A stretch of 62,689 nucleotides of DNA, filler included, from Diploschistes diacapsis (lineage: Eukaryota), in assembly GCA_023645945.1 (NCBI GenBank). It is 14 parts of 14 records of this genome, joined end to end, with 100 filler letters (N's around TTAATTAATTAA, not from the genome) between each part and the next. Parts side by side here need not be neighbours in the genome. Positions count along the whole stretch, not along the records: positions 1 to 21,710 come from JALAIB010000298.1; 13 more parts are not named here. The stretch is one strand, 5' to 3'. Below, piece by piece: positions 1-62,689 of the stretch. Within the stretch, counting starts at the first letter, position 1. Every line of letters begins with the position of its first letter. The position numbers and the translations under genes were made by a program. The notes below the pieces were generated by a model, which saw only the letters and a program-made list of their open reading frames with translations, was not told the origin of the DNA and ran no database searches.

Positions 1-1080
1 ACATTGATCGGGGATGTATGTGCCTGGGGAGGGTGGCCGGGGGATTCCCTTCTTGGAGATGCGTGTACAGAAGCGGGACCCGATTGGCGATTGATGAAGG
101 GATGGAAATTTGACTAAAGAAAGCCGATCGCCGACTTTTGATTATTGAGATGTTGCCAGAGCGCTGTACATATCTCAACTGTTATGTTCGCTTGTGGGAT
201 GTTTTACAAAAAGCGGAGATATTCCCAATACACGTGACGATGTTGCAGGATTAAGCAGTTGGTTATATTTCGATGGTCTCTTCAGTGAAACATGCACTTC
301 ATGACACCCAACCCAACTTAAAAGTAATCTGTTGTATTGTTTAGACTCACTTCCTCACGCCTCGCGAAGAAAGTGATATTACCATGCCTCTTGAGAGACA
401 CTTCCCCTACCAAAACCCCTTACATACGGGACGAACATGGGCAAGCAGCAGCTAGTGCACATGCAGCAGTTCCGCATCATGCAGTCAACTAACTCATGGT
501 CCAACAGCTTCGACAACGAGACTCTCTCATTACCCTTCTCACAAAGATATACCACTCTCGGACCCTGTGCCATCCCAGTTTAGGATCGCGTCAAGATATA
601 GTAGACCCTTTCTTTCTCAACCTCATCTTTCTAGCGGATTAGGAAGGGGATGTTCAACCCATAGCGTAAATGTTATTTTGAAATGACTGCCAAATGATTA
701 ACCTCGACTATGTCGGAAACGCCCTGTGCCAATATTTATGTGGTTGTGAGACCCGTACCACTTGGTTAAGAAAAAACCCGTTGCTGTATGTACGAATGCT
801 GAAGGTAGTTGTGTATGTTTTCAAACCCTTCCTTGCCCCTGCCGTCTACCTCATCATTAGAATTAACAATGTAGGGGAAAAAAAAGGTCTCCATGGAAGA
901 ATATTCCCAGCACCGCTCTCGATTCCATTGCTGATGCAGAGCAGCCGAACGCTTGACGCTTGCGTAACAAAAATAAATGGTATGCGCAATATGCCGAGTC
1001 AAAGGCCAAGTGTGAAGACAAGAGCATCGGACTGTCGAAGATAGCCCAGTCCCGTTGCTGCTGAAGATTCGTCACGGCCG

Positions 1081-3627
1081 TTACCTGACGCCAATTGGCG
1101 GTCGGGCCCCGAAGCTGCTTTGGCTGCTATGCGCAGAATTTTCCGAATCTATGTGAGCGCTCTCACCACTCCCCGCGCTGGCGCTCGCACTACCAGTCAG
1201 ACTGCGCACTACTTGTGGTGGGCCCTTGTACGGGTGTGGCTTGCTCACCCCTGCGTATTGCTCAACCTGCTGCGGCGCAACCGCGTTGCCTTGCCCAGGG
1301 GGGTATCTCGGAACCGGTTGCCTCATCATGCCGGGTGGGGAAGGACGATTGCCAATCATTGTGCCATTAGGCCCGAATTCACCAGGCGGAGATGGACGGC
1401 CGGAGGTTCGACGGTTCGGGAGAAAGGGGTCCCCCGGTGAAAGGCTTGTCCGTCGTGGAGTAGGCGTCGGGTATGAGCCATTCATACCAGTCATGCCAGC
1501 GCCCGCTAATTGGTCGAGTCGTTCTCTTGTCAAGGAACCAGATCTTGTATCCTCAGCTATCTGCTTGCGATCAACGTTGCCGTAACGATTGGACGAGTAC
1601 CCCATCAAAGGGTTCGTGAGGATGTTTTCGCCGATTGAAGGGACGTCAGCCATCAGCTGCTGTGATGAACGGTTTCGCGCCATATTTGGTCTTGGGCCAC
1701 CGAACCCTCGAGCAGCTCCGCCGCCCCGGCCGCCCATCGGCATCATCTCCGGGTTCTTCCTCAATTGACCAGCACTTGGTGCCTTCCTATTGCGCCTCGA
1801 CGTGACGCTCATCATGTCAAAATTGTCAGGGTCGATATGCGGCACGGGACCCCGCGGAACCATGGGGTCGAAGAAATCATCGTCATCGTCGTCATCGTCA
1901 AACCCGCCCTGCGGTGGTTGCCGACCAGGGCCCCGTCCCATACCCATTTCGCGTTCCCTAAGTTGCATTTCGCGGTGACGAAGGGCAAGCTCGCGCTCCC
2001 GCAAGTCAAGATCAGCAACCGACGTGTTCATTCCATAATTCCCAGCAACACCACCTTCCGGAATGTCATCGATAAGAGCGAGGTGGCTAAACTCCTCACC
2101 GAGAGCCTCGTTGTTCTCGAACGAAGGTCGTCGAGAAACTTGGTTTGAAGGTGGACCTCTTGAGTACCCGCCCATGCCCCTGGGAGGGAAGCCATTCGCA
2201 GGCGGCGGGCCTCTTCGAGGAGGGGGAGGGCCAGCCATTGACGGGCCCCTACTACGGCCTCCACCATTTGGCACGCCGTTTATGCCATTCATACCCGGAC
2301 CAGGACGAGGATAGCTGGCGGAGCTCATGCGTGGAGGGGGACGAGCCGAACCAGCAGGTCCGACAGCTGGAGAGTTTGATCGGGTAGGTCGGTTTTGGTT
2401 CATGATGTTGAGATTGTGTAGAATTGCGTAAAGGGTTTCTATGCGAGGAACTTGAACGGCAACACCATGAGCGAGTTTGATAGGCGAGCCCAGATAAGTC
2501 TCGATTTCCATGGGGCGCTTCGCCAAAAAGTCTTGGTACATGATAGTATTCGTTTCGGTAGCTTTGAGCATGGACTCTATCGTGTCGTCCTTGAAACTCG
2601 AGGGAAATGTGCAATTTTGTGCAGCAGCTATGCGGAGAAGCTCTTCGACGATCTCCGAGATCATAGGACGCACGCCCACCTTTTCAATGAGCTCGGCGTG
2701 GGAAGGAGTTTCGAACAATACGCTTAGAGGGTGGAAAGCAATAGGCCTGTCGAGTTAGATGTGTACCATCTCGTGGACTTTGGACAAGACTCACCCAATC
2801 ATACGCTCATACTGCTGTTGGCGAATGTTCGTGGATACTTTGCAGTAAACCTGACCAGTGGTCAAGGTCATCGCCAAAGCTTCAGCCATGTCGTTCTGGA
2901 TTGTGGCGGGAATGGAGGGATTCTTATTCGCAGCCCCAACCCAAACTTCGGTGGAGCCCGAATGTTCGAATTCGCTGGCACCTAATTGTGTTATCTCTGC
3001 TCCAGAGACTAATGAAAGCACGACGTTTGTTGGGAATCTTTCTTCCAAGTGTGACTCTATGCCAAGCGAACCGGTGGTATTAACGATAATGCAAGTGTGT
3101 TGCGGTGTGACAACGGATTCGATGATGGCAGCGAGATCGTAGACATCGGGCAGAGCCTTAACACAGAGAAGGACGTAGTCAAAACCAGCTTTTCGGCTGG
3201 AGGCATCTTCAGGTACTCGAACCACTACGAAAACATTAGCCCGTCCGCCAAGGGTCGGTTGAGAGGCAGAAGTACCATGCAGAGGTTTGAACCGTTCGTT
3301 ACCGAAGAGCTTTGACCTTGCAGCTGTTAGCGGAGCTTAGGGAGACACATATTGGTGGTTATGCTAACTTGAATGATATGCCATATTGGGACACGGATTC
3401 GTAGCCAGACTTCCAGACCAGAGTCACATCGCAAGCATTGGTAGCTTGTAATCTCCACGAAAGAAAGGCAGAAACAGCGTTGCCGCCAACTGTAATTGAC
3501 AAGCAGTTAGTTTCGAAACATCAAAATAAAAACTATCCGATAAAAGCCAGTCTTCATAGCGAGAGGGCAAATCAAGCAATTGTAGCGCACCTGACAGGAT
3601 TCGGAGCCTAGGAGGAGAGGGTGCCAT
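1081..3627 (-). CDS. Ketopantoate reductase (ApbA/PanE)-like protein with long Pro/Gly/Arg low-complexity C-terminus (SVL3/PAM1-like), 5 exons
   Basis: Splicing four GT-AG introns (approx. 3590-3490, 3368-3317, 3275-3225, 2794-2747) gives MAPSPPRLRILSVGGNAVSAFLSWRLQA...FDYVLLCVKALPDVY...MYQDFLAKRPMEIETYLGSP, matching ApbA N- and C-domain motifs. Confidence 0.85.
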
Positions 3628-4395
3628 TGCGATGGCTTGCCCTGGAGACGACGGCAGGAATGTTAAAGGACGTAATGATCTTCAATAGCGACGGAATGAT
3701 GTCGAGAAGGCTTATGCTGCAGAAGCTAGATATCCAGATCCTCAGTTCGCTCTTCGAAATCTCAGATCCTCCTACGCGGCGGAAATTATTACCTCCCCAA
3801 AAGTACCTGCAGCAGGGCTGCGTAGAAGAGAAAGTCGATGAAACGAGCGTGAGGGCGAGCTGTATTAATTAGATGGTATGACTGATGAAAAAGAGTGGCA
3901 GATGGCTGAAATGGTGTGCGGGTGCAAAAAGGTTCCTTTCTTTCAGTCTCCAATCCTGCCTGTACAGAGCCGTTTGGATTTTCTTATGGATTAAGTTTAA
4001 ACGGTTCGGAGCACACGCCAATCTCGATCCGGCAGCTTCGGTAATGGGACGTGGCTGGTGCAACCGAGCATGAAGAAGGCCGACTTTATCGCAAAGTAAA
4101 AAGTGAGCGTACTGCGATGGATTGGGGGAAGGAGGAGAATTGGTAGAGAGAAATGTGTGAGGTGTTAGAGATAAAAAGGTTTTTGCGGATGGGGAGAAAA
4201 TAGGGGTGGAATTGTTTGAGTTTTAGGTAAGTGCGCGCGTAATAAGGGCAGTAGGCACGTAGGCAGGCAAAGAACAGCGGATTGGAATTTGGGGTGAACA
4301 GCGGCACACTAGCAAATTTAGAAGGGGATTTGCTAGTGCTCGTTGGGACTGTTGGCTCTTATGATACCTTACAAAGTACAAAATAACTAAAAGTA

Positions 4396-4422
4396 TAGAT
4401 AGATAGATAGATAGATAGATAG
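4396..4422. repeat. (TAGA)n microsatellite, about 6.7 units
   Basis: tagatagatagatagatagatagatag seen directly. Confidence 0.95.
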
Positions 4423-6975
4423 TATTGGCTATGTTATACCCATCTTTCGACTTGAACAATTGCGTACTTGTTGTCCTGCGACTTCAACTCGTAAGAGCCA
4501 AAACCGTAACTGTGATAGAACCTCCAATTCGTTCTCGTACCCAACTTAAGTCCGTATCTCCGCTAGCTGCCCCGGCTGCTCCAGAGCTCCTAACCGGGGC
4601 CATCCCCTTGGGCCTCTACAGGAGGATCGACAACGGTAACCACCACCACGTCCGGGCAGCGGACGACTCCCTACTTCATTAGGATACGAGTTCTACTTTA
4701 CTGTGGTGAGGATTAGCATTTTCAAAGGGCTCTATTCCTCTACGCAAAAGGAAAGACCTTGAATCTGCCACGAAGTTTCGCTCAGAACGAACTCCACATT
4801 TACCCCTATCTGTACCGCATAAGCCCCGTTGAACTGCGGTGAGTTAGATACGTGTATTTGTTAGGTGTGGCTTATCAGCTCCTGTGCACGGAGCATCTTA
4901 CTCTACCCAGTGCTTGATACTTTTTTTTTCAGATGCTGTGGTTGCGATTATTTCCCATGCAATAGTAGAAGCATTTATCCCCCATACAAAGGCCTTTTTG
5001 AAGGTGCACTGGTCTTCTTGCTACTTTGCGCGACTGCATCGTCATCATTTAAACTTGGTCAAAGAAATTGTTGTGTCATTTTGCACGTCAATAATCTCCT
5101 CTGCCGCGTGCCGTAGAACAAAGCAACCCCGGCCCCCCCCCAATTAGCCCAACGAAATTGAGCCATAAGCAGCAGAAACAACCGAGAATTGCTTTTGCCC
5201 GGGGAGACCAAACGTCTATGTACTTTGTAAGCTGCAATTTGCTGAATGGGGGGGGGCTTGGGCGTTTTCAAGCACAAGCACCCCACGATAACGTCATACT
5301 GAGAACTGAGGGACAAGAGCTCGTACAACCGCTTCTAAAGCCACGAACAGCAATTGTGAACCAGCATTGCTTAGAGGCGCGGTCAAGCTTTGGATGATGG
5401 GATAGGAGAGCCAGAGTAGAGCGCACAAGATGTCGAGACAGAAGTAGAAGGATGAACATGATGTGTGCCCGTAAAGAGAGCACCCCTGTTCTGCGCAGTC
5501 AAAAAGGCCTGATGAAGGATACGAGGTGGGGGCCGGAGCATATGTCCCGGTTGACTGGTCTTAGTCAATCCAATTCACCTACCCACCTATTCACAATCAA
5601 TGTCATTTTACTATCTTGAATTTATCGTCACGACTACGGCGCTTGCTCTTGACTGTGGAAGCTCAGAAAGAACAATCAAACGGCTGTCACTATTCTGTCT
5701 CATGTACTATGTACGTACAGCAACAAATGTTCTGGAAATTATATCATGCTTCTCTCATGTTTTCGCACACATTGCCCTGCCTATGAGCAAACAAGACTTC
5801 CTCCAGGTGCAGCCCTCTAAGCGAAATGAGCTATCCGAGTGCTCCCTGTCTTCCCTGGCCTTCCCTGCGCTTTCCTTATCTTCCTACTATAAAGTAACAG
5901 GCGCTGATGAGAAATTGAAGCTCCTTTGCGTGTGGCTGTTCGGCCAAACCTTTTCGGGTTAGGTTAACCACTGGAACTTCCCCATGGGGCCATGGGCAGG
6001 CTTGCTGCAAAGTTGACAGTATGTCATGTCGTGCACTAATCCGGAAGGTTCCTCCTCTGAATGCAAAAACTTATACTCTCAAATACAACCAAACCTCTTC
6101 AGAATGTAAAGCTTGCAGCTATCAACTAGTGGCTAAGCCGCACCCTAAGACCATACAGGATCCATAGCAACTTGGACAGGTACAGAGTACAAAGTACTGA
6201 CCGACCCTCGAATTTCGCAGATATGGGACCCGAAGTCTATGAATAGAAGCTGACGGCTCTAGTGCGTGGTGCTGCACCAGAGTTAGGCTAGTGGCGGCCG
6301 GGAACTGTCGATTCGACGTGGCGCAACAGCAGCCAAGCTAACGGCTATCTAACGGACGCCGTCCATGCCAAGGAAGACAAGAACAGGAATTAAAGTACAA
6401 AGCGCTTGGTAAGGCTGCCGGATGATTAAAAGATAAAAGTAGGGAGGCTGTTTACTAAAATAGCTTAATGCAGAAGATATTGTCGAATCTGCTGAAATTT
6501 ACCAAAACAGCAGTAGCTCACCAAAAACTGCGGCTGTAATTTTACAATTAAATCTGCAGTACGATCAAATTTACAATACAATGAGCCCAATATATTCGCG
6601 TTTTGGAAAAATGTACGGGCTCCTAATTAAAGTGCGAAACTGCGATAAACAAAGCACATAGTCGTATTGTAGAAGTGCAATCTTATGCATGCACTGTATG
6701 TAAATAACACCAGCCGGTGCCTGTCCATAGGTTGGCCGCCCAAAAAAATTCTTGTTTTGCTCGCCAAAAAGCTTGGACGAAAAACGTGGCACTACCCTTT
6801 TGGGACGATACTGCTTTCAGGTACCGTCTACTTTGAGTATGGTCGAGCTGTCGGAAGAGGAGCTCCCTCGAGTTATTTCAGACATTCGTTTGGTCGAAGG
6901 CTCGAAGCGTGCATCTCTTTGCATTTCCCAGTGCCTTGGTCCAGCCCGCGAACCGCTGTCATGGGCATTCTGTCA

Positions 6976-7002
6976 GTTGCAGGTTGCAGGTTGCAGGTTG
7001 CA
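6976..7002. repeat. 7-bp tandem repeat (GTTGCAG) x about 4
   Basis: gttgcag gttgcag gttgcag gttgca seen directly. Confidence 0.9.
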
Positions 7003-9084
7003 ACAGAGCCTCGGTCGTCTTGATCCTTTTAAGAGGACGGACATTAGGCAATCTATGGAATAACTAACTGGGAAGATGAAGCAACACTTGCTCTCGGCCA
7101 TCTCGAGTGCATGAACTTTAGAAGTTCGACCATGGTCCTCTGCGCTCAGCGTACCTCACATCCCCTCTATCGCGGTCCCCTAATTCTTATGTTTAATTGC
7201 AACAAGCATGGGCCAGCGCCTCCTCCAGGCTATCCCTAATACAACCTGTTCCATCAAAGATGTCTCTGTTTCATTCCGATCTCGCTGGATTTGAATGGCT
7301 TCGTTGAAACAATCCCTGCCAGCCTCCCGGTCCTATTATACACCTTTTCCCCATTCAGAGAAGGATGCACCAAGGGACGGGCGACACAGGCCATCAGTCC
7401 ACAATTAGCTAGATACCCACCACCGAAACTGCCTACCATCCTCTCCTCCAGAGCGAAGCACCCCTTCCGCTTTCTCCCACAGCACTGTATGCACATCCAT
7501 TGACTCCTCAAGAAAAGCCGCGAAGTGACCCCCCTTTCCTCTTGCCCTCCAATCTTACCCCACAGGTGCCTCATGCCCTAAGAAAGCTACGGCATATAAA
7601 GTATGTGGAGAAACAACGCAACAGTGGAAATGGCAGAAGAGGTGATAATGGCTTTCAGTAGGGAGGATCGTTTTCCACGAGGCATTGTGATTCACAAGCG
7701 CTGTGAATGGAATGGAATGGCAGGGGATAGATATCGAAGCTGGCGCCTATGCCGACATGTATTTGTGGAGATAAGGTATTGTGGTGAGCATAGTGGAGTA
7801 GAGTAAAGAGAGAGATGGACTGGAGAAGCAAGCCAGAGCACAACTGGAAGCCCGTTGTTATGGAGTAGAAGATACTCATGCAGATAGATAGGCCTTGAGG
7901 AAACATCTGGACCGAGTCGGGTGACCAGGTAACTGAGCAGTTGTTGCCCCATTGAATCTCAACATCCGTACAGGAAAGTATCTCTCTCCCGGCCCTCTCC
8001 TCTCCTTCCCTTCCCTTCGAGACTCAGAAACACCTGGCCTTCCGCATATTCCGCCTCTTCGCTCCTTCCTCCAAGCGTCGCTTGTTCTCCCCATTAAAGC
8101 CCTCAAATCCAAATATTCCCATGCATATCGCCTACTCAAAACCCACAACTCATATTCAACGCCCAAAATCCCAGAGAGAAACGCCATGCGATATGAATAC
8201 ACATAGACTTAGCCCACCCAAGAACTCAAGTATACACAGTGTGGCCCAAACCGCGATCCGATCGGAATTCAAGAGCGGATCCAAATTCAACCTCTCCAAG
8301 AAAAAAGAAAAGGAGTAAATAAAACTCCGGAAATAACCTATAGCCAGCTTCTCAGCAACCGCTCCGCTCTTGACCCTAGTGCAATCCAAATCCGTGTAGA
8401 AGCTGCGCAGGTCCAAAAAACACAGAGCGAATTTGATCTCCTGTTTACCCGCGGGAAGTACCAAACACAGAAAGCAGAATGCCTAGACGCCGGCCGGAAG
8501 GGAGTAGGGTGTCTAGATCCCGAAAATAAAAATCAGATAGAAGTGGACATGGTGGATGAAATTGGGTCCTATTTTGGTTCCTTCTCGAAATGTTCTGCGG
8601 TGAGAGATGACGGGTAATCGCAATGGGTGGCTGACGATATTGATAGGGTCGGGATGGGCCCCTGGAGGTGTTGAAGAGGTGATTGATGCTGTTGCCAATG
8701 TTGCGAAAGTGCGCTAAGAACGGTCCGTGTATGAGATGATAACGAAGTGAAGGGGAAGATCCCGCGAGGGATGTGGAAAAGTCTATATAGTTGTGTGAAC
8801 TGCTGAAGGTCAGTATTAAGTTGTTAGTAGAATGTGCGTCATTGATGAGGGGGATGTTAACCGAATGGATGACTATAGTGAATTGGAACGTTTCGATTGT
8901 AGTGCTGCAGACTTGGATCCCGTATGATTGCCGGGTGGTGCGTCGCTTTGGCTTGACACGGGTATGTTGATAGTGTCGGACGTCTTCGCATTGCCAAGGA
9001 CCTGTTAGCCTCGCCTCGTGTGCGCAGTTCATCAGTTTGTAGGGGCGGTCTCTCTTTGGCCAATCCATGGTTGCATGGTAATGA

Positions 9085-9686
9085 TTATCGTCTTAACCCC
9101 CTACTCACCCCCTCAACGCGCGCGCGATACGCCTTGACGATATCTCTTATATGCTTCACTTTGTCGAACTCGGTCTCGAGATCATCAATCTGTCTCAGGA
9201 TATCCTTGAACCTCGCAATCTCTGCATCCGCAGCCGCTATTGAAGATGCCACGCTCCTCGATTGAGCGGTCGTAGCACGGGAAGTTTGGGCTGTCAACTA
9301 AATTGCAACGAGTTCAGCAACAGTATTCCCCTTACGATCTTACCATACCAGGACGCATAACTCACGTAATCAACCCGTTCCTGTATCCTCCCCATTAATC
9401 GCTCAAAGTATGAGCCCAGGACACTCAAGCTTCCCGCATCGAGCATCAGCCTCCCTTGTCCACCGCCCGCAGAACTCGCGGCGCTGCCGGCTCTCGAGGA
9501 GCTGGCGACTGAACTCCGGCTCGTGCCGCGCCCGCGCGTAGATGCCGAGCCCGCGACCGAGGGGCGCGAGGACGCAGCGCCAGGACCGCCCAGAGCGATG
9601 GGTTGGTGGGTGCGAAAGGTGTGCAGTTCGGAGGAGGAGAGCCCGAGGGCTGTGTCGGGGACTGAGGGTGGGAGGACGGAGGGCAT
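9085..9686 (-). CDS. CNL1: BLOC-1 subunit CNL1-like protein, 2 exons
   Basis: ATG 9686, intron 9365-9298. Protein MPSVLPPSVPDTALGLSSSEL...QGRLMLDAGSL...ADAEIARFKDILRQIDDLETEFDKVKHIRDIVKAYRARVE resembles Pezizomycotina Cnl1 as recalled. Confidence 0.75.
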
Positions 9687-10707
9687 TGTGAGGTGGTATA
9701 TAAGCAAGCTCAGAGCGAGATGCAACTTCCGAGGTGTGAAATAAGTGGCTACGCCTGGGAGGTCGGCAGGCGTTGGTAGTAGTGTTGACGAGGTCGTTCT
9801 AATAGGACGAGGAGGGCTTCAGGTCGGGTGGGAAAACGAGTTGGTGTATGCGAGATGCGTCGAGGTTCGCTTACTAGGTACCTGCCACACTTGCAGTAGC
9901 GGTAGAGCGGTGAGGCAGGTCAAAGGCTACCAGCGCATTGAATTCGATCTTGATATTGGCGCTTGTAGTGCAAAATGATGCCTTCCTGTGCTGGATTCAT
10001 GCATCCTGCTACAAGACAGCTTATAGTGCTGTCCCGTAAGGCCTTGACGTAACTCTTGCTTTCTTCGTGTCTCCTCTTCTTGTCCTGCTTTGCTTGTGGG
10101 CCTAAGAAGGCTACTACCAGAGTATAGGAGCGATTGGGCGCCTAGACTGTGACGACTAATTTGGCTTGACGAGAGTAGAAGAAAGGTTGGGAGGGGAAGC
10201 CGGTAGAGAAGTTGCTAAGCAGAATGATGCTGCAGCTGCTCCTGCAGGCAGAGAAAGACAGGAAGAGAGGCTTCTGCTCTGAAAGTCTGGGAGATTTGAA
10301 AGGGAAGGGGAAAAAAACTTTGACACGGGGGTATCCGAACAAACAGGATGTGAGCAAAGTGACTTCCGGACCACGCTTTTTGCTCCTGTCGTTATCGCTC
10401 TCAGTCAGCATTTCAGCCCAACAAAATTATCATACACACTTCCAATCGACAAGGTGAGAGGATGGAATCCGAAGACAAGTAATGGGGGCATTCAGGCGAA
10501 AGCCCTGTGCTACCCTAAGCGATCTGTTTTATCACATCAGCAAGGCTTGCGGTCACGAGCCGACCGAGCTTTGGGCCGAGAGTGAGCTTAGCGCCGACGC
10601 TCTAGGGATACCCGTCTCTCCAGCTCTTTCCTCTTCTTAATATGGATCCGACGACTCTGTTTTCGATGTGGTTGCAACCCGGGGGTGCATCACTCAAGCG
10701 TCAATTG

Positions 10708-10746
10708 GCTTCGCACGCTTCGCACGCTTCACACGCCTCACTCGCC
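10708..10746. repeat. Degenerate 9-bp tandem repeat (GCTTCGCAC) x about 4
   Basis: gcttcgcac gcttcgcac gcttcacac gcctcactc seen directly. Confidence 0.7.
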
Positions 10747-11332
10747 AGAGCTAGTAGGGCCGCTGCGCGTTGACGATATGCCGGGTTGGGCAGCTGTACT
10801 CATAGCTCTCAATTGTCGTTCGCTACCTCAAAGAATGAGGCTAAAAGCCTGAGATAGTTCAGGCTTTGGGTGAGGCAATTACTTTCAACTTGGGTCTATC
10901 TCGTGTGGATGTCTAGACGTCAAGTTCATGTACTGCGAATAACTCATCTTCGAATACTTTTACTGTTGCTTCGATCTTTGGAGAACCGAGGTCAAAAATT
11001 GAGGAAGGGTTACTTTGGCTGCTCTCAAGTTACAAATTGCGACTCGTGATGCCCTCTGCCGGCGGACCCTAGGTTCACAGCCTTACCACCTACTCCATCT
11101 GGAAACAGCCTTTAGTTCGTAGCTATAGGCGCATGTGGATGCTACAAGCGACAGTAGAGAGGAAGACGGTAACCTTACATTAGGGATCAAAGGTCCAATA
11201 GTCCCAGACGTTCTCCAATATACTCCTAGGGGTATCACTTCCTGAAACAGCAAGCAGACAGCCGACAACATGCCCCATGTGCCCTGCCTCCTTCAGCCTG
11301 AGAAAGCGCCTCCCAATGCCCGTATTTTACAA

Positions 11333-14300
11333 TTATACGCCTAACCAAAAGTTCTTATCCCGGTGTTCGTCCATCGTGCCCATCGAGGCTCCTCTTCGCT
11401 CACGCCCTCTCCAGACATGACTCTTGCTGGGTCGAATACTGTATTTACGGGCTGCTCCTAGGTTCTTTGCTAGGCTCTCATATGCCAGGTCTTCCTCAAT
11501 GCCTCTCCGCTTCATCTCGGAACCGACACGTGTTGACGGCGCTTTTGTCTTGTCCTCGATAAATGACTGCGTGCCTAGCGACTGCTGGTCAATCTTCTCG
11601 TACCATTGCACGTTCGCCTGTTCAAAATATGTGCAAGAGCAACCGCAGCCGGTGACACATCCTTCACTCAAGAGCGCGGCCTCTTGATATAACAAAGTAC
11701 GGCAAGCGACGTGCATAACATGCCCGCACTTCAAGCAAGGGGATGCCTTTCCCCAAATTGCCTCATCACAGAGGGTACATCGAACAGGCTCCGATCCTAA
11801 ATGGCATTTTGGGCATCTTGTGCGCTGATGGCCTTGGTTTGGATGCTTCGCTATGCCGCAATTCTGGCAGTGTATGCTCAGCTCGACTACCCCCCTGTTT
11901 GTTGAAGGGACATCTTGAGCAGATGACTTTTTACCAATAGAGAGGCTATCAGCCTCCTGTGTTTCGGAAAAGTGGCCATTATCCATGCCCGGTGTCTTAG
12001 CCCAGTCGTGATGTTTCAAAACCTCTGCGCGCTTAATTGGCAACTGCCACAAAGCTAGCATATCGGCGTAGCCTTCCCTGAATCCCGTACAGTATGGTTC
12101 TACATCTGCAATCAATGATGGTGAGTCTGAAAAACCGTCGAGCTGGAACTGATCTTGGTTCTTTAGTCGGATCGAAACCCTCTTTGGTTGGCTTGAATTC
12201 CAGGATACTTTCTTACTACAGTTGTTTTGTCTGTCAACGCCGACCTCGACAGCTTTCCTGGACAATCTTGCCTCGTACTTGTTGGACTGTCTACGCTGTC
12301 TATTCATGGCTACTTCCGCTGAGACATCTTGGCCTTGTGTAGCTGGAAAGTTTTCAAGCGGGCTAATACGCTTCTTGAGAAATGGCGCCGTTGGTGGTGA
12401 CGAAGAAGTAGAGGCGCTGAATGAAAACGGCCGTGAGAAAGAAGCTGCGAATGCACTTGCAAAGTTGGTAGATGATTTATGAATTGGTCGAATCAGCTCA
12501 GGGGAGCCGGAGAGCATATTAGCACCGTCGGGACCATCGGGCCTCCACCTATTAGTCCTAAGGTCAGTATAGCCTCTAAAACTCGTAAAGTTCAACGGGT
12601 CAGGCTCGGAAGTTGGACCTGCTGCAGGCGAGGATAAAGGCGAGTAAATTCGAATTGGCTTTGGCATCTTTATGTCCCCTTCCCTTGCCCTTTGCTTCAT
12701 TCCTTGACTACTGGCGTTTGTTGACGAGGGGAAATGGCTTGCTTTTGATATATGTGCGTAAAACGTTCCACCAATGACATCCTTTCCCTCCAAGTAGCCT
12801 ACATGATTTAGAATGCCTTTGTCACGATGTCCCCTTGTACCTAGCGCACATGACATTAAGGCCAGCATCTGTACATCGGCGATCCGTGAAAAATGAGCGA
12901 ACCTAAGGCAATTAGTATCATGTCAAGTTTGAGCAGAAATTCAAGGCTTACAGTTGTTGAATCAGTAACGAAGCACCAAAGGGGTGTTGGGCCCATCTAA
13001 CACGCCCACACGCATGCTGATTCTTCATATCCCTGTTACGCTTTGGCAAAAAGGAGCTTCTGTTCCTTTGTCTCCTGGTTTTTTGGACCACCGCATAGGT
13101 AGCCGAGCGTCCGGTGTTACTCTCAGAGTCGAAAACTTCCAAAGACACCTTATTGTAGAGAAGCATATCCAACAACGACCACACGTTGGCTAGATCCTCT
13201 TGATAAAAGGCCGACGCGACCTGCTCGTTTTTCTTACAAGAATCTGCACCAAAATGGGAGTATTCTCGGGCAAGCTGCTCTTTAGATGGAAGCAAGGTCG
13301 CGAAGTTGTGAATGTAAATAATAGATTTCGCGGAAGACAGTGAGTTCTTGGCCATGCTAGCACTTGCGGCCGAGTACAGTGTTTCATCCACTGGTTTTTC
13401 CGATGGAAGAAAGTGTAAGCCAAATCCTTCAGTTTCAAATACATGAGAGGGGAAGCCTAGCTCTTTAGAACTCAAATCCCTAAAGGACCTTGTAGAAGCT
13501 GATTCTGATCTCTCAGATTCGGATGTATCAGGCTCCGATGTAGACTCGCTGCTATCCAAGGTACCCATACTAGACACCAGCGATATACTTTTTGAGTTCT
13601 TGGTAATCTTGCCGAATCCATCAAGCAGTCTTCTTCGGCCTTTAGCTAATCCGTCTCGCTCACTAAATCGTAGTGTGCTAGCAAGACAACCTTGCTTCTC
13701 TTCTTTAGGGGGAAAGAAGCAGACCAGGCGCCCATCCTTAGCCCAAAATGCTCCACACATTCTCGGCAATGGCATATAGGCGTTGGGATTCGTTGTATTA
13801 AGCATACCCGAGCCACCAAGACCGAATTCATCGGTCTGACTTTCGTTGAAACCACCTACTTCGTCCTCTTCGTCGCTTGAGCTATCTCCTTCGTTCACTA
13901 AATCAGCAATGCTATTTTCCTGCTCTTCCTTTGTCCAAGAAATTGCTTCACCTACTGTTAGGTCACCTTGTAGATACCTCAGTATTGCTTCAAGCGAACT
14001 CCTGTGAAAACCTGCATAAGCTTCTCCGATGACTCTAGCATCATCTTGCAGCTTCTCCGATACTGTGCTGTCAAGAGAAGCGATCCTTTCGACAGCCAGC
14101 ACCGGCGCTTGCTCAGCAGGGTAAAACTCCGGGAAATCGATTCGGCATTTGAGGTACGAGGAGGCTTCTTTAGTGTCCCACAACCCGCGCATTGATAGTT
14201 TAACAAAACGATTCTTTACATCAATCTCTGGGAATTCGACTTTACTAAATTTTGTACCGACGTGGGCAATCTCTTCTCCTAGGGACTCAAATTCTTCCCA

Positions 14301-15665
14301 CTCTTTCGCTTCTCGAAAATCTCGTGCTGTTAAAGACGCTGCGCTTTGATCTAGCCCGGATTCCTTTTTGCCAATTTTGACCCCTTTCATCCAGGTAATA
14401 GGGTCCATGTCCCGACTCACATCTGCACGAAGGTTTGACCGTGTGGTAAGGAATTCACCACCAGCCCATCGTTCAAGTGTAGCTGATCGGGGCTGAAGAG
14501 TCATTCCATTTCCCTCATTCTGAGCCTCAGACTGTGGCAGGATTTCTCGGTATGTCCTGTACGGAGCTTGTTTTCGAGTCAAGTTCAAATCTTTGTGCGC
14601 TTCTCTCCCCTTCTCATAGCCAACCCTTGCTAGGTCATCATTATCGAGCGAGTGCAGACGAAGAATGCGATCGGCTCCCCAAGTAACAAGCTGGAATTCA
14701 CGATCGTCAACCCCATCCTCTATAGAACCACTGTACCTCCAAAGAAACTCTTTAACCTGATCGGTATGGCCATGGAAAGATTTAATAGGCGTAGAAGAGA
14801 CAGCGCCGTCTTCGCCCCTCACACGGCGATTATACAAATACAAGTTGTTGTCACCTCGTTGTGGCATGGCTAGAATTCCAGAGCCAAAGGGAGTATGGCG
14901 AGCCCTCCATACGGGAAACGGAGTACGTATAATGTGCTGTGGACTGTCTGCTTCGTCACGATAGTCCCAAAGCTTGATTGTATGGTCGAGTGAGCACGTA
15001 AGAAGTCCATGCTGGCGCTCTCTGTTCCAATCGAGGCCGTATATTTTTGTGTCATGCGCCTCAATAGAGCGCAACGGATAAGCGCCTTTCCGATCATCCC
15101 AGATCCGCAAAAACTTGTCGTGAGCGGATGCAATGACATGTGCATCCTGCCGGTTCCATTTGACTTGTGTAGCTCCCGCATACCAATCGCAGAATGTAAC
15201 AGCGGGTCTAGCGGGATGTCGAAGGTCCCAGCAGTGTACGAAACTGTCAATAGCACAGGTAGCTAAGACGTCCGGATGATGGGCAGAAAAATTAATGTCC
15301 GTTATAGCGCGACTATGTGCATGTAGGTAGTGCTCCACAGACGCACGGCGATCGCTCATTGCTAGGTTCCATACTAATGCCTTCTGGTTGGAAGTACTCA
15401 CAACCCAATAATCTCGTGAAGGGAATGGCGACCATTGCACGTCCGCGACCTCCCAAGGCGTATGATGAGGCAGGTGGCGAGGCGGTGCCCAGGGGGAATC
15501 AAGATCAATCACATGCAGGCCTTGTCGCGAAGCAAGGACCACGTCGCGTCCGCATGGAGATATTGACATGGAGCCGACGGGCTTGTTGACCTCGAAAGAT
15601 CCGTCTTTGCCGAAGGTTGAACTTCCAAAAACTGAGAGGACGTCGTGCGCCTTCGGATCATCCAT
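11333..15665 (-). CDS. MTC5: SEA/GATOR2 complex subunit Mtc5/Sea3 (WDR59): WD40 repeats, RWD domain, C-terminal Cys/His zinc-finger/RING; 2 exons
   Basis: 905-aa and 511-aa ORFs joined by intron 12951-12903. WD40 motifs (WEVADVQWSP, ATCAIDSFVHCWDLR); RWD-like IDFPEFYP; ADVQMLALMSC; C-terminal CTLC...CLKCGHVMHVAC...CVTGCGCSC. Confidence 0.93.
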
Positions 15666-16322
15666 TTCATGAGATTGGTAATACTCCTACCACATAGAAT
15701 AACTTGCAAGAGCCTTCCAATCACCATACTGATGTGGCTCGAGCATAGTTTTTCCCTAGAATAAGATGCTGCATTCATTGCTTTGTTGCATATAACCCAT
15801 TAATCATCTACGATTCTTTTAACCCTCCTAGGAGGCTTGAGGCCCAGAGGCTGTCTATCTCATTGGAGTGGTCGTCAATTTCAAGGCTTCTCGTACCAGC
15901 GTCTGTTGAAGTCTCAGAGTCCTTTGGAGGAATAAAGCAGCTGCGCATCAGTTAATTGCGGAATGAAGAAGCTTAACATACCTCTGCATATACAGAGGTA
16001 GCTGGCCGTTAGGGAGCTAGGAGGATACGTGGAGCGCCACAAACTCCACGTGATACTACCCAATCGGAATGATGCCGTTACCGCGGCTGCGGGAATAGGC
16101 TCTAGTTGTAGATAGGTGATGCAAATGACTTGGAGGACTATCAAGCTGGAACCTAGGCGAATATAAAATCATTCCTGAGCCTTCAGGCTTGACCTCTTCA
16201 CGGCTGCCAAACCAACGCAAAGGCGCTTGTGCCCTTATTGCCCTTCATCCATCGATTGCAACATTCAAGATAGTTAAGCGCCTACAGTAAGCTCTGCGCT
16301 GTACAGCGCAACGAATTGTGAT
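15666..16322. promoter_or_regulatory. Divergent intergenic region shared by MTC5 and UBC13
   Basis: Head-to-head ATGs at 15665 (-) and 16323 (+). Promoter role is inferred from position only. Confidence 0.5.
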
Positions 16323-16925
16323 ATGGCTACACTTCCAAAGAGAATCATTAAGGAGACGGAGCGCTTGATCGCTGAGCCGTAAGAGTGTCATTTACCTTCC
16401 CACAAGCCGAGAGATTAATATGCGACAGTGTGCCCGGTATCAGTGCTGTCCCACACGAAGACAATCTCCGATACTTCGATGTCATGATCCACGGTCCAGC
16501 CTCTTCACCATACGAAGGTATAAAAGAGCCGGCTGAGACTTAAAGCTGTCTCTGACGCCCTATTACAGGTGGCATTTTCAAACTCGAGCTCTTTCTACCA
16601 GAGGACTATCCGATGACACCACCCAAGATACGATTTCTGACGAAGATCTACCACCCCAATATTGACAAGCTCGGAAGAATATGTCTAGACGTTCTTAAGA
16701 GTGCGTGGGCTCTTGAAAGATACACTGGTCTGCCGCTGACCGTTTCAAGGTAACTGGTCACCCGCCTTACAGATCCGTACCATCCTACTTTCGATCCAAG
16801 CGCTACTCGGCGCACCAAATCCAGACGACCCCTTAGCAAACGACGTGGCCCAAAGATGGAAGGAAGATGAACCTGCGGCCATTCAAACGGCCAGAGAGTG
16901 GACTATGAACTATGCCGAAAGCTAG
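16323..16925 (+). CDS. UBC13: Ubiquitin-conjugating enzyme E2 Ubc13, 4 exons (absent from the ORF track)
   Basis: Spliced protein [37 protein letters not shown]...[74 protein letters not shown] motif and catalytic Cys present. Confidence 0.97.
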
Positions 16926-17622
16926 TGGGGGGGGCATACTTATGGAGACACAATTTTGTGATGGCTCTTCGTTGGAACTGGATTCCAACGTGAAGACATC
17001 ACATGCCATACGGGACAGAGACGCCATGCAAGCCACTTTATCAGGCTACTATTAAGATCATGAAGAGATCCCATTGAGGTGGAGGATCGGTTACCAGATC
17101 TAGCGTAGCTCAGTTGAATTCACAGTACCCGTTGCTTGCTATTGAACATTTTCGCTCTCTGCCTTCAACCTATATCTAGCATTACCCACGTCTGTCAAAG
17201 TGTTGCAGTATTGATGCTTCTACCATCTCCGAAGCCCTCTGCTCTATGGTTCTAGTGTGATATAAGGACGGCGCAGAAGGTACGCTTTCACATTATCCCA
17301 CATTCAAATTTCGGTTTTTCATCATTCATAAACACGGTGCCATTGCCCATACTTTCCCAGTCCGATCTATCCATTCCAATTTATCACCACCTGAACCTAG
17401 ATCTATTAAGGGCAGGAGGATGTAATACTCAAGCTTGCCACTTTTTTCTTGCTGCCCCTTGAGTCTTGGCGTCATCTGAAATGTGTAACTTTCATCCACG
17501 ATGCATTTGTAGATGAAGTGGAGGGTTGCATAGAAACCGTCTAGAACGAACGCTTTAAGAGCCTTGATGCTTTCAGGGACTAGGCTAATATACCGAAGTA
17601 CGAAGAACCATATGTGATATTG

Positions 17623-17722
17623 CAAAGCGCCAGTTTAGTACCGCTAGGCCACATAGCCAAAAGACCAACAATACTGGTTTATACCAGGTTGGAACTAAAC
17701 TGATATATATAGCGAAACCACA
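17623..17722. other. Dispersed ~100-nt element, copy 1 (candidate structured ncRNA or small repeat)
   Basis: About 85% identical by manual alignment to 52905-53007. Outer inverted repeat CAGTTTAGT/ACTAAACTG encloses hairpins. Confidence 0.7.
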
Positions 17723-17831
17723 TCCTCCTCACTTAAACTGTTTCGTCCCTGAAACGTTTATAGCTGGCAGGCAAGATGTACTATATATATAGATCCCAAA
17801 GGTTACCCTATTTGGTCCAAGGACTACACTA

Positions 17832-18639
17832 ATGGTATACCTTGATGGGTGTAAGGGCTTACCGAGCATCGAACCAGATCCCTGCCTACTCCCACTCACA
17901 AACCAGTATGGGGTAGGGACTGCAGAGGATGCTGTTGTCGTTCAGAGCATAGATTTTAAGAAAAAGCTAGAGGCTGTTTCCCATGCATATCCGAGTTAGT
18001 TAGGTCCTTAAACTGGAGCTTTCGCATCTGACAGTACCTATTAGAGTGGGACTTTGAGGAGATTCGAACCGTTATCGCCTCGAAAGGGTGTCTATCAGAT
18101 GGTTTTAATACCGAATGGAAACGCTTGCCAGCACGCACGGTTGCGGGCCAGAAGAACGCAGCCAAGGTCGACGTCGTCCACATTAACGCTATCGTGATCT
18201 ACTGCGCCGGGGAGGTTAATGTCGAGGCGTGCAAGTCCTGCCTCACGGGCTATGGACAATTCAGAGAGTATGTTTCTTATAGGCTCGATTCGGGCCTATT
18301 CGCTTCAAAGAATACTTGCGCCAATCGTTCTTGGAAGGCGCAAAATCGGTCGTGTAGTTGGCGTAAGTCTTTCTTATTCCATAATCGATCAGTACTGATT
18401 AGGTTCTATTAGTCGAACCATTGATGCCAGACATATCCAAGGCCCTTTTCGGTGGTGAAGTTGATACGCCACATTTTACTAAAGGAACGTTGGTCAAAAG
18501 CAAGGGCCAGAGATTGAGATGTGAGGCGAGATGCTCATACTCTAGTAGGAGGATGTGGTTTTGCTACGGATCTAAGCTATTAAACCTGAAAGGCTTAGCA
18601 GTAGACATTTTATTTGTAAACTTTAGCTACACAATTTGA
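17832..18639 (+). CDS. DUF3716-like Cys-motif protein, 3 exons, possibly degenerating
   Basis: ATG 17832; introns 17995-18044 and 18363-18412 keep the frame open to TGA 18639. Motif NAIVIYCAGEVNVEACKSCLTGYGQFREYVS...CANRSWKAQNRSCSW resembles DUF3716 with two expected Cys replaced. TATA-like tatatatatag near 17782. Confidence 0.55.
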
Positions 18640-18822
18640 ACACACTATGCAGTCGAATCAGACCCACAGCTGACATTTGTCGGTTAACCTTTCCGTTTGG
18701 TAACCCCATCCGTTTCTAGGGTTCAGTCTATCAGCCAGGGATACGACAGGCCACTCAAAAGACATGGATATGTTCGACAGAGCCCTCTGCAGGGGTTGAG
18801 AACGAAACCACCTTTAGAAAGA

Positions 18823-19788
18823 ATGAACACAAGGACAACGGAAATGCCAGCCACCGAGACCATCAAAAGACCTAGAAGCACCAGAGCGACTCAGAAGTCC
18901 CAGGTAATGCCGCGCATTAGGACGACTCTTTCAGATAAATCAATCTCAACATCGTTGGGTGATGCCAAGGCTTTGGAAACATCAAGCCCAGCTGAATTAT
19001 CACCGGCCAAATCTACCCTTTCTAGCATATTCCATGGCAAGAAGAAGAAGAAGAAGTCAGGTGTAGCAGACAAGACAAGTGAACGGATTTTCCGCAAGAT
19101 GTCTAACTCTTTCAAAGAAAGTCGTGGCGGTGATCCTTTTATCGAGAGGCTTGAGAGGCAGGCATCATTCAGCACTACCACTGATAGCAAATCTGACAAC
19201 ATGGATATCAACCCTGAAGACCTGAAAGCAGTTTCGAATGACTTAGGCTGGAGCATTCCGCAGGGCAAGCTTGTGCAAAACCTGAAGGAGAACAAGACTC
19301 ACACCGAAGAGAATGTGAGTGCTACATAACTTAGAAAAATGTCTCTTCGCTCTCGTGCTAATATGTGATGCTAGGAGAAACTCCTCCGCCAACTTTTCGA
19401 TTGCGAGAGATCTAAGCGTACGAGCGAGCCAAAGCATCCATCTCACAACAATCAATTCAATCAACGCAATTTGTGGTGTTACACGTGCTTTGGGTCATGT
19501 TACCTCTGCTCAAGTCATTGCTGCATAATCGACGAAATTCGTAGAGAGTTGAGTAGTATGGAAGGTGGTGGCAAGAAAGCCAAAGACCTTGCTCGCCATG
19601 CCCAGAGGATCTTCAACCTTTGGGCGCATGGCAAGGATGTCCCAACGTTCATTCAGTGCTCCGAGTGCAAAAAATGGGTGTGCCCAAAGTGTATATCCAT
19701 TTGTACCTCATCTATATGCCAGGTAGCCCGGTGCAAGAAGTGCACGCCGGATTTATGGATGAAATGCGACTGGCACAAGGACATGTGA
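18823..19788 (+). CDS. Uncharacterised protein: basic low-complexity N-terminus plus Cys-rich putative Zn-binding C-terminus, at least 2 exons
   Basis: ORF 18697-19329 splices in frame via intron 19315-19374 (gtgagt...gctaat...tag) to WCYTCFGSCYLCSSHCC...CSECKKWVCPKCISICTSSICQVARCKKC...CDWH. Start codon and exact 3' end are uncertain. Confidence 0.7.
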
Positions 19789-20171
19789 GTGGGGACAAGA
19801 GAGCTGGGTTCCCTAAGGGTCAAAGGGGGCAGCAGCTAACAGTGGGAGAGGAGGAGGTGCTGAAGCAGATAGCCTTCGACTGTGTTCGAGGCTCATGATC
19901 TTTATTCGGGAATAATTAACTTCATTAAAATAATATCTATCATGAACCTTATAACAAGGGAGAAGGCAGAGGCTCGATCAGTCATTGTACGATAGATCCC
20001 CCATTCCTTTCAGATGCAGAGACTTCATTGCAGTTCTATAGTAATTCGCCTCTAGCTTGAATACTGTAGGGCTGAGGACTGACCTAAGCGCACACTCCAT
20101 CAAATTAACCCGTCACGACTTCAATAGAAATCAGTCCACCATCTAGGTTACGTTCATTACCTACCGCTATC

Positions 20172-20875
20172 ATGCGTACTTACGACGACACCTTTGGAGG
20201 TACAAAAATCTACCCGGGGAAGGTGAGTTCTTTGTCAGGGGTCACTTTGCTAGTCCTACGAGGAACTGGCAACTCCTTTACTCTATCCCAGAGGTTTACC
20301 GGGAACTTTAAAGACTAACAAGCTAACACCAATCGAATAGGGCAAGCTCTTCGTCCGCGGTGACAGCAAAATCTTCCGCTTTCAAAGCGGCAAATCCGAG
20401 TCCCTCTTCCTCCAGAAAAAGAACCCCCGCCGAATCGCATGGACGGTCTTATTCCGGAGACAACATAGGAAGGGTATCTCAGAGGTCAGTGGACAATTGC
20501 GGAGCCGGGCCATAAATATGACCAGAAAGCGCATAATGAGCATGTCTTCGAAAACTATCAAGACTGATTTATCACTATCAACAGGAAGCTGCCAAGAAGC
20601 GCACACGCCGAACCGTAAAGCAACAGCGTGGCATCGTCGGCGCATCCCTCGACGTGATCAAAGAGAGGCGAAACCAGCGCCCCGAAGCCCGCTCAGCCGC
20701 TCGGCAACAAGCTGTCAAGGACGCCAAGGAGAAGAAGGCCGCAGCTGAGAGCAAGAAGAAGGCGGAGAAAGCCAAAACGGCGGCGAAGGCTGCGTCGGGA
20801 GGCGCGACCGGAAGCAAGGTGTCGAAGATGCAGACCAAGGGCTCGGCCCCGAAGGTGCAGGCGAGGACTAAGTGA
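20172..20875 (+). CDS. RPL24: 60S ribosomal protein L24 (eL24), 3 exons
   Basis: [94 protein letters not shown]; introns 20223-20340 and 20485-20584. Confidence 0.97.
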
Positions 20876-21206
20876 GATGGCTGGAGGCCGGGGTTTCGGG
20901 GATATGGAGCATCTGATATTACGAATGCGAACAACCATTGTAAGATCAAAGTGCAGGGTTATAAATGCATGGCAAAGATATATGGGTGGTACGAGACCTG
21001 TATGGACACTATCCAGCCTTTCTTTGGACGCTGGAGACACAAGGGCCATCCAAGACTTTAGGCGATCGGCAAAGCGGACAGGAGCCCCTTGTACAACTTT
21101 CGAGATCGTCTTAAAAGACCAAAACCCGCTATATGTAACCAGTTCGTCGGGTTTCTGAAAGTCAAATATCGCACTCCAATCGCCAATCACGCCCCAGTAC
21201 GTCTCC

Positions 21207-21710
21207 TCAATAATAATGCGCCATCTCCAATCCCGCTCTCTTATACCCACACTTAACATAGAACCCCTCGTTCGCCTCCGAGCAATCCAATATCGTCTAT
21301 CGCGCCCGTTAGCATTCCATCCTCAACACTCTCCCATTCCCCATCTTTGCAAACCCTCCTCCCCTCAACACTAAAAGGCCCTCCACAAGACTCACCTTAT
21401 AGCACCCCACCCCCCTCGCCACCCAATCAAGCGCCTGTATCATCCTCAACCCCAACTTCTTCCCCTGCTGATCCCTCGCGACCGCAATATCCTCAATATG
21501 CCCCACCAAGCCGAGCCCGTGTATGAATTTCCGCTCCACCACCACGCCCCCCGTCCCCACCACCTTGCCGGAGCCGTCCAGGATCACGACGATGTAGTAT
21601 GTGCCGCGGCACGAGGCCATGTAGTCGAAGCGCTCGAGCCAGGCGGATTCCGAGATGGTGCCGACGGTCGTGAGGACTTGCAGGACGGAGAGCATGGAGG
21701 AGGTGTAGTC
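21207..21710 (-). CDS. GNA1: Glucosamine-6-phosphate N-acetyltransferase (GNAT), 5' end truncated by contig end
   Basis: LQVLTTVG...VERKFIHGLGLVGHIEDIAVARDQQGKKLG...GCYK|TILDCSEANEGFYVKCGYKRAGLEMAHYY*; intron 21395-21297. Confidence 0.95.
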
Positions 21711-21810
21711 NNNNNNNNNNNNNNNNNNNNNNNNNNNNNNNNNNNNNNNNNNNNTTAATTAATTAANNNNNNNNNNNNNNNNNNNNNNNNNNNNNNNNNN
21801 NNNNNNNNNN
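21711..21810. other. Artificial contig spacer, first of 13. Others: 23316-23415, 24920-25019, 26523-26622, 28123-28222, 29722-29821, 31320-31419, 32918-33017, 34515-34614, 36112-36211, 57905-58004, 59500-59599, 61095-61194
   Basis: Identical N44-TTAATTAATTAA-N44 linker with stops in all six frames. Small contigs decrease in length from 1505 to 1495 bp. Confidence 0.99.
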
Positions 21811-22342
21811 TATAATTAAAATAAGATTAAGAATCTATCGATATTTTAAGCTTATTTTATCGTTATAAATGATCGAATTTTTAATCGTAATTAAGAACAT
21901 CGTTTTAGACGGAATAAGATTAATAAATTAAAACCTCGTTATCGAACTAATTATATGAAAAATATATAATATATAAAACATATAAATAACGACGATGCCA
22001 TAAATCTCGACGTTTTAATTAACAAAACCGGTTTTAATTAGAAGAAAAGGATAAAGGGATCCAAGGAAGGACCTTCGGCTAATAAAAAGAAATGCTTCGA
22101 ATGTAATAAGATAGGTTACTTCGCCCAAGATTATAGATCAAAGAATAAGATCGTTAGGGAAGATATCCTAACTGCGACGGATCAACATCTTAACGTAACT
22201 GATAATTATCTTATAGAGGATCCAACAATTGACGGATGTTTTTAGAAGGAAGTTATAGTAGAATCGGATACTATAACCTGGTAGGGCGATACCGACGAAG
22301 CTATTAATGAAGAAATCGAAACCACGTCTTTATCGATAATAA
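21811..22342 (+). mobile_element. RIP-degraded LTR-retrotransposon gag fragment (zinc knuckle)
   Basis: Near 22085-22150 translates KKKCFECNKIGYFAQDYRSK, a CX2CX4HX4C knuckle with H>Y and C>Y transitions. Confidence 0.7.
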
Positions 22343-22344
22343 TA

Positions 22345-23315
22345 ACGTGTTTCACGGCGATTCCGGCCACCCCCAGATTCCAGCCACCTCAAATTACTAC
22401 CGCCAATATTCTACGGTTTTTAAATATGACCTATTCATCGCAATTAGAATCTAATCGATCAAATCGAATCTATCTTCCTCCTCTTTATCCTTCTCGATTT
22501 TAGAAACGCGACGACAATTTTTACGCGTTATAAATCGTTTTAAAATTATTTAACTTAATTTAACCCGAATTATTATTTCAAGAACTTCGTCTATATTAAA
22601 TATAAAACGATTTTCTAATTCGATTCGTTTATTTAATTTACGTTTTTTATGATTATTAAGAAGCGTTTTTTGCTCTCGGTTTTCTTTACGAAGCGTTATG
22701 AATTTAATATACGTCGATTTAAGTATACGGGTTATTCGATTCGAATAACGTCGAATCGGATTAATTAGTTTTAGAACGGCTCGCAACGTCTGATTAAATT
22801 CTTTATTAGTTTTTCGCAGTTCGGTCGTATTTGGTGAAAAGTTATATAATAAGGATAAATCTAAATCGAATTGATTCGAGGTTAAAAAAGGGTTGTAAAA
22901 TGGAGGTGAAAGGGTCCGATAGGTCGAATAGAGTTTATTAAATACGGTTATAGGATTAATAGACTATAATTTAATATTTATAAAATTCATCTGAACGTTT
23001 CGACTCGTAACAGCTCGATTCCGAATTATTAAAAATAATTCGATTTATTCCGAACGTGTCATGCGCGATTTATTTAGTCGAGTAATATGATCCGTCTTTT
23101 ACGCCAACGCGTTTTTCAACGGCGAAAATACTGCGATATCGAATGGTTAAAGAAGATAAGAATTATGCGGTGGTAATATTATTAAATCGATTCGATTAGA
23201 CATATAAAAACGAATAATGTTAGCGGTAATATGACTGTTATAACCGTTTATAATTAATAAACGACGCGTTTCGGGTCTATTCGGTCTAGTTAAAGATTTA
23301 AAGATACGTATAAAT
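22345..23315 (-). mobile_element. Pogo/Fot1-like DNA transposon family 1, 3' half with TIR (RIP-degraded)
   Basis: TA followed by TIR ACGTGTTTCACGGCGATTCCGGCCACCCCCAGATTCCAGCCACC. Minus strand reads RRLLIINGYNSHITANII...LIILPPHNSYLL*PFDIAVFSPLK, the DDE_1 motif DGHxSH...LPPHSSHxLQPLD. Confidence 0.92.
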
Positions 23316-23415
23316 NNNNNNNNNNNNNNNNNNNNNNNNNNNNNNNNNNNNNNNNNNNNTTAATTAATTAANNNNNNNNNNNNNNNNNNNNNNNNNNNNN
23401 NNNNNNNNNNNNNNN

Positions 23416-23683
23416 AAATAAAATATTTTCTGCTTGGTTAAAGCAGATTTTAGAAGATACAAATATCCGCTTTTTGAGTCGTTATTTTTAATTCGCTTAA
23501 AAAACTTAACTGATTACGTAATCAATGTGCACTTTTTATATATGATAGATAATTGATTGAAAAGTAATCTTTTGAAAAATAAAAAAAATAACGCTTAATT
23601 TCGATGAATTATTGAAGATTTAAACTATTTCTTGGCAAAAGTGGCCGGAATCTGGGGGTGGCCGGAATCCCCGTGAAACACGT
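23416..23683. mobile_element. Partial second copy (right arm and TIR) of the fold-back MITE
   Basis: Closely matches about 59170-59434 and ends ...GGAATCCCCGTGAAACACGT followed by TA. Confidence 0.9.
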
Positions 23684-25531
23684 TATGCTTATAATTCTTA
23701 TATTTAATTCTTACGATCTATCATCGGATTTAATATGACGGGCCTTTTTCGATAAATTTAAAAAAGGAAGGATACGGTCTAGTATAATAGGTTCAGCCTT
23801 TTCGAGATAGCGTATTTTTTCTTTAGGATTCAGAAAAGGAACCGGACTAGGATACATTATTAATAATGTTTCTCTATTTAATTCCGCATTTTTCATTATC
23901 TTTTCGTATTTATTTACTTTAAATAACTAATTTATTACTTCGGGGTTATTTTCCGTAAGTTACGCCCATCTGTTATATTTATCTTTTTAGTTTTTTATTT
24001 CTTTTTCTCTTGTCTTAATCAGCTCATCATTAACTTAAATAGCTGTAAGTACGGCGTTATGTTATTTTCGGGTTTTAGGTTTGATTTAACTCTATAACTA
24101 TATACGAACGTAAGAAATAAACGTGATAATTAATATATAAATTATTAAAATCATATTTTAAATTATAACAGATACTTATCCGGAGGTTAAAACCTTCCTT
24201 CTTAAATTATCTAAAAGTTCTAAACGGTCGGAATAGTTTTTCTTCTAGTCGGGCGTTTCGGTACGCGCTTTGCTTTCGCTATTTCTAATATATTTAATTT
24301 TAATAACGTAACCGAAGAAAAGAACCTTTATTACCAGACAAATCAATAAAAAAGAATAAAAGAAGGATCGTAAAAATCGAATCTTAGTATTAATCTAAAA
24401 TCATAATAATTCAACATTAAAGGACTAGATTATAGCCAGCTTTTAAAACACTAAAGCTTAAATCTAAACTATACGAAAAGAATCTTATGCTTACCTTTCA
24501 TTTAAAACGCTTAACGGCTAATAAAAGAAAAATAACAAAACAAATCAACCAAAAAGCGAATATGAAAGTAAAATGAAATCTTAATATAAAAAAATAAATC
24601 TTAATATCAAGATTAAGATTTATAATAAATTATAACATAAACCTGAATATAAATCTAACATACACCTAAACATAATACATTCTTTATTTATTTTATTTTC
24701 TTTAACCATTAAGCCTATCTTTCTTTTCATTTGCTTTTTATTATCTAATTAATCTTTACTTTATCCTTCCTTTTACTAGCCTTGAATTTCTATTCTTTGG
24801 TTTAGAAACCTTTTACGGCAACATAGAACGAGATATACACCTTAAAAATAAAGATAATACTATTATTTCAGATATTAATATCAAGATAAAAGATATCGAC
24901 ATCGTAGATACTATTCTTCNNNNNNNNNNNNNNNNNNNNNNNNNNNNNNNNNNNNNNNNNNNNTTAATTAATTAANNNNNNNNNNNNNNNNNNNNNNNNN
25001 NNNNNNNNNNNNNNNNNNNTTTATTTATATACGCGTTTTTAGGCCTATTGGTGTTATAAAGGTTTTCTCGAGTTATATAATGGTTTAAACCCGTTTTTCA
25101 TACTTTAAATTAAATTAAAAATTACGTAAAAATAAATACATTTTAATCGTAAATTAATTAAACGTCGATTATAAAACGGCGTAATTCCGTTATAAAGAAA
25201 TTTAGGATTTATTAAATATTATTAATAGACCGAATCCCTAGTTATTAAACGGAAAAGATTTATAAGTTTATAAACCCGTTTTACTTTCGGATCAGAACAG
25301 GTCGTATAAATAAATCACCTAAGAAAGAACCCGGGACAAAAAGCTTAAATAGGTATTATATCGGTAATTAATAAATTCCGAAAATAGGCGAAATAGCAGG
25401 CCATAGGCAGAATTTTTAATTAAAACTGGGTTATTTCTTATTAATATCGATCGTTAGCCTTCCGAAGCTTTATCGCAGGATATACGTATGCCAGACGGGG
25501 TAGAAATGTTTTTAAAAAGTTCTTTATTATA

Positions 25532-26522
25532 ACGTGTTTGACGGTGAGTCCGGCCACCCCCAGAGTCCGGCCACCTCAAATCACTATTTCATCTTACATT
25601 CGATTTTTCTCAACAATGACTACCTCGTATCGCAATAATTCGATTCTAATAAAATCTAATATTAACGATTATTTACAGGCCCTAAAATCATAATAATATA
25701 TCAGCATTCGAGAGGTTGCCCGCGCATTTAAAGTATCTCAATCGACTATTATGGATCGACTTAATGAAGCTTAATCATGCTTTAATAACCACGAAACGAC
25801 TTAAATCCTTTTAAATTCAAAAAACAGACATTAATACGATAGATTACACGTTTTATATAAATTAACTTTCTTACATCGCTTACGTTAATAATAAATATAG
25901 CCGAAAAGATTTGACGCGAATATATTGGATTCGAATTTAAAAATCACGATCGCGAATTTTTAACCTATCGATAAATATTAGATATCGCGATTTCGTAAAC
26001 GATTTCCTAAAATTACTATATTTAGACAAAATAAATCGAGTTTAATAAATTTTATGCGATAAATTACGAAACTATACAACGAGAATTCGATATAGTAATA
26101 ATTTAATACAATAAGAGGCAATACGCGCCCGAATATATCTATAATATAAACGAATCAGGTTTTAGTATTAATAATAATTCTTTTTTTAAAACCTTCGTTT
26201 CGAGTCGAACAGACTCGAATTAAAAAATTATTAAAAAAAAATAAAAATGGATAACTACAATCGAATATATTTCAATTATTAACGAAACATTATCGTCTAT
26301 AATAATTTTTAAAACATTATATATTAATATTAATTAAATTCTAATCGAAACGCCTCGAAACTAACTATTTAATATTAATAATAAAGAATAAATAACAAAT
26401 AAACACGGATATTAATAACTTATACGTATTTTTAAACCTTTAATTAGACCGAATCGACCCGAAACGCGTCGTTTATTAATTATAAATAATTATAACAATT
26501 ATATTACCGTTAATATTATTCG
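25532..26522 (+). mobile_element. Pogo/Fot1-like family 1, 5' half with TIR and transposase start (RIP-degraded)
   Basis: TA followed by ACGTGTTTGACGGTGAGTCCGGCCACCCCCAGAGTCCGGCCACC; ATG 25616; HTH-like SIREVARAFKVSQSTIMDRL. The last ~100 bp match the reverse complement of about 23215-23315, giving a reconstructed element of about 1.86 kb. Confidence 0.9.
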
Positions 26523-26622
26523 NNNNNNNNNNNNNNNNNNNNNNNNNNNNNNNNNNNNNNNNNNNNTTAATTAATTAANNNNNNNNNNNNNNNNNNNNNN
26601 NNNNNNNNNNNNNNNNNNNNNN

Positions 26623-26827
26623 GAGAAAAGGAAGGGGAAGTGGGAGAAGGAAGGGTGTACGAGGAGAGGAGGATCTCGATCTCGAGCGGCGTGGGAACGG
26701 GTGGTGAAGAAGAAGCTGAAGCGGAAGGTAGAGGTGGGCTGAGCAGGGAAGAGAGGGTGAGGTAGAGGGATTCGGGAGTGTGGTCGCGCTGTGGTACAGG
26801 AGACTCGAATCGGGGTGAGGGAGGCAT
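26623..26827 (-). CDS. Possible N-terminal fragment of a host gene (LEIEIL motif recalls ECM9/PTAR1-like prenyltransferase-alpha repeat proteins), cut by contig end
   Basis: MPPSPRFESPVPQRDHTPESLYLTLSSLL...PLEIEILLSSYTLP in non-RIP sequence. Family assignment is from memory and weak. Confidence 0.3.
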
Positions 26828-27853
26828 GGAGGAGGGCGAAGGGCGGGAGGTCGGGATTGGAGGGAAAGGAGGCGGGCCAAGGAGAGCGGCTACTGGTTTG
26901 GGGTGCTTCGTACGAAACTGCTAGAACACTAGAATTAGACACTCCCTCTTCTTTGTTGTAAATGGGTGCGTTCATTTAACGTTCAAGAAGAGAGAGGGGG
27001 CCGATGCTCGAGTTGGGTCTGTCAAGCTCTTCCGTAGAAAGGTGTTTCCACGGTCCCGGCCATTTATTGCGGATGGGCTACCGGCAGGACGTTGACATGA
27101 GGTAAGTGCAGTTTGTGAGGCAGCTGGATGCTCCTTAAACAATTTGCACAGTTTATCTCATCTTGAATATGTCAAAGCTCTATTTGGCTTCATACTGTCG
27201 CCTACTATGTAGGTGAACATCTATCCATGGCAGTCAAAGGTGATTAATTCAATTGTATTCCCAAACTCCCAACAGACGAAGCGTATTTTTGACCCTAGAA
27301 TAACAGTCCAAGTGCAGTGCGCCACTGAATGTGATCGATCGTACTGCAATGCCCTATTTACACCGGTGGTGTAATGAACGCGCACATGGTTGCTGACCTG
27401 CGAAGCAAATAAGGAAAGAAACATCGTAACTTGTCTTGCGCCGAGGTTAAGCTCTCGTAGTTCTCTAAGGAACCCATGAGATGGTGATGACCTGTCCGAG
27501 CAATGTATCGAAACCCTGTCCTCCGCCAAGGTTTCTAGCCCAGTCATCAAAGCTCTATTATTATGAAGGCGAGCACGTCGCACATACCCAGGAGCACAAC
27601 GAAGGCCTCCCTCTCGATTTGGTGTCAGATTATTAATTTTTAGGACGCATCACTAGTCCTATTAACAATAGTTAAACATCCTACCAGTAGTTATAGACCC
27701 TTAGGAGATTATTAGATTATTAATCTAAATATTGGATTAATGATATAATAATATTTAAACTGTGGATTTAATAAATGTTAAATAATTAGATTTACTATTA
27801 TATTAAATTATAGATCGAATAATGTTGAATTATAAATCTAATATTTATCGGAG

Positions 27854-28122
27854 TAGGCTGGCCGTTGCGTGCCACGGTCACTGACACGGACATTATCGCG
27901 AAAATTTTCTCGGCACGGACATTTTTACGGATACTATACTGCAGTAAAAACACGAACACGGACATTACGATTAAAAATTTTAAAATACGGATATTTCTAC
28001 GGACATTATATTATAATAAAAACACGGACACGAATATTACGATTAAAAATTTTAAAATACGGACATTTTTACGGACATTATATTATAGTAAAAGCACGGA
28101 CACGGACACTACGGCTAAAAAT
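27854..28122 (+). mobile_element. hAT-like element, end type A, plus 72-bp tandem array
   Basis: Terminus TAGGCTGGCCGTTGCGTGCCACGGTCACTGACACGG followed by 72-bp ACACGGAC-rich units (27986 vs 28058). Confidence 0.7.
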
Positions 28123-28529
28123 NNNNNNNNNNNNNNNNNNNNNNNNNNNNNNNNNNNNNNNNNNNNTTAATTAATTAANNNNNNNNNNNNNNNNNNNNNN
28201 NNNNNNNNNNNNNNNNNNNNNNGATATAAGGAAGGTTAGGTTAAAGTAAGGCAATAACGTTTTATATTTAAGATATATAATGTACGTGTCTGGACTGAAA
28301 GCAAACCTTATATTAGAATAAAAGTTATGTAAAGTAGGATTACGGGGAAATTTTTATTAAAAAAGTTTATATCTATACGACAAGGACGGTCGGATTATTT
28401 TTATATATAAGAAAAAGAATGGAGTTTATTACTCGAGCAAAATTATTAAAAAAAAACATGCGTATAGAGTAACTGCGTATTTAGTAACTGAACCTGAATC
28501 TAAACTAAACTTAAAAGTTTAGTTTAATA

Positions 28530-28999
28530 AAAATAGTTATCAATTATAACACGCACGTATGACTTATATAAGACTTAAGAAGCTTTAGAATCTGTACGAA
28601 GTTACGACTTTTGCTAATTTTACCCGTATCGTATCTTATACGGATAAGATATACTAATTAATCAAATTTAGGTAATAGATTGGCCGTACGTTGATTAAAT
28701 ATAAGCAAAATATCTTAAATTTAATAAGTATCGATATTTATAAACCGTTCTTAAAATCATTTAATAACAATTAATACCTTATAAAAATTATAAATAATTC
28801 TTCGCGAAAAATCTGATCTATCTTTTATAAAACTCGAAAGAATATTATTCGTATTTTATAATTTTAAACAAAATTAATTTCTATAATCGAAAATTAAAGG
28901 AGAAGTTTAAGAATTTAGATGGAACCGATAGTATTATATACGTCAAATTAAAATAATATTGCCGAAAGATTTATATAAATTACCGAGATAAACATCCGT
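28530..28999 (+). mobile_element. RIP-degraded Ty1/Copia GAG-pre-integrase and integrase fragment
   Basis: YQL*HARMTYIR (LWHxRxxH-like) and LNLISIDIYKPFLKSFNNN*YLIKIINNSSRKI* (LxLVxxDICGP...Y...D..SR..W-like). Confidence 0.75.
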
Positions 29000-29721
29000 T
29001 GTCAGTATGTACTCAAATTGATTTGTGAAGTGAAGATGCCTCCAAAAGCTATGGCTACCATCGAGCTCTTTATAGCTACTATTGTAGCTATTAAGCGGGT
29101 GGATGCCCAATGGCATCATGTCTTATGGCGTCATAGGCGACGCCAGCGAGGGTAGGGACAAGCGAGCTTAGTAAGAACAAGCGATTCTTTTTAGTAGTAT
29201 TATAATTATTATAATATTTACCGATATAAAAATGCTTATGTTTATATAAATAATATTTTAAATAAGTACCGAATAAGCGAGATAAAACCCTCGATATTCG
29301 TTTTAAAATATTCTAATAATATGTTTAGTATTATTCCCTTTTTTTATCTTTAAATTAATCTTTACTTTTTTATCCAGCTTATTTTTATAGCGTAGATATG
29401 ATTCTAGTTTTATATCTTTTATAGTTTAGTTTTTACAGCGCCGGCGTGCCTTGTTTTGAATTCGAGGATCCGGTCTGTCGAGTGTTTTTATAGCTCTCGC
29501 TTTATGATTTATATATCGTCGGTAATATTATATCTTAGTTATTGTATTAGATATTGTATATTTTATTTACGTCTTTTGCGTACCCGTCGCTTTGTTAATA
29601 GTCGTTTTATCTCGTATTCTTCGTCGATTTCGATCGTCATAAACGGCGGCGGTAAGGATCGTTTGCGGTAAGGATCGTTAGCTGGGTCTAGTACCGGCTC
29701 GAGGTGCGCAATGTTAATAAT
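29000..29721 (-). mobile_element. Gypsy chromovirus 3' end: chromodomain, PPT and 3' LTR (about 29330-29000)
   Basis: Minus strand IAHLEPVLDPANDPY...EEYEIKRLLTKR...QYLIQ*LRY. Purine tract at 29331-29347. LTR ends ...AATTTGAGTACATACTGACA and is homologous to 30620-30816 and 31420-31590. Confidence 0.85.
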
Positions 29722-30155
29722 NNNNNNNNNNNNNNNNNNNNNNNNNNNNNNNNNNNNNNNNNNNNTTAATTAATTAANNNNNNNNNNNNNNNNNNNNNNN
29801 NNNNNNNNNNNNNNNNNNNNNAGATTTAATTTATCTAAAAAAATTTAAATTTTAATTAAACCGATCGGAAGTAATATTAATAATAAAGCTTAACGGATCC
29901 CGTTGGATATAAAAATCTACGCAGTAGGATATCTTCATAGATTAAGACCTATAGACTTCAATATATCCATTACGTTGCTCAACAAGACAAACTAACCCAT
30001 TTAGGTTAATAATCTGACACAGGTGGTGCTCCGAATCATCTCGCGTAGATTCGATGCTTCCTTTCCTCGGACCTGACTCCGACCATACTTTTTTCCTATC
30101 GGACTTTCCCGACATGTACGCTCGCTTTGTCAGCAGCGGAACTTAACTTAACGTA

Positions 30156-30619
30156 ACGTCTTTCATAAGTCATCCGCCCATATAAGTCATTCGCCCACCT
30201 ACCCCCCATTCTACATGTTTTTATTCTTATAACATAACTAATTTAGGTTATAATTAAAAAAATTTATTTAATTAGTATTATAGCGTTACGAGCATGTACG
30301 GGCAGTATATTCGTACGAACTATATAGGCTGCATCGTGATGGAGCGCGTGTTTTTTACGGAAAGGTATTATGTTCTTTCGAAGCTAAAATACTATTTATA
30401 TTTAATCTTATACGATTCTGTCTTTTCTATACGGTCAAAATATTTTTATATAATATAAAAGTAACTGGATTCGATCGTTTTTGTTTTCGCTTTTAATTTG
30501 CAGCGCGTAAAACGACGTTTTCGTTAACGAGAAATACGTCGTTATATATCGTTATTTAATAGTCTTTAATAAGTTAATTTAAAGCGTGATTTATTAAACT
30601 TATTAGATTTATCGTACGA
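30156..30619 (-). mobile_element. Pogo/Fot1-like family 2, 3' end with TIR
   Basis: TA followed by ACGTCTTTCATAAGTCATCCGCCCATATAAGTCATTCGCCCACC, which has an internal direct repeat. Minus strand RAPSRCSLYSSYEYTARTC is a RIP-mutated C-terminal zinc knuckle. Confidence 0.8.
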
Positions 30620-31319
30620 TGTTAAAGATATCTGTAGTAGCGATTGAGCTACTGGGGGTGTCGCTTGCTCTTGCCCTCGCCAGCGTCGCTCATGACGCCA
30701 TGGGTTATGATGCCGCTGGTCATCCACCCACCTGTAGTAGTTATAAGGGCTCGCTGCCCACCTAGCTTTCAGAGAATCATCTTCTTCCCACATAATAATT
30801 TGAGCCTATCTTGACATTTGGTAGCAACGATTGTTCGACCAATTTTCAGACCGTCTTTAAAGCTCCAACAACAAGTTTTTATTTATATTAATCCTCTCTT
30901 GCGGATTAGAATTCATATTAAAGCTTAATCTTTATGAACTTCCCCCTTCCCCTCAACCTGCAGTGGCCAGAGTTTATTTTATATTTTATTTTATTCTTCT
31001 TTTATTTTTTTAATTAAAGTGAGATCGACCTTTAATTAAATATATCGAGCTTATCTTTCGGTCCTTTTATAAATAATTTAAGCCTGCTTTAAAACTATCT
31101 ACTATCACCTCATGTCTTGAAAGTTATTTTTAATTAAGATTTCTCGGATCTGTTATTTGCGGAAATGCCCAGCATCGAAAGCAAATGCGTTCACTAATAT
31201 GAATCAATCTTGCTTAAAGGACGGCTTTCCGGATCGACTATTTTAGTAAGAAATCTTTATATTAAAATAGCTGATAAAGGAATAACGAGACAATTTCGTT
31301 TTAAAAATATTATAATTAC
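30620..31319 (+). mobile_element. Gypsy-type 5' LTR (about 30620-30816), PBS-like TTTGGTAGC and internal leader
   Basis: TG...TTGACA boundaries; homology to the LTR at 29000-29190 (reverse strand); TGG-containing PBS-like motif just downstream. Confidence 0.75.
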
Positions 31320-31419
31320 NNNNNNNNNNNNNNNNNNNNNNNNNNNNNNNNNNNNNNNNNNNNTTAATTAATTAANNNNNNNNNNNNNNNNNNNNNNNNN
31401 NNNNNNNNNNNNNNNNNNN

Positions 31420-31590
31420 TTCGCTTATACTTACTAGGCGCGCTTGCTCCTGCCCTCGTCGCTGTCGCTATGACGCCAGGGCCACGATGCCATTAGGCAT
31501 CCACGCGGTGTAGCTATAAAGGCTCGCCGCCCTCACTAGCTATTTGCAATCCATCTTTCTCACGCACAAATTTGAAGCTGTATAGCAATA
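31420..31590 (+). mobile_element. Third, diverged copy of the same LTR family (partial)
   Basis: Shared blocks CGCTTGCTC..GCCCTCG..GTCGCT.ATGACGCCA...GATGCC...CATCCAC...TATAA.GGCTCG. Confidence 0.75.
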
Positions 31591-32423
31591 TAGACGAGAA
31601 AGGGATCTAACTCGGCGCTAAAAAACGTACGAAAGTCGTCGTACATATCCTTTATCGTCAAATCGATCGCTAGCGCTTAATCGCGAATAATCGCGATTTA
31701 GCGACGATAATCGAGACGATCTCGATTAGAAAAAAATGGCTTTCTCTTTTAATTATTTTTAAAAGCAAAAAGCTATAAACAGAATCAATAAAAAATATTA
31801 TTCTTTTAAATAAGTCTACGCTTCAATATTTATAAATCTATTAATAATTTATAGATATAAAGATCTATAAGTTATATCTTTTAATTAATATAATATTATT
31901 CCGTTTTATCTATAATGAATGTAATAGATTTTCGATTCCGAGAATGTTTCTAAACTACGTTCGCCGTAGGCCTAAAAAATCCTATTTATGAACGATTACG
32001 AGAATCAAATCTCGCTCTCGTTCCTAAACTAAATAACGAATAAAAGGATTTTAGCGATATATTTGCTAACGTATACCTTTCACGTCCTCCAGTTTTTAAA
32101 TATTAGCTTATTTAATTCATTTACGTATGTTTATAAGAAACGAGTCGGGACGTTATTATAATAAAACATTATTTATATTAATAAATACTTTTTTTTTAAA
32201 TTCTTATTAACGCTCGAACAAATGTTTATATTATTAGAAACGCTCGCGTCGCGTAAAAAAACGCCGGCATCGAATCTTTCGACTTTTTTAAACCGATTTT
32301 TAAGATTCCCGACGCCGTCGACGACTTTTTTAACGTTTTTAAAACTCGTTATATCTTATTTACGATGTTTCGAACCTTTCGAGAAATAAAATTTTTAAAG
32401 AACTCGACTTTAGACTTTCGGTA

Positions 32424-32680
32424 ACGTGTTTCACGGGGATTCCGGCCACCCCCAGATTCCGGCCACCTTAAATCATTACCGCCAACATTCTACGGTTTTT
32501 AGATATAACCTGTTCGTCGCAATTAAAATCTAATCGATTTAAATCGAATCTATTTTCCTTTTTTTATTCTTCTCGATTTTAAAAACGCGACGACGTTTTT
32601 TACGCGTTATAAATCGTTTCGAAACTATTCGATTCGATTTAACCCGAATTATTATTTTAAGAATTTCGTTTGTATTAAAC
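32424..32680 (-). mobile_element. Pogo/Fot1-like family 1 3' end, second copy, interrupted by the hAT-like element
   Basis: TA plus the same 3' TIR; sequence parallels 22345-22600. Confidence 0.9.
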
Positions 32681-32917
32681 TAGGCTGGCCGTCACGGACA
32701 CCGACACGGCCGTGACAGTATCCGTGTTTTAAAATTTTTAGCCGTAATGTCCGTGTCCGTGCTTTTATTATAATATAATGTTCGTGGAAGTATCCGTGTT
32801 TTAAATTTTTTAATCGTAATATCCGTATCCGTATTTTTATTATAATATAATGTTCGTAAAAGTATCCGTATTTTAAAATTTTTAATCGTAATATTCGTAT
32901 TAATAAATATATTATCG
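32681..32917 (-). mobile_element. hAT-like element, end type B, plus 72-bp array
   Basis: TAGGCTGGCCGTCACGGACACCGACACGGCCGTG followed by reverse-oriented 72-bp units. Confidence 0.7.
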
Positions 32918-33017
32918 NNNNNNNNNNNNNNNNNNNNNNNNNNNNNNNNNNNNNNNNNNNNTTAATTAATTAANNNNNNNNNNNNNNNNNNNNNNNNNNN
33001 NNNNNNNNNNNNNNNNN

Positions 33018-34118
33018 ATATTAACGTAATAACGATAAAAATAATACGCGGACGAGTACCGACGCCTTATTAAAGAAATCAATTCCGGCGACTCGGTTTA
33101 ATTAAATATATATAACATTAAAATCACTCGAGCCTGTAAGAAATTAAATAATAAATAAAACGGCCCCTATAATGTCCTACGAAAAATAAACGATATGAAC
33201 TTTAAGCTAAATTTATTAACGTCGATAAAGTAATTCAAAACTTTTTACTCGTTTTTATTTTCGAAAGACCCGTAAGATTTTTTAAAAAAATAGACGTATT
33301 CTAAACTATTTCCGATAAAAACGAAAGACGGAAAAGAATAAGAAATTAAGGAGATCCTTGACGCCAAAAGAGGCCCCGAGCGAGGAATAAACGTCCAGTA
33401 TAAAATATATTGGGTAAAATAGCCTATCGACGATAGTTAATATCCCGCCGTTAACTTCGAAAATGCCTTCGAAATCCTACGAGAATTTTATTAATTAAAT
33501 CCCGAAAAAATAAAACTCCCGTAACTAATAATACCCGGGGATAGGCAACCTACGCTAATAAGAACTACAGACGGAAGCGAACTTTCAAAATAAAACGATA
33601 TCGATCATCACGACGACCATATTTTCCTATAGAATCTAAAAGCGTATTTAACTAAAAACGACGCTAAAAGAAATTCAAAGAAACGGAAATATCTATTACG
33701 AAAGAATAACGGGTATTCTTTTAAATAAATTAGAAAAAAAGATGAAAATCGAGGTAAAAATTAATTAAAAAAAAATATCGCGTTTATAAGAAACACAAAC
33801 ATTTAAAAAAGGAGGTAATAAGATAGTTTAGTTTAGGGACCTGCCAAGCTGGGCCTGTCAAGCCCCGGTAGGGTTAATGCCCAGATGTTTGCCAAGATAC
33901 GGCAAGGTTAAGAAATGGTTATGTAAACGGATAGTCCTCGAACCCTAATAAATCCGACATTTATATTACTTAACGGTACCTTCCTCCCACCTAAATAATT
34001 TTTTCTTTAGCTTTTCGAATCGAGACCTTTTACCTGTAGATACTCAAGCTACACCTAATCCTTCCGGATCAGGTCCAGCCCCCGGTAGAGTAATATCCTT
34101 TCCTACGCTGGCGTTTCA
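33018..34118 (+). mobile_element. Gypsy chromovirus 3' end: integrase GPY motif, chromodomain, PPT and LTR (about 33819-34118)
   Basis: KKLNNK*NGPY and E*EIKEILDAK...VQYKIYWVK*PIDDS*YPAVNFENAFEILREFY; purine tract AAAAAAGGAGG near 33805-33815. Confidence 0.85.
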
Positions 34119-34262
34119 CGTAATACTTTTTAAACTTATCTTTATAATTTACTAAATTCGCCGAAAATTCCTATATATCTTAACTCGCCGGATATTTTTT
34201 TTATCTAATTTAATACCTACCTTCTTTCGCGTTAATAATCCTTTTAACTTCGTACTCGTTCT

Positions 34263-34514
34263 TAGGCTGGCCGTCACTGACACTAACACGGCCGTGTCAG
34301 TGACACGGATACTGACAGTATCAGTATCCGTGTTTTAGATTTTTTAGCTACTGTATCCGTGTCCGTGGATTCACGGAAATATAGTATCCGTATTAATATC
34401 CGTATTTTAAAAATTTTTATTACGATGTCCGTATCCGTGTTTTTAATATAATATAATATCCGTATCCATGTCCGTGTCGAAAATTTTTTTATTATAATAT
34501 CCGTATTCGTGCAT
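34263..34514 (-). mobile_element. hAT-like element, end type B, plus array (second copy)
   Basis: TAGGCTGGCCGTCACTGACACTAACACGGCCGTG followed by GTCCGTG-rich units. Confidence 0.7.
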
Positions 34515-34668
34515 NNNNNNNNNNNNNNNNNNNNNNNNNNNNNNNNNNNNNNNNNNNNTTAATTAATTAANNNNNNNNNNNNNNNNNNNNNNNNNNNNNN
34601 NNNNNNNNNNNNNNATATTAGATCTTTCGGCGAATTATCGGGTCGATAATATTAGAAAAAAGAAATAA

Positions 34669-35123
34669 TATTACGATCTAAATATTAGACTTAGTACGTC
34701 TTAACTTTATATATAAATCAGTTACGGAACTAAAAATCACGTGATACGTTTATTATTCGCGTTTATTCTCGTAAACGGCGAATAAGCTTTCGTTATCGCT
34801 CGACGATCGCGCTTATTCTTATAAGCGGCAAATTTCGAGGGTATCGTTCGTTAAATTTACGATAAACGACGAGCGAGTTAATTATATATAAACACGATTT
34901 TATTTTCGTGAAAAAAAACGTGTTTATTTTTATAAATATCTTAAATTATTACTCGGGATTAATTTATATTCGTTATTTTTATCATTTTAGAACCTTCTTT
35001 CTAGAAATAATCTAAGATTTATAACTATTCTATCTTCTTTTCCTACCACATTCCTCTTCTAACAGAAACTAAACCCACCTTGATCCTACTCGTGTATACC
35101 TTGTATAGATAGAGATCATAACA
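34669..35123 (+). mobile_element. 3' LTR with heavily RIP-mutated start, preceded by PPT; same family as 60411-60757
   Basis: Starts TATTACGATCTAAATATTAGACTTAGTACGTCTTAAC versus TATTACGATCCAAGTACCAGACTTGGCACGTCCCAGC (reverse complement from 60757); ends ...CATAACA. Confidence 0.75.
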
Positions 35124-35439
35124 AATGATTCTTTAATTCGTACGCGCATTTTTTTAATTTATTTTCGTTTATTAAATGTCTTATTTATCGTACGAAATAT
35201 CTTGATCTCGATTTTAAGAATTATCATTTTATACGTTAATTTAGAAATGTTTTTAATTTATATATTAATTAACTCGTATAAATTAATAGACAAACTGTTT
35301 TAATATTTAATAATTCTAAGTTTTAAAATTATAGAGCCTCGTAAAGTATCTTTCGCCGTACGGGGCGTATTTAAGTTAATAAATGCGGAACTCGTCGGAC
35401 GAAAGTTCGAAGTTATAAACGTACAAGATTTAAAATTTA

Positions 35440-36111
35440 TGTTGAACAGGCAGGCAGAATGCATGGCTGGGAGGTTCAGCTGAACCCACTTGGGTTCTTG
35501 CTAATCCGGATTGGGAGTAGCGCAAGCCTGTAGGGCTTAGCGGATCCCATATGTATAAAGGCTTGCATGTAGGTTATTCCTTTTAGATAGATCTTAAGAC
35601 TTTAATATATTCGTTGTACAATAGGTTATGAACCCGGTTTAATTTACTCGAATTATTTTGTTTTTGATTATTAAAAATGTTTCCGGGCAGGTGTTATCGT
35701 TACGACTGCGGGATCTAATTACGTTATTTATTATAGGTTAGATTGAAGAGATCTTAAAATTCCTAGATCTAGATTATAGCACCTTAAGGTGATTAGATCT
35801 AAAGTAGAAGTTAAATTACTTATTAATAAAACGCGGGTACCGATTACGCTGCTCTAGGAGAACTAAATTGGCTGAACCACGTTAAAGTTTAGGACCTGAA
35901 TACAGGTTTATTTAGTTGACATTCGAAAAACCCTTCCTCTTCGATAATCATCGAAATCTAATAGAATTCTATTGCTGCACTTATTCGATTATTTTTGATA
36001 AGTATCGAAGTTTAGCTGAACTCGCTGAACCTGTTCGATTATCTTTATTTCTTTAATAGAAAACTTATACTTCTTTGTTCTATTTATTAACGATTTATTG
36101 ATTACGATTTA
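35440..36111 (+). mobile_element. Ty1/Copia 5' LTR (35440-35623), PBS (35624-35635) and leader
   Basis: TGTTG...CAATA (CAACA after C>T) immediately followed by GGTTATGAACCC, matching the Copia GGTTATGRGCCC-type PBS. Confidence 0.85.
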
Positions 36112-36756
36112 NNNNNNNNNNNNNNNNNNNNNNNNNNNNNNNNNNNNNNNNNNNNTTAATTAATTAANNNNNNNNNNNNNNNNNNNNNNNNNNNNNNNNN
36201 NNNNNNNNNNNGGGGAGTGATGCTTGGAGTGCGGAGGTGGTGACAGGTGTAGGAGGAGGAGGAAGGGTGGTGTGTGTGGGTAGGGTGAATTGTTGTAGCT
36301 TGGTGGTTGTAGGTTGGTTGGTGCTTGAGAGGGCTGGATGATGGGAATAGGAAGCTCGTGGTTGAGGGTCGGTATATTTGTTTGTTAGATTGCAGTTTCT
36401 GACGCCATGAGATGGGCTCCTGGTAGATCGGTTCTGGCTCCAGGAGGGCCTTGGCGGACTGCTCCTTCGGTAAGGTTCTGGGCTTGCGGGTGCTTGGTAG
36501 TGAGGTGTAAGTCAAAAATATAGATAGCAAGCAAAGTATATGGCTGCATAAGTAGATCAAGCAGAACGTATTCCATGCTCAAATTTCCAGCCTTCACCCC
36601 AAGCAGAGACGAACCCGATTAGGACGCCCTTATAAATACAGAATTTCCGCAGTTCTCTTACAAGTAGCGGTAAAATAACTTTGATGGCGCAATGGAGCAT
36701 CAGAGATGCAAAAGATCCACATAGATACCATCATTGGAAGCGATCAAGGAAACAGC

Positions 36757-39700
36757 TTACCACGTGACCCCCTTATGTCCTGGAATTCTCGGCGACCTAA
36801 GCAGCCCCTTCGTGCCCGGCCCATCCCTCGGATTCGCATTCATGCCGTCTCCGTAATCACCCCCTAGATCGCTCGGCCAGCGCGACAGCTTCTCCATCGG
36901 CGAGTCGTGCTGACCTCCGTTGATCATCGTCACGTCGTGCGTGCCGTCAACCTGTTGCTCGCTAGTAGCGGCGGCGACGCTCTCGTCAACATCACGACAC
37001 ACGGCATCCGTAAGCTCCTTCTCCATGCCCTCGCGCACGTACACGAGAAAGGAGGATGTGGCGGGCCGGGCGGAGTCTTCAGTCTCGAAAATCTCTTTGG
37101 TGTCCTTGACTTCCGTCACGTAGCCGTCGTTGTACTTGCGCCAGGTGCCGCGCGCGAAGTCGAAGATATAGATCCAGTAGTGGCCCGAGGTGACCATCCC
37201 ACGGTGCATGATAACGGAGTGTAGGTTGTAAGGTAAAGAGCGGAGATCGGTGAATTGGGAGGAAATGTTGGCGGTGGTGGTCTTTATGCGGGCTTCGAGT
37301 TCTTGGTGTAATGAATCAGCATAGGCTTGGAGAAAGGGAAACACAGTCCATACCTTTCATCTCATATCTGGTCTTCTCGGCCGAATCTGCTATCAAGTTT
37401 GGCAGATTAGGGTCAACCTCGATGGCCTCGGGATTTTCTTTGTCCTCTAGCAGCTTGTTAAGGTAGGTTACAGTGGCGTCCAGGGCCTCGGGCATACTTA
37501 TGCCAACCTACGTGACAGTAAGCTATTATAGTTCCTGGACAGATATAAAAACTCTACCTCTGTCGTGCTTAGATAGTTCATGCGCTTGTGCAACGAAGAC
37601 AGCTCCTTTTTCCAAGCCCACGACTCGGTGCGTCTCCTCTGCAGCTCTGGGCTGTCGGTGTCCATATATCTGTCCATAAAGATGGTTTTTTTGAAACCTA
37701 AATGATGGTTTGCCTTGAATTGGCCTTTTTCCTTGTCGAATTGGGCTCTGGACACGTGCAATTGTAGAATCGGCGGTAAGACAGAGATTGAAGTGTACTG
37801 TGGTTCCTTCGAGTCGCCAACCTCCACTTGCTGTAGATCGAAGGCTGCATCCAAGGCCTCGTAGATGTCACAGGGCCCAGACGAGACCTGAATCTTGATG
37901 TCGGAGAAGAACTCTTCCTTCGTTCTTGCTTTTCCGTCCTTTGCTGTGGTAGTAATCTTCTGCTTGCCGAAGAAGAGCTTCTTTATCTTATCAATTTGCT
38001 CACCCGACTCGTCGATCGACTCTGGGTTGATAGCGCATTGCAGCTGAAAGAGAACGTTCGAAATTGCCTCGGTCACGTCTTGTTGTGCTCCCAGCTCGAC
38101 CTCCTTCTTCATCTCCTCTTTTCTGTCTGCGACTGTGGTTCTTGGTGGCACTGGTGGAGGATTTCGAGATGGTGGAGCGGGTATGGTTTCCAAAGTCTTG
38201 TCACTCGGGGACAGAATTACTTCAGCCTTTGCCGTGTCCTTCTTGGGACTAGACGACCCCTTTTGTTCGTTGATGCGAGAAGGGGAAGAACTGGCCAATG
38301 GCTTCAGTACGCCCTCTGGAGTCCTTGGCCGGGTCAGTTCACTCTTCGAAGGTGCCATGTTCTCCTTGTTCTCTAACGCGTTTGCTTGTTCCTGTACCTC
38401 TTGCTGATCTACATCCATGGGCGATGACCTCCCAACGAGAGTACATTCGCTTGACATCTCCTCTTCGCCCATCAAAGTCCCTGGACTCTGAACGGCTTGG
38501 TTGCCATCACCCACCACGGAAGTACTTTCACGCTCGCGCGCGGCGTCTTCTGTGATTCGGGCGGGCTGTGGGCCATGTACTTGTTTGCCCTGAATTTCTC
38601 CAATGGACGGTCTCTCGCTCTTCAGGGTAGACCTTCGCCTCATTGTTTCTTCCACAGACGAGCTGAGCAAAGTGAGACGTGCGAGCTCTATTTCTGGTGT
38701 GATGGAGCTGTGCTTGGACGAGATCATGTTCTGGAACAACTTTCGGAGTTCCGAAACGAACTGCTGCGCTCGCTCGACCTCACGTTTAGATACTCGTCGT
38801 GATCCTACTTGCTTTCTTTCAAAAGCAGCCTTCTCGAAGTTCACCTTATAGTCATCAAAGTTAAGGACCAGGTCGCGGAGAGGTCGAACTGTGAAATAGA
38901 ACTGAAGCAGACTATTCAGATAGCATGTGTTGCCAATATTTTCCAATCCGACAGGCCACTCAGAGACTTTGTGCTCGGTGCTTGGCACGCCAGAATGAAC
39001 GACGTTCTTCAGATGCGCGGAATCACGATCCTTGGCGATAGCCGTGAGCGCCTTCTTCAGGTCTGCTTCTTGTGATGGCTGATCCTGGCAGGCAAGGTTG
39101 TATGCTGAGAGTATCAGATCATCGTCGATCGTTCGATCGGTGACATCGAGTCGAGCGTAAGCCTGTCCGACGTTCATCTCTGTTTCCGTAAGCTCTCCTG
39201 TCTTGAGGTAGGCCTCCATAGCCTCGCTGTTCCTTTGCTTCGCAATGAACTCCAAACATCGCCTCGCGAAGTCCATGTTGTCTGCATTTTCGTTGACCTA
39301 TCTCGCGATCGCTGGTTAGTGTTGCTTAATGGCTCAAAGAAATTGCACCAATATAGTGAGACCAATTTAACAAGAAGCGAATAGGCAGAAACCTTACCTT
39401 GACATTGTACATGCTTACAATGAAACTATCATCCATGCCATCGGTGGCGCCGAGCCATGATAAGGCCTGCTCGTAGTTTGTGACGGCTATGAAGCGATCA
39501 AATCAGTATCGTCTCTGATAAGGGATGAAAAAGGTAACTGACTATTGGATGCAAACTGTTCGATCTTCACGCTGTTACGGTGCTGTCCTATGACCGCCAG
39601 AGCTTTTCGTAAGTCGTCCTCCTGTCTTGGTGCGTCCGAGATTCTAGACCGAAAGGTTCCAATGATGTGTTCATCGTCCAGGTAAAGGCTGTTCATATCC

Positions 39701-41147
39701 AGGCCAAAAGCACCGTAAGCATCTCTGATGTCGCTCATACTGACTTTCCCTGTTGAAGCTTCAACCACGACTTTGATGTTCAGCTCTTCGCTCATGCGGC
39801 CCCTTGCAATTCCTTGTATACACTCTAGATAATACGAAAGATTATTTGGATCGCATACACATTGCCTGTTATAAGCAAATTCGATCAAAGAATCATGAAA
39901 GTCGAGCACGGCTCCTAACCCAGCATAAAAACTGTTTGTGTTAGTTAATAGCCAGGTTGGTGTCAGCGTGGATAGCAAACTAACGGGTGTTCGTCGTCGT
40001 CAGGCTGAGCGTCCGTTCGCGAGGCGACGCTTTGGTTGTCTGTAACAACGGATAAGCACATACCTGGTTAGCGGTTGCACTCTTACATTTTTCGCAGCCA
40101 AGCAGCTTTTGCAAGTCTCCATCCGCAGGTTGAAAACTGACAAATGCCTTCAAATGACGCTTCTCCTCTTCGGGCTGATTGTACATTAAAACTTGAAGCT
40201 CGCTTTCGACGTCATCTAATAGTAGCTTCAAATCTGTCGTGAAAGGCGCATTGTCGGCAACATCAGGCCTAGGCGGGTTCCAACCGCTGTCCTGGAAACC
40301 AGTTAAAGAAAGCACTATAACCCAAAAGGAAGCAGCAGTACATCTTGAGCAAAACCGAGATACGACAACAATTCAGCACATTGATCTCCAAACGAAAGCA
40401 TAAATTTCTTATTGGATTTTTGGATATGCTTGAACTCGCCCTTCATTGCGGTATCAATATACGATCTCAGGTGCGTCAAGATAGTCAACGGTGACGGCAC
40501 GGCATGACCTTCGAAACGTTCCGGATCTGACGCCATCACCCCTTGGACACGATCTGCAATGAGCTTTTGGTCCAATAACATGTCTGTGAAGCGCTTGTTC
40601 AACCTTGGCGATTTCGTACGAACTGCGAGACGGGCAGAGCAGGCTTGAGCCGAACATTGAAACAAGCGCATATCTTCCCAGGAGTCAAGTCCTTTACTAG
40701 TTCGTTGGAACTCATGCGAACGCTTAGGAATGTACCGGAAGTGATGCAACGGACTTTCAACCGTTGGGCAAGGTTTGACTCCATTCCCCTCTCCGCGAGA
40801 ATCTATTTCAAGGCTGACATGAGTACGGCACCCAGTACAAAGAGCTGCCGCAAAGGCAAGACCAGGTTCAGAGGAATCTACAAGTTGTTGTGAGCATGCA
40901 TTTGGCTTCAAAGCCCACTGATGCCGGCAGGAGCCTTTAGCAACAGTTCTCGGTTGGATTGTCTTGTCATCATATGGAAAAGCCAGCTCTGCGAGTACAT
41001 TGTACGAGTTGGTAGGTAGCCGATCTGGGTTGTAAAGGCGCAGATCTTGCAGAAGTCGAGGCGACGTTTTGCCTGACGATAGATCAGCATTGCTGCTTGC
41101 AACTGAGATGTATATACTTAGCACTCACCGCCTTTCAAGGTAGACAT
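36757..41147 (-). CDS. UBP2: Ubiquitin carboxyl-terminal hydrolase Ubp2-like (peptidase C19), about 9 exons
   Basis: ATG 41147 MSTLKG|GKTSPRLLQD; Cys box GLENIGNTCYLNSLLQ; QQDVTE; His box YNLHSVIMHRG...GHYWIYIFD...WRKYND; repeated A-Y/L-x-x-L/F-G/D helical units. GT-AG introns join the ORF-track pieces. Confidence 0.93.
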
Positions 41148-41794
41148 CCTTGTTCTAAAAGGGAATGTCGAGATTATCTACTGCAAAGCATTCCGCCAAC
41201 AGCGACGCAAGGACCACGTCTTTGGCACCACGAAGTCAGTGTTGAGACGAAACTTCTGTACTGTTCTTGAGCCGCAGTAGACTGAATCACGGCGCGTTTC
41301 CTTAGTAGATAAGGATGAAAGGGGTCGCAGACAGGAACATGGGCGACTGTCACAAGAGCGAAGGAGCTAGCAACATACAACAAGTTTGCTATGTTACTTA
41401 CAGCTTCATCTCACGATGAATAAATGAATGCCATCTATTCTGGGATTGAGCAGAGACACACAGTATTGATTGACAATGCCAATCATAAAGTTCGCGTAGA
41501 ATATCACATGATGCTTTTGATGCTGTATTAAGCTGTTACTTCTTTTTTGTCTGCCTTGTCGCGATGCTAATTGGCTGCAGCTTTTAGGCCTGCTCGGCAA
41601 AGCTCCCGCAGTTTGCGCGAGACACTGCCTTCAGCCCTGTGGAACTTGAGCTTCTTCAGCCCATACAAGTATCTAGACGAGCCTTTTGAAACTGTGCCGG
41701 TCATTATTCGTTATTCTATGCAGCTTGCTCCCACAATCCGAATGACACACCAGCGTCTACTCCGGCTTTCGTGAAGCTCCACTAGCTGGGCAAG

Positions 41795-42521
41795 ATGGCA
41801 ACCGAGGAGAGGACGTACCATCCCAAAGATGCCGTTTCTGCGGCGGTGCAGGCGAGCTTGATCACCGGACTAGCAGGTCTATCCATGTCGGCGGTACGAA
41901 GCTCACTCTCGCGTGAAAATCTTGGAATGCTGGGGGTTTTCACGAAGACAGGAGGCACAACCGCAATTTTCGGTATTTCTTCGACAGTTGTGGATGATCT
42001 TGAGCTCATTGTTTCCTAGCCATCATGGGCGGCGCATTCTCGTTTTCGAAAAATGCTTCAGCCAATCTCCGAGAGGTGGACGACACATATAACACAGCCA
42101 TCGGTGGCTTTGTGGGTGGTGCGGTAATGGGACTACGAGGTGCCTGGGTCATGGTGTCTTGATATACTATGAAACTTATACAGATTTCAGGAAGGACAAT
42201 GCCCGCCGTTGTCGGGTACGGTGCCTTGTTCTCAATCATTCTAAGTGCATATGAATATACGGGCGGATCCCTCTTTGGCAGTAAGAAGGATCCTGTGGGA
42301 GACGAGTTTGAGAGGAAAGAGCAGCTCCGGAGAAACAAGCGGCGGCCTATCCAGGAGACGATCGACGAGCTGGGTGAAGGACGTGGTGCGTACTGACATT
42401 CGATCAAATGACTCCGTTGCTAAATCATACCCTAGGTATATATGGCCCGGGATACGAGGAGCGGCGAAGAGAACGAATCAAACAAGCCTATGGTATTGAC
42501 GTAGGCACCAAAGAGGCATGA
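41795..42521 (+). CDS. NDUFA11: Complex I accessory subunit NDUFA11 / 21.3-kDa (Tim17 family), 4 exons
   Basis: YHPKDAV...GVFTKTGG...ASANLREVDDTYNTAIGGFVGGAVMGLR...RRPIQETIDELGEGRGIYGPGYEERRRERIKQAYGID. Confidence 0.92.
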
Positions 42522-42942
42522 AGTATTATAGATCTGACGAGCATCAAAAGTCGGATGCTCTGTACATTATCTGCAGATCGAGGCGATGAAAGATTACAAG
42601 CTCATAAATCGAGAGCATTGACGTTAACTATATCACAATCCTGTGCAATAATCCTTGGCATCCACAACACCTACTCTGCTGATGATCCCCTTCCTGATGC
42701 AGCTCCGCCACTATTGCCCAGTCCCAAATCTCATTTTGCAACTCTTCTGCGAACAACCCCTCTTAGTTGCGTTGCGAGTATTGGTCTGACTGTCTTTCTC
42801 TTACTGGGTTATTACCTCTAAAACAGCCTAAGCAGCACTCGCTGAGTGAAAGATCAGGCAGACCTCATGAGTGGAGAGACGGATCCTTACAACATAAAAT
42901 CATCATTTGAAAATGGAATCCAATAGAGTATAGTCCATTACA

Positions 42943-43866
42943 CTAATGTGTTGAACAAGGTATTCGATCTCGGCTAAGACTCAGTGTTGCGAAATCGTCG
43001 CTTCCTTCGATACTAGCTGTGAGGATTTCCCCCCTTTCTAGGGTCAGCCTATCATACCAACATCCACCGCGTCCTTTTCCCAGAGCAGTTCGTCCGAACA
43101 TTGGAGGCCGAGGCCAGGCTTCGACCTTTACTTCGTGCCAATTATGGTGTCGTTCTTGGAAGACGTCGTAGCGAAGTTTGCTGGAAAACACCTAGCCTTT
43201 ATTCACAACTTCCTCGACTGAAGAATGGTGAACCTCATTACTGCAATAGCTCTTCTCAGCAAAACTGAAGACCTTACGACGCACAAGCGTGTCCGGCTGC
43301 CCGACGCTGAACTCGCCAATCCGACTGTAGCAGGGTATAATGAGCCCCGAGCCATCTTCCCGGGCCTTATTGACGAATATATAGCTCTGCCTGGCTACTC
43401 ACAAACCGGAGACTTCCCAGCACATGTTTCCTGCTTCTGATCCTCCGACTCTAGTATTCTGCTTTATTAAGTTTTCGTGCTTGAAGATATCGATTCCCTG
43501 AGAAATCACTCAAGAGTGATATGCAAGTGTATGCCGAGCCACAATTATACCTGCTACAGCAGAATAGACAGTTGAATGGGGCAACTGGCAATTATGTCTT
43601 ACTTCCATTGTTCCTCTTCAAGACACCCTTTGTCATCATAAGCAATGTTGTATTTCAGCAAAGACGGACCCTGCGCATTCAAGCCAGCGAGAAGTAATGT
43701 TCTTGGGCCGAGACATTTTCCCGAGCGTGACGCTTGCCTCAGGCTCCAGCAGGAAATCATTAGTAACGCCGCTAAGGGCAACTTTTCGGTTGATATAAGA
43801 TAGATCAAAATACAACCTAGCTTTGAGAAAATTCATAGTTGTGTAGAAACGTCCTATGGGTAGCAA
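42943..43866 (-). pseudogene. Possible decayed gene of unknown family
   Basis: ORF-track pieces 43636-43866 and 42943-43191 share one frame, with protein-like text between them (QGIDIFKHENL...YCSNEVHHSSVEEVVNKG*VFSSKLRYDVF) broken by isolated stops, plus one intron-like segment. No family recognised. Confidence 0.3.
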
Positions 43867-44181
43867 AAAGGTACTACCAGTGGCATTCGTTCTTCATAGA
43901 GCCACACTGAACCAGATCCACGGGATGCTAAACTTTTGGGTCAAATGTGGGGAAATAGTTCGATCATTGCTGGTCCTTAATACACTTCTTGGCCAGTCGT
44001 AAACATATCCATAGTTTCTAGTTAGTTAGTTTATATCCTTCTTTGCATCTTTGCGGGGCACCGTGACCCCGCCATCAGTGATTGCCTAATTAGGATAGCC
44101 ATATCCACGACACTTTAATAGGTAGCATTCAACCTGCAAACTTGTTTTTTGTAATAAACAAAACCACCAGCTTAGCAAGTC

Positions 44182-45530
44182 ATGTCAAGTTCAGCATCCA
44201 CGGTTCCGCCCACGCTGGGGCCGAAGGAACAGTTCTTTCGCTACTTCCAGCTGGAAGCTACAGGTGCAACCAGCTAGCTTCTCTGTATTGCCTATTCAAG
44301 CTAACATATCAAAGCCCTTCAAGACCAGATGTCTAGGCTAGGGGACTTGTCTCATGTTGGAGGCGAAAGGATCGATGCAATAGAGCATTGTCTAGCCGGA
44401 ATCTCCCGCCTCCAGAAAGAAGTCCAGGATGCGTCGTCCTATATACCGAGCTACGACCAGAGGATCTACTCGGAGGAAGGTGCACACTTTCATAAACTGT
44501 TGGTCCTCTCTAACTTTATGTAGGGGATCAAAGCGCTCCATCAGAAACTGGACAGTACACGGAAAGCTCTTGCGCCAAAGTCCAAGTTTGCATTTAAGTC
44601 AACATTGAAGAAAAACGGTTCGGCCATCTCGTTGAGCGATGCTGCTGAGCTAGCAATGCAGCAACGCGCCAAGCTCTTCAAGAACCCGAAAGACGCTTCC
44701 TCCGCGGAGTCCTCATCTGTAACTACCCCAATCAAACCCACAACGCCGCCAAATGAAAGCGCAAGCGGGTCCCAAGATCGAGAGAGAATGGGAAGCCTTG
44801 GAAGCTTTCTCAAAGCAGCTGGCGTCAATAATCAAAAGGTCCGACCCGGAAACGGGTCTAGTTCTCGCGTGCGAACAATGTCGTTCGCAGCTTCGAAATC
44901 CGTGGAAATCTCCTCACATTCCGCTGTTCACATCATCCTCCCTTCCTCTGCAGCACATGCTACCTCTTCTGGATCTCTAACGAACCTACGCGGCTGCATA
45001 GTCGACATGTCAATGCCCACAGCCACGGGTCGCCCTTTTGCTGGCCTCGCCATTCAGAACGTCAACCAAAGCCTCCTAGTCTGTGGTAATGTGAGCGGCG
45101 CGGCGCACATCACTGGGGTCAACCAGAGCGTTATCGTCGTATCGGCAAGGCAATTCAGAATGCACGAGTGCAGTGATTGCGTTGTGTACCTACAAAATAG
45201 TAGTAAGCCAATCATCGAGGACTGCCATGGGATACAGTTTGCACCGTTACCCCAGACTTTCGTAAGCCTTGTTTCCAGTTTGCTTCATCGGCCAATCTAA
45301 TAAGCACTCAGGCCAAGGAAACCGGCGAAACAGCCGCCCCAAACCAATGGGATCAAGTCGAGGATTTCAATTGGCTCAGATCGGAGCATAGTCCGAACTG
45401 GAGTATTCTGGACCCCAAAGATAGGACTCTAGACGACACGTGGAAAGATGTTAGCGCCAGCCCACCAACAAGATCTTTGGAGGGTATCCTGGAGGTCGTT
45501 GGGGTTGCTAAGCTTGGACAAAATTGCTAA
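44182..45530 (+). CDS. TBCC: Tubulin-binding cofactor C (TBCC/Cin2), 4 exons
   Basis: KEQFFRYFQ...DASSYIPSYDQRIYSE|GIKAL...PKSKFAFK...ARQFRMHEC...SKPIIEDCHGIQFAP...NQWDQVEDFNWLRSEHSPNW. Introns 44264-44314, about 44476-44523 (non-canonical, see findings) and 45262-45311. Confidence 0.92.
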
Positions 45531-45778
45531 AGTCTGCAACAGCAAAGATTTGATAGGTACCTTGCAGAAGGATGAATGGATGGTGAGCACGAGGATGCGA
45601 GCACTGTATAAATGTTTTACACCATGTACAGACTTGTTTTGATGCGCAGAGCTCTGTTTGACACGCACACAAGATAGGTGGTGTGTTTAATCGTATGTAC
45701 AAGTAGCTCCGCCAAGCCAACGCCCAAGCTCAGAAGAATGCGTCCTGTGATATCGGAGGCTGGATATCAGGTTATTAT

Positions 45779-46591
<813 letters not shown>

Positions 46592-46822
46592 ATCGAAGGG
46601 AAGGATGGATGTAGAATAGTGTGAAGGCGTGGGAGTGCTTTGTCGTTGTGATGTAAGTAGAGTCGATTCCTATTGGTTGGAAGCCTAGCGTCATTCAAAA
46701 TCGAACATCTGCGAAGCTTCAACTTTAACGTTCCGCAAAGTAATATCGGCTGCTTTGAACTTACTGCTCAACACTTGTTCCTTCCAGTAGCACTGCCTTT
46801 CCCCAGTTGCAGCTTCGCCAGA
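46592..46822. promoter_or_regulatory. 231-bp bidirectional intergenic region between NDUFS8 and mitochondrial ACP
   Basis: Head-to-head ATGs at 46591 (-) and 46823 (+). Both promoters and 5' UTRs must fit here or overlap the neighbouring gene. Confidence 0.7.
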
Positions 46823-47504
46823 ATGATGCGAACCGCTCTTTTACAGCCCATGAGGTGTGCTTCGAGAGTCACTCCGCGCATACAACCCCAGATCTCGAGG
46901 TCCACTGTGCCATGCTCTTACGCTGTCGTCACACGTCCTGTCTCTAGTGTTCACCCTCAAGGCATTAGATTCTATTCAGCACCTTCTGGTTTGTCCAAAG
47001 ATGAAGTTCAGGGCAGGATAATGGACATTCTCAAGAACTTTGACAAGGTATGGTATCCTTTTGGATATCCCAGATGCTTCCAGAACTCCGCGACTGACAG
47101 CTATAGGTGCAAGATGCTACCAAAGTATAGCACAATATGCCACTCTTACGTTCTCAATACTAAATCGGCTAGCTCTCGGACTCATCGCACTTCGCCAACG
47201 ACCTGGGTCTAGATAGTCTAGATACGGTGGAGGTAGTAATGGCCATTGAAGAGGTACTGCCAGCGTATCTGAGTTTCGGTAACGGACCCTGGCTAATATC
47301 GCTTGTAGGAATTCAGCATTGAGATACCCGACAAAGAAGCAGATGCCATCCACAGCAGTATGTTACAAGATATCACTGGTTGCTAGCTGTGCTTACCACT
47401 CTCCATAGTTGACAAAGCTGTTAACTACATCTTGTCGCAACCTGACGGTGAGTACGATCACTTGCGATGTTTTATGGGCTCTAACGCAAGATTCAGCGCA
47501 TTGA
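46823..47504 (+). CDS. ACP1: Mitochondrial acyl carrier protein (NDUFAB1), 6 exons including an 18-nt microexon (47107-47124)
   Basis: RIMDILKNFDK|VQDATK|LSDSSHFANDLGLDSLDTVEVVMAIEE|EFSIEIPDKEADAIHS|IDKAVNYILSQPD|AH*; DSL phosphopantetheine site. Confidence 0.96.
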
Positions 47505-48032
47505 ATATATACATCGGAGTTCGGAGAACTGCAGTGAGATAGGCGTGCGGAGATCTGGCAGCGAGAGTCGTTGTACATTACTGTGCTTGAGGCTATTCCC
47601 AGTCTCACTTTCCAGCTAACCATCGATGCATTGGTTGCATCTATCAGCATTTCTACTCCTGGTTGATGTTTTGTTTTCCAGGCTTTAAGTGCGGAAAAGC
47701 ATGCGCTTCCTTACTTTCCACAGTCTTTTTGGTCCTACACATAGAACCCGATCTGTGGCATCTTGCTTGTCAGCGAGGCTTCGAAGATTCTATCAAGAGC
47801 GTTGAAACAAGCCAAAGAAGTAGATCTCTTGAACAGCCCAGCCGCAGTCGCTCTTGCCGCCTTTTTATCACGGAGCAAAAGCCAAAGTCTAGGTCTACCA
47901 GCACATTGGTTCAATTGATTTATGTATTTCTTTCCGCGCGTCTCGCCCTCTCTCGATCTCAGTAGTTACCTAGAACTGGACCTCTTCCTATATTTCTTCA
48001 GCACTCCTTATTTATTACCCAACGCGCGTGAT

Positions 48033-49992
48033 ATGGCAACATCGAACAGTGCTAGTGCCGCATATGGGAGCTCATTGAAGCTTCCAACCTTATCTGAAAG
48101 GACCCAAAGGAAACTTATCCTTTGCTTTGATAGCGCCGGGGCCTCCTTCAAGGGTAATAGCTCGGACAGCAATATCGTCAAGCTATGCTGACCCAGAACA
48201 AAAGCTCTACTACCAACGTCAGTGCAAGGATAGCTGTTAAACCTTCTACAGGCCATTGAGCCACTAGTGTGCATTGCTAACAGGCATTAATAATATAGCT
48301 GGCATTGGGACCTATAAAGTAGACGGCTCGGAGCTTGTCCCTTCGTTCCGAAAGCAATGGAGGACCTCCATCTTTCAGACTGTTGATCAAGCATTCGCTA
48401 CAACCTTCAACTCCCATGTGCTCGCCGCTTATCGGTTTCTACCGAAAAACTATGAGTCCGGCGATCGCATCTATCTTTTCGGGTTTTCAAGAGGTGCTTT
48501 CACTGCTAGGTTTCTGGCAAGCATGGTTCAACAAGTTGGACTTTTGCCTAGAGGGAATGAGGAGTTAGTCCCCTTCGTATATAGAGTCTATCAAGGTACG
48601 CTGAGCCTTGAAGTATAAGTATATGCGATTTATCGCTAGGACGTGCTCGGATGTCTGGAAGTCTCTCGCTTACGTGAAAAGATTATGAAAAGGGGATGTC
48701 TGAGTCCCATCTTCGAAACTACATGGACAACTTCAAGTCAACATTTTGCCTACTGGACCAAGCAAATGCGAAGCCGGACGCGGACAAAGGAGATGTTGAA
48801 ATATATGTTCTTGGGCTCTTTGACACAGTGAATTCCGTTGGCATCTTCGACATTCCCTTCAAGAAACGACTTAGGATTCCTGAGGCCTATGGTACAGCGA
48901 AGCACATCCGCCATGCAGTTGCTATCGACGAGCGGAGGGTAAAGTTCAAGGCTGCCCTGCTTTCCCAAGCCACACAAGCAAAGGATGTTAAGCAGGTTGA
49001 GGATGTGAAGGAGGTGTTCTTCCCTGATAATCACTCAGACGTTGGAGGTGGCTGCCTGGTGCCGGGTCGCGAGGATGCCCTCAAGGCGGAATTGCCGTTA
49101 CGGGAGGCCAAAGGTGATTCGGCACTTTCAAAGCTATTCCGAAGACACGGTATGCCTAGCGTAGATCCAAGCAAGGACCCTTTGCAGCTTAGCGATATCC
49201 CTCTGAAGTGGATGATCGACGAGCTCGAGAAGCTTCCAGATGACAGTATTACATGGAACAAAGAGAAAGACAATTTTCTCCGAAATTTAGAGCGAATCCA
49301 ACCGAGGGCCTCCGTTCTGAGGTTCATGATAAACTGAAGTTTGGAGGCGATGCCGCATCATCTGCTTCTACTTTTTGGAATGTCTTAGGTTTGTTTCTCT
49401 CTTCAGAAAATTAATTGCGAACTGCTTGCTAATGGCTTTCTTGGGCCCAGAGTACCTACCATTGGCACGAAGATGGAAATACGTTGATGGCGAATGGATC
49501 GACCTCAGGTTTCCTCTCAGCCAAGGCGGCGCCCGAGACATCCCCCCCGGAGCCATTTTTCATTATTCCGTTGTGTCGCGTCTACGAGACAATCCAACTT
49601 ATAGGCCAGCTAACCATGTGTGGGCTCCTGGCTTCCGCGAGCCGGTAGCGCTCAGGGATATCTATCAACAGGCTGGCCCGGACCAGGGCCACAACAATGG
49701 GGTTTATCAGGCTTTCTTCGTACCTCACGAATTGCCTGATCGCATTAGGCTCCAGACGGAACAAGATACCACGTATAAGGTCCAGTCGTCGGCGGCACAT
49801 GGGAAGGGTAGGTATTCGGAAGCGGAGCTTCGTGGCACGGTGATGACCACGGACCCAGCTACGTATCGCAAACAGCACTTTGTTGGGCCGGCGGACGCGA
49901 TGCAGTTGCGGAAGATGGCAACGAGGACTTCGGCTGCAGTAGCTTTAGCTGGCGGCGTATCTGGGATGGTAGGAGCTGGCGTTGGTGCCTGA
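48033..49992 (+). pseudogene. DUF2235 (Tle1-like alpha/beta hydrolase) gene with at least two frameshifts
   Basis: KLILCFDSAG...DSNIVKL, frameshift near 48190, EQKLYYQ|PGIGTY; DRIYLFGFSRGAFTARFLA; LGLFDTVNSV; HIRHAVAIDERRVKF; EVFFPDNHSDVGGG; second frameshift near 49320 before VHDKLKFGG. Confidence 0.8.
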
Positions 49993-50516
49993 TGCACGTC
50001 GCTTCTCGTTATTTTAGACTCTAACACCCTAAGACACCGGATGTGGTCAACTCGGGATATCGTTCCGTAGTAGAGCTGTTTTTGTCGACGAAAATCCTCT
50101 ACGTATGACACAACCTTCTATTCTGTATACTATACTTTCGCCTACTATCTTGACAAGGTAAGACGGCACAAGGGTCCACCAAAGCTTGGCATAAACTTGG
50201 GTTGCACTTTGTCTGGCCGATCAACATGCTTGACAGGTTCACAAGTCCAGTCATTCATTTCTCAACCTCGTTGTAATCCACACTAGTCGCGAGAAGTCCT
50301 TCTCTGCATTGTCTTCCACCTCTGAAACAGGATATCTGCACCCTTCCAACCCCCTTCTCATAAGACCCGACATCCAAAAACGGCCCATACCTTAGCCTAG
50401 CCCGAGACAAATTAAACCCACTCCGGGGCCGATAATTTCCCACCGATAATTTCCCACAGAGAATAAACACCACCGCCGCCTTCTCACTGCAGGCCCTGCA
50501 TCGTTCCCAACCTCGA

Positions 50517-51927
50517 ATGGCCTCAACAGGCGGCCTCACACGGCGGCGCGGAGGCGGGGCCGGCGCCAATGCCGACAGCGAGACCGCCGGCCGCAGTGGC
50601 TCGCCGGCGCCAAAAGCCGGACCTTCGGACAGGAACCCGGAGACTTCGTACACGAGCGGCGAAAACGGGCACAAGATTGCATTCGATCCGAGGGACATAA
50701 GTGAGAGCCGGGAGCGGAGCAAGCAGCCCAAGCTCACGCTTATGGAGGAGACGCTTTTGATGGGGTTGAAGGACAAGCAGGTGAGATGGGACTTCTTTCC
50801 TTTACGGGCGGAGGGGGAGCGGGGCGTAGCGAAAGAGATGATGGAACATGGGCCTAGGACCGGAGATGGGCTGGATAATGGCTGACTGGGGCTTTGCGTG
50901 TAGGGTTATCTCTCTTTCTGGAACGACAATATCTCCTACGCTTTACGAGGGTGCATAGTGATGGAGCTCGCTTTTAGGGGGAGGATAAGTATGCAGAAGG
51001 ACTCGTCGCGGCGGCGGTTTCCGCTATCAGACAGGATAATCGAGGTGGTGGACGATACGCTGACGGGGGAGGTGCTGCTGGACGAGGCACTGAAGATGAT
51101 GAAGAGCAGTGAGAAAATGAGCGTCAGCTCATGGATCGATTTGATGAGTGGTACGTGGAAATATATATGAGTGGTGTCATCTAGTCTGGCGGAATCCCCT
51201 TACAAGGGGCTTTTCTGCTTTACCACACACTCTTGTTAACCGTAACGTTGGAAAGTACAAGTGCTGACACATCCCACAGGGGAAACATGGAACCTGATGA
51301 AAATCGGCTACCAGCTCAAGCACGTCCGAGAACGCCTGGCCAAAGGGCTCGTGGACAAGGGCATCCTGCGCACGGAAAAGCGCAACTTCCTCCTCTTCGA
51401 CATGGCCACACACCCAGTCGCCGACGGCGGCGCCAAGGACGAGATCCGCCGGCGCGTCCGCATCCTCCTCACCAGCCGCACCGTCGTGCTCCCGCCCTCG
51501 CAGTTCCTGCCGGAAGACATGGAGCTCAGGTACCTGCGGACCGTGGCGATGGTGTGCGCGGCCTACGCGGCGAATGTGCTTGAGAACGCGCTGAGTAGCC
51601 TGGGGCACGAGAGCAGGGAGAGGGCGTTTGCGCAGGTGGACGAGCTGTTGGCGGAGTACAGCCAGTGGCCGTTTCAGCGGAAGGCGAGTGGAGGGCAGGG
51701 GGTGGCGGCGAATTTGAGTCAGGTTATTGGGGAGGAGGTGAGCGGGGCCAGGGATAGGGAGTTGCAGTTTGAGGTGAGTGGGATTTCTTTTCCGTGATCC
51801 AAGTGTAGATGGGCTCATGGCTACTTCGTTGTTGACAGCGGTTGAGCGGCTGGTGATGCTGACGTGTGGAACATAGGTCGTGGCGGCTTGCCTGAGCGTC
51901 TTCACGCGGCTAGACTCGTTATTGTAG
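50517..51927 (+). CDS. VPS74: Golgi phosphoprotein 3 / Vps74, 4 exons
   Basis: [11 protein letters not shown]...[46 protein letters not shown]...[52 protein letters not shown]...|[16 protein letters not shown]. Confidence 0.97.
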
Positions 51928-52904
51928 TTGCTGCTTGAACGGCCAGGTGATTGGCTTACTAGGTCGTGCTTCGCTGGGACGGATTGTCTTCCGTAGAAGG
52001 CGGGCAAGGGGTAATAGGGGCCATGAGGTAGCCAGTCACGAAATATACCACGCTGGCACAACGCGTGGAGTCTTGGCGAAAAAGTGGAACACTTGGTATT
52101 TATACTATTCGATCTGTTTGCGTTACAAGACATGTTGCTGCTACTACCATATCCATGCTGCTGGGGCACGGGCGAACTGGTCACAACTCGCGATGCTTAG
52201 CAAATTGCATGCTAGGTGAGGGAAAGATAAAACATCACAATGTTCACATAACCAGAGCTTCATGTTGAGCTCCCTACGTATGCGATTTCCCTCTTCCCGT
52301 CCTTCTTCCAATGCTATTACTAAAAAACTATAAATCATTCTGGTATCTTCATAGCTGGGGCTTGGCAGCCTCGACCTCGAGCTTTTCCCATGCGGAAAAA
52401 GGTATGGAATATTCGGCCCGACGCTTCTCAATTCGTTTCCAACTCCCGCGCGTATACGAACCCACTGCTCTTCCAAGGGTAAGTAAGCCTGATCCATGAA
52501 TGCTTAGGTACGAGGTAGTACTGCAGCTATTTCCCGAAGCAACTGTCAGGTAGCTACGGATTCCAGAGGCTGATGATAGCTTCGACCTACAAAGTAAGGG
52601 CCCAGCCCAAAGGTGAAAAAAGTAGTCGGCACTTCTGTAACCTTATCGTCCACCGATATCTCTTTAAACAGCCCGGCATGGGGCAGCACTTATGCTGCAG
52701 AGCATCTTCCTCCCCTGGCCGGGCTCTGCCGATGGGGGGACGTCATAGCACAAAACCTGGCCGTGCTTCCGGGTATCTGCTGGGAATTCTCCATGGTGCA
52801 TCTGGGAATTTCCCATTCGCGCAGGATATGTCAAGGCAGGCTAATCCAAAGGCCTGCAAGATTCGGGTGCGTACGGGGAAGGGGGTCCATTGCAGCGGGA
52901 CATA

Positions 52905-53007
52905 CAAAGCGCCGGTTTAGTAACCGCTAGGCCACATGGCCCAAAAGACCAGCAATACTGGATTCTGCCAGTATTGAATTAAACTGACATATATGTGCGA
53001 GACCACA
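52905..53007. other. Dispersed ~100-nt element, copy 2 (candidate structured ncRNA or small repeat)
   Basis: Homologous to 17623-17722; perfect 9-bp hairpin CAATACTGG-attctg-CCAGTATTG. Confidence 0.7.
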
Positions 53008-54561
53008 GTGGCTATCTTTCCACGCCATCTCGCCGCCCTTTGTGCGTACATGTGCTGTGGGATTTTGAGAGACCTGGCGAGTTGGAGAGACACCAGGCCA
53101 AAAATTGGAGAAACTGCTGTTGGGGATACTTTACGAATACTGGGCCGGGGGGGTTACACATCGGGTAAAGTAAGTACCTTGTCCCGGCGGAAAAAGGCTT
53201 GTACACCTGCCTTTTTAGACTTTGCTCGCTGGCTGCCGCAAACAGGTACGGAGAAACCCCCGGGGGGTTTGTGAAACTGTGCGAGATTTGAAATTCCCCA
53301 ACGTGATGATGATATAATAGGTGCAGCAGTCAACGTGTGGCTGCAAGGGACAATCATGAGAAATCTAAAATCCCAGATAGACTATATGATTCTCTACACG
53401 ATATATCATATGGCATACGTTGTCTTGGCATTGGGCATATACAAAGCGATTTCCCTCGGGGATGAGATACTGAACTATAACGTACCTTATCTCTCAAATT
53501 GTGGCGTACCTGTGACCTCCTTTGGCACGCGCTGAGGCTGTGATATTACCTTTTCTGGACTTGCTTTTGCAAAGTCGCCGAAGTACCGCAACTCAACCTT
53601 GGGCACCACGATAGCTATAACCCATTCGAGGCCGTCGACATTCCAAGGTCGTTCGTTATCAAAGACAGAACCTTTGAGAAGAGCATGAATACAATTGAAT
53701 CACGGTCGACATGCGAGCACTCAATGGTACAGACACTTGAAAGGATGCGGGTGTGGGATGCGCAAGATAAATTCCGCTTGTTTGACATTGCGGCAGGTGG
53801 GGAGAGGGTGGAGAGGTGTTGGCTCGGCAATTCAGTTGCTGTTAGTTTGGTTAGTGCCGAGGCTGATCGATCGTCTTTACCAAAGCTTCATCGTTTGGTT
53901 CCCTTCCTTCCAGCCCCGCAGGATGTTGCTGTGTCACGGAAAAGTTATAGGGGGTTTTCATTCAGCACATGGCTGCTTGCATTGTCCTTCTTGAATGTGC
54001 TGACTGAAAGAGATAGATAGGCTGGGATTTCTGACGACCTTGAAGGGTGGGAAAAGATCCCAGATGGTTGGGGGCTGAGTTTGTGGGATTGGCGACTCGG
54101 AAACGATCGTAGCTAAGCCTGTTAGGGACCTCGTTTATCTATCTTGCAGTCAGATCTGACCCTTAACCTTAACGGGTACAAGATCTGTAAAGTGGCTTTC
54201 CACAGCATTCTCTATTGGCTGGAAGAGACTCCGAAGTCCCTCTACACTATCGACTGGTGTTGCAGAACTTGCAGCCAAACAGAATCGCCATGCGCCTTTC
54301 GCATGCTTTACCCATTGCTGCCCTGCCTGACCGCCTCCCCCCATTCCTTCTAGGGCCTGCTGCCACCATGCCACAGCGGCTGGCACCATGTCAAATTGCC
54401 GATCTGGCTTGGTTCTTGGTTCTTGGTTCTATGCTTTGTCAAGCCACTCGATTATTCTGTCGGACGCTATCGTTCACTACTCCCCCAATAAAGAAACCGG
54501 CCTTCGAAGTTCGGAAAGAAACCCGAGCCCCATACGAGATTTTCAACTGGCTTTCTATTTC

Positions 54562-54619
54562 CCCCCCGTTTCCCCGTTTCCCCGTTTCCCGTTTCCCGTT
54601 TTCTGTTTTCTGTTTTCTT
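54562..54619. repeat. Degenerate (TTTCCCCG)-like tandem repeat grading into (TTTTCTG)
   Basis: ccccgtttccccgtttccccgtttcccgtttcccgttttctgttttctgttttc seen directly. Confidence 0.75.
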
Positions 54620-55377
54620 CAAGCGTACTGTATCCGGCTAGGTTCCCCCACTATAAGCACCTGTTCCCCCCTTGGCCTCTTGGAGCCCGCTATTCCTCAT
54701 CTTCAATATTCTAGCCCAAAACGGCAGGCCACTGGATGACTATCCTATCCTAGAACTATGCCGTCCACACAAAGTTCACAACCCGAACCCCCCCCCCCAC
54801 CACCAACGGTGTGTGAGGTGAAGTCTTTGCTCAGATTCTCCCCCCTTCTCTGCTCGCGTTTGTTTTGCACTGTTCCCCTCCAATCCCCGTTGTTCTTGGA
54901 GCACTTTCCGAACATCTGTCTGCGGATCACCCTCCGGCCTTTTCTTCCATGAATCTCTACCCAGATTCCATGCTGTGTTTGAACCCTGAGATCTGGCTTC
55001 ACAAATAATAACGTGTCGGGTTTTTACGAGCTCCCACTTCCTCCTCGATCAGCGCGCCTTTTTCTTATGTCCGTGCAGCGAGATCTGTCTCTTAGCTAGC
55101 CCTTGATAGATCTCGTACCACCCTATCATTAAGATCTTCCCTCCCTCGCCTAAACCTCCGCTACATATCGTACTTCCCACCCCAATATCTTTTTCATTCC
55201 TCTACCTCTTCGTCTCCCCGTTACTGCCCACATCTTCTGAGAAAGAAACCTTTCCTTCCTCCTCTTCTTTCATACCATCCTACCTATTGTTGAGCCAACT
55301 CCTGCCGACTCAACAGGCACCCTTATCTCGGATTCTGCGCATTGAGCAGCATTGCTATTATTATTATTATTATTAAG

Positions 55378-56000
55378 ATGCCTCCGCTGCGCACTTATTC
55401 TTCCATCAAGCCAGTAAAGACGGAGAGGACCCACGAGGAGAACCAAGAAAGGTTTGAAAGCCGGTTGTGTTTCTCTTGACATGTACTCATGCGTTCCAGA
55501 GCATACATTGCAGCTTCGCGACGAAGTGATCGGAGCCTCGAAGCCCGTGTCGAGTCTGCGCGGAGAGCGTCAGAAATCCACAAAAGACGGACGGGCAGGT
55601 CCTTGAAGGTTACCGAGCAAGATGTCATCAACGAGGAGATGTACGAGGAAGAGGACGATGACCTTCCCATGCAATACCGCCGCCTCACGGCTCATCTGCA
55701 GACCGGTTCTGCCGACTTCAACCGCCGACTGGCTGCCTATCTCACGAACCACGTCGCTATGAGGAGTGCTCTGGACCAAGCAATCACCGACTCTTACGCA
55801 CAGCAATATCCGAATGCCCCGGATTTCCTTCATAATCAACATCCAGTCTTTCCGTCGCCAATAATGACCCAGGGTCTTCCGATGGCTCCACCTGGCAGTG
55901 TCCCTCAATCCGCTCCTGCAACGACTACGAGCCAACATCATCCCTACCGGCAAACGCCGTATCCCATGCCAGGTGCGGCCAGCTATCGACCATCTCAGCA

Positions 56001-56046
<46 letters not shown>

Positions 56047-56060
56047 CAACAACAACAACT

Positions 56061-56096
<36 letters not shown>

Positions 56097-56823
56097 CAAG
56101 CGCTCGGCCTCCACGACTTCGCCATACCCTACATCAGTCGCTCATCAAAGCTACAACAGCAGCCCCGTTGAGCCTCCAAAGCCTCAACTTAGCGTCCGGA
56201 GGATGTCGATGCCCGCAGCCGCCGCCTCTACGCCAACGACTCCACTGGAGGAACCACAAGAACTGGCCAACGGCTCTTCGAAGTCATCTCCATCAATGAA
56301 GATGGCATCCCCTGCTCCAGATCATGCTCGGAATGCGCGACAGCCAATGGGCCCGCCATCCTCTCATCAACGATCCGACGTTATGCAGAAGACGAGCATC
56401 GGTCCATTTACTATGGCATTACCTCAGAATTCCCAGATGCTTCTCGGTCCAGTATTCAATACCGACGACCCTTTCGGCTCGATGATGATGGCGGGCAACC
56501 ACAACCCGACGCCTGGTTATTTCGACATGAACAACTACAATCCGGGAAAGGACTTCTCACTTTATCCCTCTCCAGAAGGGATGAACGCTACGCTGGCGCC
56601 TAGTGCTTTGAACATGTCGCCATCCGGCCAGGCTTCCACGGACTTGAACAGCAACCAATTCCAGGGCCTGGCTGGCATGGGCACTGACATGAACCTGCAC
56701 CTGGGTGATCTCAAGGGCGTTGAGTTTGTAGGCACTGGCCAGAGCGCAATCAATACGCCTTCCGCGGATGCGTCATGGGATACCTTCATCAACGAGCACC
56801 CGTGGTCCGAGAACAACACATGA
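55378..56823 (+). CDS. Uncharacterised fungal protein with charged N-terminal domain and polyQ / Pro-Ser-Met-rich disordered tail (regulator-like), 2 exons
   Basis: ATG 55378, intron 55452-55499. KPVKTERTHEENQERAYIAASRRSDRSLEARVESARRASEIHKRRTGRSLKVTEQDVINEEMYEEEDDDLP. An additional upstream exon cannot be excluded. Confidence 0.85.
55996..56094 (+). repeat. Coding CAG/CAA repeat (polyglutamine, about 31 Q in 33 codons)
   Basis: (CAG)n, (CAA)n and (CAGCAA)n blocks seen directly. Confidence 0.97.
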
Positions 56824-58004
56824 AAGTCTCGCCCTGGATACGTTCTTGGGGATACTACCAGACTAGCCTTTTCTAGTTTTGCATTCACAGAGCAAGCGTG
56901 CAAGCTCGCTATTGCGCATATCCTGCAGCGAGGCATAGGATATTCGCTCGAAACCGCTCAACGCAACTCAGGGCCCTTCGGAGTTAGCACGAAGTGATTG
57001 AGGCGCTTCTATCGGTTTCGTCGATTTTCACCCCACTCTTCTCCCGACGGGTAATAATTTCTGGCGTTCCTTTCCAACTTATCATTTCACCTACCGAGGC
57101 ATTATACATCTTCCCGCATCGCTCTTCCAGCAGCGAAATCTGCTTAGGCGATAGGGACTTTGCTGCCACGACTTCATTGGAATACGGAAGACTCGGTGTC
57201 GTCTAAATCTTCAGTATATACTTGTTGTCTCCGTTTTTCGGGGGGGTTCGTTTTGCCAATGAATGGCTTCCCTGCTGTGGCTAGCCGAAGGCTGCCGATG
57301 ATCGACCTGGAAGATGGTCTCGCGCAGCTTGAAGTTGCCTCGGAGCGTTGTTCAGCAGCTGTACTTGTATCTATCTTATTTAATCGATCGACGAAAACTA
57401 ATGACGCTCTGAGAGCCCCTCTGACCCAAGAAAAATGCTTTGTTTAATCGTGCTTCTCTTCTCACATCGCTCCTGATTCTACTTCTGCCAACCCTGACCC
57501 TTTCCACCGCACAAGCAGCCGTGGCTGTCTCATCCACCTACCTAATAAGCCCCAAATTCCAACCACATCAACCCAACGCTCCCCGAGCTCTCGACCACCA
57601 GCCTAGCACCAAGGTCGGTGCTCGTCCAGCGCCCATATACCGTGCCCTCCTCCCCCCCCCCCTACACCTTACGGTTCCAAGCTCTCCCCGAACCCCAGCG
57701 CCAAGGCCAGACAGAGTATCCCGCCCCGCGCGACCCACGATCGCAGCAGCGCAAGCATGTGTGCTTCAGCATCGTCCGGACTTCCCTCTCCCTCTTCCTC
57801 TGCCAGGGGCAGACTCCCATCACGTCTCCGCCAAAAACCTCCGGCCCCCTCCCCCCCAGAAAGAAAAACCAAAAAAAAAACGAGAAAACTGAGGCAGGGC
57901 CCACNNNNNNNNNNNNNNNNNNNNNNNNNNNNNNNNNNNNNNNNNNNNTTAATTAATTAANNNNNNNNNNNNNNNNNNNNNNNNNNNNNNNNNNNNNNNN
58001 NNNN

Positions 58005-58262
58005 TACTATCACACTACTGCATCTTATCCTTTACAATTTTATTGCGTATATTTTTATATCTTACGGGATCCGCTAAACCTTATTACCCGTATTATTTCT
58101 AATAGGTCTAATTAAGATTCCATAGGATTCTAAAAGGTTCAGCTGAATTGAACTAAACTAAACCTCGATAAATTCAACTGAACTAAATTTCCCGGGTTCT
58201 TCCAGTGAACCTCTTGGAACAAGCTGAGCTCACAGCCATGCCTTCCGTCTGCCTGCTCAACA
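58005..58262 (-). mobile_element. Copia-type LTR (partial), related to 35440-35623
   Basis: Reverse complement begins TGTTGAGCAGGCAGACGGAAGGCATGGCTG versus TGTTGAACAGGCAGGCAGAATGCATGGCTG; both contain TTAGCGGATCCC. Confidence 0.75.
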
Positions 58263-58621
58263 AATTTTATCATATTTTTATTATATTTTTTTAAAGTAAT
58301 AATAGAGTATAGAACCTTAAATTCTTTAATAATAAAAATAAGCCTAATAAACGAAAATTATAAGAATAAAATAAATGAAAAATTTTTGCCGTTAATGTCC
58401 GTTCTTCGGGATATGAGATAAAAGGGTTTTCTCCGGTTAAAATCTTTACGACTCGTATTTTTAATTATGGATCTTAATCCTAGACAATTTATTATTCGGG
58501 ATGTTTAAAATTTCTTGATCTTCTTACTGGACCTGTGTACTTCAACGGGAACGGTTTGTTTCTCCGATGATGGATCTATAATCGTAATTTTAACGGATCT
58601 ATTCTTGCCGTAATTAGACTA

Positions 58622-59434
58622 ACGTGTTTCACGGGGATTCCGGCCACCCCCAGATTCCGGCCACTTTTGCCAAGAAATAGTTTTTATCTTCAATAATTCT
58701 TCGAAATTAAACGTTATTTTTTTTTTGAAAATATTACTTTTCAATCAATTATCTATTACATATAAAAAGTGCACATTGATTACGGCATCAGTTAATTTTT
58801 TAAGCGAATTAAAAATAACGACTCGAAAAAGTGGATTTTCGAATCTTTTAAAATCTCCTTTAAACACGCAAAAAATATTTTGTTTAAATAATCTATTATA
58901 AGCAGTTCTATGCGTAGATTTCATTAAAAATATAAAAAAAGCATTTTTCTTGACGTTATACTGTCGTTGTGTGACCTTTTTCATCATTTTCAGTCATTTT
59001 AGAAAATTTAGATTAAGCGAAAACTAGCCGTTGTATGGCCAAATTATTTAAAATCTTTCGGATTTTTAAGAACAAAGCCCCACAACGACTGTATAACGTG
59101 GAAACAATATTGTTTTTATAGTTTTAATGAAATCTACGCATAAAACCGCTCATAATAGATCATTTGAATAATATATTTTTTGCTTGGTTAAAGCAGATTT
59201 TAAAAGATTCAAAAGTCTACTTTTTCGAGTCGTTATTTTTAATTCGCTTAAAAAATTAACTGATGACGTAATAAATATTTATTTTTTATATATGATAGAT
59301 AATTGATTAAAAAGTAATACTCCGAAAAAAATATAAAAATAACGATTAATTTCGAAGAATTATTGAAGATTTAAACTATTTCTTGGCAAAAGTGGCCGGA
59401 ATCTGGGGGTGGCCGGAATCCCCGTGAAACACGT
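58622..59434. mobile_element. Complete 813-bp fold-back MITE carrying Pogo family 1 TIRs, TA target-site duplication
   Basis: TA at 58620-58621 and 59435-59436; perfect outer TIRs; imperfect inverted arms about 58622-58972 and 59081-59434; no transposase. Confidence 0.93.
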
Positions 59435-59599
59435 TACCTAAGCCGTTATACTCGTCTATAACGGCGAGTTTTTTTAAATAATCCTGACCGAGCACGTTAN
59501 NNNNNNNNNNNNNNNNNNNNNNNNNNNNNNNNNNNNNNNNNNNTTAATTAATTAANNNNNNNNNNNNNNNNNNNNNNNNNNNNNNNNNNNNNNNNNNNN

Positions 59600-60757
59600 T
59601 TTCTATACTATTCGACGTATTATATTTCTTAAATTCGGGTTTATTTTATTGATAACGTGTATCGTCGCTTCTTATTTTATAATATTCACGAAATTCATCC
59701 GTATCCTATACGTTATTATTATAAATTCTTTTCGTATTATTTTTGCCTTTCGTCTAAATATCGTTATTTATTCTTTTATTTTCTCGATTACGGCTTTTAT
59801 TTTCTTTTAATTTATTACGAATTTCACGTTCCCGTTAAAGAACCGTCGGGCTGCAATAATGTTTTTTATTTTAACTTTCTTCGCGTCCGTTACTAGCTCG
59901 GGTCTATTCCGTTGCTTTTTCGTCTGTATTTTATTTCTTAACCGAATTGTAATTTTTTTAATCGTTCTTTTTAATATTTTTATTACCCTGTTCTCTCTCC
60001 CGGGGGTAGAACCCATCATTTGAACCTAGCTCTTGTTCCCGATGTTGCTGCGGTTATTTTCTTGTTTTTCTATAGTTTTCTATATCGCTTTTATACCTTC
60101 TTTAATCGTGTTTAATCTTTCTTTTAATTTTGACGCGTTTTTTCTGCGATTAAGTTCCGACGCGCCGGCGCCATTTCCGCGTATCGCTTCCGTTATTATA
60201 ATTTAAAATTATATTAATCTTTCGTTCTACCTTATTTTCACGTATGCCTCGATTGCTTGTATTACGTTTTTTAATCTATCTTTCGCGTTCGAGCTCCCCG
60301 TCGGCCCGCATGCGCGGTCCTGCTAGGGATAAGACGCGTCACGACGCGACTCTCTTCCTCCTCGTTACGTCGTTGCCATCTCTCCGTTGTTGCCCTAGGG
60401 GCTAATAAATTATTAAACGTATGATTCCGTTCAATAAAGAATTTCCTGGTTCTCGTCTCTTTAGATATTCCAACGATTATAGATTAATCCCGAGTAATAA
60501 TTAAAAATATTTATAAAAATAAACACGTCCTAAATTTATAGAAACTATAACGACGTTTTTATATAATTTAAGACGATAGCCAATTACCGATAATAAGCTA
60601 TCGCGATAGTGCTATCATTAATAAATAATTGTCCGAGTAGATCTGTCTTTGACAGACATCTGTCACCGGGTATCTATCAATCACGTGACCCGCGTCACCG
60701 TGGTTGGCTATATACAGAAAAGCTGGGACGTGCCAAGTCTGGTACTTGGATCGTAAT
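59600..60757 (-). mobile_element. LTR retrotransposon 5' part: LTR (about 60757-60411) and RIP-degraded gag-like region
   Basis: LTR homologous to 34669-35123, followed on the minus strand by ATGGCAACG and stop-riddled coding-like sequence. Confidence 0.65.
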
Positions 60758-61094
60758 AGTAGTGTCCGTGTCCGTGCTTTTATTATAATGTAGTGTCCGT
60801 GGAAGTATCCGTGTTTTAAAATTTTTAGTCGTAATATCCGTGTCCGTGCTTTTATTATAATATAATATCCGTGGAAATGTTCGTGTTTTAAAATTTTTAG
60901 TCGTAATATCCGTATTAATTGATTTATTGCCGTATCCGTGCATTCATCGAAACACTTTTAAATAATATTTATTTTTTAATAATTCTAGAATTATCACGTT
61001 TATTTTTCACGTTTTTATTTTTTTATCGCGGTGTTTCGGTGGATTCACGATAGTATTTCGATAAATTCACTACAATATAATGTCCGTGATAGTG
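60758..61094 (-). repeat. 72-bp array of the hAT-like element (internal part)
   Basis: GTGTCCGTGTCCGTGCTTTTATTATAATGTAGTGTCCGTGGAAGTATCCGTGTTTTAAAATTTTTAGTCGTAA units. Confidence 0.85.
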
Positions 61095-61194
61095 NNNNNN
61101 NNNNNNNNNNNNNNNNNNNNNNNNNNNNNNNNNNNNNNTTAATTAATTAANNNNNNNNNNNNNNNNNNNNNNNNNNNNNNNNNNNNNNNNNNNN

Positions 61195-61387
61195 GTATCC
61201 GTATTAATATTAATATTTTAAAATTTTTAATTGTAATATCCGTGTCCGTGCTTTTATTATAATGTAATATCCGTGTCAGTATCCGTGTTTTAAAATTTTA
61301 GCTGTCGTGTCCGTGTCAGTGTCCGTGTTTTGAAAATTTTTGCTGCAGTGTCCGTGTCAGTGACCGTGGCACGAAACGGCCAGCCTA
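61195..61387 (-). mobile_element. hAT-like element, end type A (second copy), plus array
   Basis: Ends ...GTGTCAGTGACCGTGGCACGAAACGGCCAGCCTA, the reverse complement of the 27854 terminus. Confidence 0.75.
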
Positions 61388-61876
61388 GGCTGAACGCTAC
61401 AAGGTCAAGAATCTAGAAAAAATATAAAAGTTCTTAGGCATGAGAGTTCAGCGATAGCGCAGTTCAGGTTCAAGTTCAGCAAGTTCAGCTAAACTAACCC
61501 TAGATCAAGAGACATACGTCGAAAAGATGCTCTAGCGTTTCAAGATGATAACGGACATATACAAGAACCAAAAGATACCGCTTAATAGATATAACGGTAT
61601 TAAATTAAGTAAGGAATCTTCCGAAATAACCAATAAAACATAATATTAAAAGATTATTAGTAGTATTATGCATTTAATGATTTATACGAGATCAGATATC
61701 GCATTTATTATTAAAAAGTTAAGTTAGTACATAACTAACTCATATATCCATCATTTATATACCTTAAAGGGACTACTCCGTTACATTCGAAAGACAAAAG
61801 ATATTAAAGTTTAATTCAACTTTAAACCTAAACTTTCGAAATCACGGAAATATTCCTGTAACGGTTAATACTACAG
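61388..61876 (+). mobile_element. RIP-degraded Ty1/Copia reverse transcriptase (RVT_2) fragment
   Basis: YKVKNLEKI*KFLGMRV...LDQETYVEKML*RFKM...Y*KIISSIMHLMIYTRSDIAFIIKKLS*Y...LKGLLRYI (TRPDI motif). Confidence 0.85.
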
Positions 61877-62088
61877 TGTGACAATAAGGCAGATAAGTGG
61901 CTATTCGCTAGCTAGGTCTCTGCTAGACGATAGATGTATTGATGAAATAACTTCTGAAGAACTATCTCTGCCTGCGAAAATTCTGTTCTTATATAAGAAC
62001 ACGCTAGCGGGCTTTGGTATATACTTGACATACCTTCTAGTAGCCCCTTATTGGGTTCTACGTATTACAATTATCCTTTCCTTTCCTA
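61877..62088 (-). mobile_element. 3' LTR (62069-61877, 193 bp) with preceding PPT
   Basis: Minus strand AGGAAAGGAAAGGATAAT, then TGTAATAC...TTGTCACA. Confidence 0.7.
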
Positions 62089-62689
62089 AGCTCTGTTTTC
62101 AGAGCGTTTAACCCTCGTAACGTGTCTTTATTGTTAGTTATACGATAATAAATTTTTAACGTGTCGTTAATCTTTTATGTTCTGATAATATTAATTATTA
62201 ATATATAGTTTTATTTAATGTTTATTAATTCCTAGCTAGCGCGTCGACGGCGAGTCGTTAATACTTTGATATGTTATTATTATTAATTCATTATTAGCGT
62301 GGATTTAGTATAAAAACTCTATTTTTTTCATCTTTTCTTTTCTTTCTTTGTTCCTATTCTCGTTAACTACTTGTTTTATTCTTATCGAATTTTTATTACC
62401 ATGTTTGAGAGCGAAGACGTCCCTATTACCTTCAAAAATGAGGGCATTCGCCCTAAAAAGATAAAAATAGCGACGTGTTATCGTGTTGTTACTAACAAGC
62501 CAGCGCATCGTTACCCCGAAACATAAGTTAAAGAAATTCGCTTATATTCGATATACGAAGCAGATCCTAACCCGTTTATATTTTTATAGCGATGTCCCAA
62601 CGACTCGCTTAATTTACGACGTTTATTATAAAGAATATTATGTTTATAAACCGATAAGCCGACGAACCATAAACGAAATATTTATTAAT

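Follow-up and report, generated by a model that had tools for sequence, protein, structure and literature searches.

The two copies of a non-coding element found in a window of 62,689 nucleotides from Diploschistes diacapsis belong to a dispersed family of about 110 bp, which is present, with sharp common ends, in at least three related genomes (those behind the DNA runs X1-X3 described below) and is read as having roughly 100-300 copies per genome. That these are interspersed repeats of some kind which are mobile, or once were, can be stated with high confidence. More specifically, and with rather less assurance, the balance of the evidence favours a miniature, non-autonomous DNA transposon of MITE-like type, which occurs as a short non-coding repeat, dispersed in high copy number, in a lichen-forming ascomycete and its close relatives, the element being considered to work like a MITE and not being claimed as a proven member of that class. 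In ordinary terms, this is a short interspersed repeat family, probably a MITE, and new as judged from literature searches.

The window and the DNA runs compared

The window is a string of contigs and not one stretch of chromosome, with 13 spacers of the form N44-TTAATTAATTAA-N44 between contigs. According to the GC profile, a 21.7-kb contig (1-21710) is followed by nine AT-rich contigs of about 1.5 kb, by a second 21.7-kb contig (36212-57904) and by three more short AT-rich ones. The gene set is of the ascomycete type, and includes WD40, an E2 ubiquitin-conjugating enzyme, L24e, GPP34, UCH, TBCC and a poly-Q protein. Among the further open frames on the + strand, an adjacent pair at 48268-49334 matches the Tle1-like phospholipase/DUF2235 catalytic domain (E 3e-32 and 2e-27) and probably represents a single fungal hydrolase gene split by an intron, and a 447-aa frame at 55480-56820 lacks any Pfam domain and includes a long stretch of poly-glutamine. 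The AT-rich contigs of about 1.5 kb (21711-36211 and 57905-62689), with 27-37% GC, have in common 72-nt tandem units rich in TATCCGTGTCCGTG as well as other repeats, and look like fragments of degraded repeat regions.

Public DNA runs were compared by means of the words of 12900-20900, of which a lichen metagenome (X1) holds a share of 0.99, a named relative (X2) 0.49 and a rock metagenome (X3) 0.36; two more runs (X4 and X5) hold next to none. X1 is the probable source sample and is not independent of the window, and the metagenome runs may include DNA of other organisms. The DNA contigs of X1-X4 were aligned to 17200-18700 at a likeness of at least 80%. The ends of the element, its target-site duplications and its covariation were judged from the two window copies together with contig summary tables.

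The two copies and their setting

In its extent as first annotated (17623-17722), copy 1 agrees with copy 2 in 87 of 103 columns of a MAFFT alignment, very close to the roughly 88 of 104 counted by hand in the first-pass annotation; the remainder consists of three gap columns, eight transitions and five transversions. Within the window, blastn recovers the pair at an E value of 6e-12, and no third full copy was found there by nhmmer or blastn. The similarity is confined to the element: the 100-nt flanks show ungapped identities of 23% and 26%, which is the chance level, and the 10 nt directly 5' of copy 2 (52895-52904) are diverged, with 2 of 10 identical to copy 1. The N-spacers divide the two copies, which had already been assigned to separate contigs.

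The same annotation described both copies as intergenic, non-coding and not AT-degraded, a description that the ORF and Pfam scans and the base composition uphold. Copy 1 lies between the 3' end of the UQ_con E2 gene and a DUF3716 ORF, and copy 2 about 1.1 kb downstream of the GPP34 gene. No Pfam domain falls over either copy, and the ORFs that cross the element are without a Pfam match. The GC contents of the copies, 42% and 47%, indicate that they are not AT-degraded and, taken together with the 8:5 ratio of transitions to transversions, that a RIP signature is absent. The coordinates of the two copies and of their internal features are collected in Table 1.

Table 1. Positions of the element copies, of their internal features and of a neighbouring candidate, counted along the whole window
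Feature	Position	Strand	Remarks
Copy 1, decayed family member	17613-17722	+	extent from contig loose ends and depth; starts earlier than the 17623 first annotated
Copy 2	52905-53007	+	nearer to the family majority in hairpin and 3' end
Subterminal inverted repeat, 5' arm (outer stem of the first-pass annotation)	17631-17642		12 nt, 92% complementary to 17691-17702
Subterminal inverted repeat, 3' arm	17691-17702		11/12 complementary to the 5' arm
CCGCTAGGCCACAT block	17641-17654		identical in both copies; reverse complement has A-box-like TGGCCTAGCGG
Central hairpin of copy 1, CAATACTGG/loop/CCAGGTTGG	17669-17692		3/9 pairs broken relative to the family majority
Central hairpin of copy 2, CAATACTGG/CCAGTATTG	52953-52976		perfect 9-bp stem, 6-nt loop
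Possible strongly diverged inverted relative	18544-18649	-	weak gapped alignment, score 45; only the 3' end clearly related

Copy number and dispersal

At the likeness applied, 17200-18700 is matched by 140 contigs of X1, 250 of X2 and 86 of X3, and by none of X4. The summed word depth reaches 26,323 (X1), 12,228 (X2) and 984 (X3) in the bin 17608-17658, and 14,282, 5,377 and 417, respectively, in the bin 17659-17709, as against 87.6-166.8, 73.8-82.7 and about 3.9 in nearby single-copy contigs and 167, 83 and 0 in the preceding bin (17557-17607). The jump is confined to approximately 17613-17722 and amounts to some 150-300 times the depth of the single-copy flanks in the three DNA runs, summed contig depth not being equivalent to copy number. 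Individual contigs point in the same direction: the family letter at 17683 is found on 22, 28 and 8 separate contigs of X1, X2 and X3, respectively, which implies many distinct copies. Moreover, among the matches listed, at least four long X1 contigs (5,051-22,575 nt) contain a copy with 8-13 differing letters, which is situated well inside three of them and at the end of the fourth. With these depths, and with copies embedded in different long contigs, the early suggestion of many copies genome-wide is confirmed. The copies diverge from one another by roughly 8-15%. A pattern scan of public metagenome, genome and viral contig collections returned no matches to more copies.

The same contigs delimit the element. 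Their loose ends pile up before 17613 and 17624 on one side and behind 17711 and 17722 on the other, with 17, 22 and 9 contigs (X1, X2 and X3) ending before 17613. Beyond these points the flanks are unrelated, as indicated by the low agreement of the loose-end consensus (0.42-0.57 at 17613/17624 and 17711/17722); in all three runs, AG stands directly before the family start TGTGATATTGC and C directly after ...ACCACA. The family starts at TGTGATATTGC, about 10 nt before the first position of the original annotation.

Copy 1 is a decayed member of the family, as judged from three uncompensated changes in its main hairpin with respect to the family majority. Most of the contig depth differs from copy 1 at 17678 (T>A), 17683 (A>G), 17688 (G>T), 17689 (T>A) and 17691 (G>T), and the majority letters at 17688, 17689 and 17691, which are those of copy 2, turn CCAGGTTGG into CCAGTATTG, the perfect partner of CAATACTGG. 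The 3' loose-end consensus, TGCGAGACCACA, likewise equals the 3' end of copy 2. Since, on either side of copy 1, contigs of X2 extend from unique flanking sequence into the element, this copy occupies the same locus in X2 and represents an old insertion common to it. One contig of X2 contains an internal-deletion derivative, with a joint 17632->17692 at which 59 internal nucleotides are replaced by 5, so that what remains is a short hairpin formed by the outer inverted repeat.

Internal structure of the element

From its ends inwards, the element is built of a terminal repeat of 11 nt, inverted at 8 of 11 positions (TGTGATATTGC versus the complement of GCGAAACCACA), which is followed on both arms by CAGTTTAGT (11/12). 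The latter forms the outer stem, CAGTTTAGT/ACTAAACTG, with nine pairs kept in both copies, two of them through G-U on the + strand; this agrees with the first description of the stem, according to which copy 2 maintains it on that strand. Next comes the CCGCTAGGCCACAT block, reported as invariant from the beginning, which shows no majority variant among the 40 of 66 variant rows listed. In the central hairpin of copy 2, the arm 52968-52976 is a self reverse match to 52953-52961. The loop of this hairpin reads TTTATA in copy 1 and ATTCTG in copy 2, and the previously noticed difference at three of six positions is therefore real; in other members, known from loose ends, it reads CATTGTG, CACTGTG or CATCGTG, the stem being kept while the loop varies. 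The small GCC-AAAA-GACC hairpin initially proposed does not appear in the minimum-energy folds, which form a GGC(C)/(G)GCC hairpin in its place.

Compared with shuffled sequences, folding of the + strand gives z values of -4.0 and -2.8 for copies 1 and 2, respectively, and that of the - strand -1.3 and -2.1. As a whole, the element is not more self-complementary than shuffles, with scores of 61 for copy 1 (shuffle mean 52.5, sd 8.1) and 55 for copy 2 (shuffle mean 56.3). When copy 1 is compared with copy 2, changes on both sides of a pair are seen in 0 of 19 pairs of the consensus fold for the + strand and in 1 of 22 pairs of the - strand fold, two sequences having no power either way.

Searches for known RNA classes

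The first-pass annotation held that the element does not fit the patterns of tRNA, snRNA, hammerhead, HDV, twister or TPP, and the searches are in accord with it. Rfam 15, whose families include hammerhead, HDV-like, twister, pistol and hatchet ribozymes, snRNAs, snoRNAs, 5S and Y RNA, gave no match at the gathering score over the whole window; at E<=10 there was none over copy 1, and over copy 2 a sole chance match to SRP (E=8), which lies outside the element. By eye, the hammerhead core, twister and the motifs of H/ACA or C/D snoRNAs are absent from both copies, which have no RUGAUGA and contain CUGA and ACA without the layout of a snoRNA. ARAGORN found no tRNA in the whole window, either by default or with introns allowed. 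A tRNA, with or without an intron, was rejected, as no gene is called and calls appear only at the 70-80% thresholds, where they are inconsistent: at ps80 with introns one weak call is made in copy 1 and none in copy 2, and at ps70 two and one, respectively, of undefined type.

A probable MITE-like mode of spread

Inverted ends, which are weak in this case, combine with small size, absence of coding capacity, uniform length, high copy number and intergenic location in the layout by which MITEs are defined. At about 110 bp, the element is well under the 500-600 bp expected of these non-coding repeats, and the summed depth and the common loose ends reveal the high copy number, homogeneous size and unrelated flanks that are also typical of them. 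Under this reading, a transposase encoded elsewhere in the genome would recognise the terminal and subterminal inverted repeats (TGTGATATTGC.../...GCGAAACCACA, then CAGTTTAGT), and would cut the element and paste it into intergenic DNA. The three-way fold that makes the element look 'RNA-like' would, on this view, result incidentally from the inverted repeats and the internal palindrome, and would not prove an RNA product. No transposase domain was detected in the 124 window ORFs scanned (75 + 49).

The fungal MITEs with which the element was compared, by description only, are Guest from Neurospora crassa, of about 98 bp, mimp from Fusarium oxysporum and EFT-m from Epichloe festucae. These have clear terminal repeats and target-site duplications, whereas the inverted repeats are weak here (8/11 terminal, 11/12 subterminal) and no direct repeat of at least 3 nt is found at the boundaries common to copies 1 and 2, the direct repeats of 3-5 nt that do occur being restricted to boundaries at which the two copies do not match. 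The absence of a target-site duplication nevertheless weighs little, since two old copies were examined. A paper on Epichloe MITEs (PMC3227409) describes small, degenerate fungal families of up to about 100 full-length copies, with within-family identities of 49-90%, and, as in the present case, their members are small, non-coding and interspersed near genes, with homogeneous size, tens to 100 or more copies and a low-to-moderate identity between copies. According to the same paper, MITEs are shorter than the roughly 400 bp that RIP requires, and their parent element is often not found (PMC3227409). With about 110 bp, the element described here would also be too short for RIP, which may be how it keeps a normal GC content. 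MITEs have been annotated in a lichen-forming fungus as well (PMC8773270). The searches of the lichen MITE literature yielded general TE surveys, in which the element family itself was not found, and neither the 14-nt core CCGCTAGGCCACAT nor its complement was found in print by literal text search.

Alternative explanations

Read from the - strand, the element might instead be a SINE-like or Pol III small RNA element spread by retroposition, an explanation that is unlikely. Fungal tRNA-derived SINEs, such as MgSINE, are also short interspersed repeats, and the - strand bears a TATA-like TATATATAT/CATATATG upstream, the A-box-like 11-mer TGGCCTAGCGG about 50 nt further on and a 5' part of about 20 nt, GGCYATGTGGCCTAGCGGT, which we take to resemble the acceptor and D arm of a tRNA. 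In addition, the 30-nt loose-end consensus before 17613 opens with an A-run in X1, X2 and X3, equivalent to a T-rich tract some 20-30 nt past the - strand end that would be similar to a Pol III terminator, although its agreement is only 0.42-0.44. The A-box-like motif had been reported without a B box, and this combination persists: no B box can be recognised by eye, and no run of at least four T follows either strand of either window copy, the downstream side of the - strand included. Unlike in tRNA-derived SINEs, where it is near the 5' end, the A-box is located some 70 nt inside the conserved unit; nor is there a poly(A) or simple-repeat tail at either end, or a tRNA fold recognised by ARAGORN by default or with introns.

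A second group of explanations places the RNA itself at the centre. It is improbable that the family is a mobile structured small RNA multiplying in lichen-forming fungi, whether as a three-way junction of about 100 nt or as a Pol III unit of the other strand. If it were, selection on the transcript would maintain the 9-bp hairpin and the CCGCTAGGCCACAT core, and the family would constitute a new SINE-like or ribozyme-bearing class without a tRNA, 5S or 7SL head. Less probable still is a functional, multi-copy, structured RNA of the + strand, i.e., a new ncRNA or a self-cleaving ribozyme carried by a mobile element, which would adopt the fold of a three-way junction made of a long closing stem, the GGCC hairpin and the 9-bp hairpin. 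The two copies do fold similarly on this strand, more stably than shuffles (z -4.0 and -2.8), and two substitutions in the closing stem result in G-U on the + strand where C-A would result on the - strand. The 9-bp stem is also kept with differing loops (ATTCTG and the three variants of the loose ends), a pattern that would fit selection on a folded transcript as well. However, the chance that two transitions both land as G-U on one strand is about 1 in 2 to 1 in 4, no pair out of 19 has changes on both sides, and in the hairpin of copy 1 three changes are uncompensated. Moreover, the element matches none of the Rfam families at E<=10, including those of ribozymes, the hammerhead core is absent by eye and neither copy shows a conserved promoter or terminator on the + strand. 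That the copies diverge by 8-15% is characteristic of decaying repeats and not of selected RNA genes.

Taken together, the ncRNA or ribozyme reading retains a small chance. It was the one preferred in the first-pass annotation and has gained nothing, in view of the lack of Rfam and tRNA matches and of the 0/19 pairs, whereas the option of a SINE or mini-transposon, listed beside it, has gained from the high copy number. The annotation had also named the result that would speak against its proposal, namely many copies with neither covariation nor transcription, and the many copies, one half of that result, have been found. The family would gain in interest if it were both transcribed and subject to selection on its structure.

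It is also very unlikely that the copies are very short solo LTRs, left behind by recombination between the two LTRs of a retrotransposon. The high copy number would be explained in this manner, and the element starts with TGTG and ends with CACA, has a short inverted repeat (TGTGAT.../...ACCACA) and includes an internal TATA-like run. Against this, no 5-bp duplication stands beside either copy, no purine tract abuts the 5' end among the 18 of 146 loose-end rows listed, and the consensus after ...ACCACA consists of C followed by A/T-rich sequence (agreement 0.5-0.66), with no primer-binding site of the TGG type. The usual length of fungal LTRs is also far above 110 bp.

Introner-like elements, introns of about 100 nt that are present in many copies, have stable predicted folds and are known from Dothideomycetes and other fungi, are similar in length, in the strong predicted fold and in their many near-identical to diverged copies, but they are spliceosomal introns of genes with GT, branch point and AG, whereas the two copies in this window are intergenic, the 3' end of the family reads ...ACCACAC and not AG, and GTTTAG on the + strand lacks G at position 5; this candidate was rejected.

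Significance of the family

The practical gain is that a false lead is removed, as a conserved, well-folding 'orphan' of 100 nt resembles an RNA gene and it is the copy-number test that identifies it as an interspersed repeat. Lichen genomics thereby gains a short, abundant, RIP-escaping repeat family that is common to at least three related genomes. From a practical perspective, the family breaks short-read contigs, as contigs of X1 and X2 end inside the element, and it could serve as an insertion-polymorphism marker.

Repeats in the neighbourhood of copy 1

On the other side of the DUF3716 ORF from copy 1, a blastn/nhmmer search showed that 18547-18566 is complementary to 17710-17729 at 19 of 20 positions (E 0.001), a match that runs 7 nt past the end common to copies 1 and 2. 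Depth is raised over 18526-18678 in all three runs and, within 18628-18678, reaches 2,398 versus 74 in X2 and 504 versus 3.9 in X3, with loose ends at 18624 and 18660. The stretch 18544-18678 is possibly a diverged sister family. A composite transposon, formed by copy 1 and this inverted relative around the DUF3716 ORF, was discarded, as the depth over 17863-18525 is that of single-copy sequence in each of the three runs.

Directly 3' of copy 1, the 90 nt of 17730-17819 are absent from one contig of X3, which shows the joint 17729->17820, and in X1 the segment 17700-17864 is represented by two variant short contigs with a depth of about 200 each, versus 88 in the neighbouring single-copy sequence. 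The region 17730-17819 is a second small insertion/deletion or a low-copy repeat beside copy 1.
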